In this document: positions 1 through 64,000 of the stretch, piece by piece
Layout of the letters: each line of letters starts with the position of its first letter
Numbering within the stretch: the first letter of the stretch is position 1
From: Nanobdellota archaeon
GTDB taxonomy: Archaea > Nanobdellota > Nanobdellia > Pacearchaeales > GW2011-AR1
Assembly (NCBI GenBank): GCA_038045945.1
Contig: JBBSXC010000001.1
Span: 52,592-116,591, forward strand
Direction: 5' to 3'
Length of the DNA: 64,000 bases
Notes under the pieces: generated by a model
What the model was told of the DNA's origin: nothing
The model's input: the letters and a program-made list of their open reading frames with translations, nothing else
Databases searched by the model: none
Program-made: the position numbers and the translations under genes

Positions 1-84
1 GCCAGAAGTATCCTAATAAGAATATTATTCCAACACCGAACCATATCAGGTCCGTGGTTAATAACTGTGATATTAGAGCCATCG

Positions 85-648
85 TTACTTTTTGTTTATT
101 CCGTAAAGCATTTTAGTGTATCCAGAATTATCAATTGATCCTAGACCCTCACCAATCATCGATATTACTTCTTTAATCAATTTTTTCGCCCCCATTATTT
201 CTTTTCTGGCGTGGCATAAGTATTCTATTTCCATCCAGTACCCTATATTGCTAACTTTGTTTATTTCTATGTGCAGCTTGTTATTCTTTTTGTAAGTGTA
301 AACTTCGCTTATTTTTTTCTTGTGTATCCATTCTTTGAACCCTAAGTCTTTTTGCAGTTCTAAGAAGAATTTTACGTCGCTTTTATGGTTTAGCACTAGT
401 TCGAATTCTTCTTTTACAACTACTTCCTTATCTGATAGGTTATCAGACTTTTTTTTGAAGTTTACAACATACTGGTTTTTTACTTTTCTTATCCTGAAGG
501 ACTTTTTTGGGTATCCTTTTATGTGTAATGCGAAATAATCATCATTTTTTGTTTGTTTTTCTTTAAATGTCGCTATTTTTGCTACTTCTTTTTTTATTTT
601 TTTGTAGTCTAAAATTTTTATTTTTGATTCTACTTCGTACCATGACAT
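85..648 (-). CDS. CYTH-domain protein (class IV adenylate cyclase / triphosphate tunnel metalloenzyme-like)
   Basis: N-terminal YEVExKxKILD (ExExK-like motif), central FRIRK, C-terminal MEIEYL; size 187 aa fits CyaB/CYTH. Confidence 0.5.
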   Translation of the reverse strand: MSWYEVESKIKILDYKKIKKEVAKIATFKEKQTKNDDYFALHIKGYPKKSFRIRKVKNQYVVNFKKKSDNLSDKEVVVKEEFELVLNHKSDVKFFLELQKDLGFKEWIHKKKISEVYTYKKNNKLHIEINKVSNIGYWMEIEYLCHARKEIMGAKKLIKEVISMIGEGLGSIDNSGYTKMLYGINKK

Positions 649-763
649 TATTTATTCACCATTCTTTTATGATTTATTAATGGTTTTTTAGTTTTATAAA
701 ACTATTCAGTGCAGAGCAATAGAATTTTTAAAGAAAAAGGTTTCTTTTTTGTGATCAACAGAA

Positions 764-1120
764 ATGACTAATACTAAAAAAGAATCTAAAGATAGAAGAT
801 TTTTAAGGCAACCTCGCGAATATGGACCGAATGATTTTTTTGAGGGTGAAAGAGTCGTTATATATTTATTTCCAGAACATGGTCTAGAAGCAGACTTGAT
901 TAGAGGTACTGTGACGTCAACTGATTCTTATAAAAGATGGTATAACCAGACATTCCCTGCGTTAAGGGTGATAATTGAGGGTTCTGCTTTAACATCTAGT
1001 GTAAGAAGTAGAGTGCCAAGAGAGAATTTTTGGTTAAAAACATCTCTACCTTATGAAACACCAATAGCGTATTATAGAATTGCTAGAAAAAATCCTTATG
1101 TTCAAGACCAGGCTAAATAA
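764..1120 (+). CDS. hypothetical protein
   Basis: 118-aa ORF with ordinary composition; no recognisable motif. Confidence 0.35.
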   Translation: MTNTKKESKDRRFLRQPREYGPNDFFEGERVVIYLFPEHGLEADLIRGTVTSTDSYKRWYNQTFPALRVIIEGSALTSSVRSRVPRENFWLKTSLPYETPIAYYRIARKNPYVQDQAK

Positions 1121-1629
1121 ACGTATAATTCTTCAAAGAATAATTTTTGTTTTGCTACTATTTTGAATTTGTATCCTTCTCTTACCAAGATTTTTTCTAC
1201 GTCTGGTGTCATTGAGCTTGACAAAAATAATATTTTTCCATCTTCTACTAAGAAGTTTTTTGCTCCAATGAGAAATCTTTCTATTATTTCGTTGCCTTTT
1301 TCTCCTCCGCTGGTTATTACTGCGCTTTCTTCATCTTCTAATTCTTCTTTTGGTAGGTATGGTGGATTAAATATTATTATGTGGAATTTGTCTGATTCTG
1401 GTACGTTATCGAATAAGTCTGATTGTTTTGTTTTTATTCCTAAATTTTTGCAGAATTTTACTGCTTCCTGGTTTATGTCTACTGCGTATACTTCTGCTCC
1501 GCACTCTTTTGCTTCTAGTGCTAGTATTCCGCTTCCTGTTCCCACGTCTAATACTTTCATTCCTTCTTTTACGTAGTCGCTTATTTCGTACTTTAGTAAA
1601 AACGAGTCTTCTGCTGGTTCGTAAATCAT
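1102..1629 (-). CDS. HemK/Mtq2-family N5-glutamine (release factor) methyltransferase
   Basis: VLDVGTGSGILAL SAM motif I and the diagnostic IIFNPPYLP (NPPY) motif. Confidence 0.8.
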   Translation of the reverse strand: MIYEPAEDSFLLKYEISDYVKEGMKVLDVGTGSGILALEAKECGAEVYAVDINQEAVKFCKNLGIKTKQSDLFDNVPESDKFHIIIFNPPYLPKEELEDEESAVITSGGEKGNEIIERFLIGAKNFLVEDGKILFLSSSMTPDVEKILVREGYKFKIVAKQKLFFEELYVYLAWS

Positions 1630-1952
1630 GAAAATTTCCCTCTTCTAATTTTCAGGATGTCGAAATGTACACATTTCTTAATCATAAATTTATTGTAATA
1701 CTTCCCCATATAAACCTTTTTATGTCAAGAAGATTGTTTTTTTATTATCATAAATTTTTTATGCAGAACTTTAAAAGTTTGTAATCAGAACTTTTATATA
1801 CTAGTTATGCTATAATGTATTATGTTAGTTATAAGACAGCTTACAACAATGAATTCTATTAAGGCTGGCTGTGCTTATGATAATATTAAGTGCTTCTACT
1901 GAAGAGCTCTTAATAAATAACTAAAAATTTCTTAAGAAACATCTTCCAAAAC

Positions 1953-2270
1953 ATGACACTTAAATCTATAACCCCTGAACTTGAACATAAGCTGACAGTT
2001 AGCAACTTAGTCTTTTTAGCTATTAGTAAGCTTAGTATTAGGCAGCTTGAAATATTGAAGAAGGTTCACAAGTATCATAGTGTTAAGTCTTCTTCTCTTA
2101 TTCGTGAGGTTGAGAGAAGGCTTGGTTTTTCTAAGAAGAAGACGATTAGTGAGATTGAGGAATTGGGTGAACTAAAACTTCTTGCTCCTAGGATTATTGA
2201 TAATAGCAGGGAGCTTGAGCTTACTGAGCTTGGTGAACTTATAACTGCTGAAGTTGAAAGAGAAGTATAA
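1953..2270 (+). CDS. hypothetical small protein (possible wHTH)
   Basis: 105-aa ORF, helical heptad-like sequence; weak. Confidence 0.3.
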   Translation: MTLKSITPELEHKLTVSNLVFLAISKLSIRQLEILKKVHKYHSVKSSSLIREVERRLGFSKKKTISEIEELGELKLLAPRIIDNSRELELTELGELITAEVEREV

Positions 2271-2276
2271 AAAATT

Positions 2277-3548
2277 TTAGTCAAGAATAATTGGTTTTGC
2301 TGTATTCAAAATGTTATCAAAGACTTTTTTTACTTTTGTGAAGTTTTTGTTACCTAATGATTTGTGTAGTATCGCTACAGGATGGTAACCCAAGTATTCT
2401 CCAACCATCATTTTGTCATTAACAGAATGCATTAATTCTTCATTGTCCACGATTATCATTGGTGCAGCTATTTTTCCAGGATAAGTGTAAACCGATAAGT
2501 TTTTTGATTTTCCAGAACGAAGATATATGTCTCTTAAATTTGCTACTGTTGCTAACCATTCATGCATCATGCGGCTGTCTTTAACATTTTTAACAAATTT
2601 TTCTTCTGTAAACACTCTTTCTTGAAATTCTTTAGTTGATGAGTCGGCTAATAACACTCTTACTTGCTGGTCTTTTTTTATTAGTTCTATTATTTTTTTA
2701 CGCCCTTCATGAACAGCTGATAGGCATGTTGATCCTAAAATATCTATTGACTTATTTGCTTTTTCGAAAAAGTTGTACAGGTTTATTTCGTGACGTGAAT
2801 CAAAAACCTTTTTGTCGCTTAATGCTATTGCCCATAATTTTTCAAAATAACTTTGAAATGATGCTGCTGCGCTTTGAGAGTGGATAACTACTGATATTAT
2901 TGGTCTTGCATCCCATAAAACCCATGCTACTTTATCTCCATAAACCCATGTGGAGGTTGAGCTTTTGTGAGCGGACTTTAAAAAACGCAGTTCTCCGCTA
3001 ATATTCTTCATAAATGGTAGTGAGTCTGACAAGTCGTTAAGAATAACTCTTGATTTTACACCAAGCCTCTTTTTTTTCATTTGAGCTGATTTGTAGTAGT
3101 CTTCTCCGACGTTACGAACCATTTCGCTACTTCTTCCTATTGCCACGTATTCCTTTTTCGTTTTAGCACACCAGTCTAACATTCCTTCAAAAAATGATTT
3201 GAAACCGTTAAATCCTATTAGTGTATCGATTTTTGATTCTTTTTCGGTTTCTCTTAATGATTTAGAACTATCAATTATTTTTTTTATTTTTGCTAGTTCG
3301 CTCTTTAGGTTATCTTTTGCTTCCTCACCATATCTTTGCAAGGCCATTATGTTAATAGAATAAACTTTTAGCCCGTTTGTTAGGTTGCATAAAACAAGGC
3401 CTTTTTCTTCTAATCTTCTTATAGAGTTGTAAGCTGTTCCTTTGTGAAGTCCTAGATGTTTAATTACGCTACCAAGTGATGTTTCTCCAGCTGTTAAAAC
3501 TTCGTTAAATATTGATTCTTCTACCTTTGTTAGCTTAAATGTCTTCAT
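2277..3548 (-). CDS. TrmB-family transcriptional regulator with long C-terminal domain
   Basis: N-terminal wHTH (LGSVIKHLGLHKGTAYNSIRRLEEKGLV) as in sugar-specific regulator TrmB, followed by ~330-aa C-terminal region. Confidence 0.55.
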   Translation of the reverse strand: MKTFKLTKVEESIFNEVLTAGETSLGSVIKHLGLHKGTAYNSIRRLEEKGLVLCNLTNGLKVYSINIMALQRYGEEAKDNLKSELAKIKKIIDSSKSLRETEKESKIDTLIGFNGFKSFFEGMLDWCAKTKKEYVAIGRSSEMVRNVGEDYYKSAQMKKKRLGVKSRVILNDLSDSLPFMKNISGELRFLKSAHKSSTSTWVYGDKVAWVLWDARPIISVVIHSQSAAASFQSYFEKLWAIALSDKKVFDSRHEINLYNFFEKANKSIDILGSTCLSAVHEGRKKIIELIKKDQQVRVLLADSSTKEFQERVFTEEKFVKNVKDSRMMHEWLATVANLRDIYLRSGKSKNLSVYTYPGKIAAPMIIVDNEELMHSVNDKMMVGEYLGYHPVAILHKSLGNKNFTKVKKVFDNILNTAKPIILD

Positions 3549-3634
3549 AGTAGTCGTATAAGGCGACTAATCTTGTTTAAATATATTGTTATTTTGTTTT
3601 ATTAATGAATGATTGGAGGAATGACTGATTTATC

Positions 3635-4453
3635 ATGGGGATCTATATACCGTATCCCTCTTCAAATCATACTACATCTGTAAGTGACTTTGTTATAACT
3701 ACTTTAACTTCTAAATGGCCTTTAACTGCTAAAAAACTCCATTACCATATTAAGTCTTATCAGAATTGTTCTTATCAGGGCGTTCATAAAGCTCTTAAAC
3801 AACTTTTAGAGTTTCAAGTTGTTGAAAAGGTTGGTAGAGAGTACTTTATCAGTAAGGATTGGTTACGATCCACTGCTAATCATTTGAAGCTTATTGAGCA
3901 GCAGTATAATAAGCCTAATAAAGCGGTTAATAACACTTTTATTTTTAATAGTTTAGAAGAAGCTGAGAGGTTTAAGAACGATCTTCATTGGAATCATCTT
4001 TATCATGGTGGACCTCAGGTCCTTTATGCTCATGTTTATCATTTAAGGTCTCCTATTATTAATACTGAGAGCATTCTTAAAAAGATTGAGAAGGATAGAG
4101 CTTCTAATAATGAGTCTTTTATTATTGTTCATGGCCAGACTAAGCTTGATAAGCATTGTAAGCATTTTTATGAGCAGTCTGGCAAGAATAATGTTGTACT
4201 TGGTAAAATTTTAGAAAATGATTGTGAGTTAAGAGTTATGGGTGATACTATAACTCAGATGTATCTTCCTAAAGAGCTTATTAGTCAACTTGACGAGTTT
4301 TATGATTCTGCTTCTATTAATAATCTCGAATTATACAAATTGTATGGTTTATTCAAAGAACAACACCAGATCAGGATTACTGTAACTATTAATAAGGAAA
4401 TGGCTAACTTGTTAAAAAAGCAGATTCTTCAGTCTTTTATATCTTCAAATTGA
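3635..4453 (+). CDS. hypothetical protein, N-terminal wHTH-like
   Basis: YQGVHKALKQLLEFQVVEKVGREYFISKDWL resembles a winged-helix recognition segment. Confidence 0.35.
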   Translation: MGIYIPYPSSNHTTSVSDFVITTLTSKWPLTAKKLHYHIKSYQNCSYQGVHKALKQLLEFQVVEKVGREYFISKDWLRSTANHLKLIEQQYNKPNKAVNNTFIFNSLEEAERFKNDLHWNHLYHGGPQVLYAHVYHLRSPIINTESILKKIEKDRASNNESFIIVHGQTKLDKHCKHFYEQSGKNNVVLGKILENDCELRVMGDTITQMYLPKELISQLDEFYDSASINNLELYKLYGLFKEQHQIRITVTINKEMANLLKKQILQSFISSN

Positions 4454-5141
4454 ATACTCTGATGGCATTGCCATGTAATATCAGGTTTTTTTCTTCTTGT
4501 GTTAATTCAGATTTTAACACTTTTAGTATTTCTATTTGGTGATCTGAGAATGGTACGTCTGATCCGAACATTATTCTGTCTGCCCCTACTTGTTTTGCTC
4601 TTAGTTTTATTATGAATGGTGATGATACTATTGATGTTTCCACGTACACATTGTCGCATGCTTGCATTCTTGAGAAGAATTCGTCTGAGTCTCCAGCAAA
4701 ATGTCCAAACACGAATGGTATTTTTGGGTAACGTTTAGCTAATGTTAATAATCTTTCTGGATCTGTTGATGATAATCCTTCTTTTCTTGTGTGTATTATT
4801 ATGGGTTTTGATTTTTCTGATAATATTTTGAAGAACCATGATAATTGTTCATCTAAAGGGTCAAAGTCTTCTCCTCTAGGGTGGAGTTTTATTGCTACAA
4901 AATCGTCTAATACTCTAACAAGTATATTACGATCAATCACTTTAGGATTGCATCTTAAGACTGGTAATAAGTCTTGATGTAAATCTCTTAACTCTAAACT
5001 ATGCTCAAAAACATCTCTCTGAGATTTTAGAGGAAAAACAAGTGATTTAGTCACACCATGTTTTTTCATTGATTCTAACAGTTGTAGTGAGTTAAGACCT
5101 GTTTTTCCTTCTCCAACATGTGTATGGACATCAATTATCAT
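4437..5141 (-). CDS. amidohydrolase-2 family metal-dependent hydrolase (TIM barrel)
   Basis: MIIDVHTHVG N-terminal metal-binding motif, HTRKEG, FGSDVPF; overlaps upstream gene end (5138/5141). Confidence 0.7.
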   Translation of the reverse strand: MIIDVHTHVGEGKTGLNSLQLLESMKKHGVTKSLVFPLKSQRDVFEHSLELRDLHQDLLPVLRCNPKVIDRNILVRVLDDFVAIKLHPRGEDFDPLDEQLSWFFKILSEKSKPIIIHTRKEGLSSTDPERLLTLAKRYPKIPFVFGHFAGDSDEFFSRMQACDNVYVETSIVSSPFIIKLRAKQVGADRIMFGSDVPFSDHQIEILKVLKSELTQEEKNLILHGNAIRVFNLKI

Positions 5142-5689
5142 AATAATTCTACTCCTATACCAAATGCGTCTCCTCTTTCATATCTTAATACACTATATGT
5201 TCTATTTAAGTTGTCATCCTTTGATAATGGACGAGTTTTTGTCAGCATTCGTCCATAACATCCCTCGACTATTTTTCTTGTTATTTTATAATCTTTTATT
5301 TTTTCTTCAGATACGCATTCATCTAGTATGTTTCTTAATGAATGTTCAATAATAGGGTTTTGTGTTGTTGTTTTTATATTCCTTAGTTTACGTGATAGTC
5401 CTTCATCAACTCTGCACCTCAAAAGGCTATAATAATGACCATTTTTGTGTTTTTCTTCTCTTACTACTGAGCCTGCTAAGTAAAAACTTCCTTCTGATAG
5501 GCTCATTGATGAAAAGCCTACAGCCTTCCCACGTTCATAAGTAACAAATACTAATTCTGGTTCCTGTATATGCCTCTTTACTTCTTCTGGGCTCATTCCT
5601 GAACCAAAAGTAGCAATTGATAAGTCTACTAGTTCATTCATAACACCTTCTGGTATTGGATTTGTTGATTTTTCGAACTTGTTTATCAT
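5138..5689 (-). CDS. hypothetical protein, possible GNAT-like acyltransferase fold
   Basis: beta-strand/acetyl-CoA-like segment VVREEKHKNGHYYSLL; overlaps both neighbours by 4 nt. Confidence 0.35.
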   Translation of the reverse strand: MINKFEKSTNPIPEGVMNELVDLSIATFGSGMSPEEVKRHIQEPELVFVTYERGKAVGFSSMSLSEGSFYLAGSVVREEKHKNGHYYSLLRCRVDEGLSRKLRNIKTTTQNPIIEHSLRNILDECVSEEKIKDYKITRKIVEGCYGRMLTKTRPLSKDDNLNRTYSVLRYERGDAFGIGVELL

Positions 5690-6279
5690 AATGGTTCTCC
5701 TAAAATTATTCTATTCTCTCTTGATGTTACAGGTAAAAATTTTATTTCGGCTTCGAACCCTTCGCTTTTAACTCTTCTTAATCTTGCTTCATCTATGAAG
5801 TGTCCAACTGATTGATAATTCTGAACGCTTTCACCACGCATTAAGTCAGCATATGCCAGAAGATTTCTTTGTGTATGACAACATGTTTGCACAACAAATG
5901 GACTTTTGTTTTTTACTGCTGCTGATATTAATTTGTCTGTTAATTCTCCACATAAGTGCAAACCTGTTAGGAATGCATCTGTTGGTATATCCGTATAATC
6001 TTCTATTCTGCCTACAAATCTAATAAATGGCTTCTTTATTAGTGCAGAATAATAATCAGCTTTTCTTATTAATGCTGGTTCAACCGTTCTTACTGACTTA
6101 ACACTGTCATGTCTTGATAGCATGTAAGCTAATTGATGATCACCTGAGCCTACATCAACTATTTCATAACCGCCTGATATAGAATCAAAAAATTTTGTTG
6201 CTTCTTTATAAAAAGCGAGAACCTTGTCATCAAGGTTAATCTTTCTCTTAGACATCTCTAGCCACCATTCTACCGACAT
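5686..6279 (-). CDS. SAM-dependent methyltransferase
   Basis: EIVDVGSGDHQLAYML motif I, LHLCGELTD motif; overlaps neighbours. Confidence 0.55.
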   Translation of the reverse strand: MSVEWWLEMSKRKINLDDKVLAFYKEATKFFDSISGGYEIVDVGSGDHQLAYMLSRHDSVKSVRTVEPALIRKADYYSALIKKPFIRFVGRIEDYTDIPTDAFLTGLHLCGELTDKLISAAVKNKSPFVVQTCCHTQRNLLAYADLMRGESVQNYQSVGHFIDEARLRRVKSEGFEAEIKFLPVTSRENRIILGEPL

Positions 6280-7810
6280 GGTACAAGTGTTTAATTAATC
6301 CATTAACTCTTTCATCTGTATGGTGATTCATTATTTGGACGTATAATCCTCCAAATCCTTCCGCTTTTTCGTTTAGCCCTACTTTTCTTTTTGATTCTTT
6401 GTATGCTGCTAAGTCTTCTAGTGTTCTTACTTTCATAGTATCACTGTGGGATATGTAGTATCTTTCTTCGTCTCCTGATTCATTAATCCTGTGATATACT
6501 CGATCATTAGCTTTATGTCCCCCTTCTTTCATCTCAAATGGTATTATTGGGCATGCTGAACCAGTTATTAATTTGAACGGGCTTTCTGGGCTTTCTAGTG
6601 CTTGTGATAATTTTTTTGTTAGTCCTTGCATCCTTTCTGCTTCTTTCCTTAGACCGCTCATTCCTCTGCTTGTTAAATAAGCCCATAGCATTACCGCGTT
6701 ATGGCCTGATCTTGATATGAACATTCCGGGTAATTGTCCCATTTCTTCAACAAATTCATAACCTTGGCTTTTATCACTGTGTAAATATGGTGATTCTAGA
6801 CTTGTCTCGTTCATTAGTTCTGTATCTCTGAACATTACAACTCCTCCCCCGTATACTGCCCCTGGTGTTTTGTGAGGGTCTAAAATTATTGCTTTTACTC
6901 CTTCTATCCCAAAGTCCCATTCTTGATGGATTGATTTTTCTCCAATAACAGATGAGAACAAAAATTGTTGTGCTGCATCCACAATTATTGGTGGAGTATT
7001 TTTTCCTCCGTATTTTTCTTTTAGTATTTCAAACATCTCACTTACTTTGTCAAGTCTTCCCTTACTAACGTCACCTACTGTTGGAATAACTGCTAGTATA
7101 TTATCTCCTTGCTTGTGAATTTCATCAATTCTTTCTCTAAAACTTTTAAGGTCTGTTTGATATTTATTATCTAATCCATAGTGTACGACTGAGTCAATAC
7201 CTAAGCCTAAAACATCTGCTGCTCTCTCAACACATAGATGTGCGTCAACGGGTACAAGAATTTTTGGTTTGTCTCCTAAGAAACTTTGTAAGCCTGAAGC
7301 TCTAATTTTTGGTTTATCATGTTTGTTATTGTTTGCGAATGAAAAACCTTCTTTTTCTCTGAAATATTTGTTTCTAAAGGAATAAAGTGCTTGAGTCATT
7401 GATTCGCTGCCTCCCGAGGTAAACCAGGCGTTGCATCTTCTAATGTTTGGGTGGTGCATTAATTCGCCAAGCATGCTCATTGTTTCCCTTTCTAACTCAA
7501 ACATTCCTACAAACATTGCAGGATCAACCAGGTTAGGGTGTATTCTTCCAACTACACTAGCTGCTAGACTATAAGAGAATTGGTCTGGTAAAGTTCCAGG
7601 TTTAGCGTCCATTATTCCTTTATCATAACGAACGGCGCATCTTTCAACTGCTTTTTCCACTTCTTCGACTAATAATTCTTTATCAATGCCTTTTTCTGGT
7701 ATTTTAAAGCATCTTTTTCTTTGTGGAATTATATCAACTAACTTTTTTTTGTTTTGTTGTTTTTCTGAAGAATGATAGCGCTGTATTGGATCAAAAAAAT
7801 CTGCTGTCAT
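6248..7810 (-). CDS. PLP-dependent group II amino-acid decarboxylase
   Basis: TSGGSESM (S-G-G-S-E-S signature of group II decarboxylases) and PLP-lysine context ILDPHKTPGAVYGGGVV; 520 aa. Confidence 0.8.
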   Translation of the reverse strand: MTADFFDPIQRYHSSEKQQNKKKLVDIIPQRKRCFKIPEKGIDKELLVEEVEKAVERCAVRYDKGIMDAKPGTLPDQFSYSLAASVVGRIHPNLVDPAMFVGMFELERETMSMLGELMHHPNIRRCNAWFTSGGSESMTQALYSFRNKYFREKEGFSFANNNKHDKPKIRASGLQSFLGDKPKILVPVDAHLCVERAADVLGLGIDSVVHYGLDNKYQTDLKSFRERIDEIHKQGDNILAVIPTVGDVSKGRLDKVSEMFEILKEKYGGKNTPPIIVDAAQQFLFSSVIGEKSIHQEWDFGIEGVKAIILDPHKTPGAVYGGGVVMFRDTELMNETSLESPYLHSDKSQGYEFVEEMGQLPGMFISRSGHNAVMLWAYLTSRGMSGLRKEAERMQGLTKKLSQALESPESPFKLITGSACPIIPFEMKEGGHKANDRVYHRINESGDEERYYISHSDTMKVRTLEDLAAYKESKRKVGLNEKAEGFGGLYVQIMNHHTDERVNGLIKHLYHVGRMVARDV

Positions 7811-7812
7811 TT

Positions 7813-8847
7813 CTAATAGTATTTTAGAAGCATTACTTTTCTTACTTCTTCCATAGTTTTGCTTGCTTCCTCCCTTGCTTTTTCTCCTCCTTCTCTTAGT
7901 ACTGTCTCTATTGTTTTGTCTGATATGCTGTCAAACCTGTTTCTGTATTCTTTGTATGTTGTTGACATTAATGGTGGTAGTTTTTGTTTGCATTCTCCAC
8001 ATCCTAGTATTGCTTGCCTACAACCGTAGTATACTTCAGCGAATTTTTCTTGGTTGTATATTCTGTGAAGGTCGTAAACGCTGCATTCGTCTGGGTTTCC
8101 TGCGACTTGCATACTTGTTCTTTTTGGGTCTATTCTCATCTTTGCAACTTTTTCTGATAATGTTTTTCCTGTGTCTTGTGGGCTTATCGTGTTTGCGTAA
8201 CTCTTTGACATTTTTCTTCCGTCTGTTCCTAGTATTCTTGGCGCGTTACTTGTCAGTATTTCTGGTACTGGGAATATTGGTCCGTATGTTGCGTTGAATC
8301 TTTTTGCTAATTCTTGGCATAGTTCTATGTGTGGTTTTTGGTCGTCTCCTACAGGTACATATTTTGCTTTGTGTACTAGTATGTCTGCTGCTTGTAATAA
8401 TGGGTATCCTAAAAACCCGTAACTTACTTGGTCTGCTTCTAATTTTTTTCTGTTATGTCCTTCTTCTTTCATTATTTGTACGTATTCTGTGAATGTTGGC
8501 ATTCTCTGAAGTCTTGCTACTGTGTTTAGCATTGATAACGCTACGTGTAACTCTGCGTGTTGTGGTACGTCTGATTGTACAAATATTGTTGATTTTTTTG
8601 GGTCTATTCCGAAAGCTAACCAGTCACGAACCATGTCATAAGTGTTTTTTCTTATTTCTTTTGATTCTGTGTTTGTTGTTAGTGCGTGCCAGTCTGCTAC
8701 GAAGAATTTGCATGCGTATTCTTCTTGTAATTGTAACCATTTTCTTAATACTCCTTCTATGTGCCCTATGTGTAGTCTTCCTGTTGGTCTCATCCCGGAT
8801 AATACTGTAGGTTTTAATTCATCATTAGTTTTTTCTTCTAAACTCAT
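7813..8847 (-). CDS. trpS: tryptophanyl-tRNA synthetase, bacterial type, with C-terminal Cys cluster
   Basis: LSGMRPTGRLHIGH (HIGH), GIDPKKSTIFVQS (near-identical to E. coli GIDPEKSTIFVQS), KMSKS; C-x20-C-x6-C-x2-C near C-terminus resembles [4Fe-4S] TrpRS motif. Confidence 0.9.
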   Translation of the reverse strand: MSLEEKTNDELKPTVLSGMRPTGRLHIGHIEGVLRKWLQLQEEYACKFFVADWHALTTNTESKEIRKNTYDMVRDWLAFGIDPKKSTIFVQSDVPQHAELHVALSMLNTVARLQRMPTFTEYVQIMKEEGHNRKKLEADQVSYGFLGYPLLQAADILVHKAKYVPVGDDQKPHIELCQELAKRFNATYGPIFPVPEILTSNAPRILGTDGRKMSKSYANTISPQDTGKTLSEKVAKMRIDPKRTSMQVAGNPDECSVYDLHRIYNQEKFAEVYYGCRQAILGCGECKQKLPPLMSTTYKEYRNRFDSISDKTIETVLREGGEKAREEASKTMEEVRKVMLLKYY

Positions 8848-9155
8848 AATTATTCATTATTAAAAAGAAACGAAATAGCTTTGGTTGAAGCTTATTCTTT
8901 TTTTAGTGTTATTATTATAAACTAATAGTTGATTTTTTCCTTTATTACTTTAGTATTATGTAGTTTTTCTTGCACAAAACCTTTTTATAGCTCATTATTC
9001 CTTGTTTATTTAATGGAAAGAAGTTTTGGTTCATTAGTCATGGTTTGTAGTATTATGCCTAGATGGACTTATACACCTTCTTCTCATATTTTTGGTTAAG
9101 AGGCTAATTTTTTAGCACTTCTTAAAAAAATAAACTTTTTTACCTCTAAACCAAA

Positions 9156-9518
9156 ATGACTAATAAAAATAAATCTAATGCTTTTGAATTTGACTTAGTA
9201 CTGTCAAGTGTTTTGTCTTTTGTTAAGTGTAAGATTCCTCAGAAACATATTGATGCTCTTAGAATAATTCATCAGGTTGATAGTGAGCTTAATGCTACTT
9301 CTCTTATTACTCTTATTTCTGGTAGTTTGTACTGTTCTACTTCTACTTCTTGGAACATTTTAAGGTCTCTTAATAAGCACGGATTTATTGTTTGTGGTAC
9401 TAAGGATGATAAGGGTAAACTTGTTCGTCTTACAAATTTCGGTATAGTAGTAATAGGAGGTGTTTTTGATGACAAAAAAGTCTTGTCCAAGAATCATAGA
9501 AGAATATTTGCTTCATGA
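9156..9518 (+). CDS. winged-helix (MarR/PadR-like) transcriptional regulator, putative
   Basis: WNILRSLNKHGFIVCGTKDDKGKLVRLTNFG wing pattern. Confidence 0.4.
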   Translation: MTNKNKSNAFEFDLVLSSVLSFVKCKIPQKHIDALRIIHQVDSELNATSLITLISGSLYCSTSTSWNILRSLNKHGFIVCGTKDDKGKLVRLTNFGIVVIGGVFDDKKVLSKNHRRIFAS

Positions 9519-9681
9519 CCCTTTACTTATTGATGACGGCTTGAAGGGTAGAGAAGTTAGTAAGGGTTTAGATGTTCTCCTTAGTGATGGTATGCAGAAC
9601 TCTAATAATTCTTATGATGATCTTAGGAGTATTATTGTTCCCGGCTATGATGGAGGTAATAGTTATGGTGGTATGATCTAG
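9460..9681 (+). CDS. hypothetical small protein
   Basis: 73-aa ORF overlapping end of previous; weak. Confidence 0.2.
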   Translation: MFLMTKKSCPRIIEEYLLHDPLLIDDGLKGREVSKGLDVLLSDGMQNSNNSYDDLRSIIVPGYDGGNSYGGMI

Positions 9682-9756
9682 TGCTCTTTTAGGATATAAT
9701 TAGAAATAATAGTTTTTAGTATAGATTTACTTAAAAGAGAACAGAAACTCATTAGG

Positions 9757-10827
9757 ATGATGTTAGCTGGTACATTCTCAAATACTGATATAAGAAAAGC
9801 CATAAGTAGCGGGGAGATTATTTCTAGAGCTGAAATAAGTGATGTTCAAGTTCAGCCTTCTTCTCTTGATTTAACTATTGGTAGAAAAATTTGGTGTTTA
9901 CCTTACTCTTCAATACCTCAGGGGAGAATAGAGGATTACTTGGATGGGAAGAAGTCTGATGTTGAAGATAAAGACGAGACTTATTTGCATAAGAGAGTTT
10001 TATACGTTGCTGAAATAAATGAGGAGTTAAGATTACCTGGCGATGTTGAAGGAAAATCTGAGCCTAAGAGTTCAACTGGTAGGATTGATGTTCATGTAAG
10101 GCTTCTTACGCAGGGCGGACAAGCTTATGATCAGGTGAGACCTGGTTATAATGGAAAATTGTTTTTAGAAATTTTTTCTAAAACTTTTGATTTAAAAATA
10201 AAGTCTGGCACTTCTCTTAACCAGTTAAGATTATCTGATAATGGTTGCGAATTTTTGAGTAAGTCTAGGCTTGAGGAGTTATGCACTGATCAGAGAGTTA
10301 TTTTTACCGGCGATGGTAAGGCTATTAGCCCTGATGAATTTTTGGAGGATGATTCTATATCTATGACTCTTGATCTTAGTGGTGATAATCCTGGCTATAT
10401 TGGTAGGGATGATGCTCCCCCTCTTGATCTTTCTCGCTTCGATCATGGTTTACTTAAATATTTTGATGTTCCTAAAGTTTTTGATGAGGGTCTTGTTACT
10501 AGGCCTGGTGCTTTTTATTTGCTTAGGTCTAGGGAGAGGGTTAGGATTCCTCGCAGGTATGGTGGTGAAATGGTTAGTATGGAAACAAATCTTGGTGAGT
10601 TTAGGGCTCATTATGCTGGTTTTTTTGATCCTGGCTTTAATGCTCGTGCGGTTTTAGAGGTTAGGAATATTGGTGGTTCTCCTTTCTTGTTAAGGCATGG
10701 TCAAAGGATTGCTAACCTCAAACTTTTAAGGTTGAAGACTAAGCCTTCAATAATTTATGGTAGGGGCATTGGTAGTAATTATCAGGGTCAGCAATTAAAC
10801 CCCGGTAAATATTTTAAAGCAATTTAG
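9757..10827 (+). CDS. dCTP deaminase family protein, long (two-domain) form
   Basis: N-terminal DIRKAI..VQPSSLDLTIG resembles Dcd (..VDVRLG); 356 aa fits long DCD family. Confidence 0.6.
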   Translation: MMLAGTFSNTDIRKAISSGEIISRAEISDVQVQPSSLDLTIGRKIWCLPYSSIPQGRIEDYLDGKKSDVEDKDETYLHKRVLYVAEINEELRLPGDVEGKSEPKSSTGRIDVHVRLLTQGGQAYDQVRPGYNGKLFLEIFSKTFDLKIKSGTSLNQLRLSDNGCEFLSKSRLEELCTDQRVIFTGDGKAISPDEFLEDDSISMTLDLSGDNPGYIGRDDAPPLDLSRFDHGLLKYFDVPKVFDEGLVTRPGAFYLLRSRERVRIPRRYGGEMVSMETNLGEFRAHYAGFFDPGFNARAVLEVRNIGGSPFLLRHGQRIANLKLLRLKTKPSIIYGRGIGSNYQGQQLNPGKYFKAI

Positions 10828-10872
10828 ATATTTGGAGTGTAGGTTTATTAATTTGTAAATCTCTGTTATAAT

Positions 10873-11142
10873 ATGTCAAAAAAAGAAATCTCTACTGGTG
10901 TAGTTCATGGTGTGCCTGATGATTTGCGTAAGACTCTTGCTTCTTCTTCGCATGCTCTAAAATCTTGGGAGAGTCTTACTCCTCTTGCTCGTAATGAGTG
11001 GATTTGTTGGGTTGAGTCTGTTAAAAAGGTTGAGACTAGGAATGATCATCTTAGAAGGCTTCTTCAGGATCTTATTAATGGTAAGCGTCGTCCTTGTTGT
11101 TGGGCTGGTTGTATTCATCGATTTAAAAATAAGAGAAATTAG
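10873..11142 (+). CDS. YdeI/OmpD-associated family protein
   Basis: LARNEWICWVESVKKVETR motif typical of YdeI-like domain. Confidence 0.5.
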   Translation: MSKKEISTGVVHGVPDDLRKTLASSSHALKSWESLTPLARNEWICWVESVKKVETRNDHLRRLLQDLINGKRRPCCWAGCIHRFKNKRN

Positions 11143-11155
11143 CCATATTTACAAA

Positions 11156-11167
11156 ACGCCCCCACCG
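11156..11167. repeat. 12-13 nt fragment identical to tRNA-Glu 3' end (acgcccccaccg)
   Basis: exact match to reverse complement of the 3' acceptor/T-stem of both tRNA-Glu genes; isolated GC-rich island in AT-rich spacer. Confidence 0.4.
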
Positions 11168-11205
11168 CCGAAGGAGTCATCAATGCATCAAGCAGGGATA
11201 TAAAA

Positions 11206-11424
11206 TTAAGTTTTCTTCTTATCAGAAATTTTTCTTATCCATTGTACATCAATTAATATTATTAAAAATGCTATGCCTATCTTTAACCACCATACTCCCT
11301 TAAAACCTTCCAGTAAATCTTGTATCCCTAGGGCTCCTAAACCGCCAGCAGCCATTATTAAGAACTCATCAAAAAGTGTCTGATCCATTTTACTATAAAC
11401 TACAATCTCTCTCTTTTTTACCAT
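11206..11424 (-). CDS. small membrane protein
   Basis: 72 aa, two hydrophobic segments. Confidence 0.35.
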   Translation of the reverse strand: MVKKREIVVYSKMDQTLFDEFLIMAAGGLGALGIQDLLEGFKGVWWLKIGIAFLIILIDVQWIRKISDKKKT

Positions 11425-11529
11425 ACCTAATGATTAATATCTTAGTTTATAATAATTATCGAGATAGAATATATCAGAGAAAGCTAAATAAACTAATTAA
11501 AACTGATAATCTAATAAAAAGGTGATAAA

Positions 11530-12279
11530 ATGAGTATCCCAAAATTTAAAGATAAACATCTCTACGACTCTATGGTTAATCCCGCTAATGCTATGAGCAT
11601 TATTAACAAAAAATTCAAGAATCTTCCCAAAAAGTATCTCTTTGTTTATGAAAAGTTCGCACTTCGATATTTTTTAAGAAAGTATAAGCCTAAGAAATTG
11701 GTTCTTTCAGGGAGAATGACTATTTATCTGCATAAAGATATCGGTTTTGTTAGAATGGAAGGTATCGGTGCTCCTTACACTGTGGGTTTCATGGAAAACC
11801 TAATTGGTCTTGGAGGGAAGGTCTTCCTCAATATTGGCTTTGCTGGAGGACTTCATAAAGAGGGAATTATCCTTTGTAAAAAATCTTTAAGGGATGAAGG
11901 AACTAGCCATCACTATATCCCTCATGGAGATTATGCTCATCCAGATGAAGAATTAACAAAAAAGCTTGCTAATTTTCTTGATAAGAACAAGGTAGAATAT
12001 TCTGCTGGAGACTCCTGGACTACAGACTCTTACTTTAGAGAAACTAAAGAAGAAGTTGCAAAGTATTCTAAAGAAGGAATAATAGCTGTAGAAATGGAAA
12101 GCTCTGCCTTGTTTACGGTTGGTAAATTCAGAAACGTAAAAGTAGCATCAGCTTTTGTTGTTAGCGATATCTTAAGAGACAAGTGGGAACAAAAAGCTGA
12201 ACACTATAATGTTAAGGGCGGTCTAAAGAAATTAGTTGATCTGGGAATAAAGTTTTTAGGAAATAACGGAGTTAAATGA
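11530..12279 (+). CDS. nucleoside phosphorylase family 1 (PNP/UDP/MTAP-like)
   Basis: GIIAVEMESSALF motif characteristic of PNP_UDP_1 family; 249 aa. Confidence 0.75.
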   Translation: MSIPKFKDKHLYDSMVNPANAMSIINKKFKNLPKKYLFVYEKFALRYFLRKYKPKKLVLSGRMTIYLHKDIGFVRMEGIGAPYTVGFMENLIGLGGKVFLNIGFAGGLHKEGIILCKKSLRDEGTSHHYIPHGDYAHPDEELTKKLANFLDKNKVEYSAGDSWTTDSYFRETKEEVAKYSKEGIIAVEMESSALFTVGKFRNVKVASAFVVSDILRDKWEQKAEHYNVKGGLKKLVDLGIKFLGNNGVK

Positions 12280-12282
12280 ATA

Positions 12283-12540
12283 ATGGCTAGAGACAGAGGA
12301 ATAGAACACGCAGACAGGCAATTTGATCTGATCAAACTGATAAATGATAAGCTCAAACATAAGAGGAAGATAAGAATTCTCGATGCTGGTTGCGGTCATG
12401 GAGTAGCTATGATAGAAATAGCAAAAAAGTTTGGAGATAAAGTTGAGATTCATGGATTTTTAGACAATCCTGCTGTTGGAAATCCAAAAATAATTCGTGA
12501 AGAGTTTCTTCAGTTACTCTGGTTATGTCATCAATTTTGT
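12283..12540 (+). pseudogene. truncated class I SAM methyltransferase (N-terminal fragment only)
   Basis: IRILDAGCGHGVAMIEIAKKFGDKVEIHGFLD motif I/post-I, then frame decays into low-complexity and overlaps an opposite-strand ORF. Confidence 0.45.
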
Positions 12541-12778
12541 AAACTTCTGTTATTTTTCTCATTATCCAAGCAATCCTTGAACGAATATTGTTTAACCTTA
12601 CAAATCCTCTTGGTCCTTTCTGAGAATTCGATGCCACATTAAGACCCATCTCCATATCAGAAACATAACGCAACAATATATCAGAGTTCTGAGTGCTTAA
12701 ACCAGGAATGCCTTCTCTGGTCTTTTTCTTCCAATTCTCATACTGTTCCTTATGTTTGTAGGGGTCTATTTTTACCAT
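12407..12778 (-). CDS. hypothetical protein; possibly N-terminal fragment of a recombinase/integrase-like protein
   Basis: 123 aa; helical N-terminal domain; assignment weak. Confidence 0.25.
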   Translation of the reverse strand: MVKIDPYKHKEQYENWKKKTREGIPGLSTQNSDILLRYVSDMEMGLNVASNSQKGPRGFVRLNNIRSRIAWIMRKITEVYKIDDITRVTEETLHELFLDFQQQDCLKIHESQLYLQTFLLFLS

Positions 12779-12921
12779 TTTTTGTTTTTTATACGCTCCG
12801 CTAAGTTTTAACCTAAAAGAGCGTTGAAGTCACATGGACTATTAAGTTTAAAAGTCTTGTCGCAAAACAATATATCCGTTCAGAAGCATGGAGTCACGCA
12901 AGAATAAAAGTTTAAAGCCCT

Positions 12922-13716
12922 CTACTTTTCTTGGTTTGATGTGAGGACTTTGCCTAAAGATTTCTTAACTATGTAATCTGAACCTAAACTGCCGGCTAAA
13001 AATGCTATTATAGCCCATATCAGATTATCTTTAAACGCCTCTAAAGAAACTTGGTATCGGTCATAAAGAAAGTAAACTAAAGCTCCGCATATAATTATTC
13101 TTAGAATCCATTTCCAGATATTTCTCCAGTTTATATTTGGTAAATGAAATCTTATTGTTATATCCTTTTGTAAAAATGGCTTTAATTTCGGATATTTTTC
13201 TGATAGGCTATCAAAAAACCTATAAAACATCAGAGAAACTATTCTACTAAAGAACGCAATTGATAGCCCTATAAACATAAAAGAAACTAACATCACTATC
13301 AAAGCCCATCCGATATTTCCTTTTTTTATAAGCATTAAAGTTAGGTTAAAAGCTAACAATGAGAATACGCTATAAAAAAATGTATTCTCTATAGTGTAAA
13401 GCCGATAGTTATAAGCGATTTCTATTGGTAAAATCTTTAGAAACTCTTGATAGTCTTTTTCCCTAAGTTTTTTTAATTCTTTGTTAAGGTGTTTTTTACC
13501 TTCTTCGGTTATAAAAAACATTAGACCCCAATCCTCTTGAGATTCAGCTATATACTTGTCTTTTTGTAGTAAATCTTGAATACTTAATGTAACATGTTTA
13601 TTAATCTCTGGATATCTTGTTGTCTTACCCCAAATTTCAGACCAATTTGTTCCGCCTCTCTTAGAATAATAGTTTACTAAAAGAAGTACCAATAGCTTAA
13701 CTTTTTCTTTATCCAT
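12922..13716 (-). CDS. integral membrane protein
   Basis: multiple hydrophobic helices in C-terminal half. Confidence 0.5.
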   Translation of the reverse strand: MDKEKVKLLVLLLVNYYSKRGGTNWSEIWGKTTRYPEINKHVTLSIQDLLQKDKYIAESQEDWGLMFFITEEGKKHLNKELKKLREKDYQEFLKILPIEIAYNYRLYTIENTFFYSVFSLLAFNLTLMLIKKGNIGWALIVMLVSFMFIGLSIAFFSRIVSLMFYRFFDSLSEKYPKLKPFLQKDITIRFHLPNINWRNIWKWILRIIICGALVYFLYDRYQVSLEAFKDNLIWAIIAFLAGSLGSDYIVKKSLGKVLTSNQEK

Positions 13717-13740
13717 GTTCTTTAGTTTTATAAGGAAAAT

Positions 13741-14391
13741 TTATTTTTTCTCTTTTGTTATTGAATCGCTTATTATTTTTATTATTCCTAAAATCGCTGG
13801 TGAGATAAGAGCTACTGCGGTTATATGTGTTTGGAAAAAAATCAATGTTAAGGCGATTATAACAATCCAAACTATACTGCCTATCAAATAGTATCTTGCA
13901 CTACTTGATAACCTGTAGAATAAATCCTTTTTATCTATAGCCAGAGTTATTGCAGTGTTAATTATATTGGATGTGATAAAAATAGCCATAATACTTAGTA
14001 TAAATCCTGCGATAAATATTTGTAGTGGTGTGATTGTTCCTACTAGGAGCTTGGGTAGAATTGCTGGAACTTTATCTAATACTATGAACCATAATATTGT
14101 TATCAAGACGTAAATTACTCCTATTGGACTAGCTTTCCAGTGTTTTATTCTTTCTTTCATAAACTTTTTATGTCTAGAAGGATAATAAATTTCAAAAGAA
14201 ATTTTATCTTCTATTATGTCTTTATCTTCTTTAAGTTCTTCAATTATCTCATCTATTTCTCCTTCAGAATATTTTTTGCTAAAGCTTTCTTTTATCTTTT
14301 TGTCTGTTAAATTTATCAAATCTTTTGATTTTGTTACTTTTTCTATATAGCTAAAAACTTCTTTCTTCTTTTCCTGTTTTATTTTAGTCAT
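13741..14391 (-). CDS. integral membrane protein
   Basis: N-terminal charged region then 4 TM helices. Confidence 0.5.
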   Translation of the reverse strand: MTKIKQEKKKEVFSYIEKVTKSKDLINLTDKKIKESFSKKYSEGEIDEIIEELKEDKDIIEDKISFEIYYPSRHKKFMKERIKHWKASPIGVIYVLITILWFIVLDKVPAILPKLLVGTITPLQIFIAGFILSIMAIFITSNIINTAITLAIDKKDLFYRLSSSARYYLIGSIVWIVIIALTLIFFQTHITAVALISPAILGIIKIISDSITKEKK

Positions 14392-14392
14392 T

Positions 14393-14656
14393 TTAGCTTA
14401 AATCTGAAAGCTGTTTTTTAAAATAATAAACTAGGGCAGCTAATAATCCCCCTGAAAATATAATCCATCTAAAAAGTTCGTTAGCTCCTACAAATTGTGT
14501 AATTATTACTGAAACAACATAAAGCCCTAGTAAAAATAAGACCGGTAAAATTATGAATCTAAAAACTGCATTATTGTATGCATCCTCAATATCGAATCTA
14601 GCCATAAAAACATATAATCCTCTTGATTTTAAACCTTTTTGTATCATCTTATACAC
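14393..14656 (-). CDS. small membrane protein
   Basis: 87 aa, 2 TM helices. Confidence 0.4.
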   Translation of the reverse strand: MYKMIQKGLKSRGLYVFMARFDIEDAYNNAVFRFIILPVLFLLGLYVVSVIITQFVGANELFRWIIFSGGLLAALVYYFKKQLSDLS

Positions 14657-14693
14657 TTAGTTTAAATGAGATAAATAGCTCAAATTAAAATTC

Positions 14694-14735
14694 ATATCCC
14701 TGAAAGATGCACTGATAGATTCACGCCACAACCGG
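14694..14735. repeat. att-like partial copy of tRNA-Glu(CTC) 3' end plus downstream flank (direct repeat, copy A)
   Basis: about 42 nt, 36 identical, versus 16814..16855, which spans the 3' end of the intact tRNA-Glu gene. Confidence 0.6.
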
Positions 14736-14775
14736 CAAGTTGCCTATTTTGTGATTTTAAGGGGCGTACTTTTTA

Positions 14776-15531
14776 TCATTTTTTAGCCAAACCCCATAGT
14801 AGTCTAGCATATGTTTTAAAAGAATCTGCAACATCTTGGTTTTGTATAACTACGGAAAATGACTTCCCCTTATTAATACCGATAGTAATAGTGTCAGCAT
14901 ATATCTCCATCCACGCATGAGTGATTAACTCTTTTGGCATATAACGAACCTCACTTAATGGATAAGAAGCAGATTCTTTACCAAAAGGATACCGAGCATA
15001 ATCATTATACAGATAATAACATTTAATTCCCTTTTTGTATCGGCGTTTGTGATAGTCTGAAAAGTATGGAGTTAGCTTATCATAAGGAGTTCTTGCAATT
15101 CCTATAATCCACATTTCATCACCTTTTTTCATAATATTTAGGGTTCTTTCTCTAGCCGTTTGAATGCCCTTTAGTCCATCATAAACTTGGGCTGTCTCAG
15201 AAGTAAGAGCTGTTTTGTGCTTAGATTCTAACTGAGGAATAATCTCTTGAAGTTCATGTTCTTGTTGTTTAAGTCTGTCTTGCTTTTCTTTATTGTATAC
15301 TAAGAGTCTTTCGGGGTTAGTGGCTTTGAAACGTTTAATATCGTCCTTGATAATATGAGAAACAAGACCTTTCTTAGCTAAACGACTTAAAATTTGGTAC
15401 ACTTTAGAGAGAGAAACTCCAGATTCTTCAACAATCGGTCCAGAGGTGACTTCTCCTAGGCCTATAAGAGCAAGGTAAACTTTTATTTCTCCCGAAGTAA
15501 GACCTAATTCACGTAATGGTTCGATATTCAT
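14776..15531 (-). CDS. TrmB-family wHTH transcriptional regulator
   Basis: N-terminal LTSGEIKVYLALIGLGEVTSGPIVEESGVSLSKVYQILSRLAKKGLV. Confidence 0.55.
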   Translation of the reverse strand: MNIEPLRELGLTSGEIKVYLALIGLGEVTSGPIVEESGVSLSKVYQILSRLAKKGLVSHIIKDDIKRFKATNPERLLVYNKEKQDRLKQQEHELQEIIPQLESKHKTALTSETAQVYDGLKGIQTARERTLNIMKKGDEMWIIGIARTPYDKLTPYFSDYHKRRYKKGIKCYYLYNDYARYPFGKESASYPLSEVRYMPKELITHAWMEIYADTITIGINKGKSFSVVIQNQDVADSFKTYARLLWGLAKK

Positions 15532-15597
15532 TATACCCCACTAAGGGGGAAATAGTATTTATATATTTAGTATCTCCTTATAGTAGTAAATAATAAC

Positions 15598-16800
15598 ATG
15601 AAACAGCAAATCATAAAACTCCTAGACCCAAGGGAAGTGCAAGAGGAGTTCAATTTAAGGGCGAGAAAGAGAAAAGGTATAGCCAAGGTGCTCTCAAATC
15701 GTTTCTCAAATTACATTAATGAAAAGTTTGACAGTGATGTGAAAACTCTCCTCAATAAGCACTTCAAAGAATCCCATTTTAAGAATGTTCTAGAAGTAGG
15801 AGTCGGGATAGGAAGAATAGCCCCATTCTTTATAGAAAGATCAGAAACGTTCTACGGAGTGGATTTTTCTGAAGGTATGCTTAATGAAGCTTCAAAAAAC
15901 CTTTCTCCTCATAAAAATATAGAATTAATCTATGGAGATGCTTCAGAGTTAGAATTCAAAAAGGGATTTTTTGACCTTGGAATACTCAGCCTTATACTTA
16001 AGCATAACAATGATAAGCAGACAAGAAAGATTATCAAAAATATGAAAAAATGGTGTAAAAAAATACTTCTTATAGAACATGTAATCGGAGGGGCTCTTGG
16101 AAGTAAAATAGCAGTTATAAGAACTTTTGATTGGTATAAAAGAGAGTTCTTACCAAAAAGAATAACAATTCATGAATCATTTCACAGAGATAAAGATTGC
16201 ATTGTCTTCTGTTTTTTTGAATCATCTTTACAAACTTTTTTACTTATAAGACACGGAGTTGTAGAAGTCCCTCATGAAAATTTCATTTATGGTCAAAGAC
16301 ATAACCCTCCTCTATCTATGAAAGGCAAAAGAGAAATGAGGGAGTTAGCTAGAAAGAAAAGTCTTTTTTTTAATTCTATAGATCAAGTTTATTCTAGTGC
16401 TCTTCATAGGTCACTTGAGACTGCACATCTACTCTTTAGAAATAAGCCTATTATTCAAGATGAAAGACTTAAAGAAATAGATTTTGGTGCTTATAGTGGC
16501 GTAGATATAAGGGATCATCCTAAAGTCTTTTCTTCTAAGTACAAATCTCTACTAAAACATAATCAACCTTTCACTGATGGAGAGAGTATTCTTAGTGTAA
16601 AAAAGAGATTAAACCTGTTTAATAAAGAGATTCTTAAGAGTGGAAAATCTTCTTTTTGCATTGTTTCTCATCAATGGCTTCTAAACTGCTACATGAAGCT
16701 ACTCTTGCATACTAACGAGGAATTTATCTTTGAACAAGGAAAGATAACACAGATTATCTTAGAAGATGGAGAAGTAATTTCCTATAAACACAATGTCTAA
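15598..16800 (+). CDS. fusion protein: class I SAM methyltransferase + histidine phosphatase (phosphoglycerate mutase family)
   Basis: LEVGVGIGRIAP (motif I), VDFSE, FDLGILSLIL; C-terminal LLIRHGVVEVPHEN...ALHRSLETAHLL (RHG motif of branch-1 histidine phosphatases). Confidence 0.7.
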   Translation: MKQQIIKLLDPREVQEEFNLRARKRKGIAKVLSNRFSNYINEKFDSDVKTLLNKHFKESHFKNVLEVGVGIGRIAPFFIERSETFYGVDFSEGMLNEASKNLSPHKNIELIYGDASELEFKKGFFDLGILSLILKHNNDKQTRKIIKNMKKWCKKILLIEHVIGGALGSKIAVIRTFDWYKREFLPKRITIHESFHRDKDCIVFCFFESSLQTFLLIRHGVVEVPHENFIYGQRHNPPLSMKGKREMRELARKKSLFFNSIDQVYSSALHRSLETAHLLFRNKPIIQDERLKEIDFGAYSGVDIRDHPKVFSSKYKSLLKHNQPFTDGESILSVKKRLNLFNKEILKSGKSSFCIVSHQWLLNCYMKLLLHTNEEFIFEQGKITQIILEDGEVISYKHNV

Positions 16801-16813
16801 TGCAGGATAAAAA

Positions 16814-16855
16814 TATCCCCGAAAGATGCACTGATAGGTTCACGCCCCCACCGGG
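16814..16855. repeat. direct repeat copy B (overlaps the 3' end of tRNA-Glu(CTC) and 29 nt of downstream flank)
   Basis: pairs with 14694..14735. Confidence 0.6.
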
Positions 16856-16915
16856 ATTCGAACCCGGGTTACAAGCTTGAGAAGCTTGTGTCCTTGGCCT
16901 CTAGACGATAAGGGC
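16843..16915 (-). tRNA. tRNA-Glu (anticodon CTC)
   Basis: manual fold: acceptor GCCCTTA/TGGGGGC, D-loop AGAGGCCA, anticodon stem CAAGC/GCTTG with loop TTCTCAA, T-arm CCGGG-TTCGAAT-CCCGG. Confidence 0.85.
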
Positions 16916-16925
16916 GTTACTGTGA

Positions 16926-16953
16926 AAGAAGCTTTTTAAGCATTAAAAAGCTT
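16926..16953. promoter_or_regulatory. palindromic A/T-rich element (aagctttttaa-gca-ttaaaaagctt) between divergent tRNA-Glu and a CDS; candidate bidirectional TATA/BRE region
   Basis: 11-bp perfect inverted arms centred between tRNA 5' end (16915) and CDS start (16959). Confidence 0.4.
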
Positions 16954-16958
16954 ATGGG

Positions 16959-17825
16959 ATGATGACTGATGAGGTAATAATTGTTAATAAGGAAGATTTT
17001 GATAAGAAGGTTTTATCAATGAGTAGGGCCGGCTCTGGTAGTTTGCAGATTATTAGTGATTTTGATAAGACTCTTACTAAGAGTGTTAATATTAAGGGAG
17101 ACAAAGTTCCATCAATTATTTCTTGGCTTCGTAGGGGTAAGTACCTGAATGATAATTATTCTGATAAAGCTGAAGCTTTATTTTCTAAGTATCATCCTTA
17201 TGAGTTATCAACTGATATTTCAGATAAGGAAAAGTCTTCTATGATGCATGAGTGGTGGGAGACTCATTTTAGGCTTTTGGCTGATTGTGGTCTTGACACT
17301 TTTACTATAAGGAAGGCAACTCAGGAGATGGTTGATAAGGGAGAATTACTTTTAAGGGATGGAGCAGAAGAATTTTTTGTTCGTTTATGGAAAGCTAAAG
17401 TTCCTTTAGTTATTATTTCTGCCAGTATTGGTGATATTATTAAGGAATATTTAAAGATTAAAAGTTTTCATTTTGATAATGTTCACATAATTGCTAATAT
17501 GTTAAAGTATGATAATAATGGAAAATTCTTGGGCGTTATTGAGCCTATTATCCATAGTATGAATAAGAAGGAGATTGAGATTAAGAATCATTCAGAATAC
17601 AAAAATTTGTCAGGTAAGAATAATATTATTCTTTTGGGTGATGGTTTAGGTGACTTGGGCATGAGCGAAGGTTTACATTACGACAACATTATTAGGGTTG
17701 CTTTTTATAATGATGGTGAATCTGACTCTTTAGATTTGTACAAGAAGTCTTTTGATGTTATTATTAAGGGTGAAGCAAGTTTAGAATATGTTAATGATTT
17801 GATAGAAAAGATAGAGAATAATTAA
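16959..17825 (+). CDS. HAD-superfamily pyrimidine 5'-nucleotidase (cytosolic 5'-nucleotidase III / UMPH-1 family)
   Basis: LQIISDFDKTLT (DxDxT motif I), VIISASIGDII, NIILLGDGLGDLGM; collinear with eukaryotic NT5C3. Confidence 0.8.
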   Translation: MMTDEVIIVNKEDFDKKVLSMSRAGSGSLQIISDFDKTLTKSVNIKGDKVPSIISWLRRGKYLNDNYSDKAEALFSKYHPYELSTDISDKEKSSMMHEWWETHFRLLADCGLDTFTIRKATQEMVDKGELLLRDGAEEFFVRLWKAKVPLVIISASIGDIIKEYLKIKSFHFDNVHIIANMLKYDNNGKFLGVIEPIIHSMNKKEIEIKNHSEYKNLSGKNNIILLGDGLGDLGMSEGLHYDNIIRVAFYNDGESDSLDLYKKSFDVIIKGEASLEYVNDLIEKIENN

Positions 17826-17898
17826 TAGCCCCACCAGGACTCGAACCTGGATTTGCGGCTCCAGAGGCCACTGTACTTACCAATTATACTATAGGGCT
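17826..17898 (-). tRNA. tRNA-Gln (anticodon CTG)
   Basis: acceptor AGCCCTA/TGGGGCT, D-stem GTAT/GTAC, anticodon stem GTGGC/GCCGC with loop CTCTGGA, T-arm CCAGG-TTCGAGT-CCTGG. Confidence 0.8.
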
Positions 17899-17998
17899 AT
17901 TGAGATATTGATTCTTTTAGCGCTTTTAAAATTATCTGCTAGGAAAATATATTTAAAGTGGTAAATTCATTGTTTTCTTATAAAGAGATGAATAATTA

Positions 17999-18328
17999 AT
18001 GGCTAGTCCTATAATAATAATGATTGGTATCCTTTTAGTGTTGTGGATACTTGTTAAGTTTAAGGAGATGAGGCACAGATTTTTAGGCACTATTCTTCTA
18101 CTGCTTATACTTTCTTTGTTCCTTTCTGCTACTTATGTTATTAATAAGGAAAATATTGATTTGAAGAGTGGTGATGGTCTTAGTAAGTTTACTAAGTATT
18201 ATGTTTTTTGGTTAGGTAACATTTTTTCTAATGCTAAGCAAATAACTGGTAGTGTTATTAATCAGGATTGGGCTTTAAATAATACTAATCTTGAGTTGCC
18301 AAAGATGGGTAATAGTACTGCACAATGA
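17999..18328 (+). CDS. small membrane/secreted protein
   Basis: N-terminal TM helices. Confidence 0.4.
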   Translation: MASPIIIMIGILLVLWILVKFKEMRHRFLGTILLLLILSLFLSATYVINKENIDLKSGDGLSKFTKYYVFWLGNIFSNAKQITGSVINQDWALNNTNLELPKMGNSTAQ

Positions 18329-18582
18329 GGTTTTTTACTATAATCATTGTTTTTTTGCTTGTTGGTGTTTTCTTTATTATTTCTGAGAAGGGCCTTAATG
18401 TTGCTTCTTCTTCTGACTTGAAAATTCTTAAGAGTGATTATTCTTCATGGCTCTTGACTACTGCTAAGAATTCTGCTTTTTTTGTTGGTCAGGCAATAAA
18501 GATGGAATGGTTGCCTGAAACTAATATGTCCGATTCATCATTAGGGATCATTGAGAGTAACGATAGTAATAAGAGTGAATAA
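18325..18582 (+). CDS. small membrane/secreted protein
   Basis: N-terminal hydrophobic segment; start overlaps previous stop. Confidence 0.4.
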   Translation: MRFFTIIIVFLLVGVFFIISEKGLNVASSSDLKILKSDYSSWLLTTAKNSAFFVGQAIKMEWLPETNMSDSSLGIIESNDSNKSE

Positions 18583-18658
18583 TTAGTTTTTTCTCTTAAT
18601 GGAACAAGTTTTTTTTCTTTAGCTTAATTTTATAAACCTCTCTGGACTTGTTTACTTT

Positions 18659-19183
18659 ATGGTTAAAGAAAATGATTCTAATCCTGTTAAGGAGTCTAAA
18701 GAGGGTAAGCTTGATAAGTTTAGAGCTAATTATGAAAAGTTAGCTAAGAAGCATTCTTTACCTTCTTTTGATATGCTTAATAATTATTTTGATATTGAGG
18801 AATTGTCTAGTAAGAGTACTGATAGGGTTTTGAGGATTATTAGAAGAAGAATTACTGAGAAGACTAGTTCATACTTGAGATTCATGGAAGTTTTCCTTAA
18901 TCCTTCACAAGCACCCTTATTTTACATGGTTTTGACTAAGAATATGCCTGATGAGGGTAGGAAGATCATTAATGAGTCTTATTTTGATCTTGGTAGGATT
19001 GAGATTGATCATTTGCGTATGGAACTGCAGGATTATGATGAAAAAGCAGAATCTGAATTAATTAAGGATTTTTGTGCTATTTGGTCAACTGTTAAGAAAC
19101 AAATGAAGGTTTTAGTGGAAATTTTTGATAAGCAGTGGAAGCAGAAAAGGTCTGAGTCGCGAGAGAAAACTTATTTAGGATGA
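18659..19183 (+). CDS. hypothetical protein
   Basis: 174-aa charged helical protein. Confidence 0.4.
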   Translation: MVKENDSNPVKESKEGKLDKFRANYEKLAKKHSLPSFDMLNNYFDIEELSSKSTDRVLRIIRRRITEKTSSYLRFMEVFLNPSQAPLFYMVLTKNMPDEGRKIINESYFDLGRIEIDHLRMELQDYDEKAESELIKDFCAIWSTVKKQMKVLVEIFDKQWKQKRSESREKTYLG

Positions 19184-19227
19184 TAATTTACAACAGATAT
19201 TAATATAAATAGATAAATCTGGTTTTA

Positions 19228-19611
19228 TTGATGGCTGGTAGCGTTGATACACTAGTTGATTCTTACGTTGTTTCTCTTGCTAAACATTTTGTTTGTGAGG
19301 ATGGGGAAAATTTTGATTTTTTGAGAGATGCTTACTTATCAAACTATAATCTTTTAGGAATGATTGCTCACCGAGGTTTGAGAGATGTTAGAGATAGGAA
19401 AAGCTTTTGCGATCTATCTGAGATGACCCTTGGTTTGTATGATCTTATGATAACGATGAATGTCGATTACTCTAGGGACAGTTTTTTGTTTGATGAATTA
19501 GAAGCTACTAAGGCATTAATGGAAACTGAAGAATTCATTAATGAAGCCCCTGATTCTTATTGGAATGATGATAATAATTGGTCTATTGATTCAAGACCAA
19601 TAGTTAGATAG
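19228..19611 (+). CDS. hypothetical acidic protein
   Basis: 127 aa, acidic C-terminus. Confidence 0.4.
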   Translation: MMAGSVDTLVDSYVVSLAKHFVCEDGENFDFLRDAYLSNYNLLGMIAHRGLRDVRDRKSFCDLSEMTLGLYDLMITMNVDYSRDSFLFDELEATKALMETEEFINEAPDSYWNDDNNWSIDSRPIVR

Positions 19612-19642
19612 ATTATTTAAACATTATTCCCTTGCCCTTTTC

Positions 19643-20356
19643 ATGACTGTTGATTTTAATGATTTGATTGATAATTATCTTAAGAAGGAGTCTTATCCTC
19701 GTACTATTGGTAGGTATTGGCCTAGTGAGGCTGGTGGATGCTTGAGGAAGAATTGGTATAGTTTCAGGATTCCTAAACCTGTTGATAAGCCTTTATCTAG
19801 AATATTTGAGGCTGGTAATATGATTCATGAGTTTGTTGCTGATGTAATTCAGTCTGATAAGAATAGTCATGTTGAACTCCTTGATAAGGAGTTGCCAATT
19901 AAGATTCAGAGAGATGGTTATGTTGTTTCTGGTAGGATTGATGACTTAATACTTGTTTTGTTAGAGGGCAGGGAGTACTTGGTTGAGGTTAAGTCTACAA
20001 AGTATTTGCCTGTTCAGCCCCGTGTTGAGCATTTGATGCAGTTGCAATTATATATGAGTTCTTTGGGCGTTCACGATGGTATTATGCTTTATATTAAGAA
20101 GGATGATTTGCAAACTAAGCAGTTTAGTGTTGATTATGATGAATCGCAAGTTTTGGAGGTTTTGGAAAGGTTTGATAAGTTGCATAAACACTTAGTTAGT
20201 GATAAGATCCCAGAGGCTGAGGCTAAAACTGTTTATGACAAAAATTGGATGTGTGCTTTTTGTCCTTATCTTAAGGAGTGTGATGAAGAAGTAATTAGGA
20301 GTAAGGTTGTTCGCGACTTGGAAAATTCTAAGAATCAAGAATTAGTTGGCAGTTGA
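19643..20356 (+). CDS. Cas4-like PD-(D/E)xK nuclease with Cys cluster (stand-alone, no CRISPR)
   Basis: GRIDDL...LVEVKST (D..EVK core), Q-rich motif, N-terminal Cys (GGCLRK) plus C-terminal C-x2-C-x5-C (CAFCPYLKEC). Confidence 0.6.
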   Translation: MTVDFNDLIDNYLKKESYPRTIGRYWPSEAGGCLRKNWYSFRIPKPVDKPLSRIFEAGNMIHEFVADVIQSDKNSHVELLDKELPIKIQRDGYVVSGRIDDLILVLLEGREYLVEVKSTKYLPVQPRVEHLMQLQLYMSSLGVHDGIMLYIKKDDLQTKQFSVDYDESQVLEVLERFDKLHKHLVSDKIPEAEAKTVYDKNWMCAFCPYLKECDEEVIRSKVVRDLENSKNQELVGS

Positions 20357-20737
20357 GTTTTTTGCTAGGTTTGTTGATGATCCTATTGTTAGTAGGAATG
20401 ATTGCACGTTTCTTGATTCCCAATTTTTAGGATAAATAATTTTTGTTTTGTTTCCGAACTTGTTTATTAGCATTATGTTTTGTATTATTCTTGCTAGTGT
20501 TTCTGCTCTCATTTTTCCTTCAGTATTTTTTAGTTCTTCCAAATTTATTATGAATGATACTCCTTTTTGTTTTGCTATTTTGCATAATACTTGGTTTAGT
20601 CCTGAGTCTCTTTCGTATAATGAGTCGCGTTTGTTGTCAGAGTGGTTTAGTACTAAGAATTTTGTTTTTTTGTTTTCTATTATTTGTCTGTTTTGGTCTG
20701 AGTTTCCTCCGTAGAATAATCCTTCTTTTTCTTTCAT
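20342..20737 (-). CDS. RNase P protein component 3 (Rpp30)-like, N-terminally reduced
   Basis: GVSFIINLEEL..KMRAETLARIIQNIMLINKFGNKTKII aligns with C-terminal half of Rpp30 (GLAFELVYSPAI..MRRYTISSALNLMQICKGKNVII); only 131 aa. Confidence 0.45.
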   Translation of the reverse strand: MKEKEGLFYGGNSDQNRQIIENKKTKFLVLNHSDNKRDSLYERDSGLNQVLCKIAKQKGVSFIINLEELKNTEGKMRAETLARIIQNIMLINKFGNKTKIIYPKNWESRNVQSFLLTIGSSTNLAKNSTAN

Positions 20738-20739
20738 GA

Positions 20740-21429
20740 CTATATTGTTATTTCTGTGCCTATAAATTCTTTTCCTTCTATTAGGTTAACAAAGTTTTTC
20801 ACGTCGTTTCCTATGATGAATGTTTTTATTTTTTTGTTCATTACTATTTTTGCTGCTTCTTGGTCTATTACGAAGTGTTGTCCTGGTGTAAACTTCATTT
20901 TGTTTGCCATTTTTTTCATTTCTTTAGCGCTTATTTTGCTTATTAGTTTAGCATCCTTGTTTTTTCTTGGGTCGCTTGTGTATAGTCCGTTAACGTTTGT
21001 TAGATTGATGAATTCTGCGTTTAGGAAGCTTGCTAGTTTGGCTGATGTTGAGTCGCTTGTTTGTTTATCAGCGTATCTTAATGCTCCGCAGAATACTATG
21101 TCGTGTTTGTTCAGTAGTCTGTCTACGTGTTTCATATCGTGGGGTATTCCTTCGTCTGGGTCGTGGTCGAAGAAGTAGCTTACGAATCTTGCGTTTGTTC
21201 TGGTTATTGATATTCCCATCAGGCTTTGTAATCGTTCTGATACTCCTGCTTTTTTTAGTGAGTTTATGTATGTTCTTGCTACGCTTCCTCCTCCGCATAC
21301 TATCACGAACTTGTTTTTTCTTGATAATTTTTTTATTGCTGTTTTTATTTCTGTTAAGAATTCGTTATCAACGCCGCTGCTAGGCACTATTAAGCTGCCG
21401 CCAAGACTTAGCACAAAAACCCTCTTCAT
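20740..21429 (-). CDS. pyrH: uridylate (UMP) kinase, archaeal type
   Basis: VFVLSLGGSLI amino-acid-kinase fold N-terminus, VIVCGGGSVAR, 229 aa. Confidence 0.85.
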   Translation of the reverse strand: MKRVFVLSLGGSLIVPSSGVDNEFLTEIKTAIKKLSRKNKFVIVCGGGSVARTYINSLKKAGVSERLQSLMGISITRTNARFVSYFFDHDPDEGIPHDMKHVDRLLNKHDIVFCGALRYADKQTSDSTSAKLASFLNAEFINLTNVNGLYTSDPRKNKDAKLISKISAKEMKKMANKMKFTPGQHFVIDQEAAKIVMNKKIKTFIIGNDVKNFVNLIEGKEFIGTEITI

Positions 21430-21510
21430 TTAGTCATCCTCTCTTTAGTCTTAATGTGTACTAACTACTATTTAAATGTTTGAGGATTATTTTATAGTAA
21501 CAAAAGATCC

Positions 21511-21798
21511 TTATTTTATTATGAATATTTTGTCGTTGGTTACGTCGAAGAATCCTAGTTTTGATCCTGTGTCTAGCCATCCGTGCGCGTAGTTTAGTGC
21601 CGCAAAACAGTTTACTAAATCTTCCTTTTTTTTGAAGTATTCTGCGTCGCTTATGTATCTTGATGCCATATCTAGTATTGTTTCTGCTTCTTCTTTGTGT
21701 GATTTGTTTATTGCTTCTTTTGCTTCTTTGAATGCGCTTTTTGATATCTCAAAATATTTTTCTATTTTTTCTGGTGTTATTTTGTCTGATTTTTTCAT
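21511..21798 (-). CDS. conserved hypothetical protein
   Basis: 95-aa helical protein downstream of pyrH. Confidence 0.35.
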   Translation of the reverse strand: MKKSDKITPEKIEKYFEISKSAFKEAKEAINKSHKEEAETILDMASRYISDAEYFKKKEDLVNCFAALNYAHGWLDTGSKLGFFDVTNDKIFIIK

Positions 21799-21897
21799 GT
21801 TTATTTGATGTTTTCTCTCCTTATAAATTTAAACCATTTCTTGGCTGATGATACTAAAGTTTATATACGATTTTTGTCCTTTTAGTTATAGCTTAAC

Positions 21898-24135
21898 ATG
21901 AAAGAAATAAGAGGTGGTAAAGTACTTTTGGGTTTTTTGTTAATAATTGTTTTCTTATTTTCCTTATTTCTTTTTGCTAATAATGGTTCTTATTCTGGTT
22001 TAGCTGTTTATAATTTTGGCCCTTTTGATGATAGTAATAGTTTTGGTCTTTGGACTTCTAGTGGTTCTAGTATGGACGGTTCTTACTCTATTGACAATCA
22101 AGTTTTTTCTGGTGGTACTGGTAGTTTGAAGGGTTCTACAGCCGGTCATAATAAGTCTTTTGTTGGCGTTACTCTTAGTCAGAAGCTTTCTCCTAATATG
22201 ACTCAGAATGGTGAATACCTCAATTTTTATTGGCGTAAGTCTTATCAGAATTCTTTATCTGTTACTAATAATATGTCTATTATTCTTTTAAGACCTGATA
22301 ATAGTAAGGTTGTTTTGTGGAATGATTTGTCTAATAATTATGATTCTTGGTCTGGTGAATCTGTTCAGATTAATTCTTTTAATCAACAGGGGGATTATTA
22401 TCTGGTTTTGGGTTGTGATTTGAAAACTGGTGAACTTTCTGATAATTCTTCTTCTACTTCTTGTTATTTTGATGAGGTAGTTATTGATACTCAGGGGAGT
22501 CCTTCTTCGCCCATTAGCCCTTTCTTTTATTCTTATCAGCAAACTCCTTCTAGTGGTGTTTCTTATAATGTTTCTACGGTTTATGATTTTAGGGTTTCTG
22601 TTTCTAATTCTGATGGTAAACCTTGGATTGATTTGGATAGTGCTAATAGGAGTCTTTCTCAAGTTTCTGGTAATACTTATCGTTTATTGGCCAGTAATTT
22701 GAGTGCTGGTACGCATTCTTTTTATTATTGGAGTTGGAATAATGGCGGTATTGCTAGTAGAGCTAGGAATTCTTCTCCTGTTATGACTTATCAGGTAACT
22801 AAAGGTTTTGGGGAGCTTAAGACTATTATTAATGGTTATAGGGGCGATTACACTGTTTCTAACAACACTGTTATTTGTTTTTCTGTTATTGCTCCAGATT
22901 CTGCTGATGGTTTGAGAACTATTTCTGTTAATGGTAAGTTGTTTGGTAAGCACGATAGTAACTTTCAGAATTGTACTTCTTTCTCTACCCCTCAGGTTGT
23001 TAATATTAGTTCTTATTGGGATGGCGGTACTAACTACTTTTCTGATTCTGAGTCATGGCAACTTAGAGTTATTAAGGAGTCTGAAATAGTTAATTATAAT
23101 GAGACTGTGATTAAGGTTCTTTCACCTTTCAATATAGATTATTCTTCTGATACTAAATTTTTAGATTTCTCTCTTGTTTCTAATACTGATCTTCGTGAGT
23201 GTCGTTATTCCTTAAACGGTTTAGAATCAGTACTTATGGATAAGGCTAATGGTACTTCTTTCTCTAAAAACGTTATTACAACTCCTGGCTCTCACCAATT
23301 GTTCTTTATATGTAAGGATAATCTTGGTACTGTTTTTAATGTTCAACCAGTTATTAATTTTAATGTTAAGGATCAGCCTAAAGTTGGTGTTATTAAGTCT
23401 AATTTGAATTTTTCTTCAGTTAATGATTCTTGTACTCCTTCTTGGAAGTGTTCAGAGTGGTCTGATTGTTCTGCTGTTTCTTATGATCCTAGTGAAATAA
23501 TTAGTGGTAAGATTGATGTTAGGGGTGAGCAGAGGAGGATTTGTTATGATACTACTATTTGTAAGAATGCGGTTATTGAGAAGCAGGTTTGTGATGTTAG
23601 GATCCCTGTTAGGGCTGAGGCTAAGTTTTGGTGTGAACAAAACTATATTGAGATTTATGATTTAGTTACTAACCAGTTAGTTAGTAGGATTAAGGAGAGG
23701 GATATTGGCAATACTAAGACTGCTGATATTGGTTTTGTTATGAGTGAATTTGGTGATTATTGTGATTATTGTTATAATGATGCTCGTGATTTTGATGAAG
23801 CTGGTATTGATTGTGGTGGTAAAAATTGTCCTGCTTGTTACAATAAGAGTTCGCAGAAGGCTCTTTCTTCTAATGCTTTAAGGTTTTCTTTAACTATTAT
23901 TGAAGTTTTAGTTTTGGGTAGCATTATTTCTTACTTGTTTTATTGGTTGATTGTTAAAAGGTTGTGGGCTGGTGAAGAGTCTGAAGAGTTGGTTAGTCCT
24001 GCGATGTCGCTTGTTAAGCAGGCTATGAAGAGGGGTTATTCTAAGGACCAAATTTATGAATTGTTCAAGAAGAAGGGTTGGAAGGATAGGGATATTGATC
24101 AGTTAATAAGGGAATCGCAAAAAAAGTTTGATTAA
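21898..24135 (+). CDS. large cell-surface protein (signal/TM anchor, Cys-rich region, C-terminal TM and cytoplasmic tail)
   Basis: N-terminal hydrophobic helix, S/T/N-rich extracellular repeats, Cys-rich segment, TM LTIIEVLVLGSIISYLFYWLIV. Confidence 0.6.
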   Translation: MKEIRGGKVLLGFLLIIVFLFSLFLFANNGSYSGLAVYNFGPFDDSNSFGLWTSSGSSMDGSYSIDNQVFSGGTGSLKGSTAGHNKSFVGVTLSQKLSPNMTQNGEYLNFYWRKSYQNSLSVTNNMSIILLRPDNSKVVLWNDLSNNYDSWSGESVQINSFNQQGDYYLVLGCDLKTGELSDNSSSTSCYFDEVVIDTQGSPSSPISPFFYSYQQTPSSGVSYNVSTVYDFRVSVSNSDGKPWIDLDSANRSLSQVSGNTYRLLASNLSAGTHSFYYWSWNNGGIASRARNSSPVMTYQVTKGFGELKTIINGYRGDYTVSNNTVICFSVIAPDSADGLRTISVNGKLFGKHDSNFQNCTSFSTPQVVNISSYWDGGTNYFSDSESWQLRVIKESEIVNYNETVIKVLSPFNIDYSSDTKFLDFSLVSNTDLRECRYSLNGLESVLMDKANGTSFSKNVITTPGSHQLFFICKDNLGTVFNVQPVINFNVKDQPKVGVIKSNLNFSSVNDSCTPSWKCSEWSDCSAVSYDPSEIISGKIDVRGEQRRICYDTTICKNAVIEKQVCDVRIPVRAEAKFWCEQNYIEIYDLVTNQLVSRIKERDIGNTKTADIGFVMSEFGDYCDYCYNDARDFDEAGIDCGGKNCPACYNKSSQKALSSNALRFSLTIIEVLVLGSIISYLFYWLIVKRLWAGEESEELVSPAMSLVKQAMKRGYSKDQIYELFKKKGWKDRDIDQLIRESQKKFD

Positions 24136-24191
24136 AATCTTTAACCTATTAGTGTTTTTATGCTGAGAAAACTTTTAAGTTTTCGAGGCAA

Positions 24192-24782
24192 TCAAGAAGC
24201 ACTTATAAGCTTCTTTATGTCTAAGTACTTTGTTATTATGAATCTGCTTCCGGCTAGGTCTGATAGTACTGCTGTTATAGAATAATTTTTGTAAGCGGCA
24301 TTGAATACTCCTTCTGTTGGGTATGTTTTTGCTAGGTTTGCGAAGTCTGCTATTACTCTTTTTATTTCATCTTCCGATAATGTTACTGCTGTTGTTTCTT
24401 CTCCACCTGGCTTCTTTATCACTAATGGCTTTTCTGGCCCCTGGCATTCTACTACGTATACGTCTCCTCCTATAACCTCGCTTACTTTTCCTAAATCTAT
24501 TTTTTCTTCTTGATAAAACTTCTTGTTAGTTAAAGGAGTTGTTATTGTTTTGTTTTCTGTTTGTGGTGTTACAGTGGCGAATTTTACTTTTGGTAAGTCT
24601 TGCGGATTAATTCTTTCGTTTATTTCTTTTAGTATGTAATCTTTGTTTTTTATTACTTCTTTTAGTCTTCCTTTTATTTCTCTTCTTATTTCTTCACGGA
24701 ACTTGTTAGAATTAATGTTTACTAGTATTTCTCTTGTGAATTCTCTTAGGAAGAACCATGATTGTTCGTCACTGCTTAGCAT
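24192..24782 (-). CDS. hypothetical protein
   Basis: 196 aa. Confidence 0.4.
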   Translation of the reverse strand: MLSSDEQSWFFLREFTREILVNINSNKFREEIRREIKGRLKEVIKNKDYILKEINERINPQDLPKVKFATVTPQTENKTITTPLTNKKFYQEEKIDLGKVSEVIGGDVYVVECQGPEKPLVIKKPGGEETTAVTLSEDEIKRVIADFANLAKTYPTEGVFNAAYKNYSITAVLSDLAGSRFIITKYLDIKKLISAS

Positions 24783-24784
24783 TA

Positions 24785-25303
24785 TTACACCTTTGGTTCT
24801 TCTTTGACTTGGAATCTTGTTGGTCCTAAATCTATTCTTTCCATTCTTTGTCTAGTTATTTGAGGTATTGTTGGTTGTGGAAATGATCTATTGTTTTGTG
24901 ATCCTGGTGCCGGAGTCTCTCCGTACAATTTTTCTTTTAGGTCGTCTCCTAATAATGATAATCCTTTTGCTATTGTTTTGTTTTGGTCTAGTAGTGTGTT
25001 TAGTTTTCCTAAGAATTCTGCTTCTTTTTGTAAGTCTCCGCTTCCTACTGCTCCGCTAGGCCTAAAGTTTTTTTCTGCGAAGCTTCTTGCTGATACTTCG
25101 AATATTTGCAGTAGTTTGCTTATGTTCATTGTTAATAAGTCCATTTTTTCAGCGTTTGTTACTAGCACTTTTTGCAGCCTTACAAAGTTGTCTATTAGTA
25201 CTTGGTTTAGGTGTTCTGATCCTGATGTAGAAAATCCGCTTCTGTTTGATTCTTTGTGGCCGCTCACCCTTTTCTTAACCATAAAATATTCGAGGTTTAG
25301 CAT
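24785..25303 (-). CDS. hypothetical protein
   Basis: 172 aa. Confidence 0.4.
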   Translation of the reverse strand: MLNLEYFMVKKRVSGHKESNRSGFSTSGSEHLNQVLIDNFVRLQKVLVTNAEKMDLLTMNISKLLQIFEVSARSFAEKNFRPSGAVGSGDLQKEAEFLGKLNTLLDQNKTIAKGLSLLGDDLKEKLYGETPAPGSQNNRSFPQPTIPQITRQRMERIDLGPTRFQVKEEPKV

Positions 25304-25389
25304 ATTTATAAAGGTTATGCAGAGACTATGTGCTTTTGAGGAGATAAATCCTTAAAAGTGTCTTTTACTCTTTTTTTGTCGTGACTTGG

Positions 25390-26817
25390 ATGTTGTTTAA
25401 CTCTTTGCAGTTTTTGGTGTTTTTCTTAGTTGTTGTTTCATTATACTTTATTCTTCCTCATAAGTATCGTTGGTTTTTGTTGCTTGTTTCTAGTTACTAT
25501 TTTTATATGAGTTATCTTCCAGAGTACGTTCTTGTTTTGTTGTTTGCTACAGTCATGGACTATTTTTTGGCTATTAGGATAGCTTCAATTAAGGATTATA
25601 CTAAGAGAAAGTTATTCCTTGTTTTTAGTATTTTTTCTAATCTTGGTTTATTGTTTGTTTTTAAGTACTTTAATTTTTTTGGTGATTCTTTAAGGTCTCT
25701 TCTTAGTTTGGCTTCTTTGGATGTTAGTATTCCTTATAGCTCTTTGATTCTTCCTTTGGGTTTGTCTTTTCATACTTTTCAGAGTTTGGGTTATATGATC
25801 GAGGTTTATAGGGGTGAGATTAAACCTCAGAAGCATTTTGGTATTTTTGCTTTGTATATTGCTTTTTTTCCTCAGCTTGTTGCTGGGCCTATTGAGAGGG
25901 CTAAGAATCTTATTCCTCAGTTTTATGTGAGTCACAAATTTGATTTTTTGAGAATTGTTGGTGGTCTTAAGATTGTTCTTTGGGGTTTTTTCTTAAAGGC
26001 TGTTCTTGCTGACCGTTTGGCTGTTCCTGTTGATTATGCTTTCACTCATCCTTCTTGGCCTGGTGGTATTTCTCTTCTTTTGGCTACAATATTTTTTGCT
26101 TTCCAAATCTATGGCGATTTTGCTGGTTATACTTTCATTGCTATTGGTACTGCTAAAATTATGGGTTTTTCTTTAATGGATAATTTTCGCAGGCCTTACT
26201 TGTCTGGGTCTTTCGTTGATTTTTGGCGTAGGTGGCATATTTCTTTGTCTTCTTGGTTTAGGGATTACTTGTATATTCCTCTAGGTGGTAGTAAGAAGGG
26301 TTTTGTTAGGACTCTTGTTAATTTGTTTATTGTTTTCTTACTTAGTGGTTTGTGGCATGGTGCTGCTTGGACTTTCGTTATTTGGGGTATTATTCACGGA
26401 TTATTAGTAATTGGTAATACTTTAGTTATCAAGCTTAGTGGTAAGAAAAAGAAGGTTAAGCATAATTTTGGTACAGGCATTATTAATTTCTTTAAGTCTG
26501 TCTTTGTTTTCTCTTTTGTTTGTTTTGCTTGGATTTTTTTCCGTGCTAATTCTGTTTCTGATGCTTTAATAATCATTAAAAGGATTTTTTCTTGGACTGC
26601 TCCTAAAATTATTACTTTGAGTTTGACTTCTATTGATTTGTCTATTGCTGTTTTCTTAATTTTGTTTGTTATGATTGTTGATTTCTTTACTGAGAAAAGG
26701 TTTTTTGGCGATAAGACTCCTTGGTGGGCAGAATTATTGTTTTATCTTTTGGTTTTTTGGTTTATTATTATTTTAGGCTCCTTTGGGGGTAGGGAGTTTA
26801 TTTACTTCCAATTTTAG
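25390..26817 (+). CDS. MBOAT-family membrane O-acyltransferase (AlgI/DltB-like)
   Basis: FFPQLVAGPIERA and WRRWHISLSSWFRDYLYIPLGG (catalytic His region); ATG at 25390, ORF track starts at GTG 25381. Confidence 0.85.
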   Translation: MLFNSLQFLVFFLVVVSLYFILPHKYRWFLLLVSSYYFYMSYLPEYVLVLLFATVMDYFLAIRIASIKDYTKRKLFLVFSIFSNLGLLFVFKYFNFFGDSLRSLLSLASLDVSIPYSSLILPLGLSFHTFQSLGYMIEVYRGEIKPQKHFGIFALYIAFFPQLVAGPIERAKNLIPQFYVSHKFDFLRIVGGLKIVLWGFFLKAVLADRLAVPVDYAFTHPSWPGGISLLLATIFFAFQIYGDFAGYTFIAIGTAKIMGFSLMDNFRRPYLSGSFVDFWRRWHISLSSWFRDYLYIPLGGSKKGFVRTLVNLFIVFLLSGLWHGAAWTFVIWGIIHGLLVIGNTLVIKLSGKKKKVKHNFGTGIINFFKSVFVFSFVCFAWIFFRANSVSDALIIIKRIFSWTAPKIITLSLTSIDLSIAVFLILFVMIVDFFTEKRFFGDKTPWWAELLFYLLVFWFIIILGSFGGREFIYFQF

Positions 26818-26818
26818 T

Positions 26819-27979
26819 ATGGACAAAAGAATGTTTTTCTTATCGGTAATTGTTGTTTTGTTATTTTTAATGCCTTTGATTGTTCAGTTACTTTTGCCTT
26901 TTGGTTATGATAGTTTTCGCATTTGGGATTCTGTTTCTAGGGCTTTTATTAATTCTGATAAGCCTTTTTATTCTAATATTAACATTAGTAGGGTCGAGGT
27001 TGGTGATTTGGCTCATGGTACCGAGTTTGAGGTTAATAGGTCTGTTACTTGGTTTACTGATAGTAGAGGTTTTAGGACGCAAGAGTCTATTGATGATTTT
27101 TATGATGTTGTTATTCTTGGTGACTCTACTATTGCTGGTGCTGGTTTGAGTCAGGAGGATATGCTTTATTCTGTTATTAGTAATAAGACTGGTTTGAGGG
27201 TTTATTCTATGGGTCAGGTTGGTATTAATCGTTTTTTGAGTGATTCTCGTTTTGTTCTTAATCCTCCTAAAGTTTTGGTTTTTGGTGTTCTTGAGAGGAA
27301 TATGAATAATATTGATGTGTTGAATAAAAGTGTTATTGTGAGGAGTAAATACTTTTTTCCTATTAAGGAGAGGCTTGTTGATTTGCTTGATCGTTCTTTA
27401 AAACTTAATTTTATTAGAAAGAAGATTTCTCCTTCTATTTCTTCTGATAATTTAGCTGTTAATAATAGTACTAGGATGGTTTTTTATGATGTTTCTCTTA
27501 CTCAACAATTAACTAATTCTTTTGTTGTTACACAGTTGGTTGATGAAATTTCTTCTTATAATGATTTGTTAGCTGATCGTAATATTACTTTGATATTTTT
27601 GCCTGTTCCTAATAAGGAGACTGTTTATTATGATGATTTGCCTCAGAATTTTAAGAATAGGTATTCTAAGTCTAATTTTACTTCTCATATTTCTTTCTTA
27701 ACTAATAATGCTGGTGTTAAAACTGTTGATTTATTACCTATTTATAATAAAGAAAAATCTCAGAGTTTTTTGTATCAGTTGGATGATACTCATTGGAATA
27801 GGGATGGTGTTTTGATTGCTGCTGATGAGGTTATTAAACTGATGAATGTTTCCGACATTAATCACTCTGTTTTTAAGAAGCCTATTGTTAGTGATTTGGT
27901 TTTTGAGTTGTTAGTTTATGAGGCTTTTTTCTTACTTTTCGTTCTTGCTTTTCTTCTTAGAATTTTTGATCGTAAATGA
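26819..27979 (+). CDS. AlgJ/AlgX/DltD-like (DHHW-motif) periplasmic partner of MBOAT
   Basis: N-terminal TM, LDDTHWNRDG (D-x-H-W motif); ATG at 26819 immediately after MBOAT stop. Confidence 0.6.
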   Translation: MDKRMFFLSVIVVLLFLMPLIVQLLLPFGYDSFRIWDSVSRAFINSDKPFYSNINISRVEVGDLAHGTEFEVNRSVTWFTDSRGFRTQESIDDFYDVVILGDSTIAGAGLSQEDMLYSVISNKTGLRVYSMGQVGINRFLSDSRFVLNPPKVLVFGVLERNMNNIDVLNKSVIVRSKYFFPIKERLVDLLDRSLKLNFIRKKISPSISSDNLAVNNSTRMVFYDVSLTQQLTNSFVVTQLVDEISSYNDLLADRNITLIFLPVPNKETVYYDDLPQNFKNRYSKSNFTSHISFLTNNAGVKTVDLLPIYNKEKSQSFLYQLDDTHWNRDGVLIAADEVIKLMNVSDINHSVFKKPIVSDLVFELLVYEAFFLLFVLAFLLRIFDRK

Positions 27980-27982
27980 TTA

Positions 27983-28054
27983 TGGGTCCGGAGAGATTCG
28001 AACTCTCATCCTTCGCTCTGGAGGCGAAGAGACTAACCGTTATCCTACGGGCCC
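27983..28054 (-). tRNA. tRNA-Trp (anticodon CCA)
   Basis: acceptor GGGCCCG/CGGACCC (one C-A mismatch), anticodon stem TTCGC/GCGAA with loop CTCCAGA, T-arm GAGAG-TTCGAAT-CTCTC; no intron. Confidence 0.8.
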
Positions 28055-28111
28055 TTTGCTAGTTATTGTTTGGAATGAAATGCTTAAAAATGTTGCTAAC
28101 TAAGAATTATC

Positions 28112-28510
28112 ATGGTTGAAGTATTACTTGACACTAATTTTTTGATTAGTTGTGTTAAGCAAAAGATTCATTTTGTTGATGCTATTAAGGAGTTATTATC
28201 TGACTCCGAGATAGTTGTGCCTGCGCAGGTTGTTTCTGAGCTCCAGAGGATTTCTACCGATCATGATCGTAAGTATCGTTTGGAGGATCGTGAGCATGCT
28301 AGTCTAGCTCTTCAACTTATTGTTAAGTATCGTGTTATTAAGGGTAAGGGCAAGTATGCTGATAAGGCCATTATTGGTTATGTTCATGAGAAGAATTATC
28401 GTAGTGAGCAAGTTATTGTTGCTACTATTGATTCTGGTCTTGTGTCAAAGGTTAGGAATGTTTCTAGAGTAATTAAGATTAGGGGTCTTAAGCGTTTAGT
28501 TATCGAATAA
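28112..28510 (+). CDS. PIN-domain nuclease, Fcf1/Utp24-like
   Basis: LLDTNFLISCV N-terminus and VATIDSGLVSKVR (Fcf1 VATxDxxLRxRL-like). Confidence 0.6.
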   Translation: MVEVLLDTNFLISCVKQKIHFVDAIKELLSDSEIVVPAQVVSELQRISTDHDRKYRLEDREHASLALQLIVKYRVIKGKGKYADKAIIGYVHEKNYRSEQVIVATIDSGLVSKVRNVSRVIKIRGLKRLVIE

Positions 28511-28572
28511 AAAACCTATTTTTTATTTGTAGTAACCTTTAAAAACATCGAAATTTTCGGAAAAAATTTCGT

Positions 28573-28603
28573 GGCTTAAAAAGCTGCACTCCAAAGCTTT
28601 TTA
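28573..28603. promoter_or_regulatory. inverted A/T-rich element (ttaaaaagc-11nt-gctttttaa) upstream of rpoE' operon
   Basis: same arms as the 16926 palindrome; about 25-50 nt upstream of ATG 28627. Confidence 0.35.
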
Positions 28604-28626
28604 AACTAACTTTTTCTAACATTTTG

Positions 28627-29229
28627 ATGTTCTACTTAGCAGAAGTTGAAGATTATATTAGAGTTGAACCTAAATTATTTGGGCTTGATACTCGCGAGGC
28701 TGTTAAAGAACAACTTAAGACTGCTTATAGCGGTTTTGTTAGTAAGGAATTAGGTTATGTTGTTTCCGTTTTGGATGTTTTGACTGTTCAGGAAGGAGTT
28801 GTTATTCCAGGGGACGGTGCTGTTTATTATAATTCACGATTCAAACTTTTAGTTTGGAAGGCTGAACTTGGAGAGCTTGTTTATTGTATGGTTAAGGAAG
28901 TTGCTAACTTTGGTGCTTTCATGAGTTTGGGTATTACTGATGGTCTTATTCATGTTACTCAGGTTACTGATGATTATGTTAGTTTTTCCAAAACTGGTAC
29001 TTTGGTTTCCAAGTCTGGTAAGAAAAGCCTTAAGAAGGGCGATTTATGTTTAGCTAGAATAGTTGCTGTCTCTTATAAGGCTGGAGAACCTAAGATGAGT
29101 TTAACTATGAGACAGCCAGGTCTTGGTAAGATTGAGTGGATTAAGGATGATAAGAGAAAGTCTAAAGTTAAGGGTAGGGGCGAAAGTGAAGAGAAAGAAT
29201 CTAAACCTAAAAAGTCTAAGAAAGAATAA
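28627..29229 (+). CDS. rpo7: DNA-directed RNA polymerase subunit E' (Rpo7) with S1 domain
   Basis: MFYLAEVEDYIRVEPKLFG N-terminus, S1-like KGDLCLARIVAV; heads archaeal rpoE'-spt4-S24e-S27ae cluster. Confidence 0.8.
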   Translation: MFYLAEVEDYIRVEPKLFGLDTREAVKEQLKTAYSGFVSKELGYVVSVLDVLTVQEGVVIPGDGAVYYNSRFKLLVWKAELGELVYCMVKEVANFGAFMSLGITDGLIHVTQVTDDYVSFSKTGTLVSKSGKKSLKKGDLCLARIVAVSYKAGEPKMSLTMRQPGLGKIEWIKDDKRKSKVKGRGESEEKESKPKKSKKE

Positions 29230-29417
29230 TGGGTAACAAAAAAGCTTGCAAATTATGCAAAAGAATATATGAAGAAGGGAATTGTCCTAGTTGTGGAAGT
29301 AACGAATACGTGAAAGATTACAAGGGAATTCTTGTTGTTTTCGACCCTGTAAATTCTGATATTGCTAAAAGTATGAAAATAAACAATGCTGGAGAATACG
29401 CTGTTAAGGTTAAATAA
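29229..29417 (+). CDS. spt4: transcription elongation factor Spt4 (RpoE'')
   Basis: 62 aa with C-x2-C...C-x2-C zinc ribbon (CKLCKR...CPSCGS). Confidence 0.8.
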   Translation: MGNKKACKLCKRIYEEGNCPSCGSNEYVKDYKGILVVFDPVNSDIAKSMKINNAGEYAVKVK

Positions 29418-29422
29418 TTATC

Positions 29423-29725
29423 ATGGAACATCATAATATACTCAGTGATAAGGATAACAAAACTTTAGGTTTTAGAGAGGTTGAAATATTGATGCCTTTC
29501 TCTAAGACACCAACAACTGTTGAAATAACTAAAATAATTGCTGATAAGTATAAGGCATCTGAGGATTCTTGTTCTATTCAGATGATTAAGGGTAGTTTTG
29601 GTAAAAACCTTTTTTCTATTAAGGCTAGAATTTATGCTAATAAGGAAAATAAGGATAAGATTGAACATAAGAATAAGAAACCTAAAAAGGCTCCTGGAGC
29701 CGCTGTCGGAGGTAAGAAGAAATAA
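29423..29725 (+). CDS. rps24e: 30S ribosomal protein S24e
   Basis: 100 aa, FREVEILMPFSKTPT...IQMIKGSFGK pattern of S24e. Confidence 0.85.
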   Translation: MEHHNILSDKDNKTLGFREVEILMPFSKTPTTVEITKIIADKYKASEDSCSIQMIKGSFGKNLFSIKARIYANKENKDKIEHKNKKPKKAPGAAVGGKKK

Positions 29726-29961
29726 TGGCTGGTGACAAAGGCAGTAAAGGTAAAAGGAAGAGGAAAAAACACCCTTCTTCTAAGAGATACAAAATGTATA
29801 CTGTTAGCGGTGATAAAATTACTTCTAGGAAGAGAATGTGCCCAAGATGCGGCCCTGGAATATTCTTAGCAGTTGCACCTAACAGAGTATTCTGTGGTAA
29901 GTGCGCTTACACAGAATTTGCAGCAAGCACAACATTGAAAGCACAAGAAAAGAAAAAGTAA
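29725..29961 (+). CDS. rps27ae: 30S ribosomal protein S27ae
   Basis: KKHPSSKRYK...CPRCGPGIFLA...FCGKC zinc-ribbon S27a signature. Confidence 0.85.
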   Translation: MAGDKGSKGKRKRKKHPSSKRYKMYTVSGDKITSRKRMCPRCGPGIFLAVAPNRVFCGKCAYTEFAASTTLKAQEKKK

Positions 29962-29976
29962 AAATTTTATAAAAAA

Positions 29977-30969
29977 TTATCTCTTAGTTTCAACACTATC
30001 AAAGAGAGCACTCAAACTATCACCCTTAATTGTTCTGTAAATAGCTTCACCAAATAATGGAATCAGAGATATGGTTTCAAGATTGGGACTTCCACTGTTT
30101 ACTAGGGTATCAGAAACAAATAGTTTGTCTAGTGTAGAAAATCTTTCTAGTCCTGCGCTGAATAGTCCGTGAGTTCCATAAGCATAAACGCTTTTAGCCC
30201 CATTCTCTCTCAAAGATGCTTCAGTCATGGCTATAGTCCCACCAGTATCAATCATGTCATCAACAATTAGACAATTCCTGTCTTTAACATCACCTATTAT
30301 TACAACTTTATCAACAACATTATCTTTAAGTCTAATTTTGTCACCTATAGCAACATTCACTTCTAGACCGCTGGCCCTTAGCCTCTTAGCAAGACTTCTA
30401 ACTCTTTTAGCCCCACCCATGTCCGGTGAAACAACAGCTAAATCCTCAAAAATTAATGGGTGTTTACTTCCCAGATAATCGATTAGTGTTGGAAAAGAAT
30501 AAAGATTATCAAAAGGAATATCAAAAAATCCTTGCATTGCAGGGTTATGAAGATCAACGGTCATTGCTCTGTCAGCATAAGTAGAGATCATCTTAGCAAG
30601 AGCTTTAGCATTAACACTAACCCTACTTTCATCCTTTCTTTCTTGACGAGCGAAACGAGTATAAGGAAGAACAACATTTATTTCTTCAGGCGAAGAGAAC
30701 TTTAGTGCATCAAGGACAAAGTTAAGTTCTGTGTACCAGTCTGATGGGGACTTGTTAGAATCATGAATTAGATAACATTGCCTTCTGCGAACGTTCTTAG
30801 CAATACGAAGTTTGAATTCTCCATCCTTAAAGTCTTCTCTTTTGACAGTGACTAAGTCTACCTCAAAATCTCTTTTTGGCTTATATAGAAGGTGATTATA
30901 AACACCGATAGCAAAATCGTAACCTTTACTGTTAGGATCGGCAATTATTGCAGCATCACCATTTTCCAT
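29977..30969 (-). CDS. prs: ribose-phosphate pyrophosphokinase (PRPP synthetase)
   Basis: N-terminal Prs domain, PRPP-binding loop VIIGDVKDRNCLIVDDMIDTGGTI. Confidence 0.85.
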   Translation of the reverse strand: MENGDAAIIADPNSKGYDFAIGVYNHLLYKPKRDFEVDLVTVKREDFKDGEFKLRIAKNVRRRQCYLIHDSNKSPSDWYTELNFVLDALKFSSPEEINVVLPYTRFARQERKDESRVSVNAKALAKMISTYADRAMTVDLHNPAMQGFFDIPFDNLYSFPTLIDYLGSKHPLIFEDLAVVSPDMGGAKRVRSLAKRLRASGLEVNVAIGDKIRLKDNVVDKVVIIGDVKDRNCLIVDDMIDTGGTIAMTEASLRENGAKSVYAYGTHGLFSAGLERFSTLDKLFVSDTLVNSGSPNLETISLIPLFGEAIYRTIKGDSLSALFDSVETKR

Positions 30970-31140
30970 AAAATCTTTTGCCGTGTTAGCTATTTAAGGA
31001 TTATTGGTATAGAAAAATAAATGTATGATTATGAAAACACGGTGCATCTTATATAAATAACTGCTTTCTTTCTCCGTGAAAAGCGGAATGCTTTTTTTTT
31101 TGTTTGAATATGAAATTCTTTGCTGTAATTAACTTCTAAA

Positions 31141-31266
31141 TCAAGCTTGTACCATATTTTAGAATGGTTTGCTTTCTAGTTAATAATTCTGCAAAGAATC
31201 ATTTTTGCTTTTAGGATAAGCGGCTATATCAAGTTTGTACCCTGTTTTAGAAGGGTTTACTTTCTA
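31141..31266. repeat. two paralogous ~40-nt repeats (31141..31181 and 31220..31266), each containing a 5-bp hairpin with compensatory changes
   Basis: tcaagcttgtaccatattttagaatggtttgctttctag vs tcaagtttgtaccctgttttagaagggtttactttctag; stem accat/atggt becomes accct/agggt. Confidence 0.6.
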
Positions 31267-31802
31267 GCTTATCACTTAAAGCTTCAAGAATGTTAATTCT
31301 TGAGACCCAAAAATCTTATAGATTTTTGAGTTTTTTTTTATCAAGTCGAGTTGATTATTATTTTAAGAATTCTTTATGAGGACTTCTTTGTTAACTTTTA
31401 GATATAGAAAATCTTTCTTATCCTTACTGTATAAATTATTTGTCCTAGAATTCTTGTCTGAAATCTAACTTTTCTTTACTTCTTATCTAAGTACCAGTAG
31501 TACTTAAACTTATCTATTGATCACCCTTTACCATCTTTTTGCCACCCTCAATCCTCTAATTACTCAGATTTGTATTGGTGAAAGTGAAAGGTGATGATCT
31601 TTTGATTATAAAACCCTGGAAGAGGCTTTTATGCACTTAAATTAGGTTGCACTAAGCCTCTTCTGGGTAAAAAGAGGTGATATAATATGTAGGCAAAAGA
31701 CCTATTTAAACCTTTCGATATTGTTATCATTACACAATGACAATATCTGCTCTTTATTTTTGACCCGTGGGTTTATAATATTTGTTTGTTTGTGTTTTAT
31801 TG

Positions 31803-32780
31803 ATGGATGATCAGCCCAAAATTGAGGTGAATAAAGTAGAGGTGAGTAGTACTGTTCTTGATAGTATGAATCAGGACGAGGTTTACGGTCTTCTTCTTGA
31901 TAATGAGGTTGGTTGGCAGGCTATTCTTTATGATTTGATTAATACTGAGCGGCTTGATCCTTGGAATCTTGATCTTGTTGCTCTTACTCAGAAGTATTTG
32001 GAGAAGGTTAGGATTCTTGAGGAGGCTAACTTCTTTATTTCTTCTAATATTATTCTTGCTGCTTCTTTGCTTCTTAGGATTAAGTCTGAGATTCTTCTTG
32101 ACCATTATATTCCTTCTCTTGATGCTATTCTTTATGGTAAGAAGGATGAGGAGAAGAAGTCTTTGGAGAGGATTCATATTGATGAGTCGCAGCTTCCTTT
32201 GATTTATCCTAGGAGTCCTATGCCTAGGAACCGTCAGGTTACTCTTTCTGAGCTTGTTAGTGCTCTTTCTCATGCTATTAAGACTGAGAATAGGCGTATT
32301 CGTAAGGAGCTTATTATTAGGTCTGCTAGGCGTGAAACTGATATTGTTTTTCCTAAGATGAAGATTCGTATTCAGGATCGTATTAGGCAGATTTATGCTA
32401 AGATTCTTTCTAAATTCCAACAAAAGAAGGAGCGTATTCCTTATTCTGATATTGCTTCTGGTCGTGAGGATCGTATTGCTGGTTTTTTGCCTGTTCTTCA
32501 TCTTGATAACCAACAGAAGGTTTTTTTGCAGCAGGAGGCTCATTATGAGGAGATTTATGTTTGGGTTTACAAGCATTATAAGGAATTGAATCCTCATGTT
32601 GTTTCTGCCGAATTAGAAGAGGTTGATTCTTCTGAGATTGCTAATCACGAGCAACTTGAAAATTTTGATGCTCAGGAGCAGGAAATTATTGATGAACTAA
32701 ACAAGTCTAGCAAGCTTTCTGATAAGACTGGTTTTGATAATCCTTTAGGTAATTTGCTTAGTGAATCGGGTGCAGAATAA
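31803..32780 (+). CDS. scpA: segregation and condensation protein A (ScpA, kleisin)
   Basis: ERLDPWNLDLVALTQKYLE N-terminal ScpA motif; ATG at 31803 (ORF track starts at TTG 31782). Confidence 0.75.
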   Translation: MDDQPKIEVNKVEVSSTVLDSMNQDEVYGLLLDNEVGWQAILYDLINTERLDPWNLDLVALTQKYLEKVRILEEANFFISSNIILAASLLLRIKSEILLDHYIPSLDAILYGKKDEEKKSLERIHIDESQLPLIYPRSPMPRNRQVTLSELVSALSHAIKTENRRIRKELIIRSARRETDIVFPKMKIRIQDRIRQIYAKILSKFQQKKERIPYSDIASGREDRIAGFLPVLHLDNQQKVFLQQEAHYEEIYVWVYKHYKELNPHVVSAELEEVDSSEIANHEQLENFDAQEQEIIDELNKSSKLSDKTGFDNPLGNLLSESGAE

Positions 32781-32784
32781 TTTT

Positions 32785-33945
32785 TTATTCTAATAATTCT
32801 TTTTCTCCTACTTTTTCTTCTTTTCCGCTTGTTAGGTCTTTTATTGTGAACTTTTTTTCTTTTATTTCCTTTTCACCTATGAATACTGCTTTGTTTATAC
32901 TGTAGGAATTTGCGTATTCTAGTGCTTTGCTTGGTTTTCCGTAGAATATTACGCATGATTTTCCTTGTGATCTTAATTTTTTTGTTATTTCTATTGTTTT
33001 TTCGTCTTGGTTTAGTGATACTACTAAGTATTGTGTTTTTGGTAATGGGATTTCTGCTAATACGCTTAGTCTTTCTATGCTTGTTCCAAAGCCGATGCCT
33101 TCAATATTGCCTATGATGTATCTTCCGCCGCCTAGTATTGTTTGTTTCATAACTTTAGATTTTATTTCAAAAATTGTTCCTGTGTAATAGCTAAGTCCTC
33201 TGGCTAGTGATGGGAGGAATTGTACTTCGAATCCGAATTGCTTGCAATATTCTTTTACTTCTTTTATTTCAGAGTAGTTTTTGTATTTTTCAAAGTAACT
33301 TTCTGGTTTGCTAAATATTTTTATTAATGATTCAGCACCGAATTTTTTAAGGTTTTTTGTTACTTCTTCGTCTGTTAGTTTGTCTAATTTGTCTATTTCT
33401 CTTATTACTTGTTTTCTGTCTTCTTCTTTTATTCCCTCTCCTGAGAGTATTTCGTCAATTAGTTTTCTATTGTTAAAGTATATGTTTACTTCCCCTAAAT
33501 TAAGTTTTTTTGTTATTTGGTTTGCCACGGATAATATTTCTGCGTCGCTTTTTATGTTAGAGTCTATTATGTCTACTTCGCATGTTGTAAACTGTCTAGT
33601 CCTGTTTTCTGCTACAGGTTCATCTCGGAATACTGGCCCTATTTGGTATCTTCTGTAAGGTAATTTTTTTCCTTGGGCTATTCTTTTAAGTTGGAATGTG
33701 AACTCGTATCTTAATGCTAGTTTTCTTTTCCCTTTGTCTGTAAGTTTGTATGTGTCGCTTACTGCTTCATCCGATGGGTTGTCTCCTCTCACGAATTCTT
33801 CATCCTCAATTATTGGTGTTTCTGCTGGTTCGAATCCGTAACTTCTAAAGATGTCCTCAACGATTCTTTGTGTTTCTTGACGCTTAAGAGCTTCTAGGCC
33901 AGTATAGTCTCTAAATCCTTTAACTGGTTCTTTTATGTTTGTCAT
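32785..33945 (-). CDS. hisS: histidyl-tRNA synthetase
   Basis: class II motifs: FRDYTG (motif 1 region), IGPVFRDEP..R (motif 2), GGGRY, anticodon-binding C-terminal; real start ATG at 33945, the longer ORF runs into the tRNA-His gene. Confidence 0.85.
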   Translation of the reverse strand: MTNIKEPVKGFRDYTGLEALKRQETQRIVEDIFRSYGFEPAETPIIEDEEFVRGDNPSDEAVSDTYKLTDKGKRKLALRYEFTFQLKRIAQGKKLPYRRYQIGPVFRDEPVAENRTRQFTTCEVDIIDSNIKSDAEILSVANQITKKLNLGEVNIYFNNRKLIDEILSGEGIKEEDRKQVIREIDKLDKLTDEEVTKNLKKFGAESLIKIFSKPESYFEKYKNYSEIKEVKEYCKQFGFEVQFLPSLARGLSYYTGTIFEIKSKVMKQTILGGGRYIIGNIEGIGFGTSIERLSVLAEIPLPKTQYLVVSLNQDEKTIEITKKLRSQGKSCVIFYGKPSKALEYANSYSINKAVFIGEKEIKEKKFTIKDLTSGKEEKVGEKELLE

Positions 33946-33970
33946 TTTTTCACCTTTTTTGTGATTTTGA

Positions 33971-34042
33971 AAGCGGAAGGAGGGAGTTGAACCCTCGTCT
34001 CGAGAGCCACAGTCTCGCATACTACCGTTGTACTACAACCGC
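33971..34042 (-). tRNA. tRNA-His (anticodon GTG) with encoded G-1; acceptor stem has two U-U mismatches
   Basis: G(-1)GCGGTTG..D-stem GTAC/GTAT..anticodon stem CGAGA/TCTCG with loop CTGTGGC..T-arm GAGGG-TTCAACT-CCCTC..CTTCCGC-T; sits 25 nt upstream of hisS on same strand. Confidence 0.6.
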
Positions 34043-34225
34043 CATATTTATTACACTTACGAGTAAGTGATTGTGAGGGTATAAAAGAATTGCTATTTGT
34101 TATGAAGTTGAAACTAGGGTTTTCTTTACTGCGAACAATGATTAAACTCCTGTAGTTTTGTGTTCATAGTATTGTTAGTGTTTTATCAGTTTATAAAATT
34201 ATTGTTTGGAAATTCTTGTAGATTT

Positions 34226-34525
34226 TCAAGCCACAAAATTCAAAGAATTTTGATGTTTAGTAATGTTTGTAGTTGTTGTTTCTAATAATAAGAGTTTTTC
34301 ACCTTTGGGCACTTGTTTTATTTTGTATTCTAGTTTTGATGCTTCTGATCTGTTTCCTGCTGTTTTTACCAGTAATAGTTTTCCGTACCCTTTTCTTTTT
34401 ACATATTTGCTTCCGCGTCCGTTTATGTGTGCTTTCATTCTTTTTTCCAGGTTATTTGTTATTCCTGTATAATAAGTCCCATCTAAGCATTCTATTATGT
34501 AAACGCACCAATCTTTTTTTATCAT
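34226..34525 (-). CDS. GIY-YIG nuclease domain protein (UPF0213/YhbQ-like)
   Basis: WCVYIIECLDGTYYTGITNNLEKRMKAH matches GIY...YIG..N..RR...H core. Confidence 0.7.
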   Translation of the reverse strand: MIKKDWCVYIIECLDGTYYTGITNNLEKRMKAHINGRGSKYVKRKGYGKLLLVKTAGNRSEASKLEYKIKQVPKGEKLLLLETTTTNITKHQNSLNFVA

Positions 34526-34639
34526 TTATTTAGTCGATTTTTTTGATGATGCTGCTATTACTCTTTTCTTTGCTTTTTTTACTCCACGCATTCTTCTTGT
34601 CATGGATCTGTGTTTGTGTGCTGCGTATCTTCTTCCCAT
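34526..34639 (-). CDS. 37-aa highly basic small ORF (possible ribosomal-like or nucleic-acid-binding peptide), translationally coupled to GIY-YIG gene
   Basis: MGRRYAAHKHRSMTRRMRGVKKAKKRVIAASSKKSTK; its TAA directly abuts ATG of downstream GIY-YIG gene; not in ORF track (below length cut-off). Confidence 0.3.
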   Translation of the reverse strand: MGRRYAAHKHRSMTRRMRGVKKAKKRVIAASSKKSTK

Positions 34640-34696
34640 GTTTTTTCTTAAGAAATGGTGCCTTATAAAGTTTTAGAAGAGGGATCCAGAGTTTTT

Positions 34697-35545
34697 TTAT
34701 GTTGTTATTATTGTTTGGTTTGCTAGCTTGTTTATTACTGGTACGAAGTATTCTGCTGGTAGTGCGAACCCTATGTTTTCTGCTTCTCCTACTTTGAAGT
34801 TGTTTATTCCTACTACTTTTCCGTCTTGGTCTATTAGCGGTCCTCCCGAGTTTCCCGGGTTTAGTGCTACGTCTGTTTGTATATATCTTGCTGGGCTTGA
34901 GCTTACTTGTCTGTCTAGCGAGCTTATTATTCCTTGTGTTACTGAGAATGATAATCCTAATGGGTTTCCTATTGCTATTACTTTTTCTCCTACTTTTGGT
35001 TCCTTGTTTAGTTCAAGTGGTTCGTAAGTTGTTTGTACTCTTAGTAGTGCTACATCCATTTTTTGGTCGTACCCTACTAGTTCTGCGTATTCTGAGTTTT
35101 TGTTTGAGTCTATTATTTGTGTGTATCTTCCCCCTTCTAGTACGTGCGCGTTTGTTACTATGTAGCTTTCTCCGTTCACCTTAGCTATTACAAATCCTGT
35201 TCCTTGCCCTACGTCTGTTTTTATGCTTAGTACACTCACGATTGATTGTTCTATTACTCCTGAGAAGTCATCTGTTGTGTGTGCTTTTAGTATGTTTATT
35301 TCTGCTTTTATTGTTGATTGTGTTTGTACTAGCGCGTTTGATAAATCGCTTATTTTTGTTTGTGCGTCTAGACTGTTCGTCGCTATTGTTTTCTTTATTT
35401 CGTTTATGCTTTCGTTTAATGCGTTGCTTATTTGTTTGTTGTTTTGGTAGAAGTATGTGAATGTTACTATTTGTGTTATTAGTAGTACACCGATTATTGT
35501 GTATAGTAATATTATGTGTGTGTTTTTATTATAAGCCATAAGCAT
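34697..35545 (-). CDS. membrane-anchored trypsin-like serine protease (S1C/HtrA-type protease domain, no obvious PDZ)
   Basis: catalytic triad contexts TNAHV (His), DVALL (Asp), GNSGGP (Ser); N-terminal TM. Confidence 0.8.
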   Translation of the reverse strand: MLMAYNKNTHIILLYTIIGVLLITQIVTFTYFYQNNKQISNALNESINEIKKTIATNSLDAQTKISDLSNALVQTQSTIKAEINILKAHTTDDFSGVIEQSIVSVLSIKTDVGQGTGFVIAKVNGESYIVTNAHVLEGGRYTQIIDSNKNSEYAELVGYDQKMDVALLRVQTTYEPLELNKEPKVGEKVIAIGNPLGLSFSVTQGIISSLDRQVSSSPARYIQTDVALNPGNSGGPLIDQDGKVVGINNFKVGEAENIGFALPAEYFVPVINKLANQTIITT

Positions 35546-35671
35546 TTTTTGTTGTTTTTGCTTTAAAAGAGTTATGAAGATAGAATACTTTCAAAAAAAT
35601 TCTTTATTTGAACATTTTCTTCAAAGTTTTAGAAATTTTATTATTATAAGACTTGAGCATAATCCTTTTTT

Positions 35672-36412
35672 TTATATTCCTAAATCCTTTGCTATTTTGT
35701 CTGCCGCGATTATTTCCGGTATTGTTACTATTTCTGCTCCCGCTCTTTTTAGTTTTGATACCATCCCCGGACTTTCGCATCTTGAGTGTACTTCTATTTT
35801 TGGGTTTAGTTCTTTTGCTGTTAGCGTTAGTAGTATGTTTGTTTCTGTTTTTGGTAGTGTTAGTATTATTTTTGCTGCTTTTTCTATATTTGCTGCCTTT
35901 AGTGCTTCGTCGTTTTGTGCGTCTCCTTTAACAACCAAGTATTTTTTCTTTCTTAGTTGCGATACCATTTTTTGTTCCGATTCTATGATTAAGAAGTCTC
36001 TATTCTTTGTTTTTAGTACTCTTGCTATTTCTTCTCCCACTCTCCCACCCCCCACTATTATTATGTGGTTTTTCATCTTCATCACTTTTGATATGGATAT
36101 TCTTCTTTTTAAATACTCTCTGACCTTTCCCTCGAGGATTAAGTCTGCTATGCTCCATAATACCCACCACACTAAGAATACTCCTACTATTGCTAGTGTC
36201 ATCTCCATGAATCTTTCTGGTATTGTGCTATCATCATTGAACATGAATGCTAATGTGTGCGTTGTTCTGTATAATGATGCACTTATTGTTTCTTCTGATG
36301 TTACTCTAAAACCTATTGTTCCAAAAACGAATAAGAATAGTATCACCCAAAAAAATATTCTTAATCTTTTTGGTAATTCTTCTATTTCTTTTATTCCTGC
36401 CCCTTTTGACAT
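35672..36412 (-). CDS. two-TM membrane protein with RCK/TrkA-N NAD-binding domain (K+ channel-related; no canonical GYG filter seen)
   Basis: IIIVGGGRVGEEIARVL Rossmann of TrkA-N; N-terminal 2 TM helices. Confidence 0.65.
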   Translation of the reverse strand: MSKGAGIKEIEELPKRLRIFFWVILFLFVFGTIGFRVTSEETISASLYRTTHTLAFMFNDDSTIPERFMEMTLAIVGVFLVWWVLWSIADLILEGKVREYLKRRISISKVMKMKNHIIIVGGGRVGEEIARVLKTKNRDFLIIESEQKMVSQLRKKKYLVVKGDAQNDEALKAANIEKAAKIILTLPKTETNILLTLTAKELNPKIEVHSRCESPGMVSKLKRAGAEIVTIPEIIAADKIAKDLGI

Positions 36413-36506
36413 GTTATTGCTATTTTTTCCCCTCCTTCTAAATTAACTAAAACCTCCATAGTTTAAAAGCCCTTTTATAAAAAATAGAACAAATAAATAA
36501 TATAGA

Positions 36507-36579
36507 ACGCCCCCACCGGGATTCGAACCCGGGTTACCAGCTCGAAAGGCTAGTGTCCTTGGCCTCTAGACGATAAGGG
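36507..36579 (-). tRNA. tRNA-Glu (anticodon TTC)
   Basis: near-identical scaffold to tRNA-Glu(CTC); anticodon stem CTAGC/GCTGG with loop CTTTCGA. Confidence 0.8.
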
Positions 36580-36633
36580 CATTAAAGAGATAATAAGAAA
36601 TACGTTTTTAAAGGTTTGGAGTGATAAATTTTT

Positions 36634-37068
36634 TTATTTTGTTTGAACTTTTTCTGTGTAAGCTACAGATGCTACATTTCCTGATACTACTTTATTAAAT
36701 GTTGATGCAATTAGTTCTAACTCTTCTCTTTGGCCGTTTATTAATGCTAAAGGTGATTTGTTTAGGTATAATAATCCAGAGTATCTTTCTAAGTCTCCTT
36801 CTATTGAGGGATTTAGTGGTAGTTCTGTGTATGATTCTGCTTTTAGTTCTAATGATCTCATTGAGTTTACACCTCTTATTTCTACACTTTCAACCCACGA
36901 GTCTTCTTTTCTATGCTCGCCTTTATAGAATTCTTCTGTTCTTCTTCCAGAAATTCTTACTTCTCTATTATTAACTCTTGCAAGACGACTAAGAGAATCT
37001 GTAAGTTGTCTTCTTGTGATGCCATATGAGAAATTAATCCTTGCTACTACTTCTGATGGATTTTTCAT
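36634..37068 (-). CDS. hypothetical protein
   Basis: 144 aa. Confidence 0.35.
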   Translation of the reverse strand: MKNPSEVVARINFSYGITRRQLTDSLSRLARVNNREVRISGRRTEEFYKGEHRKEDSWVESVEIRGVNSMRSLELKAESYTELPLNPSIEGDLERYSGLLYLNKSPLALINGQREELELIASTFNKVVSGNVASVAYTEKVQTK

Positions 37069-37123
37069 AATGAATAATTATAATAATCCTTTTTTAAGAT
37101 TAGTGGTGACTGTTTTCTACTGT

Positions 37124-37507
37124 TTATAGCTTCATCATTTTTGCGAATTTTCCTACTATTGGTACATTTCTGTATTCGCCTTTTATTGCGTAGAACCAGC
37201 TCAAGACCCACAGTAGTACTGCTATAACGTATACTATTGGTCCGATGATCCATCCGAATCCAGGTATGCTTACAGCTACTGCTGATATTAGGTATACTAT
37301 GAATATCATTAGTGATTGTTTAGCGTAGAACATTACGTAGTGGTCTCTTCTTCTTACTAGTAGTGCTATGAAGAATCCTACTATGCTGAAGAATGTTGCT
37401 ATGAATGCGAATAGTTTGCTGTCATCGTTAAGCACCAGGTTTATTCTTGATTCAATTCCTGCTAAACCTTTTTCTTCCTTCTTTTTTGTGTTTCTTCTTT
37501 TTGCCAT
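37124..37507 (-). CDS. small membrane protein
   Basis: 3 TM helices. Confidence 0.45.
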   Translation of the reverse strand: MAKRRNTKKKEEKGLAGIESRINLVLNDDSKLFAFIATFFSIVGFFIALLVRRRDHYVMFYAKQSLMIFIVYLISAVAVSIPGFGWIIGPIVYVIAVLLWVLSWFYAIKGEYRNVPIVGKFAKMMKL

Positions 37508-37513
37508 TGTTTA

Positions 37514-37828
37514 TTATTTTTTGTGTGTTTCTCTTATTAGTTTAATTCCTGTTACTATTCCCCATATCCATGCTGCTGTTGGTGCTATAATTATTATTGG
37601 CACTCCTAGGGCTATTCCTACTCCGCTGATTATTAGCATTGTTCCTAAAAGTAGTCCTCCGAGGATTATTGCTATTTGCCATACTCCTTCTTTTATTTTT
37701 CCAGCTATTAGGCTTCCTAATCCTGGTAAGATTATTATGTTAAGTATTAGTGCTAGAATTGCTATGCTTTGTTCGTGATTAGCGTTGTTAATAGATTCTT
37801 TACCACCACTCTTTTTCTTTGCAGTCAT
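37514..37828 (-). CDS. small membrane protein
   Basis: Gly-rich TM helices. Confidence 0.45.
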   Translation of the reverse strand: MTAKKKSGGKESINNANHEQSIAILALILNIIILPGLGSLIAGKIKEGVWQIAIILGGLLLGTMLIISGVGIALGVPIIIIAPTAAWIWGIVTGIKLIRETHKK

Positions 37829-37903
37829 GAAAATTGTAAGATTTAGTAGTATTTAAATATTAATACTGAAGAAAAATTGTTATTTTTTTATAAGAAATTA
37901 GAA

Positions 37904-38041
37904 TGAGCCTATGCGGATTTGAACCGCAGACCTCCGGCTTTCTTAGCACGTATATGCCACTAAAGCATTAGTTCGCTCAAGTTGCTTGAGAGAACAACGT
38001 CTTATAAGACCGGCGTTCTAACCGGGCTGAACTATAGGCTC
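37904..38041 (-). tRNA. tRNA-Ile (anticodon TAT = UAU) containing a ~63-nt intron at the canonical 37/38 position
   Basis: acceptor GAGCCTA/TAGGCTC (perfect), D-arm GTTC-AGCCCGGTTA-GAAC, anticodon stem CCGGT...GCCGG with loop CTTATAA interrupted after position 37, T-arm TGCGG-TTCAAAT-CCGCA. Confidence 0.7.
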
Positions 38042-38223
38042 ATTCCCTAAAACCCATATCGCTACTAGCTAAAAAAGTGAAGTAAAAAACTCTATTTAAA
38101 GGTATTGTCCAGGTTCTTCACTTAACCTTTTCCCAATCCTCAATTCTGCCCTTAACAACTGCAAATAAGGTGTTATTTTCAGGTATGAAGAACTTTTTTG
38201 TTATTTTTTCTTTAAGGAAACCT

Positions 38224-38544
38224 TTATTTTTTATCAATAAATTTTGAGAATTCTCTAACTACTTTTCTAAACTTTTTTGTGTGCCCTCTTTTAGAGCCGC
38301 TTATTTGTCTGCTGTAGGCGTGGGCTAATTCATGTATTAATGTATTTATTTGTGATAATAAAGAGTTATTCTCTCCTATTGATATTATCCTTTTTTTTAT
38401 TTTGTAGTATCCCTTAACTTCTCTTTTTTTGTGGAATCCGTCAAAAAGGTTTATTTCTTTTATTACTAGTTTTCCTTTACAAAATTTTTTGTTAATTAGA
38501 AGTGTTATCTTCTTAAAAAGTAAGATTTTTTCTTTATTCTCCAT
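38224..38544 (-). CDS. small HExxH zinc-metallopeptidase-like protein (SprT/WLM-like)
   Basis: LIHELAHAY HExxH motif in 106-aa basic protein. Confidence 0.45.
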   Translation of the reverse strand: MENKEKILLFKKITLLINKKFCKGKLVIKEINLFDGFHKKREVKGYYKIKKRIISIGENNSLLSQINTLIHELAHAYSRQISGSKRGHTKKFRKVVREFSKFIDKK

Positions 38545-38651
38545 TGTTATTGTAATGTTTTTCTCGTATAAAAGGGCTTTTGTTGGACCGTTTTTTTAAT
38601 TGATAATGAGTTATAGGATAGTTTTTAATACTAAGATTAAGAAATAATTTT

Positions 38652-39836
38652 ATGTTAATAGGACTTGTTGGTGCCCCTAATGTTGGTAAAAGTACTTTTT
38701 TTAAGGCTGCTACTTTAGCTGATGTTTTAATAGCTAATTATCCTTTTGCTACTATAAAGCCTAATCATGGAGTAGCTTATGTTCGTATTGATTGTATTGA
38801 TAAAGAATTAGGCGCTAAGTGTAATCCTCGTGAGGGTTATTGTGTTGATGGTCAACGTTTTGTTCCTTGTGAATTAATGGATGTTGCTGGTTTAGTTCCT
38901 GATGCTTCTAAGGGTAAGGGTTTGGGTAATCAGTTTTTAGATGATTTGCGTCAGGCTGATGCTTTTATTCAAATTGTTGATTTGTCTGGTAAGAATAATG
39001 AAGAAGGTAAGGCTGTTGATGATTATTATCCTGGTAACAGTATTGCTTTTTTGGAGAAGGAGTTAGATTTGTGGTATTTGGGAATTCTCAAAAAGGTTTG
39101 GCCTGTTTTTGTTCGTACTGCTGAGATGCAAAAGCAGAATTTTGCTCAGGCTGTAACAAAACAGTTTTCAGGGCTGAAAGTAACTGAGGATGATGTTAAG
39201 AAAGTTTTGTTAAAGACGGGTTTAGACCCCCTTCATCCAACTAAGTGGTCTGATGATGAATTAATGAAGTTTTCAAACATGCTTCGGTCTTTGACTAAGC
39301 CTATGATTATTGTTGGTAACAAGATTGATTCAGCTAAGGGTAAGGAGAATTATGATAAGATTAAGAAGGATTTTTCTTATGAGGTTATTCCAGTATCAGC
39401 TGAGAGTGAATTAGCTTTGCGTGAAGCATCAAAGAATGGAATAATAGATTATGTTCCTGGCGATAAGGACTTTATTATAAAAGATGAGTCTAAACTTACT
39501 GATAAGCAAAGAATGGCTCTAAAGTTTGTTAAAGAAAAAATTCTTGACGTTTATGGCTCGACCGGTGTTCAAAAAGTTCTTAACATGGTAGTTTTTGATT
39601 TGTTAAAGTATATCGCTGTTTTCCCTGCTGGTACAAAAAAGTTAGCTGATAGTAAAGGAAATATTTTACCAGATTGTTATTTGATTCCTTCAGGTAGTAC
39701 TGCTTTAGATTTTGCTTTTAAGCTTCATACTGATTTAGGTAAAAACTTTATTAGAGCAATTGACGTTAGAACTAAACAAACTGTTGGTAAAGATCACAAA
39801 CTTAAAAATCGTGATGGTATTGAGATAGTAACTTAA
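38652..39836 (+). CDS. Obg-family P-loop GTPase/ATPase (YchF/OLA1-like) with C-terminal TGS domain
   Basis: GLVGAPNVGKSTFF (G1), DVAGLV (G3), NKID (G4), C-terminal TGS-like segment. Confidence 0.75.
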   Translation: MLIGLVGAPNVGKSTFFKAATLADVLIANYPFATIKPNHGVAYVRIDCIDKELGAKCNPREGYCVDGQRFVPCELMDVAGLVPDASKGKGLGNQFLDDLRQADAFIQIVDLSGKNNEEGKAVDDYYPGNSIAFLEKELDLWYLGILKKVWPVFVRTAEMQKQNFAQAVTKQFSGLKVTEDDVKKVLLKTGLDPLHPTKWSDDELMKFSNMLRSLTKPMIIVGNKIDSAKGKENYDKIKKDFSYEVIPVSAESELALREASKNGIIDYVPGDKDFIIKDESKLTDKQRMALKFVKEKILDVYGSTGVQKVLNMVVFDLLKYIAVFPAGTKKLADSKGNILPDCYLIPSGSTALDFAFKLHTDLGKNFIRAIDVRTKQTVGKDHKLKNRDGIEIVT

Positions 39837-39899
39837 GAATTCTTCTTTAGTTTCTTTTGCACATAAATCTTTTAATACGTATTAATCATTATCCTAATT

Positions 39900-41273
39900 A
39901 TGAGTTTTGATGAAAAGTTAGATCATTATGTTAATGGTATGGTTGATTCTTATTCTAGTGAGTTGTGTGATTTGGTTAATATTCCAAGCGTATCAAACGA
40001 TCCTACAAAGAAGGATGATTTACAAAGAATTTTGTTAAGAGTTAGTGAAATCGTTCAGCCTATTGGTTTTGTTACCCAAATTGTTCCAACAAAGGGTAAT
40101 CCTGCTATGATAGCAACACTAAAAATTAGTGATGATAAACCCTGGCTTATGATTTATAATCATATGGATGTTCAGCCTGCTAATGAGCCTGAGTGGAAGA
40201 CTCAAGCGTTCACCGCTACTATTACTAACGGTAAAATTATTGGTAGAGGTAGTACTGATGATAAGGGTCCTGCTCTTTCAGTTATTCATGCTATAAAGTT
40301 TTTGAAAGATAATAATCATGATTTGCCTAATATTCAACTGGTTTATGAAACTGAGGAAGAAATTGGTTCTCCCAATTTTGGTTCTTTTATTGAAGAAAAC
40401 CTTAAGATTGGTAAACTCATGATTCCTTCATCAATTCTTGTTTCTGATACTATTTTTGAGGGTGATAGTCCTAGTATTTCTTATAAGCTTAGGGGTGTTG
40501 TTAGGGCTTTTGTTACTCTTCAGACTGCTGATAAGGAAGTTCATTCTGGAATGGCTGGTGGTATTGCTAAGAATCCACTTAAGATTTTGATTAAGGCTCT
40601 TAATTCTTGTTATGAGGAAAATAATATTTTGATTCCTGGTTGGCATGATGGGATAATACCATTAACTGATAAGGAGAAGGAATCAACGAAGAAGGCTTCA
40701 ACATCGCTAATTATTGAGAAGTTTAAGAGTGATTTAGGATTGCTTGAAACTCATACTGATAACTCGCAAGAGGCTATTATGAGGCTTTGGCATCAGCCTA
40801 CTTTTGAGGTTCATGGCTTTGAGGGTGCTCAGCATTTGCCTGGTTCTATTAAGACTGCTATTCCTAAGTCTGTTACTGCTAAACTCACCATGAGGATTGT
40901 TCCAGGTCAAGATGTTGATAACTTGTTATTTCTCTTAGGCGAGCATTTGAGGAATACTCATCCTGGAATAATTGTTAGAGGTGATGGTCTTCCAGCATCA
41001 ATTACTGATATTAATAATCCTTTTGTTAAGAGGGCTGAGCAAGCATGTCTTTACGGTTTTGGTAAGGAGCCTTTGTTTGTTGGTTGTGGTGGCTCTATTG
41101 GTGCTGTTACAGAATTTCAGAGATTACTTGAGGGTGTTCCAGTTGTCTTAATCGCTCAATCTCTTCTTTCTGATGGTTATCATGCTCCTAATGAAGAATT
41201 TCGTTTAACTCAGGCTCAGGCTGGTTGTAAAACAATGGCTAAGTATATTAGTAGTATTGCGTTAATGAGGTAA
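39900..41273 (+). CDS. M20-family metallopeptidase (dipeptidase, CNDP/PepV-like)
   Basis: YNHMDVQPA and GRGSTDDKGP motifs. Confidence 0.8.
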   Translation: MSFDEKLDHYVNGMVDSYSSELCDLVNIPSVSNDPTKKDDLQRILLRVSEIVQPIGFVTQIVPTKGNPAMIATLKISDDKPWLMIYNHMDVQPANEPEWKTQAFTATITNGKIIGRGSTDDKGPALSVIHAIKFLKDNNHDLPNIQLVYETEEEIGSPNFGSFIEENLKIGKLMIPSSILVSDTIFEGDSPSISYKLRGVVRAFVTLQTADKEVHSGMAGGIAKNPLKILIKALNSCYEENNILIPGWHDGIIPLTDKEKESTKKASTSLIIEKFKSDLGLLETHTDNSQEAIMRLWHQPTFEVHGFEGAQHLPGSIKTAIPKSVTAKLTMRIVPGQDVDNLLFLLGEHLRNTHPGIIVRGDGLPASITDINNPFVKRAEQACLYGFGKEPLFVGCGGSIGAVTEFQRLLEGVPVVLIAQSLLSDGYHAPNEEFRLTQAQAGCKTMAKYISSIALMR

Positions 41274-41314
41274 TTACAATAATTTTTATAAAGTGAAACA
41301 ATCATTTTTTTGTT

Positions 41315-41833
41315 ATGGATTCTAAACAAGCTGATTCTTTTTTGGGTTTTACTTATTTAAGTCTTGATGCTTTGCAACAATTCTTAAGTGTTGATATTCC
41401 AAAGGCGAGGGATCCTTCTGTTCGTTTTCCTTCTTTAAGGCTTGATGATATAAGAGTTGTTGGTGTTGGCTCTTCTCATGATGGAACTAAGGCAGTTAGA
41501 GCTACTATTAGGGATTATTTTAGTTCTAGGAACGGAGATGTTTCTGGTAAGATAGTTTATGGCAAGGTTTTAGCTACTATGTCTGATGATCATAAAGGGG
41601 TTGTTGAGGCTGTAAGGTTTAGGCTCGATAGAGAAATACCTTTGATTAATCCTAGAAGTGGTGGTAGGCGTTGTAATTTTGCTCCTGAAACTAGTATTAG
41701 TCCTTGTAATACGAAAGTTTTAGCTCTTCATAATAAGGATAATTTTAGGTTGATGTTTGGTGCTGGTACTCTTAGTTTTTCTCAGGATTATTTTATTTCT
41801 GAGAAAGGTCTTGATCTTATGTATTCTTTCTAA
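41315..41833 (+). CDS. hypothetical protein
   Basis: 172 aa. Confidence 0.4.
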   Translation: MDSKQADSFLGFTYLSLDALQQFLSVDIPKARDPSVRFPSLRLDDIRVVGVGSSHDGTKAVRATIRDYFSSRNGDVSGKIVYGKVLATMSDDHKGVVEAVRFRLDREIPLINPRSGGRRCNFAPETSISPCNTKVLALHNKDNFRLMFGAGTLSFSQDYFISEKGLDLMYSF

Positions 41834-41845
41834 AAAAAAAGTTTT

Positions 41846-43882
41846 TTAGTGGTATTCGTTTCTTGCTTTGAATGAGTCTATGAATTTGCTGTTGTCGTCT
41901 CTGTTTACTACGCTGTTTAGTTCGTATGCTTCTGTGTCTCCTTTAACTATCTTTTTGACTTTTGTTGCTGATGCTACTCTTCTTTGCATTTGTTGTGATA
42001 GTAATACTTCGCTTGTTGCTCCGTCTGCTAATTTTTTTGCTAGGCTTAGTGTTTGTCCTAGGCTTGTGAATTTTAGTTTTTTTGTTTGTTTGTCTATTTC
42101 TACTACTAGGTCTCCGTGGTTTATTCCTATTCCGAATTCTATTTTGTTTGCTGGGTTTGATTTTGAGTTGTGTAGTGTTAGTACGGATTTTATTTCTTGT
42201 GCTATTATTAGGCTTGTGTTTTCTGTTTTGTATGTTTTCGTTGCGCTTGGTGCTAGTATTCCTATGATGAATTCTTCTGCTTGGTATACTGATCCTTTAA
42301 CTTTTGTTATTTGTGCTATTATTGTTTCTAGTGCTGTTTTGTAGTAGTCTTGTTTTTCTATTTTTTGTTTGTTTTTTATTTTTATTGCTATTATTGAGCA
42401 TGGTTCTTTAACTCCCCTTATTACTAGTGAGTGTTCTGCTTCTTTTGGTGTTACTCTTCCTATTGTTACGTCTGAGCTTCTTATTGTGCTTATGTTTGGT
42501 GCTTCGTAGTTTGTGTTTCCGTACTTGTTTCCTTTTACAAGCCTACTTAATGCTGCCAGTGAAGGCATGTAGTGTATGAATTTTTGTTTTCCTAAGCCTT
42601 TTGATACTCCGAATATGAATAGTCCTAATACGCCTAGTATGAATAGCCATACTAGCGAGTATCTTGTTATTATTGATGTGCTGTCTGCTACGTCGATAAG
42701 TCTTACTGCATTACCTGTTAGTGATATTCCTGATGCTGAGAATTTTCCTACCCCATCTGTTGCTGATACGTCGTAACTTCCGTCTGGTGCTTGTAAACTG
42801 TATATTGCGCTTTCACCAACTCCTAATTCTAAGTCTATTATTTCTTTGTTTGGTCCTATTCCTACCTCAACGCTTTTTTTGTATGGTACGTTTCCCGTAT
42901 TTGCTATTTTTAGTGTTGTGTTGACTATTTCGAATGTTACTTTTTCTACTTCTGGTACGTAGAAGAATCGTTTGTTGCTTAGTGATTCTACTTTTACTAC
43001 TATTGTTCTGTATCCTGGTGTTTCGTTTATTGGTAAATCAATCATTATGTCTTCTCCCGAGTTTACTATTTGGTCGTTTATTTTTGTGTCTTCTCCGTTT
43101 AGTAATGAGTATCTTGCTTGTGTTGTTATTTCTTTATCTGTTTGGTCGTATACTAATATTTTGAATTTGTATGGTGTTCCTGGTGTTGCTTCTTGGTTTT
43201 CTATTGATACTTCTATTTTTCTTGCTTCTTGTTTTACGAATATGTTGCTTTCTAGGTTTGCGTCGTTTATTATGTTTCCTTGTTTGTCTTTTTCGTAAAC
43301 TTTTGTTTTTATTGAGTATGTTCCTGATGCCATGTTTTGTGGTAGGCTGAAGTTGTATACTGCTACTCCGTTAATTACTGGTAAGTCTAGTGATATTCCT
43401 GCTTCTGCGAATGTTACTGATGCGAATCCGTTTATTGCTTTTCCGTTTGCTTTTGTTGCGCTTATTCTTATGATTATGCTTTCGCTAGGCCCTACTTCTT
43501 TTTTGTCTATTTCTGCGTATGCGTCGGTGTGGTCGCTTATTGTGAATGTTTGGCTTTGAACTGATGATGTTCCGTATGTTGCTGCTATGAAGCATGATCC
43601 TTTTAGTGGTCCTATGAATGAGTTTGATAAAGTGAATGATTTTCTTACAATTGTTGATGATAATATGTCGTGTGTTATTACTACTTTGTTTTGTTCGCAG
43701 TTAAGACTCATATCGAAGAAGTTGTCTGATAAGCTGTCCACTGTTGCTGCTAGTGTTATTTCGTCGCCTAAGTTGTAAATTGCTGCTGGTTGTTCTAAGA
43801 ATACTTCAGCTCGCACAGCGCTAACTGTTAGTAATAATGTTACTGCTAAAACTATTAATAATACTGTTGATGACTTCACCAT
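41846..43882 (-). CDS. receptor-like surface protein: signal peptide, large extracellular region, single TM, cytoplasmic degenerate class III nucleotidyl-cyclase homology domain
   Basis: N-terminal MVKSSTVLLIVLAVTLLLTVSAVRA; TM LVWLFILGVLGLFIFGV; C-terminal FGIGINHGDLVV...LGQTLSLAKKLADGATSEVLLS matches cyclase (R)IGIHTG..VVG...GDTVNLAARLE..G.ILVS, but metal-binding Asp positions are replaced (IIAIKIKN). Confidence 0.55.
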   Translation of the reverse strand: MVKSSTVLLIVLAVTLLLTVSAVRAEVFLEQPAAIYNLGDEITLAATVDSLSDNFFDMSLNCEQNKVVITHDILSSTIVRKSFTLSNSFIGPLKGSCFIAATYGTSSVQSQTFTISDHTDAYAEIDKKEVGPSESIIIRISATKANGKAINGFASVTFAEAGISLDLPVINGVAVYNFSLPQNMASGTYSIKTKVYEKDKQGNIINDANLESNIFVKQEARKIEVSIENQEATPGTPYKFKILVYDQTDKEITTQARYSLLNGEDTKINDQIVNSGEDIMIDLPINETPGYRTIVVKVESLSNKRFFYVPEVEKVTFEIVNTTLKIANTGNVPYKKSVEVGIGPNKEIIDLELGVGESAIYSLQAPDGSYDVSATDGVGKFSASGISLTGNAVRLIDVADSTSIITRYSLVWLFILGVLGLFIFGVSKGLGKQKFIHYMPSLAALSRLVKGNKYGNTNYEAPNISTIRSSDVTIGRVTPKEAEHSLVIRGVKEPCSIIAIKIKNKQKIEKQDYYKTALETIIAQITKVKGSVYQAEEFIIGILAPSATKTYKTENTSLIIAQEIKSVLTLHNSKSNPANKIEFGIGINHGDLVVEIDKQTKKLKFTSLGQTLSLAKKLADGATSEVLLSQQMQRRVASATKVKKIVKGDTEAYELNSVVNRDDNSKFIDSFKARNEYH

Positions 43883-44002
43883 TTTTCTTCTATAGTGTTA
43901 TCGAGCAAATAATGTATATAAATGTTATGAGGAAGAGAAACATACAATAAAGATAGTTATTTATCAGCAATCTCTGCAGACAAAGTTTATATAATTAGGA
44001 TT

Positions 44003-45145
44003 ATGACTGTTTTTATGGTAAAGGGTGAATCAATGAAGGTTACTCCTTATGAAGCAAAAGGGGAAATAGACTATGATCAATTAGTAAAACAGTTCGGTGT
44101 TGAGAGGATTGATCAAGATTTAATGAAGAGGATAGAAAAGAAGGCAGGTGAGCTACATTTCATGCTTCGCAGAGGAGTCTTTTTTGCGCATAGAGACTTA
44201 AAATTTGTACTTGAAGAGTACGATAAGGGAAACAAGTTTTATCTTTACACTGGGAGAGCTCCAAGTGGACCAATACATTTAGGGCATCTACAACCTTGGA
44301 TTTTTACTAAGTGGTTACAGGATACTTTTGGTGTAGAGTTATGGTTTCAATTCCCTGATGAAGAAAAATTTTTGTTTAAACCAGAGATGAGTTTTGAGGA
44401 TGGACAAAAATATCTTAATGATAATATGTTGGACATTATAGCTTTAGGTTTTGATCCTAAAAAGACTCACTTCTTGATAGATACTAAGCATGCAAATGCT
44501 ATGTACAAAGAAGCATGTAAAGTAGCAAAAAAGATTACTTTTAACATGGTAAGGTCATCATTCGGATTTGATGAAAGTGATAATATAGGATTAATATTTT
44601 ACACTAGTATGCAAGCTGTTCCAGCATTTTTGCCTTCGGTAATCGCAAAAAAGAATATTCCTTGTTTGATTCCTCACGCAGTTGACCAAGACGTCCACTT
44701 TAGGTTAACTAGGGATATTTTGCCAAAACTAGGTTATTATAAACCTGCAAGTATTCAATGCGTATTTTTGCCGCCTTTACAGGGGGTTGCTGGAAAGATG
44801 AGTTCATCACAAAGCAGTGAAGCAATACTAACTACTGATACACCAAAGGAAGTTGAGCGTAAGATTAACAGGTACGCTTTTAGTGGGGGAAGAGATACCA
44901 TTGAGGAGCATCGTAAACTTGGAGGAAATCCTGATGTTGATGTTTCTTACCAATATTTGAGGATGCTATTAGAAGATGATGATAAGAAACTAAAAAAGAT
45001 TCATGATGATTATAAGAGTGGAAAGATGACAACAGGCGAATTAAAGAAATATACTATTGATAAAATTAATTCTTTTTTAGCAGTTCATCAAAAGAAGCGC
45101 GAAGAAGCAAAAAAGGTTGTTGACAAATTTATTTGGAAAGAATGA
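44003..45145 (+). CDS. trpS: tryptophanyl-tRNA synthetase, archaeal/eukaryotic type
   Basis: YLYTGRAPSGPIHLGHLQPWIFTKWLQDTFGVELWFQFPDEEKF and AFSGGRDTIEEHRKLGGNPDVDVSYQYL are near-collinear with human WARS catalytic core; KMSSS. Confidence 0.9.
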   Translation: MTVFMVKGESMKVTPYEAKGEIDYDQLVKQFGVERIDQDLMKRIEKKAGELHFMLRRGVFFAHRDLKFVLEEYDKGNKFYLYTGRAPSGPIHLGHLQPWIFTKWLQDTFGVELWFQFPDEEKFLFKPEMSFEDGQKYLNDNMLDIIALGFDPKKTHFLIDTKHANAMYKEACKVAKKITFNMVRSSFGFDESDNIGLIFYTSMQAVPAFLPSVIAKKNIPCLIPHAVDQDVHFRLTRDILPKLGYYKPASIQCVFLPPLQGVAGKMSSSQSSEAILTTDTPKEVERKINRYAFSGGRDTIEEHRKLGGNPDVDVSYQYLRMLLEDDDKKLKKIHDDYKSGKMTTGELKKYTIDKINSFLAVHQKKREEAKKVVDKFIWKE

Positions 45146-45146
45146 A

Positions 45147-45785
45147 TTATTTTTCTTTATAAAAGACGTGTTTGAATTCTTTAGCATTTTTTATTTCATC
45201 AAAAGTTTTTCTTTCCATTAGTTTTGAGCCAGCCCATTTAGGACTAATAGCTAAAGTGTGATAATGAGTTTGTCCAAGATTATAAGAATTGGAATTTTCT
45301 CCTAAGACAGTATCTGCAGCTGTTAAGCATTCTTCCCATGATTTCGAGTCATATCTTTGTGGGTCCATAAGTTTTTTCTTATTAGGATCATTATCGTTAA
45401 AGCATGAGTATTGCCACTCTTTAAGTATAGAATCCTTTATTGTTTCCCCATTCCACTTTTTCCCATCTTTAGCTCTATTAATTGCCGTGTAAGCAATAAC
45501 CCTTTTTTCTTCTCTAGAACAGTTTCTTGCTTCTCCAAAAAGCATTCTAGCAATTATTACTTTATCACTATCATTTTTAAAATCATTAGTGCTATAATCT
45601 ACTTGTTTGGCTTTTTGTTTATCACTTTTTGGTAAATCAAATAATTCTAAGCGTTCTTCTAGTTGCGAGTTATTTGTTATTCCCTTAGGATTTTCTTCAG
45701 TATAAGTTTGGCTTTTATCAAAATAGTATATAAGCGCACTTAGACCTATTATTCCCCCAGCAACTATTTTTTGTCTAGTGTTCAT
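45147..45785 (-). CDS. SleB/CwlJ-like cell-wall (peptidoglycan) hydrolase domain protein, membrane-anchored
   Basis: N-terminal TM; IIARMLFGEARNCSREEKRVIAYTAINRA resembles Hydrolase_2 (SleB) core. Confidence 0.55.
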   Translation of the reverse strand: MNTRQKIVAGGIIGLSALIYYFDKSQTYTEENPKGITNNSQLEERLELFDLPKSDKQKAKQVDYSTNDFKNDSDKVIIARMLFGEARNCSREEKRVIAYTAINRAKDGKKWNGETIKDSILKEWQYSCFNDNDPNKKKLMDPQRYDSKSWEECLTAADTVLGENSNSYNLGQTHYHTLAISPKWAGSKLMERKTFDEIKNAKEFKHVFYKEK

Positions 45786-45797
45786 TTTTGTCTAAGC

Positions 45798-46046
45798 TTA
45801 TAGATGCGCTGCCTCCATTCTTCTATGCAATTTTTCTTTAGTTAATCCTAAATTTATTGCTTCGTCTAATAATTTTTCGTCAGCTAGGATAATAGCAGCA
45901 GCTAATTCTTTACCCTCAGGAGAATAATTATTACCTGCATTATTAGAGAAGTCTGTTCTTAGTGCTTCAAGGTCTATACTTCTTTGAGCGATTATTAAAG
46001 CGTACTGAGGTTTTTCTTTTAGTTTAGAGAAGTATTCTGGTTCCAT
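45798..46046 (-). CDS. hypothetical protein
   Basis: 82 aa; A-rich codon usage unlike T-rich neighbours. Confidence 0.35.
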   Translation of the reverse strand: MEPEYFSKLKEKPQYALIIAQRSIDLEALRTDFSNNAGNNYSPEGKELAAAIILADEKLLDEAINLGLTKEKLHRRMEAAHL

Positions 46047-46327
46047 TATTGATTGCTCCCTTCATAATTTTCTTCGTTAATTTTTCCAATAGGTTTGCAT
46101 TCGTCAAAAACTATTTCTTCAGCTTCAAGAACGCCTAAATCACTAGCTAAAGCAACAACTCCCCTTTCTCTTCTTTCAAGTTCTCTTGTAAGCATCCTGC
46201 TCTTATGGTGATTCAAAACTCCTGAACGGTAGCGTCCTTCAACTTGGTTATTAGCTACTTCAGCTGCATTGACGACAGGTCTAAATGCAGCAGCAGCATA
46301 CAAGACTTCTTTATAGTCAACTCTCAT
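46046..46327 (-). CDS. hypothetical protein
   Basis: probable start MRVDYKEV at 46327; stop overlaps next start (ATGA). Confidence 0.35.
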   Translation of the reverse strand: MRVDYKEVLYAAAAFRPVVNAAEVANNQVEGRYRSGVLNHHKSRMLTRELERRERGVVALASDLGVLEAEEIVFDECKPIGKINEENYEGSNQ

Positions 46328-46427
46328 AAAAACTACAGGAAAAAGAACTATATAAATCTTACTGATAGTGTATCTTAGTAGTAGTAACAAAAGGAAGATT
46401 TATATAGTATTGATGAATCAATGATTT

Positions 46428-46853
46428 ATGGTTAAAAAAGAAGTTTTTGATTGTGGATGTTACAGAGTATCGGGAAACTTTTATGATGACAATGACGAAA
46501 CTATAGCAACAGCTGTGGCTAGTGCTGCAAGGGAAGCTGAAGTAGCATCAAGAAATGCTAGTCAAAGACCAAAAGATTTGGACTTAATAGCGGGTAGTTT
46601 AGATGTCAGATTCAGAATTAGAGGATTTAGGGGGGAAGGAAGTCCTAGGGAATGGAGAACTGCTCCATTGAGTAATTTATCACATGCAGCCGGTTTTACT
46701 CGTGAGAAAGCAATAAGAGACTTTGGAAGAGCAAACTACCAGTTATTGGAAGATCCATTAATGCCACTACAAGAACACATATATGGGGACGGGATGTACA
46801 GAGCTACTCTAGAAAAAGCGCAATTAGCTGTAAAGTTAGAAGAAATGAGATAA
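46428..46853 (+). CDS. hypothetical protein
   Basis: 141 aa; YRVSG...ETIATAVASAAREAEVAS...DVRFRIRGF (faint dodecin-like pattern, not asserted). Confidence 0.35.
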   Translation: MVKKEVFDCGCYRVSGNFYDDNDETIATAVASAAREAEVASRNASQRPKDLDLIAGSLDVRFRIRGFRGEGSPREWRTAPLSNLSHAAGFTREKAIRDFGRANYQLLEDPLMPLQEHIYGDGMYRATLEKAQLAVKLEEMR

Positions 46854-46917
46854 AAAGTGAGAAAAATTATTATTATCTAATTAAAACTTTTATAAACTCT
46901 TCTTTTGTTGTTATTGT

Positions 46918-48216
46918 ATGGCTGATTTTAAGTTTAATTTTGGTGATTTTGTTAAGATTAAGGATAATAATGAATTTTTAGAGGGCGTTATACTTGAGAG
47001 TCCTGATAGCGAGTTTTATTTGTTGAAGCTTAATAGTGGTTATAATATTGGTGTTAGAAAAGAGAATATTGTTTCAATAGAGGTCGTTAATAGGAGGGTT
47101 GTGGAAAAAGTTGTTGATGTTAAGAAAAGTGTTGATAGTGGTCTTCCTAAAGTTGATATTATTATGACAGGTGGCACTATTAGTAGTCGTCTTGATTATA
47201 GAACTGGTGGTGTTACTAGTCTTACAAGCCCAGAGGACTTTTTTCGTTTTTACCCAGAAATTTTTAAGATTGCGAGCGTTAATAGGGTTGTTGTTCCTTT
47301 CATGAAGTTGTCAGAGAACATGGAGATTAAAGATTGGAAGATTATTGGTGAAGAAGTTGAGAAGAGTATGAATAATCCTGAGGTTGATGGTGTTATTGTT
47401 ACTCATGGTACTGATATTTTACATTATACTTCTTCTGCTTTATCTTTTTTCTTTCCTAAGCCTAATAAGCCTGTAGTTTTGACTTTTAGTCAGAAGAGTA
47501 CTGATAGGGCTTCTTCTGATGCTTCTTTGAATTTGCAGTGTGCTGCTAGACTTGCAGTATCAAATATTGCCGAGGTTGTTATTGTTGGTCATTCTAGTAC
47601 TAATGATGATTTTTGTTATGCTCTTCTGGGAACTAAGGTTAGGAAGATGCATTCTACTTCTAGAGATGCTTTCAAACCTGTGAATATTGATCCTTTAGTT
47701 AAGGTTTATTCTGATAGGATTGAGAAGTTGAATTATTTTAGAGAGAGACCTTCTAAGTCTGATAAGAGTGAAAAATTAAAGGGCGATATATTTATTAGTG
47801 AAAAGGTTGGCCTAATAAAGTTTTATCCTGGTCAAAGTTTTGAGATACTTGATTATTATTCTAAGATTTGTGAAGCTTTAATAATTGAAGGTGTTGGCGT
47901 TGGTAATGTTCCTGTTGAGGGTAATAATTCTTGGATTCCTTCTATTAAGAAGGCTATTAATAATGGTATGATGATTTTTATGACTTCTCAGACTGTTTTT
48001 GGTAGGACAGAGCCTTATGTTTATTCTACGGCTAGAGATTTGCAAAAAGCTGGCGTGATTTTTTTAGAGGATATGTTGAGTGAGGCTGCTTTTGTTAAGC
48101 TTTCTTGGGTTCTTGGTAATAAGAATTGGAATAAGGATAAAGAAACTATTAAGAAGAAGATGCTTGAGAATGTTAGTGGTGAGATTAATAATAGATTGCA
48201 GTTAAGGGGGGATTAG
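46918..48216 (+). CDS. gatD: Glu-tRNA(Gln) amidotransferase subunit D
   Basis: asparaginase-type DIIMTGGTISS motif, VVTHGTDIL, 432 aa with N-terminal extra domain typical of GatD. Confidence 0.85.
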   Translation: MADFKFNFGDFVKIKDNNEFLEGVILESPDSEFYLLKLNSGYNIGVRKENIVSIEVVNRRVVEKVVDVKKSVDSGLPKVDIIMTGGTISSRLDYRTGGVTSLTSPEDFFRFYPEIFKIASVNRVVVPFMKLSENMEIKDWKIIGEEVEKSMNNPEVDGVIVTHGTDILHYTSSALSFFFPKPNKPVVLTFSQKSTDRASSDASLNLQCAARLAVSNIAEVVIVGHSSTNDDFCYALLGTKVRKMHSTSRDAFKPVNIDPLVKVYSDRIEKLNYFRERPSKSDKSEKLKGDIFISEKVGLIKFYPGQSFEILDYYSKICEALIIEGVGVGNVPVEGNNSWIPSIKKAINNGMMIFMTSQTVFGRTEPYVYSTARDLQKAGVIFLEDMLSEAAFVKLSWVLGNKNWNKDKETIKKKMLENVSGEINNRLQLRGD

Positions 48217-48218
48217 TT

Positions 48219-48758
48219 ATGTCTGTTAAGATTACTTATTTTGTTCATGGTACAACCACGGATAATGAGGAGGGGCTTTCTACTGGCCAAAATGATGGAG
48301 AGTTATCTGAACTTGGAGTAAAACAATCAAAGGATTTGCCAGGACAAGTAAAAGATAAGTCTTTTGTTGAAGTATTCTCCTCTGATTTAAGGAGGGCTAT
48401 TGATTCTTCAGAGATTTCTTTTGGTGAGAATCGCCAGATAAGAATTGATGTGAGATTAAGAGAGTGTGATTATGGCAAGCTTAATGGGTCTAAGGAAGAA
48501 AAAGTTGATTATTCAGAACACATTGATAACCCATTTCCTGATGGAGAATGCTTAAAGGATGTTGAGGAAAGAATGAGGAACTTTTTAAAATTCTTGAAAA
48601 GAAATTATTCTGGTAAACATATAGCGATTGTAGCTCATAAGGCACCACAATTAGCTTTGGAAGTTTTAACAAATAATAAGACCTGGAAGGAAGCCATTGA
48701 GCAAGATTGGAGAAAAGTTGGTAAGTGGCAACCAGGATGGATTTATACTGTTAAATAA
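48219..48758 (+). CDS. histidine phosphatase (phosphoglycerate mutase-like) family protein, non-canonical RHG motif
   Basis: ITYFVHGTTTDNE (His retained, Arg replaced by Val), SSDLRRAIDS; C-terminal AHKAP. Confidence 0.6.
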   Translation: MSVKITYFVHGTTTDNEEGLSTGQNDGELSELGVKQSKDLPGQVKDKSFVEVFSSDLRRAIDSSEISFGENRQIRIDVRLRECDYGKLNGSKEEKVDYSEHIDNPFPDGECLKDVEERMRNFLKFLKRNYSGKHIAIVAHKAPQLALEVLTNNKTWKEAIEQDWRKVGKWQPGWIYTVK

Positions 48759-48770
48759 TTTTATTAGATT

Positions 48771-49457
48771 TTAAGCTAAGGGCGTTATTGTTTTTCCAGC
48801 GAACATTACTAAGAATATTACTGCTAATACTAATAATGCTAGCGGTATTATTATTAGTGCTAGGAATGCTTTCATCTTGGTCATTTTTTGGTATTTTGCT
48901 AGTGCTGCTATTTCGAAGTAGAATACGTGTATTATTTGTATTATGAAAACTATCATTAGTCCTATGTATTCTGGACTTGTGTATGCGTCTGTTATTTGGC
49001 TTGACCCTACTCTTAGTATTAGTGCTGCGCTTAGTATTGATGTTATTATTCCATAAGGCATCCCTAAAACCGCTCCGTACGTTGATGGTTTGTATGTGTT
49101 AAAGTATCCTTGTTTTCCTCCAAATATTAGTACCCCTAAGTGTATTATTCCTGCGAATATGAATGGTGTTACAAATGAGAATATTAATCCTGATAATAAA
49201 TTGAGTATCATTCCGCCTGTGCTTGTTGGGTTATTGCTTCTTAGTATCAGTGCTGTTATTATCGTGCTTAGTATTGTTATCCACACGTATGTTTTTACGT
49301 AGAAGAACATTATTCCCTGGTAGTCTTTTTCTTCGTTCATTGATTCAGCGAACTTTTTAGGGTGGAAGAATAATTTTGAGAATTTAGAAAAGTATCCACT
49401 TATGCCTTTAGCACCTTGGACTTTATTGCCTCTTTCTTTAGCCATTAAAAGAGTCAC
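48771..49457 (-). CDS. Yip1-like multi-TM membrane protein
   Basis: 5 TM helices, soluble N-terminus. Confidence 0.45.
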   Translation of the reverse strand: MTLLMAKERGNKVQGAKGISGYFSKFSKLFFHPKKFAESMNEEKDYQGIMFFYVKTYVWITILSTIITALILRSNNPTSTGGMILNLLSGLIFSFVTPFIFAGIIHLGVLIFGGKQGYFNTYKPSTYGAVLGMPYGIITSILSAALILRVGSSQITDAYTSPEYIGLMIVFIIQIIHVFYFEIAALAKYQKMTKMKAFLALIIIPLALLVLAVIFLVMFAGKTITPLA

Positions 49458-49559
49458 ACAAAAAGCATTAATAAAGGTTATCAGAGAAACAATAAGCGTA
49501 GTAACTACTTATTAGTTACAAAAAGAAAGGTTTTTAAAGGAAAATGCCTGTTTATTTTA

Positions 49560-50702
49560 ATGACAGACCTAAATAAAAGCCATAGGATTATGGGCACGAT
49601 TATATATGGACTTGAAAGAGGAGTGGAAGGTAAAGAAGGATTCGAAGCATCTTTATCAAGACTTCATCTAGCCTTACTGAGCGGCCATAAACCCGAGTAT
49701 AGCTCCAAATCAGATTTTGTTAATGGAATTGTTGCTGACATGGAAAAATATTGTGGACTAGTTAAGGCTAGAAGAAATATCGTTGTTGAGGGCTCTAGCA
49801 GAGAGATGGCTACTGAAACTGAAGCACTAGAAAGCTTGAAGTATGCTGTTAAGATCGCTAAAGATTACTTAACGCCTTTTATGAGAAGGAGATTTGATTT
49901 TTCTGATAAGGTTTTTCACGATATCCATGACCTGGGAATAGCCTATGTAAACGCTGTAACTGACAGTGCTTCAGAAGAGTATATTCCTCGTGAAGCAACT
50001 GTTGATGCTAAATTAAGATCAACTAATCTTGCTAAGCAAGCTTCAAGAACGAGGAGAACTTATGCAGCAGACCATGTAAAGAAGGCAGATTTAGAAGACA
50101 CATTGTCAGTTTTGTCTGATTCAGTTTCAAAGAATACCACTGAATCTTATATGAGGCCTTATGAAAATGTTGTTGTTACTCCTAAGAAAGTTTCTAAAAA
50201 AAGAAAGTTTACTGATAGGTTGATTGATGGACTAACTACAAGCTTAGGTACCGCTGAGAAATTAGAGTTTGTTCCAGATGTTATATTCCCTATAGCTACA
50301 GGTGGCGTGGAGTTAGGTATCGATGTCGCCATTGTTTATGAAAATTTTGGTTTTGACCCAATTGTTTATCCTGTAATGTTCTCTATGAAAACTAGAAAGC
50401 ATAGGCACCCTTGGACTGCAAATGATGAAGAATTTTTAAGAACTAGAAATCATGAGGGAGAAAAGTTTTTAATAACTGAAGACTGGGTTACAACTGGTAA
50501 CACTGTTAGAGGAGTAATAAACGAATTAGAATCCAGTTTTCCTAAAGAAATAAGAGTGGCTACAATAAAGAGAGATCCAAAAATATCTAGAATGCCTATA
50601 CTTGATAAATACAGATTCTATGTTGGCCAGTGGATCCCTTATAGAGGAAGCAAAACCGATTCAATAGCGGATCAGGCAGCACCTGAAAGTAAGTCTGAGT
50701 AG
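49560..50702 (+). CDS. two-domain protein with C-terminal type I phosphoribosyltransferase (PRTase) fold
   Basis: KFLITEDWVTTGNTVRGV matches PRPP-binding motif (VLIVDDVLTTGGT); N-terminal ~220 aa unassigned. Confidence 0.5.
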   Translation: MTDLNKSHRIMGTIIYGLERGVEGKEGFEASLSRLHLALLSGHKPEYSSKSDFVNGIVADMEKYCGLVKARRNIVVEGSSREMATETEALESLKYAVKIAKDYLTPFMRRRFDFSDKVFHDIHDLGIAYVNAVTDSASEEYIPREATVDAKLRSTNLAKQASRTRRTYAADHVKKADLEDTLSVLSDSVSKNTTESYMRPYENVVVTPKKVSKKRKFTDRLIDGLTTSLGTAEKLEFVPDVIFPIATGGVELGIDVAIVYENFGFDPIVYPVMFSMKTRKHRHPWTANDEEFLRTRNHEGEKFLITEDWVTTGNTVRGVINELESSFPKEIRVATIKRDPKISRMPILDKYRFYVGQWIPYRGSKTDSIADQAAPESKSE

Positions 50703-50759
50703 ACTTTAGTTTTTCCTCTTTTACTAAACCTTTAATAATCTCTTTGTTTTCTTTTTTTT

Positions 50760-52271
50760 ATGTCTAAAAAAGTTCCGAAGGATAAGAAGGTTTTAGAAGA
50801 AGCTGAGGAGAAAAAAGTTTTTGATAATGATGACTTAGTTCTTGATATGAAGTGTGGTATTGAGATTCATCAGCAGCTTAATACTAATAAATTGTTTTGC
50901 AATTGTCCTTCTGTTCTTCGTGCGGATAATCCTGATTTTAAAGTTATGAGGAAGTTACACTTGGTTGCTGGTGAGGGTGGCGTTGTTGATGCTGCTGCTG
51001 TTCATGAATCCAGTAAAGAAAAAACTTTTTTTTATGAGGGTTATAAGGATAATACTTGTCTTGTTGATTTGGATGAGGAGCCCCCTCATGATATTAATAA
51101 GGATGCTCTTAAGACTGGAGTACAAGTTGCACTCATGCTTAATTGTGAAATTTTACCTTTAACTCAGATTATGCGTAAGACTGTTATTGATGGTAGTAAT
51201 ACTAGCGGTTTTCAAAGGACTGTTCTTATTGCTAGAAATGGTTATGTTCAGACTGATAGCGGCAAGGTTAGGATTGATTCTGTTTGTTTAGAGGAGGATT
51301 CTTCAAGAACTATTAGCGAGGATAAGGGTGTTAAGATTTATCGTCTTGATAGGTTAGGCATTCCGCTTGTTGAGATTGCTACAGCTCCTGATATTAAGTC
51401 TCCAGAACAGGCTAAGGAAGTTGCTTTGTTTATTGGTGATATTTTGCGTTCTTCTAATGTTAAGCGAGGTATCGGTACTATTCGTCAGGATGTTAATGTT
51501 TCTGCTTGTGTTAATGGTTTGTGGGGTAGTCGTGTTGAGATTAAGGGTGTTCAGGATCCTTCACTTATAGAAAAATCTGCGAGTATTGAGGTTGATAGAC
51601 AGAAGACTTTGATTCTTGAGGGAAAATCTGTTGGTGAGGTAAGGAAAGCTAATGAGGATGGTACTAGTGATTTTTTAAGGCCTATGCCAGGTGCTGCTAG
51701 GATGTATCCTGAAACTGATCTTCCTCTTTTAAGGATTACTAGAGAAGAAATTAATGATTCTAAGAAGACTCTTCCTAAGCTTAAGTCTGCTATTAAGGGT
51801 GAACTTAGTAGTGCTGGTCTTAGTGATGAGATGATTAAGCTCGTTCTTGATAATAATAAGATTTCTGATTTGCAAGAATTACTTAAGGTTTATCAGAATC
51901 CTAATCTTATTGCTAAAATGCTTGTTTTGTGGCCTAGTGAAATTAGTAAGAAGACTAACGAAAAGTTAGATTCTTTGGATAAGAAGTTAACTCTTGATGT
52001 TTTAGAAACTGTTCTTTTTGCTATTAATACTAAGAAGCTTGATGAGAGTAACGCTAAAGAAGCCATTAGTAGGATTGTTTCGGGTATTCCTGTTAAGGAT
52101 GCTATAATTTTCCATAAGACTGAGAACTTGGAAGAGTTGATTATGAAAATTGTTAATTCTAAGCCAGGTCTTTCTAAGCAAGGTTATATGGGTTTGGTTA
52201 TGGCTCAGCTTAGGGGTAAGGCTTCTGGTAAAGAAGTTATGGATGTTCTTAACACTTTAATAAAAGATTAA
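50760..52271 (+). CDS. gatE: Glu-tRNA(Gln) amidotransferase subunit E
   Basis: MKCGIEIHQQLNTNKLFCNCPS (GatE-type G-x-EIHQQL...KLFC), AspRS-like insertion, C-terminal GatB/YqeY-like tail. Confidence 0.8.
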   Translation: MSKKVPKDKKVLEEAEEKKVFDNDDLVLDMKCGIEIHQQLNTNKLFCNCPSVLRADNPDFKVMRKLHLVAGEGGVVDAAAVHESSKEKTFFYEGYKDNTCLVDLDEEPPHDINKDALKTGVQVALMLNCEILPLTQIMRKTVIDGSNTSGFQRTVLIARNGYVQTDSGKVRIDSVCLEEDSSRTISEDKGVKIYRLDRLGIPLVEIATAPDIKSPEQAKEVALFIGDILRSSNVKRGIGTIRQDVNVSACVNGLWGSRVEIKGVQDPSLIEKSASIEVDRQKTLILEGKSVGEVRKANEDGTSDFLRPMPGAARMYPETDLPLLRITREEINDSKKTLPKLKSAIKGELSSAGLSDEMIKLVLDNNKISDLQELLKVYQNPNLIAKMLVLWPSEISKKTNEKLDSLDKKLTLDVLETVLFAINTKKLDESNAKEAISRIVSGIPVKDAIIFHKTENLEELIMKIVNSKPGLSKQGYMGLVMAQLRGKASGKEVMDVLNTLIKD

Positions 52272-52307
52272 ACAACACCCAACTATTTTTTTAGTGAAGT
52301 GTTGTTG
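52272..52307 (+). terminator. hairpin (aacaacac-N20-gtgttgtt) immediately after gatE stop
   Basis: 8-bp inverted repeat with T-rich loop starting 1 nt after the TAA. Confidence 0.4.
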
Positions 52308-52534
52308 AAAGAAAATAAGATACTAAGAACACTAACATCCCTAGTATTATAAGTGCTGATGCTATAGTTTTTGCTGTGAAGAAGCGAAATTCTTTTTGAC
52401 TCATAAATTAGTAATGTTTAAACTTCTATAAAAATAGTTGTGGTCTAAAAAAATACAAAAATTGAAACGTAACAAAAATACTTTTTTTTGAGATACAACA
52501 AAGATTAATAAATATGGTTCACTAATATTTTTTT

Positions 52535-52942
52535 ATGCCTAAGCTTAATCGACCTATTCATTTTGAGATTCAGGGTGAGAATCCTGAAAAACTTGCTAAG
52601 TTTTATTCTGATGTTTTTGGTTGGGTTATTAAGAAGTGGGATAGTCCTGATATGGATTATTGGATGATTATGACTGATGATAAGGATAGTAATAATCCTG
52701 GTATTAATGGCGGTCTTCTTAAGAGGCCTTGTCCTGCTCCTGCTTTAGAACAAGGCACTAATGCTTTTACTTGTACTATGAATGTTGAAAGCGTTGATGA
52801 TATGATTAAGAAGGTCGTTAAGCATGGTGGTAAGATTGCTATGCCTAAGTTTGCTATTGCTGATATGGCCTGGCAAGCTTACTGTGTTGATCCGGAGAAT
52901 AATGTTTTTGGTCTTCATGAAGAATTCAAAAAGGTTAAGTGA
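52535..52942 (+). CDS. VOC-family (glyoxalase/bleomycin-resistance) protein
   Basis: IHFEIQGENPEKLAKFYSDVFGW, GINGGLLKR. Confidence 0.7.
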   Translation: MPKLNRPIHFEIQGENPEKLAKFYSDVFGWVIKKWDSPDMDYWMIMTDDKDSNNPGINGGLLKRPCPAPALEQGTNAFTCTMNVESVDDMIKKVVKHGGKIAMPKFAIADMAWQAYCVDPENNVFGLHEEFKKVK

Positions 52943-52987
52943 TTCTGCTACAATAATATTTTTAAGCTAGCTTTGCAGTGATTAATT

Positions 52988-53347
52988 ATGATAGCGCTTT
53001 ATGATCCTTTGAAGAAGGAGTTAGGATTCTATATTGATGAAAAAAGAGAATCTGCCAGGTCATATCTTGAGGGTCCATTAATTGTTAAAGGAATGGAGAA
53101 TGATGGAGTTTTAAGAAGAGCCGCAATAAGTTTTCCTCGTGATGCTATGTATAGCGAATTTCAAACTAATTCAGAATTTTTTTCTGACAAGCCTCGCGAA
53201 CTAACTCAGGTAAGTCTTACATTAACTCCTTGGGCTAGAACAAGACTTGATGAAAAAAAGGCGATTATTCCAGTGAAAAATCCGGGTATAGAGGTGATTG
53301 TTAGTTTAGAGCCTGATATGAGTTTATTATCATCATCTGCCGCTTAA
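52988..53347 (+). CDS. hypothetical protein
   Basis: 119 aa. Confidence 0.35.
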   Translation: MIALYDPLKKELGFYIDEKRESARSYLEGPLIVKGMENDGVLRRAAISFPRDAMYSEFQTNSEFFSDKPRELTQVSLTLTPWARTRLDEKKAIIPVKNPGIEVIVSLEPDMSLLSSSAA

Positions 53348-53412
53348 GGGGCAGGCTAGTAATAATTCTTAAATCATAATCTTAATAAACCCGTTCTTGT
53401 AATATTATAACT

Positions 53413-54687
53413 ATGGAAAGAAAAATGATTAGCGATTTGAAGGAGGGCGAGCATTCTTTGATTAAGGGTTGGGTTCATGAAATTCGTGATTTGTCTAAGA
53501 TGAAGTTTATTCTACTTAGGGATTCTTCGGGTATTGTCCAGTGCATTATTAAGGATGATAAGTTGATGAAGGATTCTTCTAGCATTAGTTTGGAGAGCGT
53601 TATTGAGATTGAAGGAGCGGTGAATAAGGCTTCTGTTAAGGCTGATCTTGCTCGTAAAGATGTTGAACTTCATGCTAAGTCTATTAAGATTCTTAGTTTG
53701 GCTGAAACTTTACCTATTCAAGTTAATGAAAAAACAATAACTACTGAATTACCAACAAGGCTTGATCATCGTTCTTTAGATGTTAGGAAGCCTAAAATTT
53801 CAGCTATTTTTAAGATTCAGAGTGAAATAGCTAATTCTTTCAGAAAGTTTTTTTATAAGAATGGTTTTACTGAGATTCAACCACCTTTTATTATTGGAGC
53901 AGCAAGCGAGGGTGGAAGTGAAGTTTTTGAGGTTAAATATTTTGATAAGAAGGCTTACTTAGCTCAAAGTCCTCAATTGTATAAACAAATGATGGCTTGT
54001 GCTTTTGAGAAAGTTTTTGCTTTAGGCCCTGCTTGGAGAGCAGAGAAGCATAATACTACTAGACACATTAATGAGATAAGGCAAATGGATGTAGAAGTAG
54101 CCTTCACCGACCAAATGCAAATAATGAAGTTGCAAGAGGAGGTTTTACAATTCATAATTCAGAACGTTAAAGAAAGATGTTCAAGAGAACTAGAAATATT
54201 GGGAAGAAGTGATATAAAAGCTCCTAAGGGTGTATACTTACATTATGAGGATGCTATTAAGAAGTCTGGTGGAAAAATTGGTGAGGATTTTACTCCTGAA
54301 CAGGAAAGGAAGCTTTGTGACATGTACCCTGGGGACATAGTGTTTACTCATTCTTGGCCTACAAGCATTAAAGTTTTTTATATAATGCCTAAGGATGGTA
54401 AGAAGAATGCTACTGAAAGTTGTGGTTTTGATTCTTTGTATGGCGGCGTTGAGATTTCTAGTGGTGGTCAACGTATTCACATTCCAGAATTATTAATTGA
54501 TAGGATTAAAGCTAAGGGTTTGAACCCTAAAGATTTTAAAACTTATATTGATAGTTTCCGTTACGGTGCTCCACCTCATAGCGGTTGGGCTTTAGGTCTT
54601 GAAAGACTTACCCAAATGATTTGCGGTCTTGATAATATTAAAGAAGCAACATTATTCCCTAGAGACAGGGATAGGTTGACACCTTAG
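53413..54687 (+). CDS. aspS: aspartyl-tRNA synthetase, archaeal type
   Basis: OB-fold N-terminus, class IIb motifs FRAEKHNTTRHINE, GGVEISSGGQRIH, C-terminal FPRDRDRLTP. Confidence 0.85.
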   Translation: MERKMISDLKEGEHSLIKGWVHEIRDLSKMKFILLRDSSGIVQCIIKDDKLMKDSSSISLESVIEIEGAVNKASVKADLARKDVELHAKSIKILSLAETLPIQVNEKTITTELPTRLDHRSLDVRKPKISAIFKIQSEIANSFRKFFYKNGFTEIQPPFIIGAASEGGSEVFEVKYFDKKAYLAQSPQLYKQMMACAFEKVFALGPAWRAEKHNTTRHINEIRQMDVEVAFTDQMQIMKLQEEVLQFIIQNVKERCSRELEILGRSDIKAPKGVYLHYEDAIKKSGGKIGEDFTPEQERKLCDMYPGDIVFTHSWPTSIKVFYIMPKDGKKNATESCGFDSLYGGVEISSGGQRIHIPELLIDRIKAKGLNPKDFKTYIDSFRYGAPPHSGWALGLERLTQMICGLDNIKEATLFPRDRDRLTP

Positions 54688-54691
54688 AACC

Positions 54692-56026
54692 ATGGTTAAA
54701 AAAGTAGAAAAAGTTTCTGTTGATACTCACAGCGAATCATTCATTAGTATTTCTGATGCTATCAAGCAAGGTTCTGGTCGTGTTTCTATTAGAGGTTGGG
54801 TTTATCGTGAGAGGGATGGAAAAGAATTAAGATTCATAGTCCTAAGAGACTCAAGTAATATAATACAGTGCGTGTTGAAAAAGGAAAAGTTTGAAAAACA
54901 ATGGGGAGAGATAAGTAAAATAGGAATTGAAAGCTCACTAGAAATAGTTGGGGAAATAAAAGCAGACGCTCGAGCACCAACAGGTTACGAAATATCAGCA
55001 GAAAAAATAATAATAGTGCAAATAGCTGAGGATTTCCCCATTAACAAAGATTTGAACGAGGAGTTGCTTGGAGACAGAAGGCATTTGTGGCTTCGTAGTA
55101 GAAAGATGACTTCTATTATGAAGATTAGAAGCAGGTATATACAGGCTAGAGAAGCATTCTTTCATAAAGAGGGATTTTATCGTTTTGATACTCCTATACT
55201 TCAACCAACACAAAGCGAAGGTGGAAGTACAGTTTTTGAAGTAAAATATTATGATAAAAAAACGTTTTTAGCCCAAACATGGCAGTTATACGGCGAATCA
55301 GCAATTTTCGCTCTTGAAAAAGTTTACAATATGGGTCCAACTTTCAGGGCTGAGAAGAGTAATACTTCAAGACATTTATCTGAATTTTGGATGGCAGAAG
55401 TAGAAGTGGCCTGGTGGGGTCTTAAAGAAATATCTGAGTTTGCAAAAAAAGAATTAAAACATTGTATAAGCATAGTGGTAAAAGAATGTGAGGAAGAGTT
55501 TAAGATATTAGGAGTGGATGCAAAAAAATTGTTAGAGATGACAAAGAAAGAGTGGCCTACAATTAAGTATCGTGATGCACTAAAATTAATAAAAGAAAAA
55601 GATGGGATGACAGTACCGTTCGGCAAGGATTTAAGGACAATTGAAGAACAAACAATAATGAAACATTTTGATACTCCTGTTGTTGTTACTCATTATCCTA
55701 AAGAAATAATGGCTTTTTATAAGCCGAGTGACCCAAAAAGTCCTGATGAAGCATTATGCTTTGATATGTTAGCTCCACAGATAGGCATAGAGATAGTTGG
55801 AGGAAGCCAAAGAGACTTGAATGTTGAGGAGATGTCAAAAAAACTAAAAGCTGATGGTGAAGACCCAAAAAATTATCAGTTTTATTTTGATACTAGGAAG
55901 TATGGAAGTGTGCCTCATTCAGGATACGGAGTAGGAATCGAGAGGGTAATACAGTGGATTTGTGGTCTTGAAAGTATTAAGGATGCTATTGCCTTCCCTA
56001 GGACTATGAATAGGACAACTCCTTAA
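54692..56026 (+). CDS. asnS: asparaginyl-tRNA synthetase
   Basis: FRAEKSNTSRHLSEFWMAEVEVAW (AsnRS-specific SNTSRHL.EFWM), C-terminal FPRTMNRTTP. Confidence 0.85.
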   Translation: MVKKVEKVSVDTHSESFISISDAIKQGSGRVSIRGWVYRERDGKELRFIVLRDSSNIIQCVLKKEKFEKQWGEISKIGIESSLEIVGEIKADARAPTGYEISAEKIIIVQIAEDFPINKDLNEELLGDRRHLWLRSRKMTSIMKIRSRYIQAREAFFHKEGFYRFDTPILQPTQSEGGSTVFEVKYYDKKTFLAQTWQLYGESAIFALEKVYNMGPTFRAEKSNTSRHLSEFWMAEVEVAWWGLKEISEFAKKELKHCISIVVKECEEEFKILGVDAKKLLEMTKKEWPTIKYRDALKLIKEKDGMTVPFGKDLRTIEEQTIMKHFDTPVVVTHYPKEIMAFYKPSDPKSPDEALCFDMLAPQIGIEIVGGSQRDLNVEEMSKKLKADGEDPKNYQFYFDTRKYGSVPHSGYGVGIERVIQWICGLESIKDAIAFPRTMNRTTP

Positions 56027-56129
56027 ATAATTGCGATAATTACTAAAAAGATTATGAGTGCGCCTTAATGATTGATCAGTATAGTTTGTTTCAGCAATTC
56101 TTAAATAACGTTCTAACAACTAATTTTTT

Positions 56130-56933
56130 ATGAAGAGACGTTATTTTCCTTTGACTCGTGGTAAAAGGTTGAGGGAAGCAAATTTTGATTCCACTTGGGA
56201 TAGTTATCTTAAAGGTAGAAGCGATTATGATCGTAATGCTTTGGTAGAGCATTATATGCCTTTAGTTGATGATGTTATTAATTCTTTAATTAGGACTTTG
56301 CCCCCTTATATTGATGTTCAAGAGTTGTCAGGTCCTGGGAATATGGGTCTTCTTCAAGCAGTTATTAATTGTGATTCTAAAAAACTAACAGTTTTTGATC
56401 ATTATGCTAGGAAGAGAATAAAGGGTTCTGTTCTTGATCATTTGAGAAGTTTAGACTTTATGCCTAGGACTAGAAGAATATTTTTGAAGAAGTCAAAGAA
56501 GGCTGAGTTAAATCTCAATAATAAGCTTGGTAGAAAATGCACTGATGAGGAATTATGTAAATATATGGGTATGAGTTATGATGATTATTATAAGAAGATG
56601 TCTGAGGCTCGCGAAGTTGAGAGTTTGGAGTATGATGATTTTGGTACAGAAACAGCCTCTAATGATTTGAGAAGAAGGAGACTTTTATTAGAAGATTTAG
56701 ATTTAGATCCTCAAATAGCAACTACTCTAAGAGAAGTTTCTAGTATAGCCAGGGATAATCTTTCTGATGAAGATTATAAGATGCTAACTTTAAGAATGGA
56801 GAATAGAGGTAATGAGGAGATAGGTATAAGTATTCGTGGTTTAGCTCCTTCCACAATTTGTGCTAGATTAAGAAAAGCGGTTTATCCTTGTATTAAGGAG
56901 AAATTGGGTGAAGGTTATGAAGAAGCAGCATAA
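56130..56933 (+). CDS. sigma-70 family RNA polymerase sigma factor, FliA/sigma-28-like (bacterial type)
   Basis: region 2: ALVEHYMPLVDDVINSLIRTLPPYIDVQELSGPGNMGLLQAVINCD...FDHYARKRIKGSVLDHLRSLDFMPRTRR aligns position-by-position with E. coli FliA (YVPLVRHEALRL..LPASVELDDLLQAGGIGLLNAVERYD...[28 protein letters not shown]); region 4 LSDEDYKMLTLRMENRGNEEIGISIRGLAPSTICARLRKAV. Confidence 0.8.
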   Translation: MKRRYFPLTRGKRLREANFDSTWDSYLKGRSDYDRNALVEHYMPLVDDVINSLIRTLPPYIDVQELSGPGNMGLLQAVINCDSKKLTVFDHYARKRIKGSVLDHLRSLDFMPRTRRIFLKKSKKAELNLNNKLGRKCTDEELCKYMGMSYDDYYKKMSEAREVESLEYDDFGTETASNDLRRRRLLLEDLDLDPQIATTLREVSSIARDNLSDEDYKMLTLRMENRGNEEIGISIRGLAPSTICARLRKAVYPCIKEKLGEGYEEAA

Positions 56934-57741
56934 ATTAGGAGTTTTTCTTGAAGGTGGTGGCATTAAGACTTTTTATGGAGGTGGAGTTATTGATCAATTA
57001 AAGGCTTTTGGGATAAAGCCCGATTATTATGCTGGCATAAGTGCTTCTGCTGGTACAATATTTGGTAACATTTTTTCTTGTAGTGAAGAAATAATTGATA
57101 TTTTTGGTAAGAGGTGTGATAATAATAAGAAAAACTTTTATTTCTTTAGAAAGCCTCACTTTCCTCATAACCATATGATGGAGAATTCTCTTATAAAAAT
57201 TTTTGATAAGCACATAAAGAATCCTAATTCTAAATCAGAATTCAAAATTATTGCCGGAATAACGAATAATAACTATTCTTGGGTTAAGACCCATTTGGTT
57301 CTTTATTTGATGATAATGAAAAATCTTCTTCGCATAAACCTCTTTGATTATTTCAGAAAAATGTTTTCTGTTAAAGAATCAAGTATTACCTCTGATGATA
57401 ACTTAGATAAAAAAGTTATTGTTAATTTTATTATGGGTTCTTCAAGCATCTATCCTTTCATCAAACCCCATTATCATGATGGTAAACTCTTGCTCGAGGC
57501 TAATTGTTTAGATCTAGATTACCAGAATTGTCTAAGTAATTGTGATAAAGGTATAATAATTCATAATTCTACTGGTAAAAGTTTTGTTAATGGTAAATTT
57601 TTACATGTTTATTCTTCTACTAGTTTGCCCAGTAACATTTTAGATTATACTAGCAAAGAAAAGCTTGTTAGTTTAAGAAAAGTTGGTATGCTAGAGGTAA
57701 AAAAGCAGAAATTTTTTGTTGAAAAGTTTATTTCTTCTTAA
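56917..57741 (+). CDS. patatin-like phospholipase
   Basis: LEGGGIKTFYGGG (oxyanion G-G-G-x-K motif), GISASAG (nucleophile-Ser region); alternative GTG start 56908; overlaps last 17-26 nt of sigma gene. Confidence 0.7.
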   Translation: MKKQHKLGVFLEGGGIKTFYGGGVIDQLKAFGIKPDYYAGISASAGTIFGNIFSCSEEIIDIFGKRCDNNKKNFYFFRKPHFPHNHMMENSLIKIFDKHIKNPNSKSEFKIIAGITNNNYSWVKTHLVLYLMIMKNLLRINLFDYFRKMFSVKESSITSDDNLDKKVIVNFIMGSSSIYPFIKPHYHDGKLLLEANCLDLDYQNCLSNCDKGIIIHNSTGKSFVNGKFLHVYSSTSLPSNILDYTSKEKLVSLRKVGMLEVKKQKFFVEKFISS

Positions 57742-57809
57742 TTTTCTCTTCGTTCTTGTCAACTTCTTGTATCTTTTAAGTGGTAATGTACAGTTTATTA
57801 AAAAAAGTG

Positions 57810-57827
57810 TCGTCGATTTATCGACGA
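57810..57827. promoter_or_regulatory. perfect palindrome tcgtcgat-tt-atcgacga upstream of ftsZ (candidate operator)
   Basis: 8-bp arms, 2-nt centre, in the 310-nt spacer before ftsZ. Confidence 0.35.
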
Positions 57828-57941
57828 TAAAACAACGTAGCTATAGGGTAAAAATATATAAAGAAGAAGTGCTTCGTGTTTGTATTAATTTGACCCGCCA
57901 AGATTAAATTAATACCGTTCGTTTAATGAAGAGTATTTCTT

Positions 57942-57969
57942 AAGAGTTATTTGTAACTCTTTTTATTAA
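57942..57969 (+). promoter_or_regulatory. hairpin aagagtta-tttg-taactctt followed by tttttatt (terminator/attenuator-like) about 90 nt upstream of ftsZ
   Basis: 8-bp stem, 4-nt loop, T-run. Confidence 0.35.
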
Positions 57970-58052
57970 TAGGATAAAGAACAAACAAGTATTTAAACTT
58001 GCCGTTTTATATTCTATCTAACAACACAAAAAGGAGGATACAAAAAAAGAAA

Positions 58053-59126
58053 ATGTTAAATTTTGCGGAAGAGGCGATTAAGAATTCTGCTGCTTACAGC
58101 ATCAACTTTGATGAACTTAAAGCCGGAAAAGCCAATATCAAGGTTTTCGGTTGTGGTGGAGCTGGTTGTAATATGATTACATGGCTCTTCAATAAGGGTA
58201 TCAATGGTGCTACTGTTTATGGTTTGAACACTGATGCACTTCACCTTAGTATTACTAAGGCTGATGAAAAAATCTTAATAGGTAAGGAACTTACTAGAGG
58301 TCTTGGATGTGGTGGTTTTCCTGCTAAAGGAAGAGAAGCTGCTAAAGAGTCAATCTCTGATATTAAGAAGGGTGTTAGTGGTGCAGACATGGTCTTCGTT
58401 CTTGCTGGTATGGGTGGAGGTACAGGTACTGGTTCAGCACCTGTTGTTGCTCAACTTGCTAAGGAAGCTGGCTCAGTAGTTATTGGTGTTGTCACTATGC
58501 CTTGGGAGATGGAGAAGGCTAGAATTGACAAAGCAGAATTTGGACTTCAGGAGCTTAGAGATGCAACGGACACTACAATTGTCCTTGACAATAACAGGCT
58601 TACTGATATTGCTGGTAATTTGCCTATTGAGCAAGCATTCGCTGTTGCTAATGAACTGGTTAGTACAATGATTAAGGGAATAGTGGAAACTATTACTCTC
58701 CCATCATTAATCAACCTGGACTATGCAGACGTTTCGGCCATCATGAAGGGTGGTGACGTTGCTGTCATTGGTATTGGTGAAAGCGACACTCAGAATAGAG
58801 TAGATGAAGCTGTTCGTCAAGCATTGACTCACCCATTACTGGATGTTGACTATAGGGGCGCTACTGGTGCTCTTGTTCACATTAGTGGTGGTACTGACTT
58901 AAAGCTTGAAGAATTTAGTAATATTGGTATGTTAGTTACTGAAAACCTTTCACCAGATGCTCAAGTGATCATCGGTGCGAGAATCAACAAGGATTTTGCA
59001 GGTAAAGTAAGAGTTATTACCATCATGACTGGTGTTAAGAGCCCTTATGTTCTTGGCAAACAAAGAACTAACTCCTATGAGTCTAGCTCAGAGATGTCAG
59101 AGCTTGGAATAGAGGTTTTAAGATAA
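58053..59126 (+). CDS. ftsZ: cell division GTPase FtsZ
   Basis: [11 protein letters not shown], tubulin signature GGGTGTG, T7 loop; GGAGGA Shine-Dalgarno 14 nt upstream of ATG 58053 (ORF track extends to 57999). Confidence 0.9.
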
Positions 59127-59183
59127 TAGTTTCCAAATTATTATCATACTCCAGTATTCGGCAAGCTCATGATTTGTTTTTTT

Positions 59184-59252
59184 GAGGATCCGCCCATAAG
59201 GGAAGCGTTTCGCGACGCGTCCTAAGGGATTGGGCGGCCTCCATTTTTTTAT
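59184..59252 (+). terminator. GC-rich compound stem-loop followed by T7 run downstream of ftsZ
   Basis: gagg-at-ccgccca ...34 nt... tgggcgg-cctcc then attttttt; ~60% GC against ~30% background. Confidence 0.45.
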
Positions 59253-59301
59253 GTTTTATGGCTGCAAGTATGAAAGGTTTTTTAGGCTACTAGTCTTTTT
59301 T

Positions 59302-59856
59302 TTAGAATATTTTTATTAATGTGTTGCTGAAGTATCCTGTGTTTGAGCAGTGGTATACTTTGTGTGTTACTTGATTTAGATTTCCGTAATAGATTAAGTT
59401 GTTTTTTTCTAATAATTCATCGTTTTCTTTTGCGTATTTTACTTGTGGTGGTTTGAACTTTTCTGGTTTGTAGCCTAAACATTCTTGGAATGCTTTTATT
59501 CCTTCATTCATTTCTTCTTGTGTTCTTTGTGTTTCGAATTCTCTATAAGTATGGCGTATTCCGTGCAGCCCTAATGTTTTATTGAAGCTTTTAATGTAGT
59601 TGCACCATTGTGTGTTATTTGCTATTGACTGGTTTTGGTATAGTGGTATAATCCATAAAACATCGCTTTTTCTTATTAGTTCTTCATCGCATTGTATTAG
59701 TGGGTTTAGATCGTCTAACTCTGCTCGGTTTATTAGTCTGATTGTAAATAATGCTAATATCAGTATTAGTATAGTAGCTGTTGTTATTATCAATCCCTTT
59801 TTTGTTTTGTTCATTAGAAAGAATTTATTGTCTTTTGTTCTTATCCCATTCTTCAA
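59302..59856 (-). CDS. membrane-anchored hypothetical protein
   Basis: N-terminal TM, 184 aa. Confidence 0.4.
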   Translation of the reverse strand: MKNGIRTKDNKFFLMNKTKKGLIITTATILILILALFTIRLINRAELDDLNPLIQCDEELIRKSDVLWIIPLYQNQSIANNTQWCNYIKSFNKTLGLHGIRHTYREFETQRTQEEMNEGIKAFQECLGYKPEKFKPPQVKYAKENDELLEKNNLIYYGNLNQVTHKVYHCSNTGYFSNTLIKIF

Positions 59857-60376
59857 AGTATAGTGTGTCTTCTATTTTTGGTTTCGCTGTCGCTTTTTTT
59901 CTGTCTCCTAACTTTACTGGTGCTTCGTAACCTATTGGTATTATTGCTTCCACTTCTACTTCTTTTGGTATTTTTAGTAATCTTTTTATTATTCTGTCTG
60001 AGAAGTGTCCTATCCAACAACTTGCCATTCCTGCTTCACTTATTGCTAGTAGCATGTTGTTTATTGCTGCTCCTGCTTCTTGGTGTGCGAACATTTCTCC
60101 TTTTTTTTCAAAGTTTCTTAATAGTTGTTCTTTTCGCGAGCATACGACTATTATTGCTGATACATCTGCCAGGAATCCTTGTTGGCATGCGTCTGCTATT
60201 TGCATAATCTTTTTTTGTTCGCTTACTATTATGTAGTTTAGTGTTGGTATGTTTCCTGCTAGTGGTACTTGGTTTGCGTAGTCTATTATTTCTGCTACTT
60301 CTTTCCAACTCACAGTTTTTTCTTTTATGTATGATCTTACTGATTTTCTCTTTTTTAATAAGTCGTAAAAATTCAT
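59825..60376 (-). CDS. nitroreductase-family protein
   Basis: KRKSVRSY (R-x-S-x-R nitroreductase N-motif), probable start MNFYDLL at 60376. Confidence 0.7.
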   Translation of the reverse strand: MNFYDLLKKRKSVRSYIKEKTVSWKEVAEIIDYANQVPLAGNIPTLNYIIVSEQKKIMQIADACQQGFLADVSAIIVVCSRKEQLLRNFEKKGEMFAHQEAGAAINNMLLAISEAGMASCWIGHFSDRIIKRLLKIPKEVEVEAIIPIGYEAPVKLGDRKKATAKPKIEDTLYFEEWDKNKRQ

Positions 60377-60452
60377 ATAATGAGTATGTTTGGCAGGTAT
60401 AAAAACTTTGAGATGCATTTTGTTAAGCACTTCTAAACCTCAAGAACTTTTT

Positions 60453-60824
60453 TTATAATATGTCGGCTCTGTCTATTTGTTCAAGAGTACTTTTAAGTGT
60501 TGCATCCAGGTCTTTTGCGTTAACACGGTTATTTCTAACAATCAACTTTTTTGCTTCTGCAAGGTTTCTTTCTGCTTCTTTCCATAAGCCTTTACTTAGT
60601 GATGCGCCTTCAAATGTTCCTACGTAGAAGTCTCTTCTGAGCCCGCCAGTCATACCCCTTCTTCTTTCTACTTCTGTTACAACAACGTTTGTGTTAGTTC
60701 CCTCATAGTTTGCTATGTAGAAGTTATGGTTTGCGTCATCATCACTTATAGTCATATTCGGTTCTTCACCATTAATTCCTGCTCTTCTCAGCGTTTCTGC
60801 CTTAGCGTATCCTGTTAGTGTCAT
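60453..60824 (-). CDS. hypothetical protein
   Basis: 123 aa. Confidence 0.35.
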   Translation of the reverse strand: MTLTGYAKAETLRRAGINGEEPNMTISDDDANHNFYIANYEGTNTNVVVTEVERRRGMTGGLRRDFYVGTFEGASLSKGLWKEAERNLAEAKKLIVRNNRVNAKDLDATLKSTLEQIDRADIL

Positions 60825-60864
60825 GATTATCTAGGGTTATTTGGTATTAAAAGCATTGTTGTTT

Positions 60865-61986
60865 TTAGGAGGATACTATTCCACCACCTATTACTTCGTA
60901 GCTTTTTGGTTTGTATATTACGCTTGCTTGCCCTTGACTTATTCCTGTTGCTCCTTCTTTTAGTGTTATTGTGAAACTTTTCTTTTTTGTTTCGTATTTC
61001 ATTTTTGCTGGTAATAATTCTCCTACTTTTCTTATTCTAACGTCCACCGTCATTTTTTTCTTTTTTGTTTCCTTAATGTCTTCTGTTATTAGGTGTAAAT
61101 TTTTTATTGTGAAGTATTTTTTCAGTAATATTGGGTGTCCTTTTGGTGCTGCTACTATTATGTTTTTCTTTACGTCTTTTTTTGCTACGTACCACCTTTG
61201 TGAATTAATCCTGTCGCGCACGCCAGGATTAATGTCAATACCAAAACGCGGGCCTATTCTTTGTCCTATTGTGTAGTAGAACACTCCGTCATGTTCTCCT
61301 ATGATTTTTCCTTCTGGCGAGAGTATTTTTCCTTTTTTTTGTTTTATTTTCTTTTTTAAGAATTCTTTCAGATTTACCTTTCCTATGAAGCATATTCCTT
61401 TTGTTGATTCTCTGTCATGGTTTGGTAATTCTAGTTTTTTTGCTATGTTTCTTATTTCTTTTTTTGTGTATTCTCCTATTGGGAATAGTGTGTGGCTTAA
61501 GTCTTCTTGACTTAGTCTGTATAGGAAGTATGATTGATCTTTTAGGTCTTCTTTTCCTCTAAGTAAATAATACTTGTTTTTTTTCTTTTTTATTCTTGCG
61601 TAATGTCCCGTTACTATGTACTGGCACCCTAATTTTTTTGCTGCTTTCCATAATAATGGGAATTTTACTAGTTGGTTGCAGTCTACGTCAGGGTTTGGTG
61701 TTATTCCTTCTTTGTATTGTTTGAACATTTCTTCTACTACACTTTTGCGGTATTCTTTTTCGAAATCTAGGGTTATTAGCGGTAGGTTTAGTTTTGCTGT
61801 TACACGTCTTGCCATTCTTCTGTCTTCGCGCCAGGAGCATTCTCCCATATCGTTTTTTGTGTCACTCCAATTTTTCATGAATGCACAAATAACTTCGTGT
61901 CCTTCTTTATTCATTAAGTATGCTGCAATACTTGAGTCTACTCCACCCGATAACGCTACTAGTACTTTAGTTTTTTTCTTTTCCAT
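60865..61986 (-). CDS. mnmA: tRNA-specific 2-thiouridylase MnmA (bacterial type)
   Basis: KVLVALSGGVDSSIAAYLM PP-loop (SGGxDS), catalytic Cys contexts, 373 aa. Confidence 0.85.
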   Translation of the reverse strand: MEKKKTKVLVALSGGVDSSIAAYLMNKEGHEVICAFMKNWSDTKNDMGECSWREDRRMARRVTAKLNLPLITLDFEKEYRKSVVEEMFKQYKEGITPNPDVDCNQLVKFPLLWKAAKKLGCQYIVTGHYARIKKKKNKYYLLRGKEDLKDQSYFLYRLSQEDLSHTLFPIGEYTKKEIRNIAKKLELPNHDRESTKGICFIGKVNLKEFLKKKIKQKKGKILSPEGKIIGEHDGVFYYTIGQRIGPRFGIDINPGVRDRINSQRWYVAKKDVKKNIIVAAPKGHPILLKKYFTIKNLHLITEDIKETKKKKMTVDVRIRKVGELLPAKMKYETKKKSFTITLKEGATGISQGQASVIYKPKSYEVIGGGIVSS

Positions 61987-62018
61987 GATGTTTTTTAGAA
62001 ATGTTTTGTTAAAAGTTT

Positions 62019-62603
62019 TTATTTGCTCATCTTTTTTAGTAATTCTACCACTATTGGTAATTCTTTTGTGCTGGCTGTTTCTTCGTCAAAGTGTCCCATT
62101 CCGGATAGCATTATTATTTCGCTGTCTAGGTTGCTTTGGTATAGTGTTACGTTGTTCATTGGTACGTATGGGTCGTTGTCCGAGAATATTGCTACAAACT
62201 TCTTTGCTCTAGTTTTTATTTTTTCAAAGTTTGTTTTCATTTCCAGCCATGGTTTAGCTGTTAGCTTCATTTGAGGCTCAGGCGTTGCTTCTTTGCTTAG
62301 TGAGAACCATCCTCCTACGAATATTACTCCTCCGCATACGTCTCCATCTGCTACTTCTCCTTCTAAATATTTCATTACTGCTTTGCATCCTATGCTGTGG
62401 CATATGAAGTATGTTTCTTCGTCTACTTCTCCTACAATTTTTACTAGTTTTTCTACCCATTCCCTAATTACTGGTGAATGTGTGTCTGGCATTTCTGGTA
62501 TTTCTACTTTGAATCCTTCTTTTTCGAGTGTTCTGGCTACACTTTCGTACCAGTTCATTTTTGGGTTAAAATCCCATCCGTGAATAATGAATACTCTCTT
62601 CAT
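62019..62603 (-). CDS. alpha/beta serine hydrolase, RBBP9/YdeN-like
   Basis: MKRVFIIHGW, nucleophile elbow FICHSIGC, 194 aa. Confidence 0.6.
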   Translation of the reverse strand: MKRVFIIHGWDFNPKMNWYESVARTLEKEGFKVEIPEMPDTHSPVIREWVEKLVKIVGEVDEETYFICHSIGCKAVMKYLEGEVADGDVCGGVIFVGGWFSLSKEATPEPQMKLTAKPWLEMKTNFEKIKTRAKKFVAIFSDNDPYVPMNNVTLYQSNLDSEIIMLSGMGHFDEETASTKELPIVVELLKKMSK

Positions 62604-62694
62604 AGCAATAATTTAGGGTTTTTTGTCATATATTAATCTTGCTAATAAGTTTGTTATAGTTAAGCTTATAAATTAGGAAAATTGGTTTTATTTT

Positions 62695-62928
62695 ATGAGT
62701 AGGGCTTTGGAGTTTTTTAGACGAATCGATTTAAAATCATTAGCTAATGCTGCTGGCCAAGTAGTCGTTCCCGGTTATTCCACGGCTCATTATGTTTATT
62801 TTGATAGGTACGCCGCTAACCCTCAAACTGATGGAAAAGTTTATGTTTTTGAGCAGAGAGCTAAAAGGTTTGGTTTAGATCTTGTTAAAGGCTTGGCTTG
62901 GTACGGTCTTTATGAGATTGTTAAATAA
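62695..62928 (+). CDS. hypothetical small protein
   Basis: 77 aa. Confidence 0.3.
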   Translation: MSRALEFFRRIDLKSLANAAGQVVVPGYSTAHYVYFDRYAANPQTDGKVYVFEQRAKRFGLDLVKGLAWYGLYEIVK

Positions 62929-62935
62929 CATTTTT

Positions 62936-63415
62936 TTATTCTATTTTTAGCCCTGGGAATAGTTTTCTTTCTTCTTGTAATTCTGCCTTTCTTTCGCTCA
63001 TTTTCCAGCCTAAGTCTAATAATTGGTCTTTTCCCATTGCTTTTCTTGCTTTTGGGAACATTTCTGATTCTTCTTCATGGGCGTGATGCCCTACTAACTC
63101 TTTTAGTATTTTAGCTTTTGCTGAGAATACGTCTTGGTTTTTTTCTCCTCCCATTTTTGATATTAGGTAGTCTACTAGCTCTTGCTCTTCGTGTGCTTCA
63201 TAGAATAATTCTCTTCCTTCTTGTGTATTAACTGCGTTTTTGAATGCTGGATAAAATATTTCTTCTTCTATTTTAGTGTGTATAGTTAGTTCTTTCTTTA
63301 TTTTTTTAAATAATTCTTCATTAATGATTTTTGATGCTGTTAGTCTTTTTAATAATTCTCTAACTGTTTTATGATCATCTTTCAATAATTTAATTGCGTC
63401 CATTCTCTTAGCCAT
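62936..63415 (-). CDS. hemerythrin-like (HHE cation-binding) domain protein
   Basis: LLKDDHKTVRELL, EEEIFYP, HHAHEEESEMFP His/Glu ligand pattern. Confidence 0.65.
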   Translation of the reverse strand: MAKRMDAIKLLKDDHKTVRELLKRLTASKIINEELFKKIKKELTIHTKIEEEIFYPAFKNAVNTQEGRELFYEAHEEQELVDYLISKMGGEKNQDVFSAKAKILKELVGHHAHEEESEMFPKARKAMGKDQLLDLGWKMSERKAELQEERKLFPGLKIE

Positions 63416-63531
63416 TATACTTAGAGTTCAATGACCCATAAAAAGCCGTGCAGTATGAAAGATAACGACTAAAATATAGAATTCTCCCATCCTTTAATGC
63501 TAGTTTTAGTGTTCTTTATCTAGCGTGTGTA

Positions 63532-63606
63532 CGTCCCGGGGAGGATTTGAACCTCCGACCCCCTGATTAACAGTCAGGTGCTCTAACCGGACTGAGCTAC
63601 CGAGAC
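63532..63606 (-). tRNA. tRNA-Asn (anticodon GTT)
   Basis: acceptor GTCTCGG/CCGGGAC, D-arm GCTC-AGTCCGGTTA-GAGC, anticodon stem CCTGA/TCAGG with loop CTGTTAA, T-arm GGAGG-TTCAAAT-CCTCC. Confidence 0.85.
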
Positions 63607-63702
63607 ACAAAACAAACAAGAAAATACGCGTATTTAAGTTTAATTGTTAATAGGATGAATCCTGCGTTCTAGTATAGAAGTGTTTAAATTGTTCTTAGTC
63701 AT

Positions 63703-64000
63703 GATACACTCCATGGATTCTAGACCTATTCCTGAAAGAATAAGTGAAAGAGTTTATAATGGTAGGAGTTTAGCTGAGATGCTCAATTTTTCTAGGGATT
63801 ATGGTGCTAGTGATATTAAGTTTGTTGTTGGTTTGCCACCTTATTTTAGAAGGGGTGAAGGATTAGTTCATAATCTTGGTGATGGTAAGGGCGCTTTTGA
63901 GCCAGTAAATCTTGAAACTATGAATAAGTTTGTTGATTGTTTAACAACACAAAAGCAGAGGGACAAGTTATTATCTGGAGAGGAGGATTTAGATATGTCA
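63703..64000 (+). CDS. PilT-like type IV pilus retraction ATPase, N-terminal part (truncated by window end)
   Basis: GASDIKFVVGLPPYFRRGEGLVH...EPVNLETMNKFVDCLTTQKQRDKLL parallels PilT N-domain (ASDLHLSAGLPPMIRVDGDVRRI...IMNDKQRKDF). Confidence 0.6.

What the first reader, a model, noticed from the sequence alone, without database searches (positions are those of the whole stretch)
41846..43882. Receptor-like surface protein ending in a degenerate class III nucleotidyl cyclase domain
The architecture is signal peptide, then a ~500-aa extracellular region, then one TM helix, then a ~200-aa cytoplasmic domain. That cytoplasmic domain matches the class III adenylyl/guanylyl cyclase core (FGIGINHGDLVV, GQTLSLAKKLAD..SEVLLS) but lacks the two metal-binding aspartates. 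This looks like a pseudo-cyclase receptor. Class III cyclase domains are rare in archaea. A CYTH (class IV cyclase-like) protein also sits at 85..648.
Basis: partly seen in the sequence, partly recalled or inferred. Interest (0 to 1): 0.55.

Follow-up and report, generated by a model that had tools for sequence, protein, structure and literature searches.

The report
Archaeal surface protein with dead cyclase domain
This gene encodes a membrane-spanning surface protein, conserved across a large group of tiny symbiotic (DPANN) archaea, whose outside part is four antibody-like domains and whose inside part is a well-conserved relative of the enzymes that make cyclic AMP/GMP but has lost key catalytic residues, so it probably binds something or pairs up rather than making a messenger.

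Summary
The ORF (41846..43882, minus strand, 678 aa) is real. Its layout is: signal peptide (1-25), four Ig-like macroglobulin-type domains (26-~400), one TM helix (408-428), a disordered basic linker (429-476), a ~185-aa class III cyclase-homology domain (CHD, 477-660) and a conserved C-terminal helix.

Alone, the sequence misses Pfam's Guanylate_cyc cut-off (16.8-19.8 vs 21.9 bits). Homology is nevertheless secure:
- family profile vs guanylyl cyclase Cya2, E=8e-9
- hhalign, 97.7 %, E=1e-11

Catalytic set, in 164 family representatives:
- metal Asp 1 is Lys501 (0 Asp, 3 Glu)
- Asn is Ser613
- Arg is Lys617
- the beta4 Arg is an invariant Gly
- the metal Asp 2 position keeps an acidic residue (Glu537; D/E in 60 %)

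So it is most likely a non-catalytic pseudo-cyclase under purifying selection.

The family is large (≥490 clusters at 50 % identity) and almost confined to Pacearchaeota/Woesearchaeota-type DPANN genomes. In 61 of 71 informative loci it sits head-to-head with trpS.

Corrections: the ectodomain is ~380 aa, not ~500, and only one of the two aspartates is clearly lost. Function remains inferred.

The parts
43808..43882 (-). Signal peptide, residues 1-25 (cleavage predicted after VRA, before Glu26)
   Evidence: Hydropathy peak at residues 4-24. Ala25/Glu26 are nearly invariant in 20 homologues.
42662..43807 (-). Extracellular region, residues 26-407: four tandem all-beta Ig-like (macroglobulin/MG-type) domains at ~27-116, 118-216, 222-309 and 315-397. 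Conserved features: Cys62-Cys97 pair and the motifs YNLGD, VYEKDKQG, NTGNVPY, APDGxY, LTGN
42599..42661 (-). Single transmembrane helix, residues 408-428
   Evidence: Hydropathy. Helix 409-429 in the model. It is the most conserved segment, 47 % mean pairwise identity.
42455..42598 (-). Juxtamembrane cytoplasmic linker, residues 429-476: basic, Ser/Thr-rich, variable in length, predicted disordered
   Evidence: pLDDT <50 at 434-440 and 450-475. 22 % mean identity. Length 31-56 aa over residues 430-476, and 33-73 aa in the slightly wider slice printed per member. Net positive charge.
41903..42454 (-). Degenerate class III cyclase-homology domain, residues 477-660. Key positions: Lys501 (42380-42382) at metal Asp 1; Glu537 (42272-42274) at metal Asp 2; Thr606 at the purine-specifying position; Ser613 (42044-42046) at the transition-state Asn; Lys617 (42032-42034) at the transition-state Arg; Gly584 at the beta4 Arg
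   Evidence: for homology and fold. for the residue map and family conservation.
41849..41902 (-). Family-specific C-terminal amphipathic helix, residues 661-678, with near-invariant Phe667, Phe671, Arg674. It lies beyond the end of the canonical cyclase domain
   Evidence: Helix 661-676 in the model. F667 in 163/164, F671 in 164/164, R674 in 145/164. hhalign to cyclases ends before it.
43883..44002 (.). 120-bp divergent spacer shared with trpS, holding two back-to-back TATA-like boxes: TTTATA 40 nt before the target ATG, and another 17 nt before ATG 44003 (29 nt before ATG 44015)
   Evidence: Across related loci a TTTAWA box starts exactly 29 nt before the ATG of both genes in the modal case.
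44003..45145 (+). Tryptophan-tRNA ligase (trpS), the only strongly conserved neighbour, head-to-head with the target
   Evidence: NF008927, 512.5 bits vs cut-off 478. PF00579. Upstream and divergent in 61 of 80 loci, which is 61 of 71 loci with at least 900 bp of upstream sequence.

Best explanation
The gene encodes a type I membrane protein that is a lineage-specific, near-universal component of Pacearchaeota/Woesearchaeota-type DPANN archaea.

Outside the cell, a stalk of four macroglobulin-type Ig-like domains is displayed. This is shown by the structure prediction; what it binds is unknown.

Inside the cell, tethered by a flexible basic linker, sits a domain that descends from class III nucleotidyl cyclases and keeps their fold. 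It has lost the residues needed for two-metal catalysis. I infer that it no longer makes cAMP or cGMP.

Because the domain is as conserved as the rest of the protein, it is a working pseudo-enzyme rather than a relic. The most likely mechanism (inferred) has three steps:
1. Like all class III domains, it pairs head-to-tail with a second copy.
2. The two interface pockets that were once active sites are now lined by conserved lysines. Lys501 and Lys503 occupy the site of the first metal-binding Asp and the phosphate loop. Lys616 and Lys617 occupy the site of the Asn-x-x-x-Arg helix. This lining would hold an anionic ligand (a nucleotide or polyphosphate) or a partner protein without turning it over.
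3. With no rigid helical transducer present, any coupling between outside and inside would work by clustering or dimerisation of the whole molecule on engagement of the ectodomain, not by a piston or rotation through the membrane.
For: Architecture.

Homology and fold:
- Family profile vs PDB, E=8.2e-9 to Cya2, with other class III cyclases making up nearly all the further matches.
- 12 of 19 members give weak PF00211 hits, and PF00211 is the only family hit by more than 2 members.
- Reverse HMM built from 7 real cyclases, E=1.2e-7.
- hhalign 97.7 %, E=9.8e-12.

Degeneracy across 164 representatives:
- Asp1 position: K121, N16, R9, 0 Asp, 3 Glu.
- Asn position: S44, T37, N23.
- Arg position: K123, R35.
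- beta4 Arg position: Gly 164/164.
- The gamma-phosphate Lys lies in a 7-residue deletion.
- The specificity Lys/Glu position is variable.

Constraint: the CHD shows 38 % mean pairwise identity, against 33-45 % for the Ig domains and 22 % for the linker. Many near-invariant family-specific residues exist: G490, K492, K503, N504, P545, T548, N553, K616, F667, F671.

Distribution: 490 cluster representatives at E<=1e-30. 80 GTDB species genomes, nearly all Pace-/Woese-/Nanoarchaeota, including a complete 0.71 Mb chromosome.

No transducer: the linker is disordered and variable. For comparison, a helical CTE precedes Cya2 and other class III cyclases (PMC5995499).
Against: - No activity or binding was measured.
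- The position of the second metal Asp keeps Glu in this protein and D/E in 60 % of the family, often as a residual 'GD' (G536 in 72, D537 in 79 of 164). Asn504 (N150/D5/E3) sits three residues after the lost Asp1. An unconventional metal site therefore cannot be excluded.
- The beta1 alignment rests on one profile-profile alignment plus the secondary-structure register. I could not inspect model coordinates.
- 6YII was first described as a non-catalytic 'cyclase-like ATP-binding protein' and later proved to be an active pyrimidine cyclase (PMC11224242). That shows apparent pseudo-cyclases can be enzymes for untested substrates, although that protein keeps both aspartates.
- Dimerisation, the lysine-lined pocket and the clustering mechanism are all inferred.
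Confidence: 0.6

Rival explanations
1. It is still an enzyme: a non-canonical nucleotidyl cyclase, or another NTP-using transferase. It would use Glu537 and Asn504 with one metal, or lysine-assisted chemistry, possibly on an unusual substrate. If so it could even be the missing archaeal cNMP synthase.
For: - An acidic residue is retained at the second metal position in 60 % of members, and Asn504 is near-invariant.
- A basic residue is retained at the transition-state Arg position, and Thr606 matches the purine-contacting Thr of CyaC-type cyclases, which read ...FTAIG....
- The family is under strong purifying selection.
- Precedent: 6YII was reclassified from 'ATP-binding protein' to pyrimidine cyclase (PMC11224242).
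- Archaeal cAMP synthases are still unidentified (PMC10249747).
Against: - The first metal Asp is never Asp (0/164) and is basic in 132/164.
- The transition-state Asn is kept in only 23/164. The beta4 Arg is Gly in all. The gamma-phosphate Lys region is deleted.
- The D/N/E/G pattern at position 537 is what a beta-turn position shows without catalytic constraint.
- All characterised class III enzymes, Pycsar cyclases included, keep both aspartates (PMC11224242).
Confidence: 0.12
2. It is essentially a structural surface or adhesion protein (stalk, cell-cell contact or envelope component). The cytoplasmic cyclase-like domain only serves as an oligomerisation or anchoring plug, with no ligand pocket and no signalling.
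For: - The flexible linker argues against conformational signalling.
- No signalling partner is conserved in the neighbourhood.
- DPANN archaea are episymbionts that need attachment proteins (general knowledge; reviews listed).
Against: - A mere plug would not need ~20 near-invariant polar residues concentrated at the former active-site elements (K503, N504, T548-K549-T550, N553, K616, K617).
- The CHD is as conserved as the ectodomain.
Confidence: 0.2
3. It is the inactive half of a heterodimeric cyclase, pairing with a second, complementary cyclase-homology protein encoded elsewhere, as the C1/C2 halves of mammalian adenylyl cyclase do.
For: - Degenerate halves that complement each other are the rule in eukaryotic class III cyclases. 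The AC8/AC9 C2 domains lack both Asp.
- The family keeps a basic residue at the Arg position and Thr at one specificity position.
Against: - It lacks essentials of both halves: no Asp1 for the C1 role, and no conserved Asn or specificity Lys for the C2 role.
- There is no other cyclase-homology ORF in the 64 kb window, and none among conserved neighbours in 80 loci.
- Archaea generally lack class III cyclases (PMC1183210).
Confidence: 0.04
4. The similarity to cyclases is spurious, or reflects only the generic palm/ferredoxin-like fold (GGDEF, polymerase palm), not class III descent.
For: - The single-sequence Pfam score is below the gathering threshold.
- Sequence identity to solved cyclases is only 8-17 %.
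Against: - Sequence-profile, reverse-profile, profile-profile and two structural methods all agree.
- Motif-level matches exist: FGIGxNxG with RxGxHxG, FTSxGxxxxxAKK with (Y/F)(D/T)xxGxxVNxAxR, and the helix-capping Asn572.
Confidence: 0.01

Closest known systems
Cya2 guanylyl cyclase of Synechocystis (PDB 2w01), a membrane-anchored CHASE2-TM-CTE-cyclase, and other bacterial homodimeric class III cyclases (CyaB 3r5g, CyaC 1wc0, Rv1625c 4p2f)
   Same: - Same fold over ~170 residues, and the same overall logic: extracellular domain, membrane anchor, C-terminal cytoplasmic cyclase domain.
- Cya2 also has Gly at the beta4 Arg position.
   Different: - Cya2 keeps both metal Asp, the Asn and the Arg, and is an active enzyme. 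This family has Lys, Glu/Asp/Asn, Ser/Thr and Lys at those four positions.
- There is no helical cyclase-transducer element before the domain (PMC5995499).
- The ectodomain differs: four MG/Ig domains instead of CHASE2.
- This family has an extra conserved C-terminal helix.
Single-pass receptor-type class III cyclases: mammalian natriuretic-peptide receptor GC-A (9bcv) and trypanosomal GRESAG4 receptor adenylyl cyclases (1fx2/1fx4)
   Same: - Type I topology: a large extracellular domain, one TM helix and an intracellular cyclase-homology domain.
- These cyclase domains are among the structural hits.
   Different: - Those receptors are catalytically competent and couple through helical or kinase-homology linkers. 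The roles of those linkers are from my own knowledge.
- Here the catalytic set is degenerate and the linker is disordered.
- The ectodomain folds are unrelated.
Degenerate halves of pseudo-heterodimeric cyclases (C2 of mammalian adenylyl cyclases, beta subunit site of soluble guanylyl cyclase)
   Same: A class III fold in which the metal-binding aspartates are substituted. AC8 C2 reads FASIPGF and TIGSTYM. The resulting non-catalytic pocket is used for regulation, for example forskolin binding (own knowledge).
   Different: - C2-type domains keep the Lys/Asp/Asn/Arg half-site and complement a C1 partner.
- This family lacks parts of both half-sites, and no partner was found.
Macroglobulin (MG) domain arrays of alpha2-macroglobulin/complement C3-C5/CD109 and bacterial alpha2-macroglobulins
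   Different: - There are only four MG-like domains.
- No thioester, bait-region, CUB or receptor-binding domain was detected: Pfam finds only MG2-type and other Ig-like families, and the model shows only four beta-sandwiches.
- It therefore cannot be a protease trap of the alpha2M type. It is fused to a TM helix and a cytoplasmic domain instead.

Membership tests
Class III nucleotidyl cyclase catalytic domain (Pfam PF00211 Guanylate_cyc) | Score at or above Pfam's curated gathering threshold (21.9 bits) | tested here: not met
   16.8 bits for the full protein, 19.2-19.8 bits for the domain alone, and only profile positions 66-156 of 183 matched. 12 of 19 members give such weak hits, best E=1.7e-4.
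Class III nucleotidyl cyclase catalytic domain (superfamily-level homology) | Statistically significant profile-level sequence similarity to bona fide class III cyclases | tested here: met
   Family profile vs PDB: 2w01 at 8.2e-9, 6fht at 1.1e-7, 3mr7 at 5.6e-4. HMM of 7 real cyclases finds the ORF at 1.2e-7. hhalign 97.7 %, E=9.8e-12 over 160 columns.
Class III nucleotidyl cyclase catalytic domain | Characteristic fold (beta-alpha-beta-beta-alpha-beta core plus C-terminal subdomain), closer to cyclases than to other palm domains | tested here: met
   [not shown]
Class III nucleotidyl cyclase catalytic domain (active enzyme) | Two metal-binding aspartates (end of beta1, FxDIxGFT; beta2-beta3 turn, GD) | tested here: not met
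   Asp1 aligns with Lys501; the family has K121, N16, R9, 0 Asp and 3 Glu of 164. Asp2 aligns with Glu537; the family has D79, N37, E19, G18.
Class III nucleotidyl cyclase catalytic domain (active enzyme) | Transition-state Asn-x-x-x-Arg on helix alpha4, and the phosphate-binding Arg (beta4) and Lys (beta7-beta8) | tested here: not met
   Asn aligns with Ser613 (N in only 23/164). Arg aligns with Lys617 (K123/R35, a conservative change). The beta4 Arg aligns with Gly584 (164/164). The Lys of the 'KG' motif falls in a 7-residue deletion.
Class III nucleotidyl cyclase catalytic domain (active enzyme) | Substrate-specifying pair (Lys + Asp/Thr for ATP; Glu + Cys/Gly for GTP) | tested here: inconclusive
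   The first position is Gln534 here and variable in the family (E73, K25, R12...). The second is Thr606 (T87, M51), as in CyaC-type adenylyl cyclases.
Class III nucleotidyl cyclase catalytic domain | Head-to-tail dimer forming interface active sites; cNMP synthesis | not testable with these tools
   No multimer prediction, model coordinates or biochemistry were available.
Receptor-type / membrane-coupled class III cyclases (Cya2, GC-A, Rv1625c-like) | Extracellular or membrane sensor, TM anchor and C-terminal cytoplasmic cyclase domain | tested here: met
   Signal peptide, ~380-aa ectodomain, one TM helix with positive-inside flank, C-terminal CHD.
Receptor-type / membrane-coupled class III cyclases | Helical linker / cyclase-transducer element (CTE) immediately N-terminal to the catalytic core | tested here: not met
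   Residues 430-476 have pLDDT <50 for most of their length, with no helix adjoining the domain. The domain is instead preceded by a short conserved beta-strand, EAEHSLVIKG. The linker shows 22 % identity and variable length. CTE definition from PMC5995499.
GGDEF diguanylate cyclase domain | Better match to GGDEF than to class III cyclases; GG(D/E)EF motif | tested here: not met
   [not shown]
Alpha2-macroglobulin / complement thioester protein family | MG-domain fold | tested here: met
   [not shown]
Alpha2-macroglobulin / complement thioester protein family | Bait region and thioester (TED) domain, seven or more MG domains | tested here: not met
   The model holds only four beta-sandwich domains in ~380 aa. 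No helical TED-like segment is present and no Pfam thioester/A2M families were hit.
Class IV adenylyl cyclase / CYTH (for the separate ORF 85..648, minus strand) | NCBIfam TIGR00318 above the curated cut-off | tested here: met
   63.6 bits vs 57.95. PDB hits PH1819/1yem at E=1e-3. Pfam gave no hit. Activity was not tested; archaeal CYTH proteins characterised so far are triphosphatases, not cyclases (PMC10249747, citing Vogt 2021).

The most novel reading that the evidence does not exclude
The lysine-lined former active site is a metal-independent sensor for a nucleotide or alarmone: ATP/GTP, polyphosphate, or the Ap4A-type products of aminoacyl-tRNA synthetases such as the TrpRS encoded head-to-head with it. 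This would make the protein a DPANN-specific receptor that links contact with the host cell, through the MG-domain stalk, to the symbiont's energy or translation state. Alternatively, the domain is a mechanistically new cyclase and the long-sought archaeal cNMP synthase.
Probability: 0.1. Interest if true: 0.8.

Novelty: new variant of a known kind. Interest (0 to 1): 0.55.

Why it matters
- Archaea are regarded as essentially lacking class III cyclases (PMC1183210), and no archaeal enzyme that makes, degrades or reads cAMP has been identified (PMC10249747). Here a deeply diverged class III cyclase-homology domain turns out to be a conserved, apparently single-purpose component of one of the largest uncultivated archaeal radiations.
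- The gene is kept even in a 0.71 Mb genome, where little that is dispensable survives.
- The family is annotated only as 'hypothetical protein' and has no Pfam or NCBIfam model. Giving it a fold, a topology and a residue-level hypothesis turns it into a tractable target.
- It is one of the few candidates for a transmembrane link between the surface of DPANN cells, which live attached to hosts, and their cytoplasm.
- It would also be a clean natural example of a cyclase turned pseudo-enzyme, in which metal-binding aspartates were replaced by lysines.

Tried and rejected
- NCBIfam on the protein and its domain: no meaningful hit.
- The first Pfam call failed because ORF 85..648 was given on the wrong strand.
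- Single-sequence phmmer of the domain vs PDB gave only marginal cyclase hits, E 0.07-0.9. The family profile was needed.
- Downstream convergent gene (41315..41833): compared with the equivalents in three related loci. It is not conserved beyond close relatives and is absent from all 80 GTDB loci, so it was rejected as a partner.
- AlphaFold-DB Foldseek library: unavailable.
It worked with the full-length alignment A1.
- Word-indexed homologue search with the domain profile returned only 3 fragments. It was uninformative about intermediate, catalytically intact relatives.
- The exhaustive search lists only the best 150 hits, all inside the family. The nearest canonical cyclases (the ~3,200 hits between E 1e-10 and 1e-3) could therefore not be inspected.
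- Ectodomain vs PDB by sequence: no hit.
- Search for a shared operator in 35 target-trpS spacers: only TATA-box k-mers are enriched.
- Literature searches for 'pseudo-cyclase' and for DPANN plus adenylate cyclase found nothing describing this family.
- accidentally repeated.
Full report
**1. The observation**

The ORF listing shows one uninterrupted 678-aa ORF at 41846..43882 on the minus strand. The window is AT-rich, about 34 % G+C. The protein is identical to an NCBI entry named 'hypothetical protein AABW73_00675 [Nanoarchaeota archaeon]', so the window comes from a DPANN archaeal MAG.

A Kyte-Doolittle scan finds only two hydrophobic segments:
- Residues ~4-24, followed by VRA|E. Ala25 and Glu26 are nearly invariant among 20 homologues.
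- Residues 408-428, followed by KGLGKQK.

The topology is therefore signal peptide, ~380-aa ectodomain, one TM helix, ~250-aa cytoplasmic part. Both quoted motifs are present.

**2. Is the C-terminal domain a class III cyclase domain?**

On its own the sequence is sub-threshold in Pfam: Guanylate_cyc scores 16.8 bits for the full protein and 19.2-19.8 for the domain, against a cut-off of 21.9, and only profile positions 66-156 of 183 match. NCBIfam finds nothing. phmmer against the PDB gives only marginal cyclase hits.

I collected 20 full-length homologues at 28-67 % identity, aligned them (A1) and cut out the cytoplasmic domain (A2). The following tests then agree:
- The A2 profile hits the solved guanylyl cyclase Cya2 (2w01) at E=8.2e-9 and its phytochrome fusion 6fht at 1.1e-7. 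It also hits 3mr7 at 5.6e-4 and Ma1120 at 8e-3. Apart from weak TMEM106B matches (E≥0.48), everything else listed is a class III cyclase.
- 12 of 19 members individually give weak PF00211 hits, and no other Pfam family is hit by more than two members.
- An HMM built from only seven genuine cyclases (sequences taken) finds this ORF, and nothing else, in the six-frame translation of the window at E=1.2e-7.
- hhalign of 164 family members against those seven cyclases gives 97.7 % probability, E=9.8e-12, over 160 columns.
- AlphaFold2 on A2 gives a confident model, pLDDT 91.6 and pTM 0.84.
- The top 50 Foldseek matches in the PDB are all class III cyclase catalytic domains, with E down to 2.4e-10 and TM 0.52-0.76.

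Homology and fold are therefore established. The GGDEF, generic-palm and chance readings are rejected.

**3. Catalytic residues**

The hhalign map was checked against the beta-strand register of the model and combined with residue counts in 164 cluster representatives.

| Canonical position | This protein | Family (of 164) |
|---|---|---|
| Metal Asp 1 (FxDIxGFT, end of beta1) | Lys501 | K121, N16, R9, S5; 0 Asp, 3 Glu; basic in 132 |
| Gly of GFT | Asn504 | N150, D5, E3 |
| Metal Asp 2 (GD at the beta2-beta3 turn) | Glu537 | D79, N37, E19, G18 |
| Specificity Lys/Glu | Gln534 | E73, K25, R12 and others (variable) |
| Specificity Asp/Thr | Thr606 | T87, M51 |
| Transition-state Asn | Ser613 | S44, T37, N23 |
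| Transition-state Arg | Lys617 | K123, R35 |
| beta4 Arg | Gly584 | G164 (Cya2 also has Gly here) |
| Gamma-phosphate Lys (KG motif) | in a 7-residue deletion | not applicable |

Notes on the table:
- The residue before Asp 2 is G536 in 72 of 164, so a residual 'GD' persists. HMMER's alternative register shifts this position by one residue.
- Thr606 matches the FTAIG motif of CyaC.
- The residue before the transition-state Arg position (616) is K or R in all 164.

No member has a canonical set. The first is uniformly lost and replaced by a cationic residue. The second position often keeps an acidic residue, but its D/N/E/G spectrum is what an unconstrained beta-turn shows. The inference is that two-metal catalysis is lost. 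This is inferred, not shown.

**4. Not a relic**

Mean pairwise identity in A1:

| Region | Mean pairwise identity |
|---|---|
| Four ectodomain domains | 33-45 % |
| TM helix | 47 % |
| Cyclase-like domain | 38 % |
| C-terminal helix | 43 % |
| Linker | 22 % |

The family has its own near-invariant residues: G490, K492, K503, N504, K529, Y533, P545, T548-K549-T550, N553, N572, G584, G590, F605, K616, K617, K641, K644, F667, F671 and R674. Many of these are lysines sitting on the elements that form the nucleotide-phosphate site in real cyclases, namely the end of beta1 with the start of alpha1, and helix alpha4.

That pattern (acidic metal ligands replaced by lysines, and the Arg kept as Lys) is the basis for proposing a metal-free anion- or nucleotide-binding pocket at a presumed dimer interface. 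This is inference, because I could not obtain model coordinates or a multimer prediction.

**5. The rest of the protein**

The full-length model (pLDDT 84.4) shows:
- Four consecutive all-beta domains at ~27-116, 118-216, 222-309 and 315-397.
- A TM helix at 409-429.
- A low-confidence linker, with pLDDT <50 at 434-440 and 450-475.
- The cyclase-like domain, preceded by a short conserved strand (EAEHSLVIKG) and followed by a helix at 661-676.

The linker varies in length: 31-56 aa over residues 430-476, and 33-73 aa in the slightly wider slice printed per member. It is basic and unstructured. There is no helical cyclase-transducer element of the kind that precedes Cya2 and many other class III cyclases (PMC5995499). 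Rigid conformational signalling through the membrane is therefore unlikely. Clustering or dimerisation is the more plausible mode of coupling (inference).

**6. Distribution and context**

An exhaustive HMM search of 1.84 billion cluster representatives finds 490 proteins at E<=1e-30, 637 at <=1e-10 and 3,830 at <=1e-3. The best 150 are nearly all 630-800 aa with the domain at the C-terminus. The shorter ones are probably fragments, though I did not check this.

In GTDB species representatives the gene was found in at least 80 genomes:
- Nearly all are labelled Pacearchaeota, Woesearchaeota, Nanoarchaeota or Nanoarchaeia. One is a complete 0.71 Mb chromosome, CP061211.1.
- A few are labelled only 'archaeon'.
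- One is Diapherotrites.
- One is a 3.7 kb contig binned as a Gastranaerophilales bacterium, which is probably a binning error.

Neighbourhood findings:
- The only strongly conserved neighbour is tryptophan-tRNA ligase (NF008927, 512 bits). It lies immediately upstream and divergent in 61 of 80 loci. That is 61 of 71 loci with at least 900 bp of upstream sequence. The target proteins in these loci are only 26-44 % identical to the window protein, mostly 27-34 %.
- Other window neighbours occur in 0-2 of the 80 loci. These are the Obg-like GTPase, the M20 peptidase, the Hydrolase_2 protein and GatD.
- Partial synteny exists with three other genes. One looks like an archaeal ThrRS (30 loci). One is an unknown 280-aa membrane protein (32 loci). 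One looks like a PP-loop ATPase (23 loci). The ThrRS and PP-loop calls rest only on my reading of one example sequence each.
- The spacer is 71-108 bp in 27 of 34 measured loci. A TTTAWA box starts exactly 29 nt before the ATG of both genes in the modal case. Only TATA-like k-mers are enriched. This points to two back-to-back leaderless promoters with no detectable shared operator.
- The window holds no second cyclase-homology ORF.

**7. Literature**

- A 2023 review states that no archaeal protein that makes, degrades or binds cAMP has been identified, and that archaeal CYTH 'class IV cyclases' are triphosphatases (PMC10249747).
- Nothing describing this family turned up.
- A caution: PDB 6YII was deposited as a 'class III adenylyl cyclase-like ATP-binding protein' and is now treated as the active clade A pyrimidine cyclase PaPycC. 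It retains both metal aspartates (PMC11224242).

**8. Verdict**

It is a new, large, DPANN-restricted family with a new architecture: MG-type Ig domains x4, a TM helix, a flexible linker, a pseudo-cyclase domain and a C-terminal helix. It works most like a single-pass receptor-type cyclase whose output domain has become a binding or dimerisation module. It fails the membership tests for an active class III cyclase and for CTE-coupled receptor cyclases.

Function (ligand, partner, signalling versus adhesion) remains inferred. The decisive experiments are listed separately.

Noticed in passing
window 43883..45145 and loci L007-L086: The target gene and trpS form a head-to-head pair, conserved in 61 of 71 informative genomes although the target proteins are only ~26-44 % identical to the window protein (mostly 27-34 %). 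The spacer is usually 71-108 bp, with a TTTAWA box starting exactly 29 nt before each ATG. That fits back-to-back leaderless promoters. No other motif is enriched.
   Followed up: yes
window 44003..44017: The trpS TATA-like box starts 17 nt before the first ATG (44003) but 29 nt before the in-frame ATG at 44015 (Met5), which is the modal spacing in related loci. The true trpS start is probably 44015.
   Followed up: partly
window 85..648 (minus strand): This 187-aa ORF passes the NCBIfam class IV adenylate cyclase/CYTH model (TIGR00318, 63.6 vs 57.95 bits) and resembles Pyrococcus PH1819. Pfam gave no hit. According to the literature, archaeal CYTH proteins tested so far are triphosphatases, so the 'cyclase' name should not be taken at face value.
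   Followed up: partly
window 45147..45785 (minus strand): A 212-aa protein with a Pfam Hydrolase_2 (SleB-type cell-wall hydrolase) domain (35.9 bits, above cut-off) and an N-terminal hydrophobic segment. This is a peptidoglycan-directed enzyme in an archaeon that has no murein, so it could act on a bacterial host or prey. A Hydrolase_2 gene also lies just upstream of the family member in locus L005/L006, and a phage-lysozyme-family gene lies near it in L003.
   Followed up: no
L036 (JAQUYY010000207.1, 3.7 kb): A contig binned as 'Candidatus Gastranaerophilales bacterium' carries a full-length member of this otherwise archaeal family. This is most likely a binning error rather than horizontal transfer.
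   Followed up: no
window 42224..42226 (residue 553): The window protein has Thr at a position where 158 of 164 family representatives have Asn, within the family-specific P-x-x-T-K-T-F-K-N-E motif after beta3. It is an unexplained deviation at one of the most conserved sites.
   Followed up: no
loci L007-L086, downstream of the family gene: An unannotated ~280-aa predicted membrane protein lies downstream and convergent in 32 of 80 loci. A gene that looks like a PP-loop ATPase (tRNA thiolation-like, judged by eye) lies downstream in 23. Neither is present next to the gene in this window.
   Followed up: partly

Follow-up and report, generated by a model that had tools for sequence, protein, structure and literature searches.

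A SleB/CwlJ-like Hydrolase_2 protein at a conserved chromosomal position in Pacearchaeota-type archaea, and its candidate substrates

What use would an archaeon have for a hydrolase of the SleB/CwlJ type? We know of no murein made by archaea of the group considered here, and no murein-synthesis Pfam family is found in the precomputed annotations of the stretch under study, 64,000 nucleotides from a Nanobdellota archaeon (hereafter the window), together with about 4 kb of its flank. A minus-strand gene of the window was nevertheless predicted, from the DNA alone, to encode a membrane-anchored peptidoglycan hydrolase, perhaps acquired separately from its surroundings and possibly directed at a bacterial partner or prey.

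Host, fold and architecture

That the host is an archaeon is plain from the window itself, with its GatD (46918-48216), GatE, Spt4, Rpb7, S24e and S27e genes and a tRNA gene interrupted by a long intron. The closest syntenic genome is the Pacearchaeota MAG RIFCSPHIGHO2_01_FULL_37_14, with identities of 73% for the neighbouring class I Trp/Tyr-type tRNA synthetase (called TrpRS here), 69% for GatD and 81% for a GTPase, and the host is thus a DPANN archaeon of the Pacearchaeota type. A 445,132-bp Hainich groundwater contig (ENA ERZ1292629, 0.1-um fraction), present in two samples, encodes the identical hydrolase protein, as does an independent Logan assembly in which the flanks are the same. Bacterial contamination or a chimeric contig was considered and rejected, since independent assemblies share the archaeal flanks (GatD, TrpRS, GatE).

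The translation contains both motifs by which the hydrolase core had been recognised, ARMLFGEARN and IAYTAINRA. Residues 91-192 match Pfam PF07486 (Hydrolase_2) at 35.9 bits, above the gathering score of 27 (E=1.2e-8), covering profile positions 4-88 of 100, and the protein also matches the phage endolysin family phrog_938 in PHROGs (E=2.8e-12); it has no match in NCBIfam or PADLOC. A single-sequence search of PDB sequences returned spurious repeat-protein matches only, and a profile of the family found SleB weakly (E=0.066), so that a comparison of folds was needed to settle the family. The AlphaFold2 model, built from 29 sequences, shows a compact domain with pLDDT >95 throughout residues 61-212, and Foldseek results for it are consistent with the SleB catalytic-domain fold. 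The best matches among viral models (BFVD) are phage SleB-domain "cell wall hydrolases" (E=3e-7, 20-24% identity) from phages that infect Pseudomonas, Cronobacter, Agrobacterium, Salinibacter and E. coli, which indicates that the SleB fold is used on ordinary vegetative murein and not on spore cortex alone.

Although the aligned sequences share only 33-60% identity with the query, Glu85 is unchanged in 29 of 29 relatives, QYSCFN is invariant, and the full set of invariant positions in this alignment comprises A79, M81, G84, E85, E93, R104, L121, Q125, S127, C128, F129 and N130, followed by Y175, P182, W184 and H206. In the profile-to-PDB alignment the FGEAR of the hydrolase sits on the YGESRGE of SleB, Glu on Glu, and the catalytic Glu of SleB is reported to be essential (PMC12331253, PMC11148199). 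By profile score, modelled fold and conservation of Glu85, the predicted catalyst in a GE[AS]R motif on the first helix, the protein is therefore a Hydrolase_2 member in sequence, fold and predicted catalytic residue, and this part of the original prediction stands. Catalytic activity and lytic-transglycosylase chemistry would be expected from the same pattern of residues; for CwlJ, the chemistry has had no unequivocal demonstration (PMC12331253).

The claim of a membrane anchor is likewise borne out, in the sense that the N terminus carries a hydrophobic segment predicted to make the protein membrane-anchored or exported. Residues 7-22, IVAGGIIGLSALIYYF, which follow the basic stretch MNTRQK, average 1.65 on the Kyte-Doolittle scale in a window of 17 residues. 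An equivalent is found in nearly all relatives: of the 90 that share the GE motif, 59 reach at least 1.6 in a window of 17 residues at the N terminus, and the remainder mostly fall at 1.2-1.6. The basic residues ahead of the helix suggest an N-in topology with the domain outside. In comparison with phage signal-anchor-release (SAR) endolysins, in which a weakly hydrophobic N-terminal TM rich in Gly, Ala and Ser precedes the muralytic domain, the value of 1.65, in a family mostly at 1.2-1.9, fits a SAR domain but also an ordinary signal peptide or anchor; in some family members the signal peptide may be cleaved. Residues 23-68 have pLDDT 50-65, lack secondary structure in the model, are predicted to be disordered and cannot be aligned across the family, and in the GE-motif relatives the hydrophobic segment and the ARM..GE helix are separated by 19 to 94 residues, with a median of 55. 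We take the catalytic domain to be exported and to sit on a flexible tether. No second Pfam domain is present at E<=0.1, and no peptidoglycan-binding domain is recognisable.

Table 1. Features of the hydrolase locus, with positions counted from the first nucleotide of the window
Feature	Position	Strand	Basis
678-aa signal-peptide/TM protein whose cytoplasmic C-terminus weakly resembles a cyclase (context only)	41846..43882	-	weak profile matches
TrpRS, class I Trp/Tyr-type tRNA synthetase	44003..45145	+	PF00579, E=3.6e-25
Hydrolase gene, 212-aa predicted exported Hydrolase_2 (SleB/CwlJ-like) protein	45147..45785	-	ATG-to-stop ORF, stop included
Predicted SleB-type catalytic domain, residues 69-212	45150..45581	-	
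Predicted catalytic Glu85, GAA codon, motif FGEAR	45531..45533	-	conservation and alignment to SleB YGESRGE
Variable low-complexity putative tether between anchor and domain, residues 23-68	45582..45719	-	pLDDT, alignment
Putative N-terminal hydrophobic signal-anchor or signal peptide, residues 7-22	45720..45767	-	Kyte-Doolittle, family comparison
82-aa ORF, no known family, 12 nt upstream of the hydrolase gene	45798..46046	-	also called in ENA
93-aa ORF, first of an apparent three-gene unit	46046..46327	-	ORF call, ENA
Archaeal TATA-box-like element TTTATATA, candidate promoter	46349..46356	-	about 25 nt before the ATG of the 93-aa ORF
141-aa divergent ORF, no known family	46428..46853	+	ORF call, ENA

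Composition, neighbourhood and history of the gene

The suggestion of separate acquisition had been drawn from codon style, the hydrolase gene and three small genes being A-rich against a T-rich style in most of the window. This contrast is a consequence of gene orientation, the two strands differing strongly in composition. The plus strand is richer in T than in A and in G than in C at third codon positions, whichever way a gene points, with a median plus-strand AT3 skew of -0.49 and a cumulative GC skew that climbs monotonically over the window; the 36 plus-strand genes average A3 0.22 and T3 0.51, and the 34 minus-strand genes A3 0.55 and T3 0.19, so that 34 of the 70 genes are A-rich and the style does not serve as a foreign mark. 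Among its minus-strand peers the hydrolase gene is, if anything, poor in A (A3 0.43, below 29 of the 33 others), and the proposed statistical comparison found it unremarkable in GC3 (0.20 vs 0.26 +/- 0.04, z = -1.55) and in GC (0.31 vs 0.35, z = -1.15).

There is a finer structure in the skew. The block at 44003-46853, which includes TrpRS, has almost no AT3 skew, unlike its neighbours; the departure is significant for the hydrolase gene (A3:T3 against the pooled minus-strand genes, Fisher p=2.6e-10) and the corresponding relaxation is significant for TrpRS (p=1.9e-9). About 15 of the 70 genes in the window have similarly low skew, spread over several other blocks. An inversion was rejected as the explanation, the order and orientation of the genes being those of the related Pacearchaeota MAG. 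Most relatives show weaker strand skew than the window does. One possibility is that the low-skew blocks were imported from low-skew relatives; in any case, the mosaic gives no support for a bacterial origin of the hydrolase gene.

The gene neighbourhood was examined in 50 unique loci of the hydrolase family, pooled from three collections. In the window, the TrpRS and hydrolase genes converge, their stop codons 1 nt apart. Half of the loci (25 of 50) have a TrpRS gene downstream of the hydrolase gene, and where at least 1.5 kb of flank is available it is convergent and within 1.5 kb in 15 of 27. Beyond it, 13 of the 21 unique loci whose flank extends to 4 kb or more have a homologue of the 678-aa protein (26-31% identity); in the window this protein has a weak match to Guanylate_cyc (E=0.0055) and one to PycC (E=2.7e-4). 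On the other side the arrangement is looser: of the 26 loci whose flank is long enough, 11 have ThrRS upstream and 2 have GatD. The slot of the hydrolase gene, convergent with TrpRS and often followed by a membrane protein of 650-700 aa, is common to many divergent genomes of Pacearchaeota, Woesearchaeota and Nanoarchaeia, and the synteny is kept even where the TrpRS proteins are only 33-47% identical. A position kept across such deep divergence argues for long residence of the gene in the lineage. As judged from gene order, then, the hydrolase gene is vertically maintained, a probable part of the surface toolkit of Pacearchaeota and Woesearchaeota, and a recent foreign island is not favoured.

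Conservation of position does not extend to the upstream ORFs, which vary from locus to locus. The three small genes had been described as downstream of the hydrolase gene, a misplacement: with the hydrolase gene on the minus strand, the 82-aa and 93-aa ORFs precede it on that strand, and the 141-aa ORF points away from them on the plus strand. In the order of the transcribed strand, the 93-aa ORF (46327 to 46046) overlaps the 82-aa ORF (46046 to 45798) in a TAATG, stop on start, and 12 nt separate the latter from the hydrolase gene. The position of TTTATATA, taken with the archaeal TATA consensus, suggests a leaderless transcript of 93-aa ORF, 82-aa ORF and hydrolase gene. Searches of Pfam, NCBIfam, PHROG and PADLOC gave no match for any of the three small ORFs. 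The other 49 unique family loci contain no homologue of them, and no conserved upstream partner, immunity or regulator gene either. On this comparison of loci, the small ORFs are best described as lineage-specific fillers of a variable upstream slot, not conserved partners.

The distribution of the family is in keeping with an archaeal history. A word-indexed search gave 97 relatives of about 130-310 aa, all but 3 of which have a precomputed PF07486 match. A profile search of 1.84 billion cluster representatives gave 226 at E<=1e-30, 3,314 at E<=1e-10 and 12,043 at E<=1e-3; the 226, which are clusters at 50% identity, are taken here as the subfamily. All close relatives with an organism name are archaeal (Pacearchaeota, Woesearchaeota, Nanoarchaeia or simply "archaeon"), and most of the named relatives belong to one of the first three. 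A peptide scan of GTDB species genomes with two motifs found 18 archaeal loci at 32-58% identity and only 4 loci in Firmicutes, at 26-30%. In IMG/VR viral contigs there was no member of the archaeal subfamily, only distant relatives at 26-30% identity. The subfamily thus appears, from these searches, to be a sizeable, divergent and archaeal branch of Hydrolase_2. Its members already carry automatic database labels, "cell wall hydrolase" or "CwlJ-like"; in the literature, we found no paper describing the family in DPANN archaea.

Pairwise p-distances of the hydrolase do not follow those of TrpRS (Mantel r=-0.02, p=0.54), the TrpRS identities falling into two groups (about 33-47% and 58-74%) while those of the hydrolase lie on a plateau at 40-58%; for the 678-aa neighbour the correlations are weak (r about 0.24, p about 0.02). 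We do not read this as a sign of transfer, though the hydrolase gene may have been exchanged among related archaea by recombination via the conserved flanks. The same lack of correlation, together with the relaxed skew of the block and the orphan character of the three small ORFs, could be read as the signature of a recent bacterial island comprising the hydrolase gene and its small neighbours. We give that reading very little weight: the codon contrast is explained by orientation and GC and GC3 are ordinary, the low-skew block takes in a housekeeping TrpRS gene and has counterparts elsewhere in the window, the gene keeps the position and orientation seen in its relatives, and its closest relatives, 40-60% identical, are archaeal without exception, the bacterial loci of the motif scan being more distant. 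Of the case originally made for separate acquisition, only the small ORFs still look lineage-specific; the hydrolase gene belongs to the conserved slot convergent with TrpRS.

Close to negligible, in our view, is the chance that the protein serves an integrated virus or other mobile element as its endolysin. It does match PHROG endolysin families, and the weakly hydrophobic N-terminal helix ahead of a SleB domain, in about 200 aa, resembles phage proteins. Yet there are no viral genes nearby, the neighbours being GatD, TrpRS, GatE and other housekeeping genes; the small neighbours lack PHROG matches; the IMG/VR relatives are distant; and an archaeal virus would find no murein to lyse.

Candidate substrates

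With modest confidence, we lean towards bacterial murein, cut in its glycan backbone, as the substrate of the hydrolase. It is the likeliest candidate because the archaeon is not expected to make murein of its own. The original prediction pointed to a bacterial partner or prey, and by analogy this remains attractive, murein being the most economical target and the idea matching published proposals. Two precedents show the fold attacking vegetative bacterial walls where its owner is no spore former: a SleB-like T6SS effector is toxic in the E. coli periplasm and is inactivated by mutation of its Glu (PMC11148199), and ladybird cwh proteins of PF07486 limit the growth of B. subtilis (PMC7807722). 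GH23 lytic transglycosylase proteins of Pacearchaeota and Woesearchaeota have been interpreted as targeting bacterial hosts or prey (PMC8204110, PMC9723730), and bactericidal peptidoglycan hydrolases have been demonstrated in other archaea (PMC12352652). In outline, the N-terminal anchor and the flexible tether of about 45 residues would hold the exported enzyme at the archaeal cell surface, with a reach that we estimate at roughly 15 nm at most (about 0.35 nm per residue), and the C-terminal SleB/CwlJ-fold domain, its Glu intact, would cut the MurNAc-GlcNAc bonds of bacterial peptidoglycan, either at a site of contact with a bacterial host or prey or in scavenged wall debris.

Some features of the protein and its locus speak against a murein role. 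There is the missing peptidoglycan-binding domain, which Strock et al. needed for a confident call of a peptidoglycan hydrolase, and there is the core-like position, unlike that of the patchy, plasmid-biased archaeal hydrolases of the weapon type (PMC12352652). SleB itself depends on the muramic-delta-lactam of spore cortex. Moreover, a tethered enzyme under an S-layer might act on the envelope of its own producer. The missing domain, the core-like position and the tether are also the grounds for a different proposal, that of a substrate-switched housekeeping autolysin which remodels the archaeon's own envelope or matrix glycan (at gaps for pili or archaella, in division, or in exopolysaccharide turnover): its gene would be expected to be syntenic and not patchy, its product would stay tethered to the producer's membrane, and a murein-binding module would be dispensable. 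Surface polysaccharide as such is not far to seek, for an MBOAT and AlgX-domain pair in the window suggests one that is O-acetylated, and in one relative a GT2 glycosyltransferase gene lies just upstream. We nonetheless regard action on an own glycan as unlikely. No archaeal substrate is known for the SleB fold, the characterised relatives (SleB, phage endolysins, the T6SS effector and ladybird cwh) all act on murein (PMC11148199, PMC7807722), and the conserved neighbours are tRNA synthetases rather than genes of envelope synthesis. A variant in which the carrier archaea build a MurNAc-like polymer of their own carries hardly any credence with us.

Murein might also be bound and not cut, the domain serving as a non- or weakly catalytic adhesin that attaches the archaeon to bacteria. 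Tethering at the surface through a long flexible linker would suit such a role, and the GH23 proteins found in these lineages have been suggested to attach to bacterial walls (PMC8204110). The invariance of the catalytic Glu and its surrounding motif over deep divergence, which is the pattern that purifying selection on catalysis gives, makes this quite improbable. Pseudo-enzymes usually lose the general acid.

Still less probable is the pseudomurein of methanogen hosts (Methanobacteriales) as target. Woesearchaeota have been suggested as partners of methanogens. Moreover, pseudomurein biosynthesis shares ancestry with that of murein (PMC10117817). Members of the hydrolase family come from marine, lake and groundwater metagenomes, settings with no obvious presence of such methanogens. 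Pseudomurein is built with beta-1,3-linked N-acetyltalosaminuronic acid and resists enzymes of the lysozyme type, and we know of no SleB-type enzyme that cuts it.

If bacterial murein is indeed the substrate, a further step can be taken, which we offer tentatively and with more doubt than conviction: that the clade of Pacearchaeota and Woesearchaeota carrying the gene depends on bacteria, not archaea, as physical hosts or prey, with the enzyme opening the sacculus at the site of contact. Both groups rank with the most abundant of the uncultured groundwater archaea, and what has been published in favour of bacterial hosts draws on giant GH23 proteins that are present only in some genomes. The hydrolase is small and easily expressed, its predicted active site is intact, and its position is kept in a deep clade of genomes described as strongly reduced; it would, if the reading is right, mark cross-domain episymbiosis at the sequence level and help to find the hosts.

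Comparison with known systems

The Bacillus enzymes CwlJ and SleB (PDB 4FET, 4F55), after which the fold is named in our description, are only 16-17% identical to the archaeal hydrolase. The owner of the latter forms no spores, and the substrate cannot be a cortex of its own. A single domain is the CwlJ-like trait of the archaeal protein; compared with SleB proper it lacks PG_binding_1, its residues 1-68 being predicted anchor and disordered linker instead, and relative to both it adds the N-terminal anchor and long tether and has the subfamily-specific motifs QYSCFN and DGKKWNG. Nor is there a ypeB partner, as for SleB, or a gerQ partner, as for CwlJ; the neighbours are TrpRS, GatD and non-conserved ORFs. 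Nearer in build are the phage SleB-domain hydrolases (Pseudomonas phage pf16, Cronobacter phage GAP31, phrog_938), which are of similar size (about 180-210 aa) and fold and match the archaeal protein over nearly its full length, N-terminal region included. These act on vegetative murein from outside the cytoplasm and are encoded on phages of bacteria, whereas the archaeal subfamily is chromosomal, syntenic, absent from IMG/VR and unaccompanied by a viral lysis cassette.

Two systems show a PF07486 or SleB-fold protein turned to other ends. In T6EC3 (PMC11148199) a SleB-fold domain is used against the peptidoglycan of other cells, with toxicity that depends on the equivalent Glu; T6EC3 reaches its target through a T6SS and has an immunity protein as partner, while the archaeal hydrolase has neither an injection system nor a conserved partner. 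An immunity protein would not be needed, because the producer has no murein. The ladybird cwh genes (PMC7807722) are a case of a horizontally acquired PF07486 gene kept in a murein-free lineage with its catalytic Glu retained, but there the host is eukaryotic, the function immune and the proteins soluble or secreted.

The closest parallels in setting are archaeal. The GH23 (SLT-type) proteins (PMC8204110, PMC9723730) come from the same lineages, are extracellular and are predicted to cut the murein glycan, but they reach 3000 aa (fam00969) as against 212 aa for the hydrolase, which belongs to Hydrolase_2 and has no SLT match; the small Hydrolase_2 family is absent from these papers. The archaeal peptidoglycan hydrolases of Strock et al. 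2025 (PMC12352652) combine muralytic domains with export signals and are prominent in Nanoarchaeota, and halobacterial M23 examples were shown to kill bacteria; PF07486 is found neither in the text nor in the supplements of that survey. Those proteins have a catalytic domain with at least one wall-binding domain, and their genes are patchy and enriched on plasmids, whereas the hydrolase has a single Pfam domain and its gene sits in a syntenic position on a 445-kb chromosomal contig. A core-like, fixed distribution of this kind argues for a standing relationship with bacteria, in contrast to the arms race in which patchy, plasmid-borne weapon hydrolases take part. No new category is called for, as archaeal murein-cutting enzymes are already established and the relatives of this protein already labelled as cell wall hydrolases; by analogy, the hydrolase fits the proposals published for DPANN archaea on the strength of the GH23 proteins and the archaeal peptidoglycan hydrolases.

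Variation beside the hydrolase gene

Two genes for class I tRNA synthetases of the Trp/Tyr type (PF00579) lie in the window, and one of them adjoins the gene for the SleB/CwlJ-like hydrolase. Across relatives, this adjoining copy falls into two identity groups, at about 33-47% and 58-74%, a split that points to either in-place replacement or a pair of deep lineages. On the other side of the hydrolase gene lie small ORFs of 82, 93 and 141 aa, which have no family match and no homologue in any of the 49 other unique loci of the hydrolase family. In relatives, the slot upstream of the hydrolase gene is filled by different small ORFs, and it is thus a variable insertion slot. A Pacearchaeota MAG, the closest syntenic relative, has two ParE-toxin/antitoxin pairs inserted into its GatE-GatD-hydrolase-TrpRS neighbourhood (positions 3122-3633 and 7806-8297 of loci L004/L005); these pairs are absent from the window, with which that neighbourhood is otherwise collinear.

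Features of the window discussed here
Feature	Coordinates	Strand	Remarks
PF00579 synthetase	7813-8847	-	
PF00579 synthetase	44003-45145	+	adjoins hydrolase gene
82-aa ORF	45798-46046	-	
93-aa ORF	46046-46327	-	
141-aa ORF	46428-46853	+	
678-aa protein	41846-43882	-	signal peptide, long extracellular region, one TM helix, cytoplasmic C-terminus
MBOAT and ALGX-domain genes	25381-26817 and 26783-27979	both +	adjacent pair
tRNA gene	37904-38041	-	138 nt, intron of ~65 nt; Rfam
Low-skew blocks	11530-16800, 29977-30969, 44003-46853, 48219-48758, 49560-50702, 52988-53347, 54692-56026		

A homologue of the 678-aa protein adjoins the TrpRS and hydrolase genes in 13 of the 21 loci with enough flank, although the identity is only 26-31%. 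The C-terminus of the 678-aa protein bears a weak resemblance to nucleotidyl cyclases of class III (hits to Pfam Guanylate_cyc at E=0.0055 and to PADLOC PycC at E=2.7e-4), and the protein may be a surface receptor-cyclase conserved in this lineage.

Strand asymmetry and the blocks that break it

Third codon positions show a very strong strand asymmetry over the whole window, with T>A and G>C on the plus strand whichever way the genes point; the median plus-strand skew of A against T at these positions (AT3) is -0.49, and cumulative GC skew is monotonic. This asymmetry is broken by sharp-edged blocks with near-zero or reversed skew, which include housekeeping genes. Comparison with a related MAG ruled out inversions; import by recombination and gene-specific selection are both possible origins.

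An intron-bearing tRNA gene and an MBOAT/ALGX pair

The tRNA gene, detected by Rfam and missed by ARAGORN, carries an intron, as is typical of archaea. The MBOAT/ALGX pair is not expected for a reduced DPANN genome, and it hints at an O-acetylated surface polysaccharide; in bacteria, the same arrangement serves O-acetylation of alginate (AlgI/AlgX) or peptidoglycan (PatA/PatB).

Follow-up and report, generated by a model that had tools for sequence, protein, structure and literature searches.

A diverged FliA/WhiG-type sigma factor gene in a variable slot beside a resident patatin gene of a Pacearchaeota-like DPANN archaeon

Sigma factors of the FliA/WhiG type (sigma-28, group 3) are the closest described relatives of the protein presented here, and those of E. 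coli (6PMI), Aquifex (1RP3), P. aeruginosa (9WSM) and Streptomyces (WhiG, 6PFV) were its top profile and structure matches. Archaea start transcription with TBP, TFB and TFE, and a bacterial sigma factor should find no partner among them; to our knowledge, archaea have no bacterial-type RNA polymerase (RNAP). Sigma-70 genes are nevertheless prevalent in DPANN archaea, where mis-binning was ruled out, and they occur there without anti-sigma factors and with an unclear mechanism (Castelle et al. 2021, PMC8204110). In view of that report, a sigma factor in an archaeon, which an earlier note on this DNA contrasted with the archaeal use of TBP/TFB, is not new; what the present locus adds is its promoter geometry, its codon amelioration, its remodelling in specific regions and its dating by synteny. 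The gene lies in a 64,000-nucleotide stretch of contig (the window). Sigma-70 genes recur in DPANN although no partner is expected for them; the locus founds no new category among them and offers a clean test case, with its reproducible assembly, probable leaderless archaeal promoter of the usual type, host-like codon usage, intact domains 2–3 beside a specifically remodelled -35 head, and sigma-less sister loci (see below). By description it is similar to the DPANN sigma-70 homologues of Castelle et al. (fam00359), in being a bacterial-type sigma on a contig with archaeal markers and with no evident anti-sigma factor in the window and its ~3 kb of flank, and its host likewise falls in the Woesearchaeota/Pacearchaeota part of DPANN. 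However, it does not belong to a conserved DPANN clade, because no relative of more than 33% identity was found.

The ORF at 56130..56933 (+ strand) encodes a 267-aa protein of the sigma-70 family which is nearest to FliA/WhiG. This identity had been proposed in the earlier note and is borne out by Pfam, NCBIfam, PDB and AlphaFold2 (AF2) matches. Sigma70_r3 matched residues 120–179 (32.9 bits, E 7e-08, cutoff 25.3) and Sigma70_r2 matched residues 38–108, marginally above its cutoff (24.9 bits against 24). The NCBIfam model TIGR02479 (FliA_WhiG) matched with E=6.8e-30, but the 104.5 bits lie under its trusted cutoff of 189.6 bits, which sets the protein apart from FliA/WhiG members, and it likewise scores under the cutoffs of the remaining FliA/WhiG equivalog models. 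A phmmer search of the PDB retrieved E. coli FliA (6pmi_F, 2.4e-19, aa 32–260) and also Aquifex FliA (1rp3), and the structural matches of the AF2 model (pLDDT 84.8) are sigma-70-family chains only. The protein already carries the NCBI name 'sigma-70 domain-containing protein [Nanoarchaeota archaeon]'. Its best non-self match among 1.84 billion representatives reached 108 bits and 33% identity, and its named nearest relatives are bacterial FliA proteins (~30–33% identity). With a terminal branch of 0.867 against 0.545 +/- 0.117 for the others, the longest in the family sample, the protein is, judged by its sequence, an orphan on a long branch.

The order of sigma-2, sigma-3, linker and sigma-4, without region 1.1, is that of FliA/WhiG, as is the length (267 aa against 239–280). 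The parts of the protein are as follows.

56175..56453, + strand: sigma domain 2, aa 16–108, regions 2.1–2.4, from Pfam r2, a conserved-column audit, AF2 helices and contact mapping
56466..56615, + strand: sigma domain 3, aa 113–162, regions 3.0–3.1, from Pfam r3; includes R113 and R116
56625..56699, + strand: linker, aa 166–190, acidic/basic, predicted with low confidence, corresponding in position to the region 3.2 'finger'
56709..56906, + strand: sigma domain 4-like, aa 194–259, four helices (AF2), with a remodelled 4.2 recognition helix

The core-binding motif of region 2.2 is retained in the conserved-column audit, and R96, R106 and R116 preserve the three arginines that contact the -10 element and are invariant in the family (R74, R84 and R94 in E. 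coli). The segment LDFMPRTRR was rightly recognized earlier as FliA-type, since it carries, where regions 2.4 and 3.0 join, the D-W/F-x-P-R-x-x-R of FliA with D109, F110, P112, R113 and R116 at columns conserved at >=78%. Across regions 2–3, 35 of the 50 conserved columns are identical and 46 conservative, in an audit whose relatives were picked by similarity to the sigma query, a choice that inflates the apparent retention where the alignment is best. This retention could also stem from an unsampled bacterial donor shortly before the transfer.

The linker is poorly predicted (pLDDT <50 at aa 166–175 and 177–190), and beyond it the similarity changes in kind. The earlier note claimed a residue-by-residue alignment with FliA in regions 2.1–2.4 and 4; regions 2–3 keep the conserved residues, but region 4 does not align in this way. 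Both -35 contacts of region 4.2 that were experimentally defined are replaced, K208 by E229 and R220 by T242, and the family signature E-S-R-V-x-Q-x-H reads P-S-T-I-C-A-R-L. Radical changes affect 8 of 21 conserved columns in region 4 against 4 of 50 in regions 2–3 (Fisher p=0.004). The profile check proposed earlier came out divided, with Sigma70_r2 confirmed at the score given above and no Sigma70_r4 match at E<=0.1, the HMMER posterior support being low across region 4. A sigma-4 domain is nevertheless counted as present, though diverged, because a four-helix sigma-4-like fold is still predicted. Region 4 is not alone in its divergence, since the mean identity of the protein is an outlier at z=-2.4 in region 2 as well as at z=-2.45 in region 4, and only the radical changes at conserved columns cluster in region 4.

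The kept region 2.2 motif and -10-contacting arginines would suit a canonical sigma-28 that works with bacterial core RNAP, be it that of a bacterial host or partner of this presumed episymbiont (in trans) or an undetected bacterial-type polymerase. The adjoining patatin-like gene, whose fold is used by the bacterial effectors VipD and ExoU, and the symbiotic life ascribed to DPANN archaea fit this possibility, but the known DPANN hosts are archaea (PMC8204110). Both -35 contacts are lost, the N-terminus of the sigma protein shows no sign of a signal peptide or other secretion signal, and no bacterial RNAP genes were seen in the 64 kb plus ~3 kb of flank, an archaeal Rpb1-type gene adjoining the window. 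Furthermore, we know of no precedent for a sigma factor delivered between cells. A canonical sigma-28 on such a polymerase is most improbable. In contrast to FliA/WhiG genes, no flagellar genes, FlgM or RsiG-like partner were found among the annotated flanking genes, and the gene is encoded in an archaeon with an Rpb1-type RNAP.

The sigma gene is a chromosomal gene of a Pacearchaeota-like groundwater archaeon (DPANN) with a very small and highly reduced genome. Neighbours on the contig are Rpo7, Spt4, S24e, S27ae, GatD, GatE and an intron-containing tRNA, and the genes of eIF-1A and the Rpb1-type RNAP subunit lie just beyond the window edge. The neighbours of the sigma and patatin genes encode a class II aminoacyl-tRNA synthetase (aaRS; Asp/Asn/Lys type), FtsZ, a nitroreductase and MnmA. 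The order aaRS-sigma-patatin-FtsZ recurs with 0 nucleotide differences in at least four assemblies that were made independently by two pipelines: ENA holds those of two filter fractions (contigs of 445 kb and 2 kb), and two further runs are covered by Logan. The GC content and the codon usage (z=+0.80) of the sigma gene are host-like. An assembly chimera or a bacterial contamination of the contig, in whose favour we found nothing besides the bacterial affinity of the sigma gene itself, is rejected on the identical junctions in four assemblies and the host-like composition and codon usage. The overlap of the sigma ORF with the start of a patatin gene that has archaeal orthologues, and the archaeal-type promoter in place 5' of it (see below), speak against a chimera as well, and its probability is negligible. 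The archaeal neighbourhood (Rpo7, Spt4, S24e, S27ae and GatD/E), the composition matching that of the neighbours and the absence of chimerism had all been put forward in the earlier note, and each was upheld.

The signals around the two genes suggest how they would be expressed.

56101..56108, + strand: TATA-like box TTAAATAA, starting at -29 from the sigma ATG, read from the sequence
56897..56914, + strand: Shine-Dalgarno-like GGAG/GGTGAAGG, GGAG ... GGGTGAAGG, 3–20 nt 5' of the patatin ATG and within the sigma coding sequence
56917..57741, + strand: patatin-like hydrolase, 274 aa when read from ATG 56917 (mechanical ORF call: from GTG 56908)
57810..57827, strand unassigned: perfect 7-bp hairpin TCGTCGA-TAAA-TCGACGA in the patatin-ftsZ spacer, beside an A/T run, from a scan for terminator-like elements

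TATA-like hexamers peak at -28/-29 of the start codons of 64 window genes (11+7, against ~1–2 per other position), and the TTAAAT at -29 of the sigma ATG sits at this modal position. The box is probably an archaeal promoter, and there is good support that the archaeal machinery would transcribe the sigma gene from it, yielding a leaderless mRNA. Comparison of the promoter region with that of a sigma-less relative gave an AT-rich, uninformative alignment. The sigma transcript probably continues into the patatin gene, where a separate Shine-Dalgarno-like sequence is present, and the hairpin may mark the transcript end or a boundary element. For the patatin gene, ATG 56917 is most likely the true start, as this codon is conserved in the orthologues and preceded by GGAG/GGTGAAGG. 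Sigma-28 promoters of the form TAAA-N15-GCCGATAA have 0 full matches in the 64-kb window, leaving the gene, unlike those of FliA/WhiG, with none nearby. The -10 boxes with one mismatch (33 against 25.7 +/- 4.5 expected) are at chance level, as is a generic sigma-70 promoter scan around the locus.

The patatin gene overlaps the end of the sigma gene by 17 nt. This overlap and the shared orientation imply co-transcription and possibly translational coupling, and the predicted patatin fold is nearest to the CBASS effectors CapE and CapV. Both observations would suit a reading in which the two genes form a dedicated system, with the sigma-like protein regulating the patatin-like lipase or serving as its partner, be it in a regulator-effector or in a defence/toxin module. 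Comparison with related genomes is mostly against such a system. Patatin orthologues in related Pacearchaeota/Nanoarchaeota are 48–68% identical (62–68% for the synteny-keeping ones), and the aaRS flanking the sigma gene is 62% identical to its counterpart in locus L005. The synteny aaRS-X-patatin-FtsZ is kept in at least two related lineages, in which slot X holds unrelated genes and no sigma. The patatin contexts examined (P0164, P0165, P0166, P0167, P0172, P0175 and three metagenome loci) have, 5' of the patatin gene, a 63-aa membrane peptide, 240-aa and 151-aa ORFs without a Pfam match, an unrelated ORF or RNase R. These upstream genes abut the patatin start equally closely, from a 7-nt overlap to a 6-nt gap, and tight packing is therefore generic at patatin loci. 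A FliA HMM run over six-frame ORFs (12 other patatin loci) and tblastn revealed no sigma and no remnant of one.

Descent of the slot-X ORFs from a sigma gene is rejected where it could be tested, the 63-aa ORF of L005 being a hydrophobic peptide and the upstream fragment of L013 being unrelated; the 240-aa and 151-aa ORFs of JGI 3300071358 are absent among the top matches to the sigma protein. A scan of GTDB genomes with the patatin alignment found a single genome, a Rifle Pacearchaeota MAG. A conserved sigma-patatin pair is thus rejected, as no sigma accompanies the other patatin genes examined; the earlier note had advised looking for the pair in related DPANN genomes, and these loci show none. 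A second DPANN FliA-like sigma, from an Aenigmarchaeota MAG, overlaps a ParB_N gene instead. Membership in a defence system is rejected as well, since PADLOC gave no match for the sigma or the patatin protein, and no cyclase, sensor or immunity gene lies within +/-10 kb of the locus. The comparative context thus largely refutes the two-gene reading, which we now consider very unlikely, and with it two proposals of the earlier note, a functional sigma-lipase module and a defence/toxin role: the patatin gene is a resident one whose orthologous loci lack the sigma. We suggest instead that the two genes became adjacent when the sigma gene was inserted into a compact slot of operon-like character, that this accident of gene order is limited to one lineage, and that the 'module' should not be kept as a system.

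The Aenigmarchaeota sigma (MBI4021590.1; P0017, locus L020) is of the FliA/WhiG family and is encoded on an archaeal contig of 183 kb. Exosome, L37ae, RpoP, prefoldin and proteasome genes make this contig demonstrably archaeal, as is that of the window sigma, and in both cases the 3' end of the sigma gene overlaps the next gene by a few nucleotides. In contrast to the window sigma, however, the next gene is ParB_N, in an island with PPK2, PP2C and LSDAT genes and no patatin, and the protein keeps the ESRVCQ signature of region 4.2 along with a weak Pfam r4 match. Of the 64 neighbours of the Aenigmarchaeota sigma, the window sigma ranks 56th, and 5 of 200 neighbour-joining (NJ) bootstraps group the two as sisters; on these distances and bootstraps a common origin is rejected. 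The two unrelated genes suggest repeated capture of the same sigma subfamily.

Since phages encode sigma factors, and the window sigma matches PHROG 351 (6e-11), it might have been brought in by a mobile element that integrated, such as a virus or plasmid. The island around the Aenigmarchaeota sigma and the IS elements which make the slot an insertion hot spot in relatives are in keeping with such an arrival. On the other hand, IMG/VR holds no relative of the sigma, the GenBank phage matches are no nearer than bacterial FliA (30–34% identity, regions 2–3 only), and the gene stands singly and directly between conserved syntenic housekeeping genes, with no integrase, transposase or bracketing repeats around it. 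With the IMG/VR, GenBank phage and repeat searches all giving nothing, a viral or mobile origin is without support, and we regard it as a highly unlikely account.

The sigma gene has a class II aaRS gene on one side and a resident patatin gene on the other, in a slot whose content varies, and the sister lineages keep the flanking genes and lack the sigma. These sigma-less loci date it as a lineage-specific gain. Most likely, the gene encodes a sigma derivative that was acquired horizontally, is expressed in the archaeal manner and has either a non-canonical role or no role. There is good support that a FliA/WhiG-type gene would have entered this lineage by horizontal transfer, separately from that of Aenigmarchaeota, and that the host-like codon usage would reflect either long residence or a donor of similar usage. 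With weaker support, the protein would not be working as a canonical sigma-28 and may have been repurposed as an accessory DNA- and/or RNAP-binding regulator inside the archaeal cell, combining sigma domains 2–3 with a re-specified helix-turn-helix (HTH). As domains 2–3 are retained and a very small genome has kept the ORF intact, such a regulator appears to be the most likely role. As a whole, the explanation of a horizontally acquired sigma repurposed as an accessory regulator, with the patatin adjacency incidental, has in our judgement an even chance of being correct.

The sigma gene may instead be a functionless xenolog, that is, a FliA gene which by chance landed in the plastic intergenic slot (IS elements and differing ORFs in relatives) under a resident promoter, found no partner RNAP and is slowly decaying from region 4. 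Its status as an orphan in a single population, missing in the closest relatives, its terminal branch, the longest in the family, and its degraded -35 head (both contacts lost, no Pfam r4 match) fit a functionless passenger equally well, and the lack of sigma-28 promoters agrees with this. Uniform neutral decay, however, would not predict so few radical substitutions in regions 2–3 (4/50), nor does a dead gene readily account for a full-length 267-aa ORF, uninterrupted by frameshifts or stops, in a genome as highly reduced as this one, fully host-like codon usage, a TATA box exactly at the modal position and a confidently predicted fold including the four-helix sigma-4, although this prediction leans on the alignment. 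We hold this alternative to be a serious one, with perhaps a third of the weight, and continue to prefer the repurposed regulator.

A bolder possibility, which we regard as improbable, is that the archaeon has domesticated the sigma as a working transcription component, or exports the protein to reprogram the RNAP of a bacterial partner. In the case of domestication, the preserved sigma-2/sigma-3 surfaces would dock on the clamp coiled-coil of the archaeal RNAP, which is conserved universally, or on -10-like single-stranded DNA, and region 4, in its re-specified form, would recognize a novel DNA element, adding a bacterial-style specificity layer atop TBP/TFB. Domestication or export, if true, would provide a concrete mechanism for the unexplained sigma-70 genes across DPANN genomes. 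Binding of the sigma protein to archaeal RNAP or DNA would show cross-domain re-use of a core bacterial initiation factor; if it binds nothing, the locus gives a measure of the time for which a reduced genome can carry a dead xenolog.

The resident patatin gene itself was correctly described in the earlier note as carrying GGGxK and Ser-nucleophile motifs and overlapping the sigma gene. Pfam PF01734 matches the ORF with 45.3 bits (cutoff 27.7), and this match, the GGG-x-K motif and the nucleophile Ser of the elbow are shared with the patatin phospholipases CapV, CapE, PlpD, VipD/ExoU and RssA. In Foldseek searches, the AF2 model (pLDDT 86.5, pTM 0.86), which has the alpha/beta fold of patatins, matched CapE, CapV, PlpD and VipD, with TM scores of 0.56–0.62 to the first three. 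Unlike the CBASS effectors CapV and CapE, the protein has no match in PADLOC, and neither a CD-NTase nor any other CBASS gene lies close to its gene. Its family is common to Pacearchaeota and CPR bacteria, in housekeeping-type neighbourhoods. The oxyanion motif GGGIK is located at residues 13–17, with G14 and G15 invariant among 17 family members. The elbow reads G40-I-S42-A-S44, and all family members show G-x-S-x-S; compared with the canonical G-x-S-x-G, the nucleophile Ser is kept and the last Gly is replaced. The family also departs from canonical patatins after the strand at 190–193, where the Asp of D-G-[AG], the catalytic one in the Ser-Asp dyad, gives way to a Glu (E194, conserved at >=90%), in the context E-A-N here and E-G-G/A in the CPR homologues. 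D243, in the motif N-I-L-D-Y-T, is invariant in the family.

A real, reproducibly assembled gene of the bacterial FliA-like type is present in this DPANN chromosome, where it adjoins a resident patatin-like gene. The two reading frames are as follows.

56130..56933, same orientation as the patatin-like ORF: sigma-70-family gene, 267 aa
56908..57741, same orientation as the sigma gene: patatin-like ORF, PF01734 at 45.3 bits (cutoff 27.7)

The sigma ORF was matched by Pfam Sigma70_r3 (32.9 bits, cutoff 25.3) and Sigma70_r2 (24.9 bits, cutoff 24), and its top NCBIfam models are FliA/WhiG without exception, TIGR02479 (E=6.8e-30) reaching 104.5 bits, far under its 189.6-bit cutoff. A phmmer search of the PDB placed E. 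coli FliA first (6pmi_F, 2.4e-19, aa 32-260), followed by Aquifex FliA and then WhiG. An AlphaFold2 model generated from an alignment of 64 relatives (pLDDT 84.8) contains the following parts.

aa 16-108: sigma-2
aa 113-162: sigma-3
aa 166-190: disordered linker
aa 194-259: sigma-4-like region of four helices

Foldseek matches of this model are sigma factors only, namely B. subtilis SigD, WhiG, P. aeruginosa sigma-28 and Aquifex FliA. The identification of a FliA-like sigma gene in the earlier note is borne out by Pfam, NCBIfam, PDB and structural matches, and the stretch LDFMPRTRR, which it had read as a FliA-specific segment, falls on the family motif D-W/F-x-P-R-x-x-R.

The neighbourhood is archaeal, as had been claimed from the sequence: Rpo7/RpoE', Spt4, S24e, S27ae, GatE, GatD and a probably intron-containing tRNA are encoded in the window, while eIF-1A, a KH/PNO1 protein and an Rpb1-type RNAP subunit are encoded just outside it. 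NCBI has a protein identical to the sigma, named 'sigma-70 domain-containing protein [Nanoarchaeota archaeon]' and encoded on contigs as long as 506 kb. The gene order aaRS-sigma-patatin-FtsZ was found again in ENA assemblies of two filter fractions from the Hainich groundwater well H43 (contigs of 445 kb and 2 kb) and in those that Logan provides for two additional runs, with 0 nucleotide differences among these assemblies at the locus. Since the order recurs without differences, and since the GC content and synonymous codon usage (z=+0.80) of the sigma gene are typical of the genome, an assembly chimera joining it to archaeal flanks is very unlikely indeed, in agreement with the earlier judgement from composition.

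Several features of the translation apparatus were seen in the same window. A 138-nt Rfam tRNA match at 37904-38041 on the minus strand, not called by ARAGORN, would fit an archaeal tRNA with an intron. Two class II aaRS paralogues of Asp/Asn/Lys type, both with an OB anticodon-binding domain and tRNA-synt_2, stand in tandem at 53413-54687 and 54692-56026, separated by 4 nt; Pacearchaeota relatives have three class II aaRS genes of this type in the corresponding region. A pair of class I Trp/Tyr-type aaRS genes (tRNA-synt_1b), at 7813-8847 on the minus strand and 44003-45145 on the plus strand, have scores that are far apart (217.9 and 89.3 bits).

When all 1.84 billion representatives were scanned with HMMER, 9,146 relatives of the sigma were returned, none above 108 bits or 33% identity, and a word-indexed search of 5.8 billion clusters returned only the sigma itself and two FliA proteins (36-37% identity, 46% of the query covered). 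The neighbours that could be named or placed in context are bacterial FliA proteins: some of Planctomycetota, some of Verrucomicrobiota, and some from loci with flagellar rod genes. One neighbour, P0017, belongs to an Aenigmarchaeota MAG (GCA_016198585.1, contig JACQII010000016.1), and its 183-kb contig is truly archaeal, carrying exosome, L37ae, RpoP, prefoldin and proteasome genes.

L020:10001-11673 (the P0017 locus): FliA/WhiG-type sigma gene and ParB_N/HTH_ParB gene, overlapping by 4 nt

Around this pair are small unannotated ORFs, PPK2, PP2C and two LSDAT_prok genes, an island that adjoins the exosome operon and could represent an integrated element or a defence island. A specific kinship of the two archaeal proteins was considered and is ruled out, the window sigma ranking 56th of 64 among the neighbours of P0017 and the two being sisters in 5 of 200 bootstraps. 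Together with the terminal branch of the window sigma, the longest in the tree (0.867 vs 0.545 +/- 0.117), these values fit independent acquisitions by the two archaea. The window sigma is an orphan, bacterial in type.

That an archaeon can carry a sigma factor gene, the most striking point here, has been published before. Sigma-70 genes of DPANN (fam00359) were described by Castelle et al. 2021 (PMC8204110) as 'particularly prevalent in Woesearchaeota'; that study excluded mis-binning, did not find anti-sigma factors and regarded the mechanism as unclear. We found no paper that takes the matter beyond this study and none on a sigma-patatin pairing. The gene belongs with these known but unexplained homologues; it founds no new category and no new system, but offers a good starting point for experiments on the open question that they pose.

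The start of the patatin gene is best placed at ATG 56917, which was picked by two gene callers, is aligned with the N-termini of the orthologues and is preceded by GGAG/GGGTGAAGG. Counted from there, the patatin gene overlaps the sigma stop by 17 nt, and the overlapping patatin-like gene of the earlier note stands. Its relatives show 68% (Pacearchaeota), 65%, 62% and 48% (Nanoarchaeota) identity, and those of CPR bacteria, Kaiserbacteria among them, about 36%. Apart from the window gene, the family was seen in loci L005-L013 and L016-L019; its distribution suggests that ultra-small organisms of groundwater have exchanged the gene between domains. Throughout the 17-member family G-G-G-x-[KR], G-x-S-x-S and N-I-L-D-Y-T are invariant, and the canonical D-G-[AG] position, right after strand 190-193, where patatins have the catalytic Asp, is held by a conserved Glu (E-A-N in the window protein), suggestive of a non-canonical dyad. 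The predicted structure (pLDDT 86.5, pTM 0.86) matches CapE, CapV, PlpD, VipD and cPLA2, and the protein is a divergent patatin-like hydrolase with putative activity and catalytic dyad.

The earlier note had further suggested that the sigma, tied to a lipase, could be a repurposed regulator or a defence/toxin module. In the Pacearchaeota loci L005-L008, whose flanking aaRS is 62% identical to that of the window, the order aaRS-X-patatin-...-FtsZ-nitroreductase is kept, and slot X, the gene position between aaRS and patatin, holds a 63-aa hydrophobic peptide. At the orthologous locus on a 13.7-kb contig of JGI 3300071358 it holds ORFs of 240 and 151 aa without Pfam match; the 240-aa ORF is sigma-like in size, and no such protein is among the top matches to the window sigma. 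In L013, another locus with a patatin relative, an unrelated ORF and the start of the patatin gene share 7 nt, and in CPR loci RNase R or other genes lie upstream. Neither tblastn nor a FliA-family HMM on six-frame ORFs found a sigma in 12 other patatin loci, the gene being detected only in loci of its own population and in two bacterial control loci. The gene that P0017 overlaps encodes ParB_N, not patatin, and PADLOC models match neither window protein. With upstream genes so varied, patatin is a resident gene habitually packed tightly against its upstream neighbour. Co-transcription in the window organism is plausible, but a dedicated module, for which the overlap speaks, is not supported by this comparison and seems improbable, and the defence reading fares no better. 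The slot is a plastic one, and its occupation by the sigma gene is specific to this lineage.

IS elements occur near slot X in relatives, and the gene could have arrived as mobile-element cargo; however, no integrase or bracketing repeats were found around it and no viral relatives of the protein, and we consider this origin unlikely. IS1595- and IS4-type (DDE_Tnp_1) transposase genes lie between patatin and ftsZ in sigma-less relatives and mark that region as an insertion hot spot.

L005:9622-11864: transposase insertion, patatin-ftsZ interval
L006:9622-14177: transposase insertion, patatin-ftsZ interval

A sharp TATA peak at -28/-29 is typical of leaderless archaeal promoters. TATA-like hexamers upstream of 64 window genes peak at just this distance from the starts (18 vs about 1-2 per other position), suggesting that most transcription units of the genome are leaderless, and the sigma gene has TTAAAT beginning at -29.

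56101-56108: TATA-like hexamer at -28/-29 from the start
Upstream of 46918, 50760 and 52535: TATA-like hexamers at -28/-29 from the starts

The patatin gene has an SD-like sequence and no TATA-like box, as expected of an operon-internal gene. We infer with good support that the sigma gene was acquired horizontally in this lineage, that it is expressed in the archaeal manner and that nothing dedicated ties it to patatin.

Conservation was audited over 75 alignment columns, those with 60% conservation or more in a set of 64 FliA-like relatives. In regions 2-3.0 the window sigma is identical at 35 of 50 columns and conservative at 46, and in region 4 identical at 10 of 21. Radical changes affect 8/21 columns in region 4 vs 4/50 in regions 2-3 (Fisher p=0.004), among relatives picked by similarity to the window sigma, the whole of which is a long branch; by mean identity it is an outlier in region 2 (z=-2.4) as well as region 4 (z=-2.45). 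Sigma70_r2, one of two profiles by which the gene was to be recognised, scores above cutoff, whereas Pfam found no r4 domain, which the bacterial FliA neighbours and P0017 possess. When contacts of E. coli sigma-28 were mapped from a cryo-EM study (bioRxiv 10.1101/2020.01.02.893370), the three family-invariant arginines contacting the -10 element, R74, R84 and R94, proved to be kept as R96, R106 and R116. The -35 contacts K208 (K or R in 49/64) and R220 (R in 57/64) are replaced by E229 and T242; the K208A-R220A double mutant of the E. coli protein is defective (same study). No TAAA-N15-GCCGATAA promoter occurs in the window, and one-mismatch -10 boxes are at chance level (33 vs 25.7 +/- 4.5). 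A canonical sigma acting in trans, to which the kept arginines would be suited, is very unlikely.

Under the main rival the gene has no function and is carried along while it slowly decays, a credible if less probable account of the altered region 4. We give about an even chance to retention of the gene for a non-canonical role, in which its product would serve as an accessory DNA- and/or RNAP-binding regulator with a re-specified HTH. The observation of the earlier note is confirmed, and its interpretation only partly supported.

The patatin-ftsZ spacer contains a perfect 7-bp hairpin, TCGTCGA-TAAA-TCGACGA (57810-57830), whose right arm, GACGATAA, agrees with the sigma-28 -10 box at 7/8 positions; it has no TAAA at the correct spacing, and 7/8 agreement is as frequent in the window as chance predicts. 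An MnmA-type tRNA 2-thiouridylase gene with tRNA_Me_trans HUP, PRC-barrel and C-terminal domains (60865-61986, minus strand), its position also kept in Logan contigs, may be another bacterial-type gene on this archaeal contig. Two large ORFs with hydrophobic N-termini, one of 678 aa without Pfam match (41846-43882, minus strand) and one of 745 aa (21898-24135, plus strand), possibly encode surface proteins of the kind that DPANN may use for host contact.
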